Shown: piece by piece, positions 1 to 64,000 of the stretch
Layout of the letters: the number at the start of each line of letters is the position of its first letter
How positions within the stretch are numbered: the first letter of the stretch is position 1
Source of the DNA: Octopus bimaculoides
Lineage: Eukaryota
DNA length: 64,000 nucleotides
Assembly (NCBI RefSeq): GCF_001194135.2
Contig: NC_068991.1
Span: 960,327 to 1,024,326, forward strand
Direction of reading: 5' to 3'
Position numbers and translations under genes: made by a program
The notes under the pieces: model-generated
The model's input: only the letters and a program-made list of their open reading frames with translations
Database searches by the model: none
What the model was told of the DNA's origin: nothing

Positions 1-89
1 AAACCAAAAATCAAGAAAAATAAAAGGAAGGAAGCTAAATGGGGAGGGGGAGGAATGAAAGAATGAAATTGATACAGAACTCGAAAAAC

Positions 90-570
<481 letters not shown>

Positions 571-950
571 CTTCATGCTTCAACATTATCCATAAATTCT
601 CTTTTTCTTTTTACGTAAAACATATTTTGTCAACCGATCAAGGCAGGTTTGGCTCTATTATAACTTTCCTGGTGAGATCCAATAGACCGAAATATTACCA
701 TGATTATCCCCCTTATCTTGATCAGGCATTCACCTAAACCAGAGATTCTCAGACAGGCGCTGTGCCAGCCCCAAAGAGGGGCACTGGGCATGTGGAACGA
801 GGCGTTAGACTTTAAGGGGCGGTGAGGAGGGTGGTGAGGTAACAGTAGAGGCTACAGTACAAGACACTTGCCCAAGGTGTCACGCAGTGGGATTGAACCT
901 GGAACCATGTGGTTGGTAAGCATTTACTTATCATACAGCCGTATGCGTGT

Positions 951-1013
<63 letters not shown>

Positions 1014-1606
1014 NNNNNNNNNNNNNNNNNNNNNNNNNNNNNNNNNNNNNNNNNNNNNNNNNNNNNNNNNNNNNNNNNNNNNNNNNNNNNNNNNNNNNNN
1101 NNNNNNNNNNNNNNNNNNNNNNNNNNNNNNNNNNNNNNNNNNNNNNNNNNNNNNNNNNNNNNNNNNNNNNNNNNNNNNNNNNNNNNNNNNNNNNNNNNNN
1201 NNNNNNNNNNNNNNNNNNNNNNNNNNNNNNNNNNNNNNNNNNNNNNNNNNNNNNNNNNNNNNNNNNNNNNNNNNNNNNNNNNNNNNNNNNNNNNNNNNNN
1301 NNNNNNNNNNNNNNNNNNNNNNNNNNNNNNNNNNNNNNNNNNNNNNNNNNNNNNNNNNNNNNNNNNNNNNNNNNNNNNNNNNNNNNNNNNNNNNNNNNNN
1401 NNNNNNNNNNNNNNNNNNNNNNNNNNNNNNNNNNNNNNNNNNNNNNNNNNNNNNNNNNNNNNNNNNNNNNNNNNNNNNNNNNNNNNNNNNNNNNNNNNNN
1501 NNNNNNNNNNNNNNNNNNNNNNNNNNNNNNNNNNNNNNNNNNNNNNNNNNNNNNNNNNNNNNNNNNNNNNNNNNNNNNNNNNNNNNNNNNNNNNNNGTAT
1601 GCGTGT

Positions 1607-1667
<61 letters not shown>

Positions 1668-3767
1668 CATGCATGCATACATACATACATACTACATACA
1701 TACATACGTATTTTCATGCACACACATACGTACGTACATACACGCACATACATACACATGCATATATGCATACTTACATGCAAACATACACACATATATA
1801 CACACACACACATACACACATACATACATATCTGCATGCATACACATGTTCATGCATACATATATACATATGTACACGCATTCACTCACACGTGTGCGTG
1901 CACGTGTGTGTGTGTGCGTACACGTATGTGTGTGCGTACACGTGTGTGTGTGTGTGTGGGGGGGGGGTTGTTCTGCAGGTAATTCTGCGTAAACCAGTGG
2001 CTCAGACAGTTTCCCCTTCCAAACTGCATCCGGGCTTTTTGGTCGTCTGCCAAGAGGATCCCATTTAACTCGGATGAACCCCTTCTCGCACCTGCTCTCA
2101 CCACCACTCCTGCCACCACAGTGCAGTTGGAAGTATCGCTCACCAAGTTTACATACGCCATATTTGTAACGTGTTTTACNNNNNNNNNNNNNNNNNNNNN
2201 NNNNNNNNNNNNNNNNNNNNNNNNNNNNNNNNNNNNNNNNNNNNNNNNNNNNNNNNNNNNNNNNNNNNNNNNNNNNNNNNNNNNNNNNNNNNNNNNNNNN
2301 NNNNNNNNNNNNNNNNNNNNNNNNNNNNNNNNNNNNNNNNNNNNNNNNNNNNNNNNNNNNNNNNNNNNNNNNNNNNNNNNNNNNNNNNNNNNNNNNNNNN
2401 NNNNNNNNNNNNNNNNNNNNNNNNNNNNNNNNNNNNNNNNNNNNNNNNNNNNNNNNNNNNNNNNNNNNNNNNNNNNNNNNNNNNNNNNNNNNNNNNNNNN
2501 NNNNNNNNNNNNNNNNNNNNNNNNNNNNNNNNNNNNNNNNNNNNNNNNNNNNNNNNNNNNNNNNNNNNNNNNATATATATATATATAAATTGTATAAACG
2601 TAATACTGAAACTACGTCGAGATTATTTTGGGAGGAATACGTTGATCATAGTTTCACTCGGCCAGGCTTGACCTAGGCCCAAACAACAAGTACAACAAAT
2701 GAATTAGTTGCTGAGATTCCGATGTAAATGATATCACAGATAATAAACCCCAATTTGAGACATAAAAGAGAGAAACGGAAAGCAAGCCAACGCACCAGGC
2801 CTCCGCCTGTTTATATTGCTTGCTGGGCGATCATCTTTTATATCTTGAAACTGCATACTGTGTCTGCTATTAGAAATGTTTTATTTTATCTTCACGGCTT
2901 CATTTATCAGTTTTAATTCACCAGTCCTAATTCATCAATCATTTAGCACTAGCAGGATAAGTTATTCGACTATTGTACAATATTGCAAGGTCTGCCATCT
3001 TGGTTCGATGTTTTTTTTTTTACGTGAAATACCTGCATGAATCGAATGCAGTGACTTAATTGTTGAGTTTTTAGTTTTATGAATGATACTAAGCATTAAA
3101 AGTATCAATTCGAGACAGACAGGAGAAACAGGTTTATAATCTGAAACTGTGGTTGTTCAGTGTCTCAGATATCGTTCAAAAGAAAAAAACTATTAGCTTT
3201 CTTTCTTTCTTTCTATATATATATATATATATATATNNNNNNNNNNNNNNNNNNNNNNNNNNNNNNNNNNNNNNNNNNNNNNNNNNNNNNNNNNNNNNNN
3301 NNNNNNNNNNNNNNNNNNNNNNNNNNNNNNNNNNNNNNNNNNNNNNNNNNNNNNNNNNNNNNNNNNNNNNNNNNNNNNNNNNNNNNNNNNNNNNNNNNNN
3401 NNNNNNNNNNNNNNNNNNNNNNNNNNNNNNNNNNNNNNNNNNNNNNNNNNNNNNNNNNNNNNNNNNNNNNNNNNNNNNNNNNNNNNNNNNNNNNNNNNNN
3501 NNNNNNNNNNNNNNNNNNNNNNNNNNNNNNNNNNNNNNNNNNNNNNNNNNNNNNNNNNNNTTACAGCTGTTTCTGCTACAAGATGCAAACTCAGAGCTGA
3601 ATGTTTGTGCATCATCTTATAGCTTCCTCAGAGCTTCTAAAAACTTGCGCATGTTTATTTGGGGAAAAGATTTAAATACTGTTGCACGTATATTGAGTTC
3701 TAGCAACTGGTTATTATTATCACTCTGCCTGTATACACACACACACACACGTATGTATGTATGTATG

Positions 3768-3798
<31 letters not shown>

Positions 3799-4678
3799 TA
3801 ATAATAAGCAGTTGAAGTGCTGTAAATCTGTGTCTTTCTTTTGATGAAAGGGTGTGTTTTAAGAGAGATTTAGCTGGTATTTGTAGAAGGTCAAGTTACC
3901 ATAAGCACACCTGTTTGTGTGTGTGTGTGCTTTGTTGTGATGAAAAAAATTGTTTTTTCAGAATATTTTGCATAATAATTCTTTAAGAAATTTGTGCATC
4001 TTTCTTACTGCTAACCATTCAACTTCAAATTACAATTGTTAATTGTTGGAAGTCAAGTAGACTCAGATGTGCATAAAGTGTTATCGTATAGATTGGAGAT
4101 TCAATACGAAGTTTTGAACTCATCATCTTGTGGTTAGTAATCCATTGCCTTAAATTTGAAGCCATTAAGTCTTTAAACATCATTTTACTGGGTTTAGTCT
4201 CTCAACTGTCGCCATGATGGGGGGATCACCTTCAAAAATTTAATTGATCATACTTGACCTCACTAAGAATTTCAATCTGGCATTTATTTTATAGAACTCT
4301 GCTTGATGAACTGCTAAGCTTGAGACATATGTAAACACACAAACACACATATTAGGGGCAAGAATGATTGTGCGGTTGAGACGTTTTCTTCCCAACTACA
4401 TGGTTCCACTTTCGGTCCCTCTGCATGGTACCTTTGGCTAGTGTTTTCTACTATAGCCCTAGGCCAACCACAGACTTGTGACTGAATTTGGTCGACGGAA
4501 ACTGCAGGAAATAACCGAAAAACATGTTTATAAAGAAGAGTTGTTTGCTTCATACTCCTCGTATTCCGATTCTGCTCATAAGAACAAATAATAGAACGTG
4601 GCTGTAAGTCGTAACACCCTGGCAACGCCGGGGTGCATTGCTTGTATGTGCGTGTGCGTTTGCGTGTGTGTGTGTGTG

Positions 4679-4713
<35 letters not shown>

Positions 4714-5337
4714 ATATATATGCGCATACATATCAGAAGAAAGAGTTATTAATAAGGTATTGATAATCATGAACGAATCCAAAATGAATATCAGAAACAG
4801 CTGTGAGTCTGTAATGCGCAAGTATATGTACAAAGCCCGTTATTTATGCCTTTTTCTTATGTATGCATGCATGCATGCATGTCATTGTTCAGTTTTATTT
4901 CAAGATTTCTTGCCAATAGAGAAAGAGCCGGTTTCGAACCTAGATCCAAGGGTTCTTCATTGAAATTTTAACACCACCAACAAGGTATCTTTGTTTGTAT
5001 GTATGTATGTATGTATGCGCGTGTGTGTGTATGTGTGTAGGTGTGTGTGTATTTGTGCATATGCACTTGTATACTTGATTAAACAACAACAGTGTAATAA
5101 GGGCAACATGTGGGGTACAAAGAAAATAGTGGTCACATGTTTTAGCAAAAAGTTATAGATAAAATGGAACTGTTGTGAAGAATAAAGATTCGACGTTTCG
5201 GATATTTGTCATTCTTCCGTAACTGTGGTATTCGCCTCTGTATTATTTCTCTCCGAAGAAGGTGAATAACGTTGGATAAGGAATGACATACAGGAGTATT
5301 TTGTGGTACACTATGCAGATTGGTACAGTTAGATAAC

Positions 5338-5383
<46 letters not shown>

Positions 5384-5436
5384 CTGATGATGGTGATGAT
5401 GATGATGACGTTGTTGATTATGATGATGATGATAAT

Positions 5437-5470
<34 letters not shown>

Positions 5471-5592
5471 GTAAAGGGCTGGTAGAAAAGTTATATACTT
5501 TAAGCGTTCATATATATTTTTATATGTATTTTTGTATGTATGTATGTATGTATGTATGTATGTATGTATGTATGTATGTGTGTATGTATGTA

Positions 5593-5673
<81 letters not shown>

Positions 5674-8074
5674 GTATTTATGTATGCATGTATATATACA
5701 TGTGTGCGTGTGTGCTTATATATATATATATATATATGTTTAGTTACCAAAGTCTCTACCGAAATTGCAATTTCCCAAGTGTGAACATAATTCTTGATTA
5801 ACAGGAATTAAATATACGCTCCAGAACATTTCTAAAAATATTTCTGAGGAATTTCTCTGAAATTCTCCGCAGGACGATCATTAGGATTCAGTTTAAACTG
5901 GAAAATTAAAAAAAAGGAAAAACATCAAAGAAATGGAAACGAAATTAAAATTAATTGAAAGACAAAAAAACGATTTCAAAGAAGAATACGAATGGGAAGG
6001 AATAAATAAAGGATAGGTCGGTTAATGGCATCACGTTTAAGAGATGGAATAATAACTTTGTTAACTGGAATCGTTATAGAAATATATGTGAGTTCGTGTC
6101 CCAAGGACAACCTTCGACGTTTTTTTTTTCATCCAAAAAGAATTTATCAATTCATATTCATAGCTTTGTGCTTCGAGATCCACTATACCGGAAAAAAAAG
6201 GAATTATTTCACACTCTCTCGAAGGTTTATAAAATTCTTATGCCATCAGCAATGTGTGTCTGTGTATGGTGAGAAAGATACTCATACAGGCCAATAGGTG
6301 AATTAATCCCAACCTATGCAGTTGATAATCCATTATCCGAGATGCTTATGGACAGAAGCATTTTGTATTCGAAAGGATTGTAAATTTGCATCTTTAAACG
6401 GGTACCAAGACTAAAACAACTGTACGAAGCAGCTAAACGTCACATCCGCTTTTTAATTTTGGGTTTTACCTCACATCTATAAACACTCGTCTTACGAGGA
6501 TAACGAAAAAGAATAAAAGAAATATGAAAAGAAAAGGAAAACTTGGCCATTCCACGATGCAGCAGCATAAGTTCTTTAACTTAGATTTATGGAGTTGGAC
6601 AGAAAACAAAGAGAGAAGTCAGAGATTACAACATCGGAATGTAATCACCTGAATTTGAAACATGAACCTTATGCGTTATACTATTATGTTGCACAACCAT
6701 TATGTCTCTTGCACGTTCATTTCAAGAGCAGGCTGTTCCGTTGATTGGACCAGCTGGAATACTCATCGTCGTAGCCGACGGAGTGCCAGTTAATCAATAA
6801 TTAATATTGATTTTCCTTGCCAAGTAATTAATTTTTATTAACTTCATAATGTTCCTTCTATTAAATACATTGACACTAAATGAATTACTGGATTAACACA
6901 TTGCAACAACCGCCCCATATCGCGTGCTTAAGACGGGTCACAGTTATCCCGATTTTGCGGAGGAAATCTGCAGAAAAACCTCAAGTCTCGATGGCGACCG
7001 GCACAAACTGATAACCGCCAGTCAAGCTCCTCCTTTCTTTTATATTTCTCTTGTCTGCATTTCGGGCGGCGATATCCGGGTTTGCCACCGATGCAGCAAT
7101 GTTGGAGTCGGAAAATTTGTCGCAGCATGTCGCGACAAATTAGAATGATAAGCTCTCACAAGACGAATGACTTAGGAATACTTTTGCTACTGATGGGTAA
7201 CATCAGGAAATATGGCAGATATACAAGAATTATAAATCAACTTCCATCAATTTTTTTTCATGCTTAAAGAAAATTATGACAGGAATACTTATTATCATAA
7301 GAAAAATATTCATTATCTGAAAACGAAATTAAATAAATCTTATTTCTCATTTGTATAACTCCTCCAACAACGACTATTACTTACTCCCCCTCCTCTTTGC
7401 GTATGGTTCCTTCTCTCTTACAGTGTGTACTCACTGCTTGTCACCAAGCCTAGTATGTGCACTTTAGCCTGCATTCTCTCTTTCTTTTACCCCACTCTCT
7501 CCGTTCTCTATACGATGTAAAGTGTGATTGGGAAAACCAGCCAACCAACCAGCCAACCAGTTGTTTTTATTGTTGTTAGTTGACGTATATGGATTTTTTC
7601 ATTAACGAATAATAATTTCTAATTATCTTTTTGCTGATCGATGCATTTTATGAATTGATAGGTGGCGGTTGGTAATGAAGGTACAGTATTGTGATTCTGT
7701 GAAATACAATATGATAGAATGGAATGGAAAACAAAGACGAAATGGAAACAAAAGAAAGAAAAAAAAAGGATAGAAAAAATGGTTTAGAAATGAATTGGCT
7801 CTGATTTCGGTAGAGGCACAACGATTCCGAGGTGAAAGGATAAAGCGATTCCAGTACTTCGTAGATATTTAATTTTAACGATCCCGAAAGAATAAAAATC
7901 GATGTTGACCTCAGCGAGATTTGAACTCGGAGACAAAACAAATGATGCAAATAAATAAATCGCTGCTGTTTCTGACGATTCTGCCATCTTCGCCGGCGGA
8001 GGATTAATCGAATAACGGGGAAATGAGTTGGAGAAATGATTGGGAAAGGAAAGAGAGAGCGAGAGAGAAGGAGC

Positions 8075-8112
<38 letters not shown>

Positions 8113-9393
8113 GAGCGAGAGAGAGAGAGAGCGAGAGAGAGAGAGAGGGGGGATAGGGGGAGCTAGAGAGGGTGGGAGAGAAAGGAAAACAAGAAATGAT
8201 ATAATTCAACAGTAATGAACTGAGTAGAAAACCGGAACCGGAAACATAGGTATAATATATAAACAAGAAATAAAAAGAAAGCGGTTAGCTGGAAGTGAAA
8301 CTAGCTTTTGGAAACGAGGCTGGCAAATTGTGAGGCTGAAAAGAACGCGTTGCGCTTCTGCGTGCGCGCGTGAGTGTATTGATTTATTTTTCTTTGGTCG
8401 GAGAGAACAATTGAGGGGAGAAGCAGGGATTTAATCATAATAGGAGAGAGAATAAAGGAGAGGCGGTAGGAGAGAGAGAGGGAGAGAGAGAGAGCGAGAG
8501 AGAGAGAGAGGTGGGGGTAGAGAAAGAGTTTAAAGAGAGGGTGAAGAGAGAAGGAAGTAATGTAGTTTAGAGAGAGAGAGAGAGAGAGAGAGATAAAGTG
8601 GAGTGGGATGAATAAAGAGAAGAGGGGGTAGTAAAGGTTATTTATGGAGAGGGAGAGAGAGAGAGAGAGAGAGGAAGGAAGGAAGTTGTTGTAGAGCAAT
8701 ATTTAGACGCGATGTCGAGTTGTTTAGCACCAGGTCAATCCTGGTCGAATAGATTAATGATTAATGATTGCTTGACATTAATGATTGAAGCCGCTTCAGC
8801 TATGACTATCATCTCTTTCAAGGTATATGAAAAACTGCATTATCGAATGTGTCACTTTCCCAAGAAAGAAGACTCGACTACTATTTCTAGCAAGACGACG
8901 GCGATGTCGAGGATACTTCCTGAAAGTGGCATCTTGAGGCGGAGGCGTATTGAAGTGAGGTGTACGGAAGTGTAGTGAGTTGTGGTGCATCATGGGTATA
9001 TTGTGATCCGGTGTGACTGGTTGTCGTATGGCATTAGCAGTGGTCACGTGTCAGCTTCACTCTCATTAAACATTGACTTGAGTTGCTGATAGAAATGGTA
9101 AACCACAGTTAGACAACTACGTTTACATGTGATGCGCACAAGACACACACACACACGCACCTGTGTGAGAGCACGTATGTATAACAAAGACGAATAGGGG
9201 TGTATTAAATACCATACAAAATAAATTTTTGATTTATTGAAATTATTTCTGCTTCCAGAGAAGATAGAACAATGGTGACAAGTATGACCAACTCCAAAAG
9301 AAGAGAGGACATAATTCCAACAATCAAGAATTCTTCAAAAGTAATATGCGATTAAAGAAAAGACAGACTGAGTATCTGAGAATAAGAGGAGAG

Positions 9394-9436
9394 CCGTGGA
9401 CACGTATTTCTCTCTCGTTAGGCATCATCAGCACAT
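9394..9436 (-). ncRNA. Second, more degenerate copy of the same hammerhead family
   Basis: augug CUGAUGA ugccu-aacg-agaga GAAAU acgu GUC cacgg. Core intact; helix II has two mismatches. Confidence 0.55.
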
Positions 9437-9706
9437 CAGTTGGCATAACCGGTCTCCCCCTATACCAAGTCATAGAACAACGAGAAACTCATCCACCCTG
9501 TAAAAACACCACAAAACTCACACCGCTCATATTGTCCACTACAAGGACTAACTGCACTCTGGCTGTGAGATGGATGAAGATGTCTTTTTAAAAATCTCAG
9601 AAAACAGAACGCAGCATACACTACACCTAACCACAAACTCGTGGCTAGAATATATTACAAGAATTTCAAATTTTGGTACAAGGCCAGCAAGTTCAGAGAG
9701 GGCGGA

Positions 9707-9873
9707 AGTCGATTACATCGACCCCAGTATACAACTGGTACTTCTTTTATCGACCCCCAAAAGGATGAAAGGCAAAGTCGATCTCGGCGGAATTTGCACT
9801 CAGAACGTAAAAGCAGTCGAAATGCCGCTAAGCATTTTGGCCAGTGTGCGAACGACTCTGCCAGTTCACCGAC
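9707..9873 (-). mobile_element. SINE family A copy
   Basis: Reverse complement of the 37387 consensus. Confidence 0.8.
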
Positions 9874-9876
9874 TTC

Positions 9877-9918
<42 letters not shown>

Positions 9919-9920
<2 letters not shown>

Positions 9921-10295
9921 CAGGCAAAAAAATATCTAAGTGAATTCCGAATACAAAAAATTTCAGAATTAGACGTACTAGAAACAAGCGCAGAAAAAGG
10001 TAAGCACGTGAAAATCCGTACCTTTGATATTCTGACTGATAAATGGCAAGAAAAACCTCTCAATGGCAAATACCCAAAGAGAGCGAATAATGCCGATGTT
10101 GACAAAGCCCTTACCCATCAATGGCTAATGGCTTCTGGCTTTAAATCAGAAACGGAAGGGTTTATCATAGCAGCCCAAGATCAATACCTACCTACAAGGA
10201 ACTACCAGGCCAACATATTAAAGAACGGCAGCTTCCCAATATGTCGTGTATGTCAACAACAAAATGAAACCATTGATCATGTTGTCTCCATGTGC
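9919..10295 (+). mobile_element. Dong/R4-clade LINE fragment (C-terminal zinc knuckle region)
   Basis: KPLNGKYPKR...QWLMASGFKSETEGFIIAAQDQYLPTRNY...CRVCQQQNETIDHVVSMC. Confidence 0.85.
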
Positions 10296-11199
10296 AAACC
10301 CGAATTGCTGCTGTGTGGTTTCGAGTTCAGTTCTATTGCGCACAATCTTGGGCAGGTTTCTTCTACTATAGCCCTGGACTGTGAATGAATTTGGTAGACA
10401 GAAACTGTGAGGAAGCCTATCGTGTATGTGTGTATTTTGTTGGTCCTCCCACACTGCTTTACAACTGGTCTTGATTGTTTATGTCCCCCGTAACTTAGCG
10501 GTTCGGTCAAAAACCGATAGAATAAATACAAGACTTTAAAAAAAGTAAGTACTGGGTTTGATTCGTTCGACTAAATTCTTGAAGGCGGTGCCTCAGCATG
10601 GCCATAGCCCACTGACTGAAACAAGTGAAAGATAAAAGATATGCGCGTGGAATACATGCTACATTGATTATTGACAAAATACTTTTGGTCAATAAACTTC
10701 GACCAGAACGTAACCTGACGAGATACGTGTTGCGTTTCAAAAATTGTACATCAAAAGTATGTTGCATGTCTGTTATGTTGATGTTGTCCTCGTCCGTTTC
10801 ACGTTTTATTCACTTCTTTCCCGAAACAGTAAAACATATTTTTGTTTTAATTAATTTCTTTATAAAACTTGTGGAAAAGTTAATTAAAAAAAACAGGCAA
10901 ATAATGGCAAAATTAACCTAAGTATATGACAATGCTTACGTTTCAGTACAGGAAGTTGTCTTCAGTACAGGAAGTTGTCTTCAGCACTGCCTTTATTTAT
11001 AGAGAAATCCATGCGGCTTGTGATTCAAACAGTTTAAAATATTTCAGCGTCTAGAAGATGTGACATAATTACTAAATGTCAATTAAAATTAACTCCATTT
11101 GAGAAGGTGAGATAATCTCAAGATTTAAGAATTCTCCAAAGTTGACTGACGTACCATTAAGGAAAAGGGCGTGCTTATTGTGTGGAGATAAAAAGACAG

Positions 11200-11242
11200 C
11201 CATGGACACGTGTTTCTGCCTCAGTAGCCATCATCAGCACAG
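11200..11242 (-). ncRNA. Type I hammerhead ribozyme motif, catalytic core intact
   Basis: Minus strand reads cugug CUGAUGA uggcu-acug-aggca GAAAC acgu GUC caugg. Helix I has 5 bp (2 GU), helix II has 4 of 5 bp, and helix III is short with a palindromic ACGU loop. Confidence 0.75.
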
Positions 11243-11442
11243 AAATTGCCTGACCTTGTCTCTGGTGGTCAAAGGACCTGGGTAATTTGCATAAAGAACT
11301 TGAAGTGAGAAATATGAAAGTCAAAAGTCGAAAAAATATATATATTCTGTTTCATCTGTAAGTTCTTAGCTGAAGAGCCTACGACCAAAACAGATTATTT
11401 TAGTGCCCCCCACCCCCGGTTATGGATTAAGTGCATCTGTAT

Positions 11443-11537
<95 letters not shown>

Positions 11538-11711
11538 TGCTCGCTCGCGCTCGGAAGTCAGGACGGAAACTGTTACAACCGATTCTAAATTATGAAAAGT
11601 AGCAAGAATATATTGCCCAAATCGCAAAACAAAATAAACCGCAAAAGGTCTTACCTTATATATGTAGACACACACACAAAATGGCGATGTATATACGTGT
11701 TCCATTTGTCT

Positions 11712-12020
11712 CTAGCCACGTTTGTGAATCGTGTCATCGCCGTCATTGCCGTCATCAGCCGATGCTTTCGTCGGTTTCATCGCTATGAGATTTGGATTCC
11801 AGAATTTGTAGTAATAAATCGACATAACCAACGACAGCAAACATACCATGATCACATAGATGAAAACCACCAGGATTTTACCGATCATTTCGGAGTATTT
11901 CGTCTGTTTTTCGGGTGTCACTTTCGAAGGTATTTCTGGTTCGTTCGAATCAACATCATTCGTTTCTTCTGTTCTGTCCTGCACTGAACGAGCGCGTAAT
12001 TCTGTATCGTCGGTCGACAT
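11712..12020 (-). CDS. inaF: InaF-motif-containing small single-pass membrane protein (102 aa; TRP-channel regulator family)
   Basis: ATG at 12020, TAG at 11712. KILVVFIYVIMVCLLSLVMSIYYYKFWNP matches the InaF motif pattern (RLxTVxAYxxSVSxxAxxLxxYYxxxWxP). Acidic flanks. Minus-strand acceptor ttcttcAG at 12041-12040, 19 nt upstream of the ATG. Confidence 0.8.
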   Translation of the reverse strand: MSTDDTELRARSVQDRTEETNDVDSNEPEIPSKVTPEKQTKYSEMIGKILVVFIYVIMVCLLSLVMSIYYYKFWNPNLIAMKPTKASADDGNDGDDTIHKRG

Positions 12021-13132
12021 ATTGGATTTATTTTAATGTCTGAAGAACCAGCAATATTATCAATATATATATATATTTGTACACGTATATTATATTGTAT
12101 TATGAAGTATGTTATGTACAATGTTGTATTGTTCACTATTGCATTGTATTGTTACAATACAATGTTATATGGCATCATATTGTAATGTGTTGTATTTCGA
12201 CACTTGATGTTTATGTCATGCAATAAGACTGTTGGCTCTGATGCAGTTAGGAAGTGTTGTTTTGCCAGATACTCTACACTCCGTACTGTGTATGTAATAT
12301 ACTGAGTCCAAGTTATATATATCTCGTCTTCTATTGATGTTATATCTTCAACTAAATCGACTTTACATCGATAAACAACAACAACAACCACCACCACCGC
12401 AATAAACTTAAATAGTGTGTGAACACTGACGACATGTGTTGGGAACAGACTGCAGTCAAAGACACTCGATAATAACAACAACAGCAATAATAATAATAAT
12501 GATGATCGCTTCTTGGCGACTACCACGGCATTAATTGCTAATACCACCACCACCACCACCACCACCATCATCATCACCACAGTCATATCAAGGACGACAT
12601 ATTGTTTATATTGAATTTTGCAAGAAAAGTAAAAGGTACACTCGTTTAGATTTCTTTTGAAAATAGTCTTAATTTAATGATGACGACGACGACGACGATG
12701 ATGATGATGATGCTGCTGATGATGATGACGACGTTGATAATTACACACACACACACACACACACAATGTATATGTTTGTGTGTGTGTATGTGTGTGTGTG
12801 AGAGAGAGAGAGACAAACGGCAACAGCTGTTAAGTGTTTGCGAATGTTTTCTTCAAACGACCTTCAAAGGTGAGAACCATGTAAAACTGTGAACACTGCG
12901 TAGGATCGACCAAGTGTTTCTAGAAGCAATCGATATTATGTCATTAATGGCAGCCATAGGTGAGGATGGCCTGGGAACTATTGGAGGCGTTTTAGGAAGA
13001 CAATATGAATCATTTCTTTTGCTGTTCTTTGATGTCCAGAATTAGGAAGGACACCCAGAATGTCTTTGGCCTAGAAGTGTGTCAAGGGCATTGGCTTAGG
13101 ACCAGGAGGGTTCAGGAGGTGCAAACACTTAC

Positions 13133-13225
13133 CACCCACCCCGGGTGGCGGGCGGGGACACTGAAAACGCTTTGAATATTCTGGGTTTGCACCTCCAAAG
13201 CAAATTTCGTTCCCGCAGTTATATA
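13133..13225 (-). promoter_or_regulatory. Probable TATA box and non-coding exon 1 of the InaF-motif gene
   Basis: Minus-strand TATATAA at 13225-13219, then a GC-rich stretch ending in a consensus donor G|GTAAGT (GT at 13132-13131) that can splice to the acceptor at 12040. Confidence 0.5.
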
Positions 13226-14250
13226 CATGGGAAGCTTTGATTGTTCAGGCAAACTGTAGAAGTATGGCCATGTTTATAACGGCCAATATCTGAATCTGAG
13301 AGATACACATACAAGGCAACGGAACCATTCTGTCATCGTCTGCGTGTCCCGAATATTCGACATAAGACAAACTCGCCAAATGGACAATCATACTAGCATT
13401 TTCTAAAATAATAATAATAATAAAAAATAGTAAATGATGAAATGTTTTATTAGATTGGTATCAAATAGGCAAGTCTTTAGTCAACGTAAAACATTAAGAA
13501 AACGTTATGAGACAATTTCAAACGAAATGACCACCACGTAGAGGAAGATAGCTCCTCCTTGCCAAAGGAAGGCGGTGAGTTACACTTCAAGATTTGGAAG
13601 CTGCAACTACCCTGCACATGGCCATTCGATATTAGCTCATAGATCAGCACGGACAAAGAACGGTTTCGTTGCCTCGCATCTAAAATTGGTCAAGTTCCTG
13701 GCGGTTTTAATACGGACAGAGGTTATAGAGTTTACCACTAACAGCCCTGCGCTCTGTGAATCTGAAAATTCTTCAAAAGTGACAATCCATTTTGTGCCTT
13801 CGACTGTTTCCAGGCCATCTTCACTCACACTCTTCAATAAAAATAATATTGATTGTTTTAATACCTACAACAAATATTCGGTCGATCCTATATAAAGTAA
13901 CAACCAGTAAAAACATTCAGTCTTCGCACACACACACACACACACACTGCTGTTTGAAGGAAACACTTAGAGACAAAGCACAGCTGTTACGTTCGCTCCA
14001 ATTTCTCAATAACTAGTGGCGCACTTTCATTTTTATTCTTATTGTTGTCGTTGTTGTGGTTCTTCTGATTTTTCTTTCCCTATCTTATGTTCACTCGCAA
14101 ACACACACAGACATACAATTTAATATGTAAAACCCCGAATAAGGGTGGAAATTTTTGTGGCTCGGTTTCTCATTGTGGACCTGAAAGAAGAAAGGAGTGG
14201 CTGTGCTGAGAAAGGTGAAAGAGATAGATAGATAGATAGATAGAGAGAGG

Positions 14251-14284
<34 letters not shown>

Positions 14285-14290
14285 GAGAGG

Positions 14291-14329
<39 letters not shown>

Positions 14330-15770
14330 TTATAAGTCACACAGGGCCGAACACAGAGGGGACAATACAATGTAGAATTTTTCTTTTCGAAAACGATTAA
14401 AAGGGATCGAAAACGTTTTCGGACGTGTACACAAGGAAATAGCAAATGCGCCGTTTTTAACAATTAGATTTCCCAGAAGCGGGAGTAAATATAACATTAA
14501 CTAGATTTAACCGTGGAAAAAAAACCTACGAAAAAGAACTACGATAACCTCGGGAAAAAATATCTTAACATGAGAGCAAAGCGTTCTTTCTCTCTTTGTT
14601 TTATAGCATCATGCTCAAGGTGGCTCCGTCATTCATGCGTACCATCCTTGCCACATTCACCCACCTTTTGTTAAACCTTTCATTAGATGAAACTTCCCTC
14701 TCTATTCTCACATTTCTTTTCAAGTGATATTTGAAATAATTGATGAGAGGTTGGCCAAGAAGGAAAGTGTTTGTCTCTAAACCTTTCAAACGAGTCCATC
14801 ATACACAGTCTTTCGCCATAGCCACCAGTCCAATGAAAACTGCCTTGCCTTCCCGGTTAAAGGAAGGTGGCGGGGCAATATTCCCGATAGACTCGGCTGA
14901 CAACTGAATTCTTCCTACACGTGACAGCGGCCATTCAACATAAGCCCACAGGTCTGAAATATTTGGACATCTGAAATATTTGGACATCTGAAATATTTGG
15001 TCGAGTGCGTACAGAAGGGTTTCGTCGCTCTAACCGCATCTCGGGCAGGTCGATCCGGTGTTTCTTGAACCGTGTCTGTAGACCTTATCTCGAACGGGCA
15101 ATGCTTCCCGATAGCACTGCCAGGCCAGGGATCTCTGGAAANNNNNNNNNNNNNNNNNNNNNNNNNNNNNNNNNNNNNNNNNNNNNNNNNNNNNNNNNNN
15201 NNNNNNNNNNNNNNNNNNNNNNNNNNNNNNNNNNNNNNNNNNNNNNNNNNNNNNNNNNNNNNNNNNNNNNNNNNNNNNNNNNNNNNNNNNNNNNNNNNNN
15301 NNNNNNNNNNNNNNNNNNNNNNNNNNNNNNNNNNNNNNNNNNNNNNNNNNNNNNNNNNNNNNNNNNNNNNNNNNNNNNNNNNNNNNNNNNNNNNNNNNNN
15401 NNNNNNNNNNNNNNNNNNNNNNNNNNNNNNNGTCTATGAAACGCTGGAGATGTCGCAGTCTCAGCGCATGTCTGTGTACCATCAACCACGGCATACCCAG
15501 CCCTCCATTTAGCGGATGTTGGCAGCAAATGGATCGCCTGACCATCGGAACGCTTCCCTTCCACAAGAAGCGGAAGAGTATGCGTTCCAGTTGCGTGATC
15601 GTAGGATCAGAACAAGATACGATGGCCAGACGGTAGTAGATGACGGTTGCGATGCACGCATTCTCCACCTCAGCCCGACCCTTTTAGAGATAGCTTCCTC
15701 TAGGCTCATTGCTGGGTGAGAGTGGCCACCCTACTCGTTATCTCATCCCAGTTCTGCTCCATTTGGGACG
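14330..15770 (-). mobile_element. 5'-truncated Tx1/L1-clade LINE (RT C-terminus, zinc-finger region, 3'UTR), degenerate, with an internal gap
   Basis: RKLSLKG...YYRL...LFRFLWKG...GGLG and YREALPVRDK...CPRCG motifs; frameshifts and stops. Confidence 0.85.
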
Positions 15771-15837
15771 AGATAAGATAGATAGATAGATAGATAGATA
15801 TATAGATAGATAGATAGGAAAGTGACGGGACGCCGGT

Positions 15838-16050
15838 CCGTCACAGGTGAAATGCTAGATGCAGGAAGCAAGAGTGAGAGAAAGTTGTGGCGGAAGAGTC
15901 AACAGAAGTCCGCCATTACATTCTGAAAGAACCGCGTGGAGCTAAGGTGTTTCGCTCATAAACACACACATCGCCCAGTCTGAGATTCGAACCCGCGATC
16001 CCTCGACCGCGAGTCTGCTCGTCTAAACACTAGGCCATGTGCCTCCACAA
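15838..16050 (-). mobile_element. tRNA-derived SINE
   Basis: Minus strand: ggcacatggcctagtgtttag ... gggttcgaatctcag, followed by a non-tRNA body. Confidence 0.75.
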
Positions 16051-16230
16051 CTAACAGTAATTAGGGCGTTAATTACTAAGCATGGTTGTGTGGTGAGAAG
16101 TTTGCTTCGCAACCGCATGGTTCCGGGTTCAGAATCATTGCATGGCACCTTTGGCTAGTGTCTTCTGCTACAACCCTGGCCGAGCGAAGCCTTGTGAGTT
16201 GATTTGGTGGACGGAAACGGAAAGAAGCCT

Positions 16231-16301
<71 letters not shown>

Positions 16302-16989
16302 NNNNNNNNNNNNNNNNNNNNNNNNNNNNNNNNNNNNNNNNNNNNNNNNNNNNNNNNNNNNNNNNNNNNNNNNNNNNNNNNNNNNNNNNNNNNNNNNNNN
16401 NNNNNNNNNNNNNNNNNNNNNNNNNNNNNNNNNNNNNNNNNNNNNNNNNNNNNNNNNNNNNNNNNNNNNNNNNNNNNNNNNNNNNNNNNNNNNNNNNNNN
16501 NNNNNNNNNNNNNNNNNNNNNNNNNNNNNNNNNNNNNNNNNNNNNNNNNNNNNNNNNNNNNNNNNNNNNNNNNNNNNNNNNNNNNNNNNNNNNNNNNNNN
16601 NNNNNNNNNNNNNNNNNNNNNNNNNNNNNNNNNNNNNNNNNNNNNNNNNNNNNNNNNNNNNNNNNNNNNNNNNNNNNNNNNNNNNNNNNNNNNNNNNNNN
16701 NNNNNNNNNNNNNNNNNNNNNNNNNNNNNNNNNNNNNNNNNNNNNNNNNNNNNNNNNNNNNNNNNNNNNNNNNNNNNNNNNNNNNNNNNNNNNNNNNNNN
16801 NNNNNNNNNNNNNNNNNNNNNNNNNNNNNNNNNNNNNNNNNNNNNNNNNNNNNNNNNNNNNNNNNNNNNNNNNNNNNNNNNNNNNNNNNNNNNNNNNNNN
16901 NNNNNNNNNNNNNNNNNNNNNNNNNNNTTTACCCTTTCTGTTATTCAGGTGTTCCATTCCATTCAAAAAACAGCGTTCAAAGCGAGAAA

Positions 16990-17089
16990 TTTAATTGGTT
17001 CGTTTCACTAACGGAACCCATTTCCACCTTTTCCACTCACCCCGTTGCTATGACACCGTACCAGACGCTTGTTTTCTAACAAGGTAAGA
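16990..17089 (+). promoter_or_regulatory. Candidate DNAAF1 promoter and 5'UTR exon with RFX X-box
   Basis: GTTGCTATGACACC at 17044-17057 is one mismatch from GTHNYY-AT-RRNAAC. An inverted CCAAT (ATTGG) lies ~50 nt upstream. Strong donor AAG|GTAAGA at 17083/17084. The first coding exon starts with cag|ATG, so an upstream non-coding exon is required. Confidence 0.55.
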
Positions 17090-17123
17090 AGACTCAACTG
17101 TTTTGTCTCCACATTATCATCTC

Positions 17124-17164
<41 letters not shown>

Positions 17165-17526
17165 CTCTTTCTCTCTCTCACGCTTTCTCTCTCTCTCTCT
17201 CTTTCTCTCTCTGTCTCTCATCTCACATTTAATAATTCAACTGCCATTTTATTTGTTTTATCAACTTTTAAACACTCCGTGTTTCCTTCAGACACTTTCA
17301 CCTCGTTTTAATTTTCTTTTCAAATATCTCCTGTTTTGTTAATGGCGTTCGGGGTTCAAATATTGACTTGGTTCACTTCACTTTTCTTGGTTTGATTCAA
17401 GGAACTGGTATAATATAATGCGGGGAGGTGTGCAAAAAGGGCAATTTCGTCCCCCCTACAGTCCCCTCTCAGCCCTCCGTCCAATGGAATTAGAGGCTTT
17501 CTGTCACTATCAAACATCGCACCCCC

Positions 17527-17559
<33 letters not shown>

Positions 17560-18937
17560 AAGACATATGGAAAATACATACACATATTTATTACTATACA
17601 TAAGTACGTACGTACATACATACATACATAAATACATACATATATACATGCATACGTATGTATCTGTTTGTGTCTATGTTCATAAGTGGGTACTTAAACA
17701 TGCATACGTATAAATGCGTAAATACGTATATGTTTCATTATCATTTACTGTACGTTTCTCATGCTGGCATGGGTTGGATGGTTTGACAGGACCCGATGAG
17801 CGTCAGGGCCCTATCATGCTCCAGTGTCTGCTTTGGCATGGTTTCTACAACTGGCTGCTCTGCCTGATGCCAATCTCTTTACAGAGTGGAGTAGGTGCGT
17901 TTTTCAAGCCACTGGCACGAGTGAGGTCGCCATGTGACTATATATAGTTAAACTTAAACACACACAGAGGCACATGCGTACACATATATGTATGTGTGTC
18001 ATATAACTTGCAAGACAGAAAAGAAGAGGCAAAAAGAAAAGGGGAAAAACTCCCATTTGTAAGAGGAAGTATTTGCAAGGAGAAGGTGACGGTGGGGCTA
18101 GTAGAGTCAGTGGTTGTGCTGTGTGTTTGTGAGAATGTCAGCTGCAATAGCGTGATGTCTGTTTTATTTGTTATTGTTATTATTATTATAGCTTATTCAG
18201 TGGTGGTTTTGTAGTTTTAAAAAGACAACCCTGTAATACAATAACTCACATATAGACAAGGAATCTGTTTGTCTACTTTTAGCTCTTCTGACAACCTGTT
18301 GTTTATCCTATCATCATCACATGATGCTATTCTCTGGATTAACACAGCCTTGAATTTCAAAGCAACTATTGACCACACTGCCACTTGACTTAATACTCAA
18401 ACATGACAGCCAGTTGTTATCCCTGCTCTCACATGACACATTCACTGGACCAATACAGATTTGACTTTTTGATGTAATTAACATTCATATAGTCACATGA
18501 TCCTCTGACCCTGCGTCCAAACACCATAAAATTGAGCAAATTTTCAAAACCTTTGTCAGAATCAAGATAAATTATATAGCACATGTGCCGGTGGCACATG
18601 AAAAATAACATTCGAACGTGGTCATTGCCAGTGCCGCCAGACTGGCTCCCATGCAGGTAGCACATAAAAACACCTTTTGAGCATGGTCATTGCCAGAAGT
18701 GCCTGACTGGCCCTCATGCCGGTGGCACGTAAAAGCACCAACTACACTCTCGGAGTGGTTGGTGTTAGGAAGGGCATCCAGATCAGATTGAGCTTGGTGC
18801 AGCCTCCTGATTCACCAGTTCTCAGTCAAACGGTCCAACCCATGCCAGCATGGAAAGTGGATGTTAAACAACAATGATGATATATATATGTATGTATATG
18901 ATGATAGACTTGTATCTGTTTTTTTCATTCTCTTCAG

Positions 18938-19148
18938 ATGCCCACCACCATTAAAATATCTGCTGATGACATCACAACTGCTACAACCAACACCAACACC
19001 AGTGCCACCCCCCACAACAACAACAACAACAGCAACTCTACAGAACTGCCACCTTCTCTCAGCCAATCCAATTCTGATGCTAACAACATAGTTTCTACAA
19101 AACCAGGAGCAGGAATTGCTGAAGATTCTGTTTTTGAAACAGAAAATG
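18938..19148 (+). CDS. DNAAF1: DNAAF1 coding exon 1 ([11 protein letters not shown]...ETEN)
   Basis: ttcag|ATG; donor G|GTAAAT, phase 1. Confidence 0.7.
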
Positions 19149-19932
19149 GTAAATGATTTTGTTTTCCATCAAAATTTACAGAGTTTGTGATATTTCTAAA
19201 TTAATGACGTTTGTTGTTGATTGGTTAATTGGCATTCAGTTCTTGTTAATGGTACCCTACGGTGTCCATGTAAGAGTAAAATGTCAGTAGTGCATGTGGG
19301 GACAGGTACTGGACTGTGTCTGTGGTAAATAGGGACCACTGGATGGTATAGTTCTCTGTATTGTATTAAGGATTTAAATACTTCACTCTCAACAGATTTT
19401 GGCTTCAAATTTTGGCACAATGCCAGTAAATTTGAGGGGAGGGGGAAGTCGATCACATCGACCCCAGTACTCAGTTGGTACTTATTTTACTGACCCCAAA
19501 AGGATGAAGGGCAAATCAACCTCAGCAGAGCTTGAACTCCAGACATAAAGACCAATGAAATGCAACAAAGCATTTTGCCAACCATTCTGCCAACTCACTC
19601 AGTCTTTTACTCTCAAAAGATATTAAAGTTATTTTGATCTCCAATTGATTCCAGTGATTTCCAGTGTTCTTTGTTTAGTGGCTCCAAACCTAGGGTCCGC
19701 AGAACACTGGTGGTCTGTGGTGGGGGGGGGGATGAACTAAATTCAAAATTTCATATATATATATNNNNNNNNNNNNNNNNNNNNNNNNNNNNNNNNNNNN
19801 NNNNNNNNNNNNNNNNNNNNNNNNNNNNNNNNNNNATATAAAAGGATAAGCATATTAAAAGGGGTCCATGGGAAAACACATTTAAATAAAAGGGTTGGAA
19901 ACCACTGGTTTATACCATTGATATGAAGTTGT

Positions 19933-19967
<35 letters not shown>

Positions 19968-22162
19968 CTTTCTCTGTTTCTTTCTTTCTCTTGGTATTTA
20001 TTATTCACTTACAGACAAGTATGTACTTACACATTCAAATTTATTTCAGATGAAACCACCAATCAGAGTGAATTTGCTGGAGATTGCTCCAAGACATTGG
20101 AATCTACTGAAGATTGTCCAGAGATGGTGGGAACCATTGGGGATTGTCCAAAGACAGTGGAAACTGTTGGGGATTGTCCAAAAATATTGGAAGATGTTTC
20201 AAAGACAGGAGAAGGTTTTGGAGATTGTCCAGAAATAGTGGAAGCTGTTGGAGATTGTTCCAAGACAATAGAAAAAGCTAAAGATTGTTTGAACTTGGTT
20301 GTATCTGCTGGAGATTGTTCAAACACAGTGGAATCCATGGCAAATTCTCTAGACACAATAGAATCTGTTGGAAATTGTTCAAAGACAATTGAACCTGTTG
20401 GGGATTGTCCAAAGATATTGGAAGATGTTGTAGATTGTCCAGAGACAATGGAATCTGTTGGAGATTGTTCCAAGACATTGGAAGATGCTAAAGATTGTTC
20501 AAACTCAGTTATATCTGCTGAGGATGTTTCAATAACAATGGAATCTATTGGAGAATCTCTGAAGACAGTTGAATCTACTGGAGTTTGTTCAAAGACTGTG
20601 GAAGCTGTTGGAGATTGTACAAAAATATTGGAAGCTGTTGGAAGTTGTCCAGAGATACTGGAATCTACTGGAGTTTGTTCAGAGACAGTGGAATCTGTTG
20701 AAGATTGTCCAAAGACATTGGACGATGTTAAAGTTTTTTCAAATGTAGACATATCTGCTGCAGACATTTCAAAGACAGAGGAATCTACTGGAGAATTTTT
20801 GAAGAAAGTGGAATCTACTGAAGATTGTTCCAACACAGTGGAATTTGTGGATGATTGTCCAAAGACAGTGGAATCTGTTGAAGATGGTTCAAAGACACTG
20901 GAAGTTGTTGAACATATTCCAAATAAAGTGGAAGCTGTTGAAGATATTTCAAAGACAGGAGAAAATCTTGGAGATGTTTCAAAAACTGTGGAAGATGCTG
21001 GAGATATTTCAAAGACAGCAGAAACTGTTGAAGATTCTTCAAAACTAGTAGAATCTGCTGAAGATGTTCCAAAAATAGTAGAAGATGCTGGAGATAGTTC
21101 AAAGACATTGGAATCTGAGACAGTGACTACAAATGGTTTGGATGGAAAACAGAAAGACAGTGCAAAAGACAATGGTAATTATTCCATTTTTAGTTAGTTC
21201 CTCCTAGCAGATTTAACTTCGGATATTGATGTGTGTTTGGCAAAGTTCTTTAATGTTGTAATGTCATTGAATGTTGATGGTATAACTCTTATGCTGTGCT
21301 GTTGGGATGTCATGGATTTTTTTTTAATTGTTGGGTCTGGAGGGAGTGGGATTGCCCGTAGCCTTTCAAGACCAGTGAGATTGATGCCATTAAGGTTTGT
21401 CTTAAACCTTTGTAAGTCAACCTTTGCAGAAGAGAGACACGAGCAAGGGGGGAATTCCAGGGGGATGGCTTATTCGGGAGGAAGGACTGGGATTTGTGAT
21501 TAGTGCAGGGTCTGGTGGGTGGTTGGGAGGTGTGGAGATGAACACAACAAGTGGGATAGGAGGAGGAGTGGCAAGTGGGACAGAAATGCCTGAATGGAGA
21601 GTGTATGGGCCCAGCTTGTGCTGAGGAGAAGTGGTCAGTAATATAATTGTGCTAGAAAAGGAAGAGAATGGGGGAATGAAACTGGACCCTGGTGGACATC
21701 TCAGTTGATAGAATGAGGAACAGAAAGAGTTCCACCATGGAGGGTCTTGCCATCTGACAGAATGGGAGACAGATGCAGCCCTTAAGCAGGACGTTTTTAA
21801 TAGACTTGCATGCTATAGCCAAAATCTTTGTTGATGCTGAGGGCAACATATTACTTTCACCAAATTCCTTCAAGACAAGAGCTTACTGGTGACACAGGAG
21901 AGTTGGTCAGATCTGGCTTGTTTTGGTATAACTGTGCTGTAGCAGCAGCTTCAGATGCTGGGGAATTGGGATGTGTAACAACTGTATAACTGTAGGTTGT
22001 GATGTCAATGACCATTGATGATATAACTGTGCTGTGGTGTTCATTGGTGTAGTTTCTGATGGAGAATGTAAGAAAGAAAAGAAAGAAGAACCATCACATG
22101 AGAAATCTGCTTTTGAAAAGGTGGATGATCGCTGGCCAAGGTAAGACCAAGTTCATATTTAC

Positions 22163-22199
<37 letters not shown>

Positions 22200-25100
22200 T
22201 TAATTGTAATGTTGTTTGCCACCCTACATCTTTCATCTTCCCCTCCCCTACTGATAATTACCACCAGCCACACCTCCACCCTTGTTCAGCCTCCCCTGCA
22301 TTATCATCCCCCTCTCCTCCCACCTCTATCCTCTTTCTGGTCCTATAAACTCATCCACCCGCCCTTCCACCTCCTCTGTAGTCTCTCTCAGACTCACCTT
22401 TTTGGGTATAAGAGAATAGGCACCCTCATATATAATTTAGTTGTGGTGATGGTGGTGCAGTTGCCATGCATCTCTTCTCTAGCAACATGCCTCTGCTTGT
22501 CCCTCTGTCATACTTTAACCTTTCAACTCTCACCACAAAGCCACCTCCCTCCCTCCCCACCTCTCTCAGCTTTAGGGTCTTGTCTTGCAAGTTACTGAGC
22601 GACCTCATTAATGGTGGGGACATAGGGTGGGAGTGGGGGAGAAATCACTCAGAACTCTCTGCAAAATGGTTGGCATTTGGAAGGGAATCCAGCCATAGAA
22701 ACCAAAGCAGACCCGGAAGCATGATGGTTCTGTGTGGCTCATTATTGGATCCTGTCAAACCGTCCAACCCATGCCAACATGGAAGGCAGACTTTATGTGA
22801 TGATGATAATGATGATGGTGGTAGTGTTGATGATGATGTTGATGATGGTGATGGTAGTGGTGGTGGTGGTGGTGGTGGTGGTGGTGGTAGTGATGATGAT
22901 GATGATATTACTGCCCACTGTACCCTGTTATATTAGTTTGCACCATTCTGTCACCCCACAGACTGACCAAGAAATTCCTCCGCCAACACTGCAAGGAGCA
23001 CAAACTGTACCAAACACCTGAGCTTAACGATGTTCTTTACTTACACTTTAAAGGTGAGTCCGTTCTGTTGATGTTGGTCGAGAGGAAGAGAACTCTTTTT
23101 GGTGCGAAGGAGAGAGTTTCCCTACATTTGAGATGAATGTCTTCTGATGTTGATTCACTTTGGATACCTTGGGTGCTTTTAGCAGGATTGTGGGCCTTGT
23201 AATCCACCTGGCCCTTTGGTGCTTCCAGTAGGGTGGTTGGTCCAATTTGGCTCTAACTGTTGGCCTGTAGGTGTCTCTAGCGGGCAGCTGGATCCATCAC
23301 ACCTGAACAGGGTGGAAGATGCAGCACACTTGAGGGTCTGGCTGTGAAACTGATGTGACAGTCACATGACAGATTGTCCCACCAGCCAGGACAGCTTGAC
23401 ATGATGACTTGACCTACTAGAAATAACAGCTAAACCTCCCCCCTGCCATCTTAAAAAAAGGAAGGGCATATTGGATAAGTTTCAGATCCACTGAATAAAA
23501 GACTAGACTAGTCAGGACTGAAACACCTTTGTGTGTAAGGGCTGCTGACCCATGGCTAAACAACAACAACAACAATTACATGTTGTTGTACAGAATTAAT
23601 TGTAGAAGAAACATTGTTTACATTTCTAATTGTTCCAAAGGAATTAATGATGTGAATTTTCTAATTAATTGGTAACATGGCTGCTTAGCAACTGTGAGAT
23701 ACAGGGTTTGGCTGTCATTTATTTGGTTTGTTGGTGTTTTGTATTCATCTAATTCCTGTGTCTGTCTGGGGTTTCTTCTCTTGTGCAGGTATTTATAAAA
23801 TCGAGAATCTTGAAGAATATGTTGGCCTGAAGTGTCTTTGGTTAGAAAATAATGGACTCAATAAGATCGAGAACCTTGAGCATCAGGTCGAAATGAAGTG
23901 CCTCTATCTACAGCAGAATCTCATCTACAAGATTGAAAACTTGGAATCGATGCAGAAATTATCCAATTTAAATCTTTGCCACAACATGATTGAAACTGTT
24001 GAGAATTTGTGTGAGTTGCAGGTTCTGTGTTTCTCTCTTGGGAAATGGTACGAAGGGCAGATTGCTTATTATGACTTTGGGAAAATATTAGGAGTCAGCT
24101 AGTTTTATCTTGGGGGGAAAGGAAACTGTTTGAAACCCTGCCAACATGTTACCAATGTATCAGTAATCACACTTTGTTGGGGTCAGATTATAAGGGAGTG
24201 AATCTGCATAGGAAATAATGAAGTAGAGCTTTGAAAGGGGTCAGGTTATGTACTGTATCACCTACTGATGAATTAGGGTCTGGAAATGTGAGTGTCTGAC
24301 ATGAGTGGAGTTTGAGTAGAGGTTAATGGCTTTCTTTGGAAATTTGAGCGAGTTATTTGAGTGGAGTCTGTTGTAATATGGAAATTGAAGAGTGTGACTT
24401 GAGTAGAGTCTTTTTAGTGTGGACTTTAGTGTCTGTGGAAGCTGTTGAAGATATTCCAAGGGCAGTGGAAGATGTTGGGGATTGTTCAAAGACAGCAGAA
24501 GCTGTTGAAGATTCTTCAAAAATAATAGAATCTGCTGAAAATGTCTCAAAATTAGTGGATTGGTTCTTTCTGTAAATAGCATTCAGATATAAGGTATAAA
24601 AACATTATCAGGTTATCCTTGAAAATATTCCTGTTGAATTATCTACGAGAAGTGCAGGGCCAAAAGTCACAGAGATTAGAAATGGAGTTGGTGCATTTCA
24701 TATGGGTGCAGCAGTTGAAGCCATCAGATTATACCCAGATTATACCCACAGATTATCCCCACAGATTACAATATGCAATCAGGCTTTGTGTGAGTTGGCT
24801 CACCCTGTATAATATGATTATAAATATATTCAGATCGAATCAAATATATTTTGAAATTATAATTATAATTCTCAACTGTTTTTTATATTTTTCTCTCTTG
24901 TTGCAGCCTGCTTACCTCAACTGAGTACCCTCCAAATAACCCACAACAAACTATCCACTATGGAATCTGTAATCCACCTCAAAGACTGCCTGTCTATTTC
25001 AGTGCTGGATCTTTCCCATAACAGACTTGAACAACCAGAAATTGTCGAAGAAGTCTTTGCCAAAATGCCTTCCTTGGTTCGTAGTTTCTCCTCTTCCTAT

Positions 25101-25253
25101 CACCATAGTTGTGGCTGAGGTTTAGCTTCAAAACTCTGTAATGTGTCATCCCTGAATTCACTGCTTCTGTCTCACTTATGAACAACTAATCAGAGAAAAG
25201 GCCATTGACTATGGGCTGTGCTTTCTATCTATCTGCCTGACACACTCTCTCCC

Positions 25254-25331
<78 letters not shown>

Positions 25332-25461
25332 TATATATATTATCCAAAATGTACCCACTCTTTTGACAGATATATGAGTGCATCTTTTTCTTGACTTATG
25401 GTCTATTAGACAACTCACACACGTATATATATATATGTGTGTGTGTGTGTATACATGTACA

Positions 25462-25497
<36 letters not shown>

Positions 25498-26474
25498 AAA
25501 TAAAGATGGCAGCTATACACAAAATCAAACCAAATATGAATTTATAAAACAAGAGGATGGAATGAATAGGCTTTAATCACAAATCACAACAACTGTTTCT
25601 GTGCAATGATATCTTATTGCATAAAATGTTATAGAAATAATTACATAGATAGGTATGACCCAGCTGCAGCAGCTATATAATAGATATGTACTTGTGTTTC
25701 AGAGAGATGTTAGGCAAGATATTCCACTCGTTTCCCTTTGTCCCTTGTATAACATGTGTAACTGTTATTTCTTGTTTTTCAGGGAGTTTTGTATTTGATT
25801 GGTAATCCTGTTATCAGAAACATCAAGAATTACAGGAAACATGTTACCGTGGCAATTGTAAGCGAGAAACATTAATTCTACCTGTTTGACTTGAAAGTGT
25901 GTGTGTGTGTGTCTTTTATATGAGTGCAGATAATATGTGCATGTTTGTGTCTGAATGTGTTTATGTGTGTGTATATGTGTGTCTATGTGTGTGAGAATGT
26001 GTATGTGTGCATTTGTGTGTATGTGTATGTACAACCATTCAGCATGTAAACCAGCCCCATTTGGACCCAAATATTCTCCCTGTTTTATCTTCAGACTGGG
26101 CCTGATCCAGCCCCTCACACTTAGAATGTTTGTGTGTGGTGGTGTTGCTGATGATGATGATGGTGGTGGTGGTGCGGTGGTGTTGCAATCTTTCTGTCAC
26201 TCACTTTCTTCTCGTTATTGTCATACTTTGATTAATTCCCCACATAAATACTTAATTATTTTGCTTCATACCAGTAATTACATTCATAAATTGATTTTTA
26301 ATTGATATTCAATAGTTCTTGACTAGATATCCATAATAATGTTTATAAACTGAATTTTGGCAGAAAAGCCTGAAGTATTTGGATGATCGACCAGTTTTCC
26401 CCCGAGATCGTGCCTGTTCTGAAGCATGGTAGGTATTTAAGACATCGTCACAACTTTTTATACACACTTGGAGA

Positions 26475-26560
<86 letters not shown>

Positions 26561-28163
26561 CATATATACATATGTGTATGTTTATGCACTACAAAGACAC
26601 AACTGTGTATATACATCTATATGTACAGGGCGTCCACAAGGTCTGGGTACATGGAGTAAATAAAATCATAACATAAACAATTAAATATAATAAATAATAA
26701 TTTCTTAAAGTATGCGTTAATCCCCATCAACCCAGACTTTGTGGACACCCTATACATCTATACACAGCATATATATAGCATTATAAATAGTATTCCTTCT
26801 GTGCCCATGTTTAGACAAGAGTCTAAGATGACTTGAAAAGGTCACAAATTATTGTCCTTTTACTCTTGACCATGTTATGAACGGTATATCTGACCAGTTA
26901 ACACTCACTGACCAGGTCCAGTGACAGATTTGCTGTGTCAGTGTATCTTTGTGACAGAGGCTGTCATAAGAAATAGAGAACAGTTACCAAGGAATTCACT
27001 GATACAGCGAGACCCATCGATGGATTCTTATCCTATCACTGCACTGAGCTTAGATCAAAGATACTTAATTTTCAATGGCTCAATTCAGCTAGCTGCAAAT
27101 AGGTACCATGGGGTTGTACAGCTCATTGAGTATTAAAGATGGTGCCACCCACATCAGACTGAGGAATGCAATGCTGTGTTCAAAGCATTTCCGTGGCACT
27201 GTGCCATGATTGAAAATAGGGATTCTCTCAATTGTATTATGATTGGCACCACATTAACACTTATTCAACACTGCAAAGTTTACTGATGTCACAACAACAA
27301 CAACAACACACACAATCAGAACGTATTTGTGGTGGTGGTATGGCTGTTGTAGCATGGCCTGTACCATGATGAAGTAAATATGAAGAATGTTGTTGTTATT
27401 GCTGTTGTTTCTATAACAGGGCCAGAGGTGGAATAGAAGCTGAGAAGATAGAACGACAGATTTGGATTGATAAAGAAAACAAACGAATTCAAGACAGTGT
27501 GGATGGTGGGTTGATTATTACTATTACTATTATTATTACTATTATTTTTATTATTATTATCTTATTTAAAAACTCCTAAATTTTATTTCACAATATATTT
27601 CTGTTCTTGAATTTTTTGAGCATTATCTGTAGCGAGTGTGTGTGTGAATTGTGTGTAGCAGAGGTGACACCATGTGTAACCATAACAAGTAAACGATGTT
27701 GTGTTTACGATGTCTGTTTGTAGCTCTGTTGAAGATTCGGCAAAAGAGTGAGGCCAAAAAGATTCAGAAGAAATTGGATGAGAAATGGCTGGAACGAGGA
27801 GATGCAGAAAGAAACCAAAGAGAAGTTGTTATCGAGGAAAGTATTGACTGGTTGTATGGGACATACAAGACTAAATGGATTGATGTGGAGAAAGGAGGGA
27901 ACGGAGATGAAGAGAAAATAGAGGGGGAAGAAGGACTTGCAAGAAATACAACGAAGCTGAAGGAAGAAGAGGGAATATGTGTAGAAGAGAAAACAGACAG
28001 CGTTGCAGAAGAACAGACGGATGAAAGTGTTACGGAGGAGAAAAATATGGAAGAAGAACAAGATGAAAATGTGGAAGAGAAGAGTGCGAAGGTAAATATA
28101 AAGAAGTTTCCGTTTTCATCATAATTTGTAGGAAAAGTCAACAGAAATGCTTGTCTGTCTGTG

Positions 28164-28198
<35 letters not shown>

Positions 28199-31100
28199 TA
28201 TGTCTGTGTGACTCATAAGGTTTGTTGTTGTTTATTTGATTTGGTTTACATAATAATATTTAACATGATGACACAGAAATTGAGGACAATACGTCCTGAC
28301 ACCAGGCAACTTGTCAATGTTCCAATGCACTGCGTGCGCACGCGTGTGTGCATGCACCTACTTGGATATAGAGTCCCTTACTCTCTGCAAGTATGTATAA
28401 GATCATCTGATCACATGATCGACCAGACTATCAGATGTTGTTATACATCACTGGTCAGAATGCATTTGGCATTGTTTTAGTGTTTGAATGATGCCACTCT
28501 GCTAATTAGACTAATTAGGCAAGCAGGCCAACATTCCCCCTAATCGGAAGGCTATTCTGTCGCTGGGTTACCCATTTACAGCTGAGTGGACTGAGCAACA
28601 TGAAATGAAGTGTTTTGCTCAAGAACACAACACATCACTTGGTCCAAGAATCACTGGATTGTGAGTGCACTGACCACTGACCACTGAGTCACATGCATTC
28701 ACCATCCATCTGTCTGTCTATATTTGAACAAAATAACGGCCTTTATGAATACACTTAGGCAAAAAGATTACTCTAAACACACACACACACAAACAGCATC
28801 ATCATCATCATCTTTTAACATCCATTCTCCATGTTGGCATGGGTTGCACAGCTTGACAGAGTCTGGCAAGGCTGGAGAGCTGCCCAGGTTCCAATTGCCT
28901 TGTTTTGCCATGGTTTCTGCAGCTGGAGGCCCTTTCTAACATGCCAACCACTTTACAGCCTGGGGGGGCTTTTTAAGTGTCACTCGCATGCTCACTGTAT
29001 ATGTGGCAGTGACACGGGTACTTCCTGTATAGCCATACTTCGGTCCCCTCCTTCAGTGCGATACCTTACTCAGTTGAGAGGGGGTTTTGTCTTGAGAGTG
29101 TTGGCCACTTCACCAGTGCTGGTGCTATTGAAAATGTACCCAGTACATTCTATGAAGTGGCTGGCAGTGGAGCTTGGCACAACATTCTGGCTTGTCGGTT
29201 CCTTCCAAACGGTCCAACTCATGCCAGCATCGGAAAAAGGACGTTGAATAATGATAACGATGATGTGTGTGTGTAAATAGTGATTTGGAGCCGGTCCATA
29301 TGAAATATTGTGTTACAAAGTGAAGATTATATTTCCAAGTGTCATCTGGTGGAGAAATGTCTTGCCAATAATTGATCTGTTTGTTTCCATTTATAGACGA
29401 CATCATTCAAGGAGGAGGAGGAGGAGGTGAAGGAAGAAGAAGCAACGGAAGTAATTGATCTGAGAGGATCTTTGATGAAGACGGCATCAGCAACGGCAAC
29501 AGCAGACACATCAACTATTTTCAGTTCCACGGGTGAGACACACTTGTCTTCCTTTTGGTGATGATGTCTCACATCTGCGTGTGTGATTCTGCTAACACAC
29601 ACACACACATACTTACATACATACATACAAACATGCTTACATAAACATGCATAGACACATAAACAAATGTACACACACATACATTTGTCCATCTGATTCC
29701 AGCATGGAACAGGGACATTAGATGACGACGATGGTGATGATGGTGATAACAAACACACATACACTAACAAATCCACACATACGCACACACACACACGCAC
29801 ACACACATGCATGCATGCACGTACACACACACAGACACACTTGTTTAGCCTGACATGTGACCATATTTCTCACAAAATACACATTTTAGGCTTTAATTGA
29901 ATTTGAAAATCATCATACATTTTGTGGGATTTATAAAATAATTAATTTCCGTAAAATGATATGTCTATAAGTGGTATTTGGAACATAAATGCAGCATAAT
30001 TTCTTGCATTTAATTTTTGGAAGTTTTTTTCTTGAATACATTAAAAGAAGACAAGTGATTTTAAGTAGAGGGGTAGATGCAGGTACAGGATGGGTTAATC
30101 TGGCAGATACAGCCCCAAGACTTGTACCATGTCAGCATCATTCATTAACCATTCCTCTATGTTGTTTAGAATTCAGCAGACCAATAACATGTTTCCTTGT
30201 TTTGATTTTGATAGTTTGTGATCAAGTGACACCCTCCACGGAGAAAAGCCATTCTATTTTGAGAATTACCGAAATTAATGGTAAGTAGTTGAATTCACAA
30301 ACTGAAGATGATTGGTCTCTCATTTCAGGGGAGATTGATCTGTGATCCACATCTGAAAGTAAGGAATTTGAATGAATGAAATTCTTAATTGTTAACGTTT
30401 GTTTCTAGAAGACATCTACCGAGTTATCGTCTGTTAGTGAAGATTCTCATTGGTGACCTTTAAAGGTCACCTCAAGTAATCCAGACTTTTAAAGAGTCTT
30501 TCTAACACAACTCATCTCGTTCCTAGTTGTAGTTTACCAATTCCAAGACAGATTGTGTTCTGGTGGCACATTAATATATCACTGATTCTCCATCCTGACT
30601 GAATGGTCAAATGGACAAGTAATATCTTAATTAGCACAAATTAATTGTAATTACAATTAAGTTCTGTTTTACTATCACAATGACCAAACACTTGCGTATT
30701 GCATTAGCATTGTCACACGATAGTATGTATTGGTATTTATCAAATCTGTATTCTTAATCAACACTATGTATTGTTACAGATCAATATGTATTGTTACAGA
30801 TCAATATGTATTGTTACAGATCAATATGTATCTTTATATATCATTGCGTATATCGTTACATCTCGAATTTGTATTTGTATTTCTACTCAGGTGAAGACAG
30901 CTCATCAGACAGTGAATGTAATGAAGGTGCAGAGGTGAGTGGAACTTGGTGGTGGTGGTGGTAGGGACACATGTTTATGACAAGGGGTCACCACAACTCC
31001 TAATAATAGCATACAGGGAATAAAACAGAAAATCATTGGTTGACAGTCACAACCATTTACAGAGTTTTCCACAAACCACGAGAAGAATAAACATAGAAAC

Positions 31101-31524
31101 TGTACTTGTAATGAAATAGAAACCAGAAATCAACAAAAGGGAAATACTATATGTAGAATAAGTGATGGAATCTGCTAGGACTTAACTGTTGTTAAGCCTG
31201 ACCAAAGCAATTTAAATGGCTTCGATTGACAGAAACTATATGGAAGACCATCTGACGTGTGTGTGTGTATGTGTGTGTGTAAAGGCTGGTATTCCACAAT
31301 TTCGCTCATCATTCTCTCAGCCAAAATGGAAGCATGATGTTTGGACATTCTTTGTCAACATAATGACTGGTTGTTGCTCTCTGCTTTCCCAGGCTTGTTG
31401 AATAAAACAATTCCCAGCTTGAAAAACAGCTAAAGGTTGGCCCCAGGAAGGGGTTAAATTGGGTTAAAGAGTCCTCTTCTCTTTGCAACAATCTGATTTA
31501 AATAATACACACACACGCGTGCAC

Positions 31525-31558
<34 letters not shown>

Positions 31559-32887
31559 CTTGTTTCTTTCTGTGTTCCTTTCTGTAGAAGAGCATAGGCT
31601 CGAAACATTAAAGACTTTTTCACTTCCCGAGTGTTATACTAATACATCTGTTTGTTTTCTACACCACCTGCCTTCATCTGTTGTTTTTTTTTTTTGTGAA
31701 TTCTCCCTATAATATATATAATATATAATATAATATATATATATATTATATAATATATCGAATTAATATATAAATATATATATATCATATGTATATCATG
31801 ATGTAGTTCCGACCTTGTTATTTTTGTGATTTTCCTTGTAGGACATCCCTGTTCTTGAAGACATTGACACTGATATGGCTTCTCTGGAGAAAAATGGGAG
31901 TTTATCAAATAAGGTGGAGGTAAGGTTTCTAATTAGAAACATAGAATCATCATCACCATCACCACCATCATTTTACATCTGCTTTTCCATGCTGACTTGG
32001 GTTGGACAGGATTTTTTGAGGCAATTCTTTCATTCATCTCTTACAATACAGAAGGAGGATGCAGTTGCACCTATTCTAAAAAAATGCCCAACATATAGAC
32101 TTCATTAACACACACTCAGACATTGTTTGTTCATTTTAAAGTCCATTTTTGCCATTGCTTGCATGGGTTAGAGGAATATATTATTGAGGCATTACTTTAC
32201 AGCTGGATGCTCTTCCTGTGGCTTAGCTTTGCCTGTTTCTCAAGTGAGGATCTCTTATTCTTCGTAGCTTTGAAGGTACATTGAAGAGCATTGGCCGTAG
32301 AAACTCTTGTGCCTTTACAGATTCTGTAATTCTGCCTGATCCTAGCATGCACGCATGCATGCACACACGCACGCACACACGCATGCACGCACACACGCAT
32401 GCACTTATCAGGTCATTAAGAATGAAAAGTTTGATTTGAAACTGAAAGTTTATTTTTCTTTATCTCATCAAAAAGCAATGCAGTTAATCAAAGTAGGCAC
32501 CTAAATTATCAACACAATTTAGCCATTTTATTGGGAACTTATTTATGGCGCCAGCAAAGAATTCTGGAGAGCCAGAGGTGAAGAAATCACGAAATGCTGT
32601 TTCCGCATCTTCTTCAGATTTAAAGTTGTCTAATGCCTGGCAAACCTGGTAGTCAGTTGGTGCAAGGTCTGGTGCAAGGTCTGGTGCAAGGTCTGGTGAG
32701 TGGCAGAGTGCTTCCGAGTTCAGTTCCTGTAACATGAGTAATGTTCTTTGTGCATTAATACATCTGTTTGTTGTTTACACATCCATCTTCATCTTTTGTT
32801 TTTTTTTTGTAAATTCTCACTATNNNNNNNNNNNNNNNNNNNNNNNNNNNNNNNNNNNNNNNNNNNNNNNNNNNNNNNNNNNNNNNN

Positions 32888-32920
<33 letters not shown>

Positions 32921-34017
32921 AATCTTATCTGTTTGCTATTTTGCAGGAAATATATAAACCAATAAAGATATGTTTGGTTGAAGAAATGGCGCCATTGAAA
33001 GATATTACTGCTACTACTACTACAACTACGACTATTAATACCAGTTCTACTACTAGTACTACTACTACTGCTGCTGCTGCTGGCATGTTTAGTAATAACA
33101 ATAGCAGTGATGGTGGCAGGGCGTTGGTGGAAGAGATTAATGAGGGAGTAGATGAGAGCAGCAGGGTTAACGGTCAGTCGAGGTGTAACCCTTACAGAGT
33201 ATTGATCCAAGATATTACTGGTATTGGCAAAAGTCAAAGTAATGAGGTCATTGAGATCAATCAGATTACTGATCTGGATGAAGTAAATGAAATTGATGAG
33301 ATCAATGAAATCAGTGAGGTCGTTACAGGTGATGGTCATTTAAACGAAGGCATCAGTGGTGCTGGTCACAGCGAAATGGATGGAGTAGCTGGACACTACA
33401 ATTGTCGTAGTAGTAGTAGCAGCAGCAGTAGCTGTAGCAGCAGCAGTAGTAGCAGCGGTAGTAGTAGTAGTGGTCGATGCAGTCCTCTTACTTTAGACAT
33501 TATCGATGCTGAGGACGTAGACAATAACGATGATATCACCGGTCAGTGTAAAGGTCAGTGTTTGGAACCTGCCATGGACAATCTTGGTTGCAGTGACCCT
33601 TGTGATGTGGCAGCTACATCTGGGGGTTTAAAAGATGAAAAAGGGATTATGGGGAAACCAGATGCAGAGGACAGTGTCTGTGGAAAACATAGGCAGCATT
33701 GCTTTGGTAAGACAGAATTTGCCAGTTCTTGCAGCGTACGTGAAACGAAATCGGCCACCATTCTGAGTATGAGCTGTGAGGAGATGCATGGTGGTCAATG
33801 TTCTCATAGTGGACGAAAGAGTGAGAAGAGTTTAAACCTGAGTTCCGATGGCACTGAACTAACAGAACGATGGGTTTACCCTGCTGCTACTTTCTACTCA
33901 AAGAATCTCCAGAAACAACCGGAAGATTCTTTAAGTAACACACAGGATGAGAAGGACAAATCAATTAGAGAAAACGAAGAATGCTGTGGTGATTCTAAAG
34001 AAGAAAATTTGGTTTGA
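18938..34017 (+). CDS. DNAAF1: Dynein axonemal assembly factor 1 (LRRC50/ODA7), 15 coding exons, 1298 aa
   Basis: join(18938-19148,20050-21174,22053-22140,22962-23053,23789-24010,24907-25076,25783-25857,26364-26428,27420-27505,27724-28091,29397-29532,30215-30280,30891-30934,31842-31919,32947-34017) = 3897 nt, all GT-AG and in frame. Diagnostic motifs: [34 protein letters not shown], six SDS22-like LRRs, LRRcap [22 protein letters not shown]. The LRR core is near-certain; the low-complexity exons are less so. Confidence 0.93.
19676..19907. mobile_element. hAT-like MITE spanning an N gap
   Basis: tagtggctccaaacct ... agggttggaaaccactg termini. Confidence 0.55.
20050..21174 (+). CDS. DNAAF1: DNAAF1 exon 2, decapeptide-repeat exon (375 codons, phase 1-1)
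   Basis: tttcag|AT; stop-free for 1125 nt; donor G|GTAATT; phases match both neighbours. Confidence 0.75.
22053..22140 (+). CDS. DNAAF1: DNAAF1 exon 3 (...EKVDDRWPR)
   Basis: tgtag|TT; AG|GTAAGA; ends in the conserved xPR that precedes the LRR N-cap. Confidence 0.85.
22962..23053 (+). CDS. DNAAF1: DNAAF1 exon 4 ([31 protein letters not shown])
   Basis: cacag|A; G|GTGAGT; signature DNAAF1 N-cap. Confidence 0.95.
23789..24010 (+). CDS. DNAAF1: DNAAF1 exon 5 (LRRs: [20 protein letters not shown]...)
   Basis: tgcag|GT; T|GTGAGT; KIENLE repeats. Confidence 0.95.
24907..25076 (+). CDS. DNAAF1: DNAAF1 exon 6 ([16 protein letters not shown]...VLDLSHNRL...MPSL)
   Basis: tgcag|CC; TTG|GTTCGT. Confidence 0.93.
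25783..25857 (+). CDS. DNAAF1: DNAAF1 exon 7 ([25 protein letters not shown])
   Basis: tttcag|GGA; ATT|GTAAGC; LRRcap GNP..NYR. Confidence 0.93.
26364..26428 (+). CDS. DNAAF1: DNAAF1 exon 8 ([22 protein letters not shown])
   Basis: ggcag|AAA; TG|GTAGGT. Confidence 0.95.
26626..26752. mobile_element. 127-bp Tc1/mariner-type MITE
   Basis: 23-bp TIRs cagggcgtccacaaggtctgggt / acccagactttgtggacacccta, flanked by TA on both sides. Confidence 0.8.
27420..27505 (+). CDS. DNAAF1: DNAAF1 exon 9 ([28 protein letters not shown])
   Basis: aacag|G; G|GTGGGT; matches the conserved post-LRR helix. Confidence 0.92.
27724..28091 (+). CDS. DNAAF1: DNAAF1 exon 10 (ALLKIRQK... acidic coiled coil)
   Basis: ttgtag|CT; AAG|GTAAAT. 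Confidence 0.88.
29397..29532 (+). CDS. DNAAF1: DNAAF1 exon 11 ([10 protein letters not shown]...TIFSST)
   Basis: ttatag|ACG; G|GTGAGA; phase 0 to 1. Confidence 0.7.
30215..30280 (+). CDS. DNAAF1: DNAAF1 exon 12 ([21 protein letters not shown])
   Basis: ttgatag|TT; G|GTAAGT; phase 1-1. Confidence 0.65.
30765..30830. repeat. Minisatellite, 3 x 20 bp (tatgtattgttacagatcaa)
   Basis: Three perfect copies plus a partial one. Confidence 0.95.
30891..30934 (+). CDS. DNAAF1: DNAAF1 exon 13 ([15 protein letters not shown])
   Basis: ctcag|GT; GAG|GTGAGT. Confidence 0.72.
31578..31613 (+). ncRNA. Minimal hammerhead-like motif (A6U variant) inside a Penelope-type terminal repeat
   Basis: cuuu CUGUAGA a GAGC-auag-GCUC GAAAC AUU aaag. 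Helices I and II are perfect; the core has a substitution. Confidence 0.45.
31842..31919 (+). CDS. DNAAF1: DNAAF1 exon 14 ([11 protein letters not shown]...)
   Basis: ttgtag|GAC; GAG|GTAAGG. Confidence 0.75.
32405..32740 (-). mobile_element. Mariner transposon 3' relic
   Basis: SPDLAP(x3)TDY...[12 protein letters not shown]-terminus; TIR-like tatcaggtc at ~32407. Confidence 0.85.
32947..34017 (+). CDS. DNAAF1: DNAAF1 terminal exon (acidic, poly-T/poly-S, 356 aa)
   Basis: ttgcag|GAA; long stop-free frame to TGA at 34015-34017. Confidence 0.78.
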   Translation, partial: EIYKPIKICLVEEMAPLKDITATTTTTTTINTSSTTSTTTTAAAAGMFSNNNSSDGGRALVEEINEGVDESSRVNGQSRCNPYRVLIQDITGIGKSQSNEVIEINQITDLDEVNEIDEINEISEVVTGDGHLNEGISGAGHSEMDGVAGHYNCRSSSSSSSSCSSSSSSSGSSSSGRCSPLTLDIIDAEDVDNNDDITGQCKGQCLEPAMDNLGCSDPCDVAATSGGLKDEKGIMGKPDAEDSVCGKHRQHCFGKTEFASSCSVRETKSATILSMSCEEMHGGQCSHSGRKSEKSLNLSSDGTELTERWVYPAATFYSKNLQKQPEDSLSNTQDEKDKSIRENEECCGDSKEENLV

Positions 34018-34095
34018 AAATCGTGGAACCAGATGAGAAGAAAGGAGAAGAACAAGAACAACAACAATAAAAGTATCTGTTTGTCTGTCCTGTAG

Positions 34096-34128
<33 letters not shown>

Positions 34129-34205
34129 CACACACACACATACACACATACACACGTACACAGTTTGAGTAGTGTCTCTGTCTGTTTGTCTGTCTGTCTC
34201 ACTCA

Positions 34206-34252
<47 letters not shown>

Positions 34253-35205
34253 ATACACACATATGCATACAAATATATCATATATTCATATATGTATGTG
34301 TGTGTATATATGTGTATATATAAATATAAATATATATATATACATATATATATACATACATATATATGTACATACATACACATGTGTGTGTGTGTATGTG
34401 TATGTATATGTATGATTTTATTACATACACATCACTAATCAATCATACAGAGTTCCCTATTTTCGTTCACATGATTTCATTTACAGAAAAAATATCTTAA
34501 AAACGTGTCTGGGTCCTCAGTCCAAAGCATTCACAAATAAAGTTGGTTGTGTATTTGTTTAACTGAAAAAGGAAGCAAATAATGACGAACAGACAGACAT
34601 GTTTCACAGAACTATTAAAGCATGAAAAGGGTTAATATTTTCTTCCAGAACATTCCAACAATAAAAGATATGAAGGAAAGATATGGAAATTGGTTAAAAT
34701 TGTGGAGAAATATTGTAAAAACAAAGAATAAATACAAAGCTGATGAGTTACAAGTGTGTCCGTGAGGTTGAGGTACAAGCTTAGATTAGTGACAAGAAAG
34801 TCCTCATTTCAAATCTTACCAAAGTCATCGTTATTGTGTCTTTGAGTAATGGAGGCAACACATTACTCTTCTTGGAGCTTCTGCTTCATGCTCTCTTTGT
34901 GTTGCTAAGAATAATAGTTAAATTCCCTTCAAACCACACCTATTTTTGAAGAGGAAGGACACAGATAATATAATGTTATGGTATATGTTTAGAATAATGT
35001 AATAGGATAGACATATTTGATGCTGGGTCTGTTGGGTCAGGGCTGACTTGGGGCTAAATACCTGTCCCATGGTAACCACACCGCTCCTCCGACCAAAGGT
35101 AACTCATGAAGATACCACTTTTGCCATTTGCCTATCTTCTCCAACTCCACACCTATGGCTGTGCAAAATAATGGAAGGTTTTTTTGCTACACACACACAC
35201 ACACA

Positions 35206-35245
<40 letters not shown>

Positions 35246-35724
35246 CACGTACGTACATGTGTGTAAAGTAGTAGCAGCAGTGGGACTATTGTGAAATTGA
35301 TGACTGTTTCTAGAGTGAACCAGTCAATAATTGAACTTGTGCTTGGTAGAGCATCAAAACAAAATGCCTTGTGGTAATTAGTTACAACCCTTTACATTCT
35401 GAAGTTGATTTTGCCCTTCATCCTCCCGGGGCCACTAAAACTGAATACCAGTCATGGAGGGGGGGACTTCTCCTCCTTGCAAAAGAATCCTTTATGGCCT
35501 TGTTGTCTATCTTATTATTACAGTTTGATATTGTTAGTTATTTGTACCAATAATTTCATTAATTATAAAACACAAAATAATTAAAACTATTTTCTATTTC
35601 AATTTGTCTTTGTTTTATAACTGTTTCATTAAACACTTAATTGAATTATTATTATTATTATTATTATTACTGATACCCATCCAACCCATGCCAGCATGGA
35701 AAATGGACATTAAGTGATGATGAC

Positions 35725-36240
35725 GATGATGATTACTGTGATTTTTTTTTCTTTCCCTGGTTTATCCATGTCTCGTCTCAGCTCCATCCTGTAGCTTAGA
35801 GACAAAACAGTTTCCCCAAACACATGAGCTGTGCCAAGTATTGCTACCAACTGATTCCTATGAAGTTTGGTATTTGCAGCCTTTGATGTCACAATATTGC
35901 TTTCTTTGAGATGGGTTAGGCTGGGTTAGACATGCTCTTGAAGGAAATCTCTGTCTTAGACCGAAAAGAGGAAGGTGAGCTTAAAAGCAAACAAAACTAC
36001 AGGGCACTGAAAAGGAAGCATGATATTGAAAGAAAGGGCCTGAAAGTAGTAGTGGAGGAACTGAACCAGCACCTCGTTGCAAAGAAAGCAAAAATGGTCA
36101 CCACCAGAATAGGTTATTCAGGGTAGATCAGAAGAGATTCTATAAAGAAATAAATGGAGAGTGTACAGATGAAAAGTTGATGCCAAAGGTTTTGGAGTGA
36201 CATCTGGAGCTAGTTAAGTCCATGAGAGATGGTTATACTA
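35725..36240. mobile_element. Dong/R4 LINE fragments (3' end on minus at ~35725-35900; internal piece on plus at ~35930-36240)
   Basis: AILGTAHV motif on minus; RKGLKVVVEELNQ on plus. Confidence 0.65.
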
Positions 36241-36639
36241 TATCCATATAAACGTATAAATATTTGTATATGTGTATATATGCATATATGTGCATAAGGA
36301 ACATTAAAAAGCAAAAAGCTAACTGGAAATATTTTGAGTAAAGACAAAATTAAATTAGGGAAAAGACTTCATAATATTTTTGTAACTTCTGGAGATGAGA
36401 GAGAGAGAGAGAGAGTGAGAGTAAAAAGAAAGAGAAAAGGAAGAGAATGGAAGAAAAGAGTGAGAGAATACATTAAGAGTGAAGGAAGAAAGAGAAAATT
36501 GAGAGAAACAAATTAACAGAAAAGCAAGATAAAATATAAAGAGAGAGAGAGAGAGATAAAAGAAGTAGAGAAAAGAAAGAGAGAGAGAAAAGGGGAGAAA
36601 AAAGCGGAAATAGAGAGTGAGAGGCGGTAGTAATATCGA

Positions 36640-36721
36640 CCAATGAGAAGAAAGATAAGTCTTCAGTGCTGAACGTTCTGGCACGAAATTCAAACAACAA
36701 CAACTGTAAACCGAATGAGGT
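36640..36721 (+). promoter_or_regulatory. Candidate ARHGEF39 promoter and non-coding exon 1 (CCAAT box, inverted CHR)
   Basis: CCAAT at 36640-36644, TTCAAA at 36689-36694, donor GAG|GTATTT at 36719/36720. An acceptor at 38836 upstream of the ATG requires an upstream exon. Confidence 0.35.
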
Positions 36722-36807
36722 ATTTAAAAGTCTTTTGATTTATTTATGATGTCTTATATAGAAAGATATATCTATATCTTTCTATATATATATATATATG
36801 GCGATCC

Positions 36808-36842
<35 letters not shown>

Positions 36843-37386
36843 GTTTATATGTATGTGTAAATGTTTTAAATCCTTTGAAACTGATGTTTTTTTCTTTTGA
36901 GGTCAGTAAATTTAAATGACAGGACAAGTCACAGTGTCACACCTAAAAAGAAAAAAGAGAGAAAAACAACTGTTGTGGCCCCAGCCTGGCCGTGGTTTAA
37001 TGTCTAACGCTAAGATAAGAAATGAAGACGGTGTATAAAGTAGCAAAAGTATTAAAAAATGAGTGACGTTTTGTAAATCTTCTTGGTCTGGATTTTATAA
37101 AAGCTCTGAAGTTAATTTATTTCATTGATTACACACACACACAGACACAATACATACGTGTATATGGAGGCCTTTATTTCTGCTTCTCCATTTTTTGACA
37201 AAGTTCGTTAAAGATTGTTGAATCCCTCTTCCGGGATACGTGAAATAAAACCATGTTACTACACACACACACACATTCCTAGACACATTAACTATGACAA
37301 TTGTTAGTAGAACAAAAATATTGCACTTATATACATCATAAAGATACAATCTACACCATTTAAAAAAAGAAATTGTTAAAAAAAGT

Positions 37387-37745
37387 AGCGAGCTGGCAGA
37401 TAGCACGTCGGACGAAATGTTTAGCGTTATTTCGTCCGTCCTTACGTTCTGAGTTCAAATTCCGCCGAGGTCGACTTTACCTTTCATCGTTTCGTAGTCG
37501 ATAAAATAAATACCAGTTGAATACTAGGTCGATGTAATCGACTCATCCTCACCTCCCCCAAGCTACCCTTGTGGCAAAAATTTGAAATAATAATAATTAT
37601 TAATAAGGCGGCGAGTTTGCGGAATTTGCAATATTTTTCTCGGTTCTTTAATTCTAGGTTCAAATTTCGACCTTTCGACCTTTTCGAGGTCGATGAAATA
37701 AAGCACCAATCTGGTGCCGATGTAATCAAAGTTTGAGACTTTATT
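37387..37745 (+). mobile_element. Two tandem copies of SINE family A (ggcgagctggcaga...gtcgactttgcctttcatcctttcggggtcgataaaataagtaccag)
   Basis: B box gagttcaaattcc. The same family occurs at ~7848-7998(-), 9707-9873(-), 19445-19600(-), 39240-39570(+), 40955-41075(-), 55280-55385(+), 56641-56820(-). Confidence 0.8.
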
Positions 37746-38862
37746 CCTGAATTAGAAAGTAATGTTGTTTGCGTGTTGTGATATCTAAACATTTCAGTTT
37801 TTACATCTATTTTAAAGTGTGACATCTTGCGTTGCAGACACGCTTACGGTACCTGGGTAGGTGGGACGACCAAATTGGTGACAGAATAAAATTTAGTTAC
37901 GTCTTTTTGTGTTGCGAATTCAAATTTTACCCATGTCATCTTTGCCTTTGATTGTGCCGCGGTTGATTCTATAGAACTTAAGGCGCAGACGTGGATGTGT
38001 GGTAAGAATTTTGCTTCCAGGTTCAATCCATTCTCTGTGAATTGGTTGGCATTAAGAAGAGCATTCATCTGTAGAAATCATGCCAAAGCAAACATCGTCT
38101 CCAGGACTTATTTCTTTTCAAGCCTGGTACTTATTCTATGAGTTTCTATTGCCGAACTGCTAAGTTACAGGGATGTAAACAAACCAACACCTGTTGTTCA
38201 GTGGTGGGGGACAGACACACACACACACACATAGATATTCAGCAGGCTTCTTTTAGTTTTCACCAACCAAATCTACTCTCAAGGGATTTGGTTAGTCTGA
38301 GGCTATGGTAGAAGATTCTTGCCCAAAGTGCCCCATTGTGGCAAATAATATGGCCATTCCCTATTTAATTGTATTCCATCGCATTCTTAGGACCAATTCT
38401 ATCAGTCAACTAGTTAAATCTTTCTGTATCAGTTATGTACTGAATGTATGTGTGACAGAATAGAGACTATATCCTCCCATTCATTATTTTTATTGTCACT
38501 TTTGTTTCTCTGAAGACTATGTCATTGGATTTTTTGGAAATAATAGGTTTGTTCCTCATCAGGGCTTCTCTATCTTTCTGTTTTGACTTTCTTTGATGTC
38601 TTTTACTTTTTTGGTAAAATCATCATTCCATGATGTCTTCCATCTCTTTTATGATCTGATCATTCTATGAGCTTGTTCAATATTCTGTCACCATTTTTCA
38701 ACTATTCTGCAATGTCTTCTATTATTCCATGATTTACTCCATCATACTATGAATGGTTCTCACCAATCTGAACTCCTTCATCATTCTATAAAATATTCCA
38801 TCCTTTTCTCCATCCTGCCATCTTCTTTCTCCACAGGTTGTCCAAATTCTCTGACCGTCATC

Positions 38863-38890
38863 ATGATGTCCTTAAGGAGTAGAATCCAAG
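38863..38890 (+). CDS. ARHGEF39: ARHGEF39 first coding segment (MMSLRSRIQ); exon begins at 38837
   Basis: ccacag acceptor at 38836; ATG at 38863; G|GTAAAC phase 1 matches the next exon. Confidence 0.6.
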
Positions 38891-41800
38891 GTAAACAAGT
38901 CTTTTGGTCATTTTCAAACGGAACCGTTGTATCGTACAACTAGGTAGGTTGTTGTTATTAAAAAGGTTTCTATCTCCAAACGAATGAAATTCTTGGTTGT
39001 GACCAAAAACAATTCACCAAAACCTAATTCCTCCATTGCTCTACCAAATAAATATGGTTGCTTTTTTGGGAGAATTTTCGAAATTTAAGGGTTTTTTTTT
39101 TTTTTTTTTTTTGGACAGAATTGTTGACTTGTCACACAGAATTGTTGACTTGTCACACAGAATTGTTGACTTGTCACACAGAATTGTTGATTTGTCACAC
39201 AGAATTGTTGACTTGTCAGAAAGAATTTATGTCCAGAGTTTAAGTTCCATGGAAGTTGCTTTTTGCCTTTCATCCTTTTGGGGTCAATAGAATAAGGACC
39301 GCTTGAGCACTGGGGTTGACGTAATTAACTAAACCCACACCTCTAAAAATTGCTGGCCTTGTGCCAAAATTAGAAACCATTATTAACTTGAAGTGGGTGG
39401 GGGGGGATTGTGAAAAATCAGTAGAACATCATTCATAGTCTTTGGCAGTATTCAGTTGTGGCCATTTGTGTCCTGGGTTCAAATCTCATCAAGGGCAAGT
39501 TTGCCTTTACTGTTCCTGGGGTTTAAAAATACTGTACCCGTCCTCTACTGGGGTTGATTTCAACTCTATCCATTCCTCACACATGTCTGGTCTTCTGGTC
39601 ACATTCCCAGTTAATATGATTCTTGTTGTGGTTGTTGTTTCTTCAGTATTAAATGAGATTGCACAAGAAGAAAAGGCTGAGTACAGATCTCCGGAAGAGC
39701 TTTCGAAAATAGCAGCATTCAATGAAGCGAAACGAGAGAAACGGCGCCGGAAAATCATCAAAGAAATCTTTGAAACTGAGAAGACTTACCAAAACCTCTT
39801 GGACATTATACACAGAGTAAGTGGTATTTGTGGTTCTTTATTAAGTGTTGGTGTTGTGGTACACCTGTTTGTTGTGATGCTTCTGTTTGTTGTGGGTCAA
39901 CACAATAACCATGACAAGGGACTTTACACAGTCGCTTGACCTGCTAATAATAACAGCCAAATCTTCCTTATAGCACAACCTACCACCTTATCTATAGAGC
40001 ACATTAGACAATGTAGTCCTAGACACTTCTAAGTGTTAGTGATGGTCATGGCTGCAATGTGTTTGATTATAAGACTACTGGATCACAGCTGACCAAGGGC
40101 TAAACAACAGTTGAAATATAAGCAGCAGAAAACTGTCTGATTTTCTTTTTTTTTTTTGGTTTGTTTTATTTATTTTTTTGTGTTTGTTTTTTCCAGTTCT
40201 TCTATTTCCCGCTGCGATTTGACTGCATCATTCCAGAGGCCGTCCACAACAAACTGTTCAGTAACATCGAACAAATCCAACATGTGAACATAAAGTTGCT
40301 GGATCAAATGGAACAGAACACCATAGGACAAGCTTTCCTCTCCCTCGGGCCTTTTCTCAAACTCTACTCCACTTATGCTAATAATCACACTCAAGCACTT
40401 GCCACATTCCAAGTAAGATCTCTCACTTTGACCTCAGTATGTTACACTCAGAGAAAGACTAGTCATATTTTTACCCCCCCTCCCCCCAATCCATTCCCCA
40501 AACACCTGTCACTCAGCAGCTCTATATGAGACTGTAACAGTGAGAAACAAATTAAATTGACCTGCCAGAAACAACAGCCAAATCCCTCTCAATCGTTTTT
40601 TACTGTCTTAAAGAAAGACCCTGTTAGATAACTTGCTCTTGGGTTACTTGTACATAGGTAATGGATGGGGTGGTCATATCTGGAACGTTTTTAATCAGTT
40701 TGCTCAGTTGGGGTTGACTTTGGGTTAAACAATGTCACTGAGAAAGACCCATCACTCAACAACTCTAAGACCTGTCATTCTGTAATAAATCTCTGCCCTA
40801 CACTCCAAGTAAGACTCGTCACTCACACTTTACTCCAATTCAACTGATGTTGTTTAACCCCAGGTCAGTCCTGATCCAGTCAACCTAGAATTAAAAATCC
40901 TTTCTGCTATAGGTACAAAGCCTGAAATTTTCTTTGGTGGGGTGGGGTGGGGGATAAATCGATTACATCGACTCAGTACGTAACTGGTACTCATTTCATC
41001 ACCCCCGCAAGGATGAAAGGCAAAGTCGACCTCGGCAGAATTTGAACTCAGAACGTAAAGACTGCCAGCTCCTTGCCGCTTTAAACCTAGAATTAAAAAT
41101 CTCTCAGCTGTGACTTTTGACATAGTGGTGTATCTACAACTACATTCTATATTTTGTTTTTTAAAAATGAAAAAATATTTGAGGGACATATAGTTGCTGT
41201 CTCTAGCACACTGAAAGGGACCATGTGACGGTTGCTGTCTTGGCTCATTGTTTGACCGAATCGTGCAGTTGTTGAATCCAGAACACTTGTCTGTGGTAAA
41301 CAAAGATATGTGCTAAGGGAGGTAACTCTAAAAGTCAGTTACCGTGAAACGAGTTGTAATTTAACCTTCTCGCACCTGGGTCCCTGTGTCAAATTTACTT
41401 TCCCCTTGGGCTCCCGAGCAAAAAAAAAAAAAAAATAGTTGCATGGGGTCGATTGCTTGACTAAAGGCAGTGCTCCAGCATGGCCACAGTCAAATGACTG
41501 AAACAAGTAAAAGAACATTCACAGCTCAAGAGTAACAATTTCAAGCAAATTAATGGACGGAATCAGTTGCATCTCCTTTCACCTGTGTTGATAATTAATT
41601 CTTTACTGAGAATCTGGTTGAGATGACATTTCATCTATTCCTGTGCGACAGGGTTAAGGATGGCCATAGTCTAATGAGTGTGAACATAGATCTGAACGAC
41701 ATTTTACTGAATTTATAAATGGTCCATCTCTTTATTTGAAAGAAATTGTTTCCTCTGCAGGAATGGTTACAGAAAAGCTCTGAATTTGCTGAGTTTATCC

Positions 41801-44800
41801 AAAACCAAGAAGCCAGGCCCGAAGTTATGGGATTAAAGTTCAATGCATTATTAATCACACCTGTTCAAAGAGTTCCAAGGTAAATTGCTTGTATTTCTGA
41901 AACGAGTTCTTGCTACGATAATCCTTTTCGACCTTTTCACTAATGGAATAAATTTTCTTTATGTTTTGAGTAATTCCTAAAATAATCAAGAATTTGGAAA
42001 GAAATTACGAAATCACTAGTTTTTCAACTGTTGTGTTTGGGACATAATAAAAGACAAATAGATTCAGATGGAACGTAATAAAAAACAAAATATATATCAG
42101 TTTAATTAAGATGGTGTTTGGAACAAATTCTTGCATGTCTAGAAAAGCAAACATAAAAGTGTTGCTATCTGTTTGGTATCAAAAGATTATTGAATTTCAA
42201 AACATAAGAAGAAGAAGAAGAAATTCCTTAAAGATGGCATGGAATGTCCAGACAATATTACAGAAAAAAAAGGAAAACTATTTTAGCCAAGTTCCTTCTG
42301 TTTTACATTCTTCAGCCATTTGCTTCTCACTCCCCCCCACCGCCATTGAACTATTAATCCCCTGAATATTGTCTGTTCTCATTCTCTCAGATATAAACTG
42401 TTGTTGGAAGATTTACTGGAACACACTCCCACCTCTCACTACGACTACCATGACTTACAAGGTAAGATTTGTATTTCACTGCAAATGGCCCGGGGGGGGG
42501 GGGGTATGTAAACGGACAGGTGATGGTGGTGGTTTACATTGAACATCTTTTTTTTTTTTAAATTAAATATTTTTTTAATGTTCCTGGAAGTGAAAGAAAT
42601 GAAACTGTAACCAGATAGAAACGATGTCTTCTGGTTCTGCACCGTTATTTCTTTGTTTGCCTTTATTTCTTTCTGCAGCCGAACTTTCTTGCCTTCTCTC
42701 ATTTTTTTCTCTTTGTAAATATTTCAGAGGCTACAAAAGAAATCTGCAACATAGCGTTCCACATCAACGAGCATGTCCGACAGCATGAAAACTTCCAGAA
42801 GATGCTCACCATTCAGAAATCTCTGGGAACGACTCCGAAAATCCTGTCTCCTGGCCGAGAGTTTATTCGAGAAGGAGCACTCCGAAAAGTAGGTAACTCA
42901 GCCTTGCCACGTCCACCCAAGTTGATAAGGGTCATCTCTATAAATAACCTCGACTCCCTCCCCCCCATGACACTTCATGTGCTGAAGAATTCGTTTCTAA
43001 TCCGCAACTGTCAAATTCTCTTCTGATGGAACAAAGACATCACAAATCTCTATTTCCATTGTTCTCAGTACCGTCTCTCTTGTATATAAACTGCGACTGT
43101 CTTTTTGGTATCTGTAAATGGCGTGGTTGCCATGGAAAGCATAAGCAGTGGCATGGATCCGGCTGTCTTCTTGTGGTGTTGGTCAGTGAGGTGGTAGAGT
43201 ACACCTGATTGGTGTTATTCAGGTCTCCCTCAGTTTGGTCAGAGATAGTAACTCCTATAGCTACAATAAGTGTTGGGATCCTTGCACAAGACCTTTTCAC
43301 GTTGGTCAGTATGGTCAGAGATGTCTTCCTCTATTGAAATATTGTGGGGTCCTTACTGACGAAACCCTTCTATTTAGCAACTCACCTTTCTCTGAATTAA
43401 AAACATTTTTGACATTTGATGGAATGTTTGTAATTTCACCAAAGTTTTTTTCTTCGAGTGTCGAGGGCAAGATAGACTGGTAGAGTCCAATGTTCACCAT
43501 GACCTCTTGGCAGAGTCCATTTCTGTCCAACAGAAAGTTAAAACGACTTTTAGCTTTTTGCGTTGCAGTGATTGTAAACCATTGTACTGGAGGAGTTACT
43601 TCCCTTGGTTTTGATTTGATTTTCTTTTTAATATTCGAGTCTTAGTTTCGAAAAATATTAGGATTAAATGCTTAGTGATACTTAGTTAAATCCCTTTATA
43701 TTCTGAGTCTGGGTAGCTCTATGGTCAATTTTGTCTTTTATACTGTTGACGTTGACTCAATAATCTACCTGTTATATGCTGGGGTCGATTTGTGTATCTC
43801 TTGCTTTCTATGTTAATGCAAAAACACCGTTTGGTAGACTTCTAAGGTTTATGGGTCGAGGAGTTTAGGAGGATGTTTAATTGTTGTGTATTGATGTCCT
43901 ACTGAAGTTTAGGAAATCCTGAGTAAGGTGTGGGGGTAGATATTTATATGTGTGTGTGTTTATGTTGAGGGATCCAGGCGTTTAAGAGTGTATTTGTGTT
44001 AAACTAAGTTCTAGGGACACACAAGTGACAATACATATATATATATATATATAGACAGACAGACATCGTAGAGAGAGTTACATAGAGAAGGAGGTGGTTT
44101 CTTAATTCTCAAGCTTTGGATCACATTTGATCCAATTGATCGAGGATAAAAGAGTATCCAAGGCCAACCGTGACCATCCTGCCTTTTTATGTACTCAAAC
44201 GTAATATATCTATGATTGCAGTATTCCAATGGCATGTGTTGTGATAGTTCACCAATTGGCAGTTTCAAATTTCATTATGGGTGCAATTTCACCCACAGGT
44301 CATGGGGATTCTCACGTGATATAGAACAATGCTTTGAGCGGGATTTGAACACCTGATGGTTTTTTTATTTGTGCTTGTTTGTTTACGTCCCTCAGACACG
44401 GCATTCAGCCTCTGCGTCTTCTCTGCAGGTCGCTCGTAAAGGAGGCAAGTCTCACGACCGGATGTTCTTCCTCTTCTCTGACATGCTCATCTATGCCAAA
44501 CCAAAGTTGCTGGACACTTGCAATTCTTACACCTGTTGCTGTGTTTTGCCTCTGAGACACTGCACCATACAGCGACTGTTTGAAGACAATAAGGAACTCC
44601 ACAGCGGTGGGATGTTCCAGGTAAGTAAATTTGGCACCAAAGTCACTGTTCTGAGATCAAATCTCTTTCTCTCTCTCTCTCTCTCCCTCTAACTCTTTCT
44701 CTCCCTCTCCCTCCCTCTCTCTCTCTCTCCCTCTAACTCTTTCTCTCCCTCTCCCTCCCTCTCTCTCTCTCCCTCTAACTCTCTCTCTATTCTGATTAAC

Positions 44801-47800
44801 TCTTTAGAATTCAAATTATTTTGTCAACTGTAATGTCAGTTTATTCGCATTGTTTTAAATTAGTCATTCATCATCTAGCTTTGAGATTTCAACAATGTGA
44901 TTGTTTATTTTTAGACTGACATTGTAGGATATGTGTGAGAGGCCAGATCTGGTTAGTCTGAACATAAAACAAGGTTGAGTATTTGGGTAGGCTGTGGTTG
45001 ATTTAAATGCTAAAAAGGAGTTAATCTTTCCAAATCTTTTCTCCTGAAATCTGTAGGATCTACAACCCTAACCAATTTCTACAGTCACTTCTGTTGTCTC
45101 CTGTTTAAACCCCTAATTCTGGTTTTCTGCTCCTTCTTTACTCTTCAGATCACCTGTAAAGAGGAGTCCTTAGTTCTGTATTCCCTTGATCCTGCAGAGG
45201 TCACAGCCTGGATAGAATGTCTGGAATTGACAATTAAGTGAGTATCCATTGTTTGCGATTCTTTGCAGAGAGGTCTAGGGTTGTGTGGGGGAAGAAAATC
45301 TGTGCAACATGATTATTGTTGTTGTTGTTATTATTATTATTTCCTTAGTGTTTGCTAGTAACTAATGATCCTTCTGCTGCTGCTGCTGCTGTTTTTTTCA
45401 GAAAGCTCACAGACAATCGACAGACATTAAGGAAACCCAGCAGTAACAAAGTCCCACTGCGGGGCCGTACACTATTGAGGCAGAAGAAACTTGACAAGAA
45501 AAATAGCCGGAAGGTAATGGAATTGAATCCGTTCTTTTTGTTATAACATATTTATATTATTATTGCTCCCATCACCATTCTTTCCACTTTGTCAAGCCAT
45601 CAAAATATTAGGTGCCACTGTTTTCATACCGTTTGTTTGCTTATTAACTTAAGTCTACATAGTTGTTATTATTATTATCATTATCATTATCTATACATAT
45701 AAATTTGACATGGGCGATTCTTTCTTGTCTTGGGATTCACGGTCAAACGGCTGGGTGGAATTGCCTGAAAAATTACACAGATGTGTAGAATGATCCCATG
45801 AGGATGCTGGGCTTTGTATTTTTTCATAGCGCCCAAGCTTACCGAGATGATCTACTGTAATAATACTCTTGTGTTTATGAATGAGAAAGGAAGGGGTGAT
45901 AGATGAATAAGGAATAAAGGGTTGATGTTACACTTGGTAGCGGGATGATGAAAATTATATTTATCCTCCTGCGTTTTGAGGAATGAAAGTGAGTCAATAT
46001 TTTCTGAGAATCTTCACTTTGAGGTGTTCCTCAAAATTACAGCTGTTTGATGTAAAATGTTTGGCAAGTTCTGAAAATAAATAATTTTTCACCTTATTTT
46101 ACCTTTCTGGTACACCAAATACATTTGTTGATGTTTTTTCCCTCTAGGTACGACCAACAATTCAGAAATCCCTGCTCTTTACCCAGGACAAGAACTCCCC
46201 TACATCTGATGTAATGGAATCAGAAGTCAAAGAGTCAACCCCAATCCAAAATTCAAGGTCTCATTCACCATTCCGTGAACCTGACACAATTCTAGATTCT
46301 TCATTCAAAAGAAAATGGGAGAAGGAAGCATCTGAAATTGAGAAACAACTCTCATCAGAACTGGTAATCTTGTTCTTCTTCTTCTTGTTGAAGTAGTGAA
46401 GTGGTAGAATTGATAAAAGGACCAGAAACAGTACCTTGTGGTATTTACTTATGTCCTTTTATGTTCTGTGTTTAAATTCAGCTGATTGGAGCCTGGTGTA
46501 GCCATCTGGTTCACCAGTCCTCAGTCAAATCGTCCAACCCATGCTAGCATGAAAGCGGACGTTAAACGATGATGATGATGTTGACTTAATTTTTCATCTT
46601 TCTGACGTTGAGCAAATAAATTACTCGTTAAGAACTGAGGCAAATATCCTCATCATCGTTATCTTCGTTTATAGTTTTACATCTGCTTTTTCCATGGGTC
46701 AGTGGTTCCTAAACTTTTTCGGGCTGCCGCCCCCTTGACACCCAAGCCACATTCCTAGTGCCCCCACCCCCAACTAACCATCACAAACATGGATCCCTTT
46801 CTGAAGCAAATTCAAAGCAACTGTATTTCACAAATAAAACTTAACCTAATAAACCCATTATTTTGTTGTTTTGACATGAATCGTTAAATCCATTATCGCC
46901 CCACTTTTCTTCAATGCCCCCTTGGAACTTTCCACCGCCCCCGGGGAAGGAGGAGCAATATCGCCCACTTTGGGAACCACTGTATCCTCTCTCTCCTTCA
47001 CCATCTGGATGTCTTGAATGGATGTGGCAGTTCCATACCCATATTTATAAATGTTTTTATGTCAAATTCTTAAAAAATAACAATTTCACATTAAACTGAA
47101 AAATTATTCAATAACTTCTAAATACAGTATTAACAGTGACTTCGAAGTTTCGATTTCCAGCAAGTTTTCATAAGTGAGAAAACGACATTCGTATATTAAA
47201 CACGATTTATATTTCCTTTCCTAACAATCAGTTTTTGTTAGCAAACAGTTCTGTGTTAAAGAACCTCCAAAGTGACATCACTGAATGGAGTAGTGTAGCT
47301 TGGACTCTTTTACTGGAAGTCTCGCAATACTGCATCCAAGTTACGAGAAAATTTCGGGACGAAGCTGGCCTTTAAAGCCTGTTAGAGTTATGTCCCTTAG
47401 ATTAGTTTTTTTTTTTTCCCGACGATACTTTGTGATTATGAAACGAGGGGGTGGCATTGAGGTGGAGAGATGAGGGGTTTCTTTAAAGGTCATGCATGGG
47501 TGTGTAAGTAGAGATGTGTGTTCCCCTCCCCCCACATCTATATATCATCATCAACTTCATCATCAGTTTCACATCCACTTTTCCCTGCTTGCATGAGTCA
47601 GATGGATTTTGTTGAAGCAGATTTTCCACAGCTGGATGCTCTCCCTGTCGCCAACACTTTCCAAGCAAAGTCATATTTCCCCCATGGCCGGACGTGTTTT
47701 CATGGAAATTTGGAAAGGAAGGACACTTCTTGTATGACAGTGGCAGTCGTTTACGACCGACAAGGATAAAATGCACACGTGCATGTGTGTGTGTTGGAGT

Positions 47801-49395
47801 AATACTTATTTTGTGGGGGTGAGGGGAGGGCTGGACGATGCCACTTGCTGCCACTCACCGTTCAACTTTTGAGTCTGTCTCCAAGTGATGTCTGGCAAGT
47901 TTGTGTAACAGATTTATTTGGTGCTTTGTGTTGCAGGGTGGGAGTGGTTGTTGATAAGACTGCTGTGAGATTTGAACTTAGGCCCATGGGTTCAGAAATT
48001 TATTAATCTATACCCACATGTCACAGTCACCGTGCTTCCCAATTATTGCTAATTAATGTTTGGTGTAATTACAATATCTTTTCTGCGATCAAATCTTGCT
48101 GAGGTGCACTTTAGGTTTCTTGTTTTCAGAATTGGTAAATTCAGTAACAGTAATATATTGGGGCTGATTCATTCGACACCCCCTCCCCTACATTTCAACA
48201 CCATTGCACCCCCACCCCCACCCCGTTACCACTCCCATCCAACAACAATTGGTCAAAACTTTCTGCTTCACCTCATGAAATCCATAATTGCTAACACGTT
48301 TTTGTCCTTCTCTCTGCAGTGGTCGTCCTCTTTGGATTGCCCAGCTGGGGCTGTGTCTTCCCGTCATGATGAGATGGATTCTTTTATGTTGGTTGATGAA
48401 GGTTTAACAGACAACATAGGCACCGACCTGCTGACACCAGAAAACAATGAAAACATCAACAACAACAACATCAACAACATTGACGACACACCTCAGCTCC
48501 CTCCCCAGAACAACATTCGAGAAGGTCGACCACGCCCACTTTCTCAGTTTTTGTAAGTAAATCCATTTAAATCTTCATCCACATTTCTACCCTGTCTTCT
48601 GACTCTTTCAAGGATGATAAAATGCAGTACCAACTAAATCCTGGGGATTTGATGTAACTGACAAACCCCTTCTCACTAAATTTCAGGCCTTCTGCCCCAC
48701 CGTCCTTCATCTCTGTCCTATACTAGGCTAGCCAAGTATCTCCTCTGTAATAAGACAATTGTCTGTCTGTCCGTCTCACTTGCTACACAGCCACTGCTTT
48801 CCCTTCCACTCTCCTTCTCGAGACTAAGAAGTCTTTGTTTTGCTTGTTACTTAGCAACCCTGCTAGTGCTGGTCCCACATAAAAAAAGCCTCTGTGCCAG
48901 TACCATATGAGAAAAGCACCAAGTCCACACTCTGTAAAGTGGTTGGTATTAGGAAGGGCATCCAGCCATAGAAACCGTGCCAGAACAGACAGTTGGAGCC
49001 TGATGCAGCTCTCCAACCATGCCAGCTACTTTGAAACTGTCAAACCCATGCCAGCATGGAAAAATGGGCGTTAAATGATGATGAAAGTGTTGGCATTCCA
49101 TTGAAAGGGCCATATTGTTACCTCAGTCCCTTATACACCAAGAAACCAGGTTAAGCATTTGCCTTTTGAGTCCTAGGGGACATGACAGACCCAACCCCTA
49201 ATATAATATTGATAATTTTATATATAATTCATCCGTCTTCTTTGTAATTAACACCTGACACTTTCTCTCTCTCTCTCTCCTAGCAATGCAGACCATGAGG
49301 ACCCACCACCCACAAGGTATAAATCCCTCAACAGTGTCTTCTCTTCCACCAGACGACGTTTCCAAGATCGAGATCAACGCTGTTCCTTGCAGTAA
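38863..49395 (+). CDS. ARHGEF39: Rho guanine nucleotide exchange factor 39-like (DH-PH, extended tail, CaaX), 12 coding exons, 572 aa
   Basis: join(38863-38890,39647-39816,40197-40412,41761-41879,42391-42461,42728-42888,44429-44620,45149-45237,45402-45513,46148-46363,48320-48552,49284-49395) = 1719 nt, GT-AG, in frame. DH motifs EIFETEKTY, LKLYSTYANN, QEARPEVMGL, LITPVQRVPRYKLLL. PH motif RMFFLFSDMLIYAKP...CVLPLRHCTIQRLF...GGMFQI matches the ARHGEF39 pattern as recalled. No FYVE domain. Confidence 0.85.
39115..39219. repeat. Minisatellite, 5 x 21 bp (acagaattgttgacttgtcac)
   Basis: Directly readable; 1-2 substitutions; no spacers. Confidence 0.95.
39647..39816 (+). CDS. ARHGEF39: ARHGEF39 exon (DH start, RKIIKEIFETEKTY)
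   Basis: ttcag|TA; AGA|GTAAGT. Confidence 0.92.
40197..40412 (+). CDS. ARHGEF39: ARHGEF39 DH exon (LFSNIEQI...LKLYSTYANN)
   Basis: ttccag|TTC; CAA|GTAAGA. Confidence 0.94.
41761..41879 (+). CDS. ARHGEF39: ARHGEF39 DH exon (QEARPEVMGLKFNALLITPVQRVPR)
   Basis: ctgcag|GAA; AG|GTAAAT. Confidence 0.95.
42391..42461 (+). CDS. ARHGEF39: ARHGEF39 DH exon (YKLLLEDLLEHTP)
   Basis: ctcag|A; G|GTAAGA. Confidence 0.94.
42728..42888 (+). CDS. ARHGEF39: ARHGEF39 DH-PH linker exon (HINEHVRQHEN...PGREFIREG)
   Basis: ttcag|AG; AAA|GTAGGT. Confidence 0.94.
44429..44620 (+). CDS. ARHGEF39: ARHGEF39 PH exon
   Basis: ctgcag|GTC; CAG|GTAAGT. Confidence 0.94.
45149..45237 (+). CDS. ARHGEF39: ARHGEF39 PH C-terminal helix exon (AWIECLELTI)
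   Basis: ttcag|ATC; AA|GTGAGT. Confidence 0.93.
45402..45513 (+). CDS. ARHGEF39: ARHGEF39 polybasic exon
   Basis: ttcag|A; AAG|GTAATG. Confidence 0.85.
46148..46363 (+). CDS. ARHGEF39: ARHGEF39 tail exon
   Basis: ctctag|GTA; CTG|GTAATC; 72 stop-free codons. Confidence 0.75.
46700..46982. mobile_element. hAT (Charlie-like) MITE
   Basis: TIRs cagtggttcctaaac / tttgggaaccactg; no 8-bp TSD recognisable. Confidence 0.7.
48320..48552 (+). CDS. ARHGEF39: ARHGEF39 tail exon (...GRPRPLSQF)
   Basis: ctgcag|TGG; TT|GTAAGT. Confidence 0.78.
48780..49085 (+). mobile_element. Non-LTR 3'-tail repeat family ending ccatgccagcatggaaa..gacgttaaa(tga)n
   Basis: Copies at ~17745-17940(-), 18600-18880(+), 22660-22805(+), 28796-29000(-), 29085-29265(+), 46480-46580(+), 47544-47760(-). 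Simple-repeat tail typical of LINE or LINE-tailed SINE 3' ends. Confidence 0.7.
49284..49395 (+). CDS. ARHGEF39: ARHGEF39 terminal exon ending CSLQ*
   Basis: long CT tract cctag|C; phase 2 matches the previous donor; TAA at 49393-49395. Confidence 0.75.

Positions 49396-64000: not shown

Follow-up and report, generated by a model that had tools for sequence, protein, structure and literature searches.

Coding minisatellites are known as tandem-repeat expansions in the disordered regions of proteins, and the closest described counterparts of the array reported here lie in DNAAF1 itself. The canonical human DNAAF1 (LRRC50/ODA7) comprises 725 aa, and a median of ~138 residues precedes the LRR core in the DNAAF1 set compared. 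Much longer N-terminal extensions do occur, measuring 506–706 aa in catsharks, 487–524 aa in salamanders, and ~750–800 aa in Lepidoptera, with those of the catsharks and salamanders being formed by acidic tandem repeats; the premise of the earlier note on this DNA that DNAAF1 orthologues have only a short N-terminus is contradicted by these three groups. Catshark DNAAF1 is also annotated with many isoforms of differing N-terminal length. A literature search found no paper on DNAAF1 and octopus, on DNAAF1 combined with tandem repeats and disorder, or on the repeat exon described below, which lies in a 64,000-nt stretch of the Octopus bimaculoides genome (NC_068991.1, positions 960,327–1,024,326; hereafter the window).

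The LRR core encoded in the window is, as judged by sequence similarity, clearly that of a DNAAF1 orthologue. A 237-aa core query matched DNAAF1 exclusively (best E 1.9e-97, 65% identity to fish DNAAF1), the full-length protein returned DNAAF1 matches throughout, and the Pfam families LRR_4, LRR_8, and LRR_9 scored above their cut-offs at residues 544–686. The core and the segment that follows it are 58–65% identical to canonical DNAAF1. Neither the LRR-core query nor the full-length query recovered DNAAF1 from another cephalopod among targets of, apparently, ~0.55–1.75x the query length, a range outside which orthologues of 415–713 aa fall. Compared with the DNAAF1 set, the octopus protein is long (1298 aa), with 475 residues ahead of the core. 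The N-terminus encoded by exon 1 is similar to the MPSITVLSD and MPLIEEITD of other invertebrate DNAAF1, and the octopus sequence ...RWP/RLTKKF is similar to KYPSVLT and GPRMTK in other DNAAF1 proteins, such that the repeat exon sits between a conserved exon 1 and a conserved exon 3. Given that exons 1 and 3 combined (~100 aa) match the entire N-terminal length of gastropod orthologues (100–147 aa), exon 2 looks like an addition, and the gene appears to offer a clean added-exon case, in which the two flanking exons alone give a normal molluscan N-terminus.

Table 1. Features of the octopus DNAAF1 locus (positions in the window; a slash marks a splice boundary).
Feature	Positions	Strand	Details
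Coding span of the O. bimaculoides DNAAF1 orthologue LOC106882542	18938..34017	+	1298 aa; from tblastn and locus record
First coding exon	18938..19148	+	Ends ...FETEN; phase 1 out; donor AATG/GTAAAT
Acceptor AG of the repeat exon	20048..20049	+	After a pyrimidine tract (tttatttcag/AT)
Repeat exon	20050..21174	+	1125 nt, 375 codons, phase 1-1; residues 71–445 of the protein
Antisense open frame	20063..21172	-	369 codons; wobble positions common to the coding frame; judged a by-product
Repeat array proper	20079..21119	+	35 units, each 30 nt except for one of 21 nt; consensus GDCSKTVESV
Donor GT of the repeat exon	21175..21176	+	AATG/GTAATT
Third coding exon	22053..22140	+	88 nt; VSDGECKK...VDDRWP; phase 1 in, phase 2 out
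Fourth coding exon	22962..23055	+	Conserved DNAAF1 core begins here
LRR and later conserved exons	23788..27507	+	~23788–24009, 24906–25076, ~25786–25870, 26364–26429, 27421–27507; boundaries approximate
Stray copy of ~4 repeat units	24433..24560	+	In the intron between LRR exons; 83% identical to 20968–21082

Using tblastn with the annotated protein, we placed all exons in the window at 98–100% identity (Table 1), and a locus record identical to window positions 16938–36017 gives the gene at 2001–17080 of its own numbering. Both splice sites of the repeat exon are canonical, and its reading frame, counted from 20049, is in phase 1 at the start and the end; these phases fit both neighbouring exons and join exons 1-2-3-4 of the orthologue. 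The exon had been described earlier as 375 codons of ~35 acidic, Cys-bearing decapeptide repeats in the N-terminal part of DNAAF1, with 1-1 phase symmetry, and this description held in its coordinates, length, repeat layout, splice sites, and frame. A direct splice from the repeat exon to the first exon of the conserved core (21174 to 22962) was ruled out because it creates a stop codon, and it is therefore the 88-nt exon 3 that brings the repeat exon into frame with the conserved part. In the public model XP_014788744.1 (A0A0L8FLP4, "uncharacterized"), a computational prediction, the repeat exon is already included and is thereby placed in one transcription unit with the LRR core. In an exact look-up of the protein for transcript support, the genome record alone matched.

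The array is built on the unit consensus GGAGATTGTTCAAAGACAGTGGAATCTGTT, which translates to GDCSKTVESV. Tandem Repeats Finder reported a period of 30 bp with 30 copies and 67% matches, along with higher-order periods of 60, 90, and 210 bp. By manual layout, 35 units fall in perfect register, a copy number that may be wrong in this short-read assembly, and the sole length change is one unit that lacks 9 nt, in frame. The units share a mean pairwise identity of 67%; their best partners lie at a lag of 7–8 units, with units 4 and 12 being 97% identical. Rfam gave no match in the window, leaving an RNA-family explanation unsupported. Regarding the origin of the unit, the 3′ end of exon 1 aligned to a unit with a score of 30, above all 200 shuffles (18.8 ± 2.1), and the similarity between the donor region of exon 1 and the repeat was not significant; the derivation of the repeat from exon 1 is suggestive only. 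As the source of the unit, we also considered a motif found repeatedly in the N-termini of annelid and gastropod DNAAF1, LIE[EA]I.D, and rejected it, given that phmmer comparisons with the orthologue N-termini (290-sequence set) all returned E > 0.1. A post hoc pattern of this type fits 10 octopus units and is kept as a lead only.

The reading frame of the exon is under selection, whereas its residues are not. Where 9.2 stops would be expected, the coding frame contains 0; the two remaining forward frames contain 14–20, in line with a neutral simulation. Stop-creating substitution types were seen in 0 of 6 cases, compared to 36 of 60 transversion types (P = 0.0027), and, together with the single in-frame indel, these counts bear out the earlier suggestion that the frame has stayed open under selection despite the divergence of the units. 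The dN/dS ratio, which the earlier note had named as a check across cephalopods and which was computed here among units, is about 1 overall (1.4 over all unit pairs and 0.78–2.15 between 210-bp blocks). The non-consensus fraction at codon positions 1, 2, and 3 is 0.24, 0.24, and 0.15, respectively. The less variable third positions may hint at constraint at the nucleotide level, for instance from splicing enhancers within an internal exon of such unusual length, and are left unexplained by a picture of drifting residues.

These figures weigh on several other ways to read the array. Were it an intronic minisatellite, open by luck and joined into the model by gene predictors, the lack of homologues, the dN/dS of about 1, the equally open antisense frame, and the piece of the same repeat in an intron would all follow readily; however, we consider this quite unlikely, given the missing stops and stop-creating substitutions, the in-frame indel, and splice sites that bound the open frame in just the phases that the conserved neighbours require. 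That the selected product is instead a Ser/Thr/Pro-rich repeat protein of the minus strand strikes us as extremely improbable. Its frame does contain 0 stops, against 6.6 expected, or 4.3 given the open sense frame (P = 0.012 under independence), but it shares its wobble positions with the sense frame, and Cys-to-Tyr changes are all that would be needed to put stops into it. Explaining the sense frame, by contrast, as a by-product of the antisense does not work (P = 0.001). In addition, the minus strand has no called gene in the locus, and the DNAAF1 model agrees with the splice sites and phases on the plus strand; we therefore rejected an antisense gene, taking its open frame to be a by-product of the wobble positions common to both frames. 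An alternative that we regard as unlikely, while granting it some credit, is that a young exonized minisatellite serves as a cassette exon of minor or tissue-specific use, with exon 1 joined directly to exon 3 in the main DNAAF1 mRNA. The 1-1 phase symmetry means that skipping would keep the frame (the exon 1–exon 3 join reads through), the two flanking exons alone have the typical gastropod N-terminal length, internal exons are very rarely as long as 1125 nt, and the annotated catshark isoforms differ in N-terminal length. Nevertheless, the inclusion form alone was found among database proteins of 714–2271 aa, and the clear selection against stops indicates that inclusion matters for fitness.

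The cysteines call for a separate appraisal. The exon contains 20 (5.3% of 375 residues) and, as the earlier note had observed, every one occupies the same repeat position, namely unit position 3 (units 1–4, 6–9, 11–15, 18–22, 26, and 27). Its further point, that Cys is replaced toward the last third, likewise stands, with position 3 of units 23–35 reading F, I, F, C, C, G, I, I, V, I, S, V, and S. A functional thiol module (metal or heme binding, redox sensing, or disulfide cross-links) regulating DNAAF1 or condensates in octopus ciliated cells or sperm would account for the strict register and for the maintained frame. It would also suit the local context, given that 16 of the 20 residues are Asp-Cys and that nine of the 35 units contain Cys-Pro, the core of heme regulatory motifs. 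Moreover, no Cys-to-Tyr change (TGT to TAT) was seen despite G-to-A being the commonest change, which could mean some constraint at this position, and the intronic stray copy has kept TGT at a place now occupied by ATT in the array unit. However, the shared register is trivial because the units descend from one TGT codon, and as the units are not independent, the absent Tyr is weak evidence. Cys has been lost in 14 of 34 units to the chemically unrelated I, V, F, S, and G, mostly in one contiguous third, in an exon whose dN/dS is about 1; spacings run from 10 to 40 residues, with no CxC, CxxC, or CC and a single His, and the repeat has neither a Pfam match, a convincing PDB match, nor relatives. 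Nothing was thus found to support the metal-binding or redox module proposed earlier, and we regard a thiol module as quite unlikely. The same applies, with very little probability in our estimation, to a thiol switch (a reversible disulfide, or metal or heme bound via Asp-Cys-Pro) that would tune the partitioning or activity of DNAAF1 in ciliated cells or sperm as one selected solution within a convergent trend toward acidic arrays. Metallothioneins are far richer in Cys than the octopus repeat, and while repeated Cys is common to metallothionein clusters, Cys-Pro heme motifs, and this array, the octopus Cys are neither clustered nor dense and stand in an acidic context rather than a basic or neutral one. 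The likeness to heme motifs, in which Cys-Pro in nine units is followed two or three positions on by a hydrophobic residue, is a matter of sequence pattern.

The encoded peptide is strongly acidic (net charge −58, −0.155 per residue, pI 4.05) and contains 5 Phe and no Arg, Tyr, or Trp. This composition is a poor fit to self-association and so to the phase-separation module suggested in the earlier note, leaving coacervation with basic partners as the remaining option. AlphaFold2 run on the single sequence, a weak test of disorder, gave low-confidence helices and coil (pLDDT 41.9, pTM 0.22). A beta-helix or other solenoid was rejected: hydrophobic residues fall at unit positions 3, 7, and 10, and so are spaced 4-3-3 instead of one every five positions, AlphaFold2 produced no beta-helix, and the match in the PDB was weak. 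This match, to the decapeptide repeat region of IcmE/DotG (PDB 7muc; E 2e-4, 23.8 bits), shares the 10-residue periodicity; however, its score is within the range of many unrelated low-complexity repeat proteins, and the 4-3-3 spacing does not fit a five-residue beta-helix register. A word-indexed search returned zero relatives of the repeat, and an exhaustive search of 1.84 billion representative proteins returned the protein itself and otherwise unrelated low-complexity repeat proteins (with other units, such as QQVDDVPNNI, GDVSRGNESL, and DRHADCMRGI), in keeping with the earlier view of the repeat as lineage-specific.

On balance, we favour, with somewhat better than even confidence, a genuine coding exon of DNAAF1 in which an added coding minisatellite forms a probably disordered acidic extension, its frame kept and its residues drifting. 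A coding minisatellite would have been inserted between the ancestral exon 1 and the short exon preceding the LRR core, and the array would then have grown by the duplication of single units and of 7–8-unit blocks. Its translation would yield a 375-residue, strongly acidic, probably disordered extension ahead of the LRR domain. Selection would mainly purge stops and frameshifts from the array, since either would cut short the essential LRR protein that follows, and would leave the residues to drift almost freely. The periodic Cys would be a legacy of the TGT codon of the founder unit, being lost rather than maintained. Any function of the extension is most likely generic, such as that of a flexible spacer with negative charge, or of a tail aiding solubility, that modulates contact between DNAAF1 and its partners. 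The exon may thus usefully illustrate how a gene can tolerate new coding sequence ahead of an essential domain, with the open frame being selected and the residues not.

On the favoured reading as a coding minisatellite, there is nothing out of the ordinary about this kind of exon: it is a tandem-repeat expansion, with the frame preserved, in a probably disordered part of a protein. Like other coding minisatellites, it has a unit length that is a multiple of three, a frame open beyond chance, signs of unit and block duplication, rapid residue change, and probably no stable fold. It differs from them in its fixed-register Cys, unusual for an acidic disordered repeat, and in having no relative of its unit among the 1.84 billion proteins searched. 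Its closest counterparts are the arrays of Scyliorhinus canicula (several isoforms), Lissotriton helveticus, and Ambystoma mexicanum, which occur in the same gene and share the location of the octopus array ahead of the conserved ...GPR/WPR-[ML]-T-K motif. All are long, strongly acidic (net −40 to −81), rich in S/T/E/V, and lineage-specific, while the unit sequences in octopus and vertebrates are unrelated (the catshark array comprises ~30 copies of SEGTEAVS and ~75-aa units) and their origins independent. The octopus array is confined to one exon and holds its 20 Cys, whereas the vertebrate arrays are nearly Cys-free (1–3 per 500–700 aa). Long DNAAF1 N-termini have been gained independently in octopus, catsharks, salamanders, and moths, with acidic repeat arrays in the first three, and the octopus spacer would be the counterpart of the independent arrays in shark and salamander. 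If this recurrence is selected, it would point to a charge-dependent role of the DNAAF1 N-terminus in dynein pre-assembly.

The repeat exon is a real exon of DNAAF1 within a predicted gene model (see table). Conserved exons of the gene were located with a human DNAAF1 core, which served solely as a probe, and the assembled 237-aa octopus core matched DNAAF1 proteins only (best E 1.9e-97, 65% identity). The repeat has no known relatives: searched exhaustively, its peptide gave a single strong match, its own protein (100% identity at residues 71-445). This 1298-aa protein, XP_014788744.1 / A0A0L8FLP4, is listed as "uncharacterized protein LOC106882542" from Octopus bimaculoides, and its sole recorded locus, CM046611.1 (GCA_001194135.2), is base-for-base identical to window positions 16938-36017. 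In the literature, we found no paper treating DNAAF1 together with octopus.

Features of the DNAAF1 locus and other annotated elements (window positions)
Feature	Position	Strand	Basis or remark
Exon 1	18938-19148	+	checked model
Repeat exon (exon 2)	20050-21174	+	1125 nt; splice sites and phases
Antisense open frame	20063-21172	-	369 codons
Exon 3	22053-22140 (88 nt)	+	checked model
(TGA/TGG)n microsatellite	22798-22906	+	
Exon 4	22962-23055	+	checked model
LRR exons	after exon 4, to 34017	+	checked model
Matches to conserved DNAAF1 exons	22963-23055, 23773-24027, 24906-25076, 25786-25870, 26364-26429, 27421-27507	+	human core probe
Stray intronic repeat copy	24433-24560	+	
Second gene	about 39439-48553	+	
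RhoGEF (DH) domain	40122-40526	+	E 3.5e-11
PH-type domain	44357-44689		below Pfam cut-off
Remnant-like open frame	55619-55969	-	
Remnant-like open frame	9552-10385	+	

The repeat exon has a pyrimidine tract and AG at its acceptor (tttatttcag/AT) and a consensus-like donor (AATG/GTAATT), and is phase 1 at both ends, given that the open frame runs from 20049. Splicing straight to exon 4 was rejected, as the junction (...AAT GAC TGA) forms a stop; the phases fit between the two exons because exon 3 intervenes. The start of exon 1 resembles other invertebrate DNAAF1 N-termini (MPSITVLSD, MPSIEVLPD, MPLIEEITD, MPLIVELSD, MPTIIEIDD), and the end of exon 3 (...DRWP, then RLTKKF) resembles the KYPSVLT and GPRMTK of other DNAAF1 proteins. 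Exons 1 and 3 alone (~100 residues) reach the whole N-terminal length of gastropod orthologues (100-147 aa), so that the repeat exon appears to have been added to an ancestral pair.

Just 5' of exon 4, and outside the gene model, lies a microsatellite of which one frame reads poly-Asp/Gly. Downstream of DNAAF1, a second gene carries RhoGEF and PH-type domains, and two further open frames in the window resemble transposable-element remnants; by sequence reading one appears mariner-type transposase-like and the other tied to reverse transcriptase, with Pfam returning weak HTH_11 and zf-RVT matches only.

Tandem Repeats Finder reported a 30-bp period over 20218-21117 (30 copies, 67% matches); higher-order periodicity also appeared at 60, 90 and 210 bp, the last at 79%. 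Laid out by hand, the array comprises 35 units in perfect register (20079-21119), flanked within the exon by a non-repeat head of 10 residues and a tail of 18, and its sole length change is the in-frame absence of 9 nt from one unit. The consensus unit, GGAGATTGTTCAAAGACAGTGGAATCTGTT, encodes GDCSKTVESV, and units share a mean pairwise identity of 67%. Exactly 20 cysteines occur in the exon, every one at unit position 3; units 1-22 hold 18 of them and units 23-35 the other two, the remaining units of this second group having F, I, G, V or S instead. The descriptive statements of the earlier note on register, cysteine count and position, splice phases and open frame were all correct. The array contains no N, but the assembly is short-read and the nearest of 11 runs of N in the window (1014-63667) is a 71-bp gap at 19765-19835, 215 bp upstream of the exon; the unit copy number is therefore provisional and may be off.

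Many units have their closest partner at a distance of 7 or 8 units (4/12 are 97% identical; 7/14, 8/15, 15/23 and 17/25 are 77-87%), a lag which, together with the 210-bp period, indicates that block duplications came after unit duplications; divergence between the duplicated blocks has since reached about 20-38%. Some 4.2 units recur as a stray copy, 83% identical to 20968-21082, in an intron between two LRR exons, without similarity in the flanks and with the coding-equivalent frame still open. At a codon that now reads ATT (Ile) in the corresponding array unit, the copy carries TGT (Cys), which fits a progressive loss of cysteine in the 3' third of the array. As for the origin of the units, the 3' end of exon 1 (19089-19148) aligned at the nucleotide level to a repeat unit (21031-21065) better than all 200 shuffles, and both exons finish in AATG/GTAA, which hints, without showing it, that the first unit may derive from exon 1. 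Invertebrate DNAAF1 proteins have an N-terminal motif, MP[LST]I.E[IL].D, in common (octopus exon 1, 18938-18975), and annelid and sea-slug proteins carry an internal LIE[EA]I.D form in 1-3 copies. The octopus unit fits a relaxed version, [IT][VLIM]E.[VI].[DE], but no formal similarity turned up.

Because the consensus unit is stop-free in all three forward frames, the frames provide built-in controls for one another. There are no stops in the proposed frame and 14-15 and 18-20 in the other two; a simulation in which the consensus underwent as many changes as observed, with the same spectrum, predicted 9.2 stops in the proposed frame and 17.1 and 13.8, respectively, in the others. Since units share changes by descent, a second test ignored copy number: the consensus allows 90 single substitutions, of which 61 are present somewhere in the array, including none of the six that create a stop (hypergeometric P 0.00076), and for transversions only (36 of 60 types present) the corresponding P was 0.0027. 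Taken with the single, in-frame indel, these tests make a good case for selection on the frame, as had been suggested from its openness. Non-consensus fractions at codon positions 1, 2 and 3 were 0.24, 0.24 and 0.15, without a third-position excess, and dN/dS was 1.4 over all unit pairs and 0.78, 1.22 and 2.15 between three 210-bp blocks, so that codon-position variation and dN/dS among the units of this one array revealed no residue-level selection. The simplest reading is selection against truncation with the residues drifting, whereby stops would be purged since truncation would cost the essential LRR protein encoded downstream.

The repeat peptide is strongly acidic (89 Asp + Glu and 31 Lys; net charge -58, pI 4.05); Arg, Tyr and Trp are absent, whereas His occurs once and Phe five times. 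A single-sequence AlphaFold2 run gave a mean pLDDT of 41.9 and a pTM of 0.22, with low-confidence helices only. The sole PDB match, to the IcmE/DotG decapeptide-repeat region (7muc chain AG residues 489-693; E 2e-4, 23.8 bits), was weak and was discounted as an effect of periodicity and composition, many unrelated repeat proteins scoring alike.

We read the repeat exon as, on balance, probably an added coding-minisatellite exon that provides a disordered, acidic N-terminal extension, its cysteines being a decaying founder trait. The cysteines, all 20 of which keep one register, with 16 Asp-Cys and nine Cys-Pro dipeptides, might instead form a true thiol module, which we consider improbable: the metal-binding or redox role once proposed for them so far lacks support, given that Cys makes up 5.3% of residues, CxC, CxxC and CC are all absent, histidine occurs once and Pfam gave no match above cut-offs. 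The accompanying idea of a phase-separation module likewise lacks support so far, as a peptide so highly charged and without sticker residues (aromatic or Arg) is a poor candidate for condensing by itself; with basic partners it might still coacervate. A mis-annotated intronic repeat is just as doubtful, since the frame is free of stops, the sole indel is in frame and the splice sites match the phases of both conserved neighbours. Use as a minor or tissue-specific cassette, for an exon of phase 1 at both ends, is somewhat less remote, yet still unlikely.

An open frame also spans the whole array on the minus strand, and its product being the selected entity is very improbable. The antisense frame shares its wobble positions with the sense frame, and its stops would come almost only from TGT-to-TAT (Cys-to-Tyr) and TCA-to-TAA, the latter also a sense stop; it stays open because TGT to TAT occurs nowhere in the array, though G-to-A is the commonest change there. 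Assuming the sense frame open, 4.3 antisense stops are expected (P(0) 0.012 under independence); assuming the antisense frame open, the sense-frame P(0) is 0.001. Given that changes at the Cys codon represent few independent events, that gene calls in the DNAAF1 locus include none on the minus strand and that the plus-strand splice sites agree with the gene model, we judged the antisense frame a by-product, which leaves the complete lack of Cys-to-Tyr as a small unexplained point.

The octopus exon, which we read as an added minisatellite, is another instance of a recurring DNAAF1 N-terminal expansion. DNAAF1 orthologues had been thought to have short N-termini, which holds for human DNAAF1 (725 aa; PMC12633730) but not for catsharks (506-706 aa), salamanders (487-524 aa) or Lepidoptera (about 750-800 aa), the median in the retrieved set being about 138 aa. 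Among these protein matches, whose targets were about 0.55-1.75 times the query length (below 415 aa for the core query, 714-2271 aa for the full protein), no cephalopod DNAAF1 orthologue appeared. Several of the long proteins carry a wrong name, either 'titin homolog' or 'dentin sialophosphoprotein-like'. The catshark N-terminus comprises ~30 copies of SEGTEAVS plus ~75-aa repeats, with many annotated isoforms differing in N-terminal length, and those of salamanders comprise 50-100-aa repeats; the moth extension is long, with no obvious tandem repeat in one sequence read. The catshark and salamander arrays occupy the same N-terminal position as the octopus array and are likewise acidic (net -40 to -81), but their units bear no relation to that of the octopus, and the expansions are therefore independent. 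Compared to these other expansions, the one unusual trait of the octopus array is its fixed-register cysteine.
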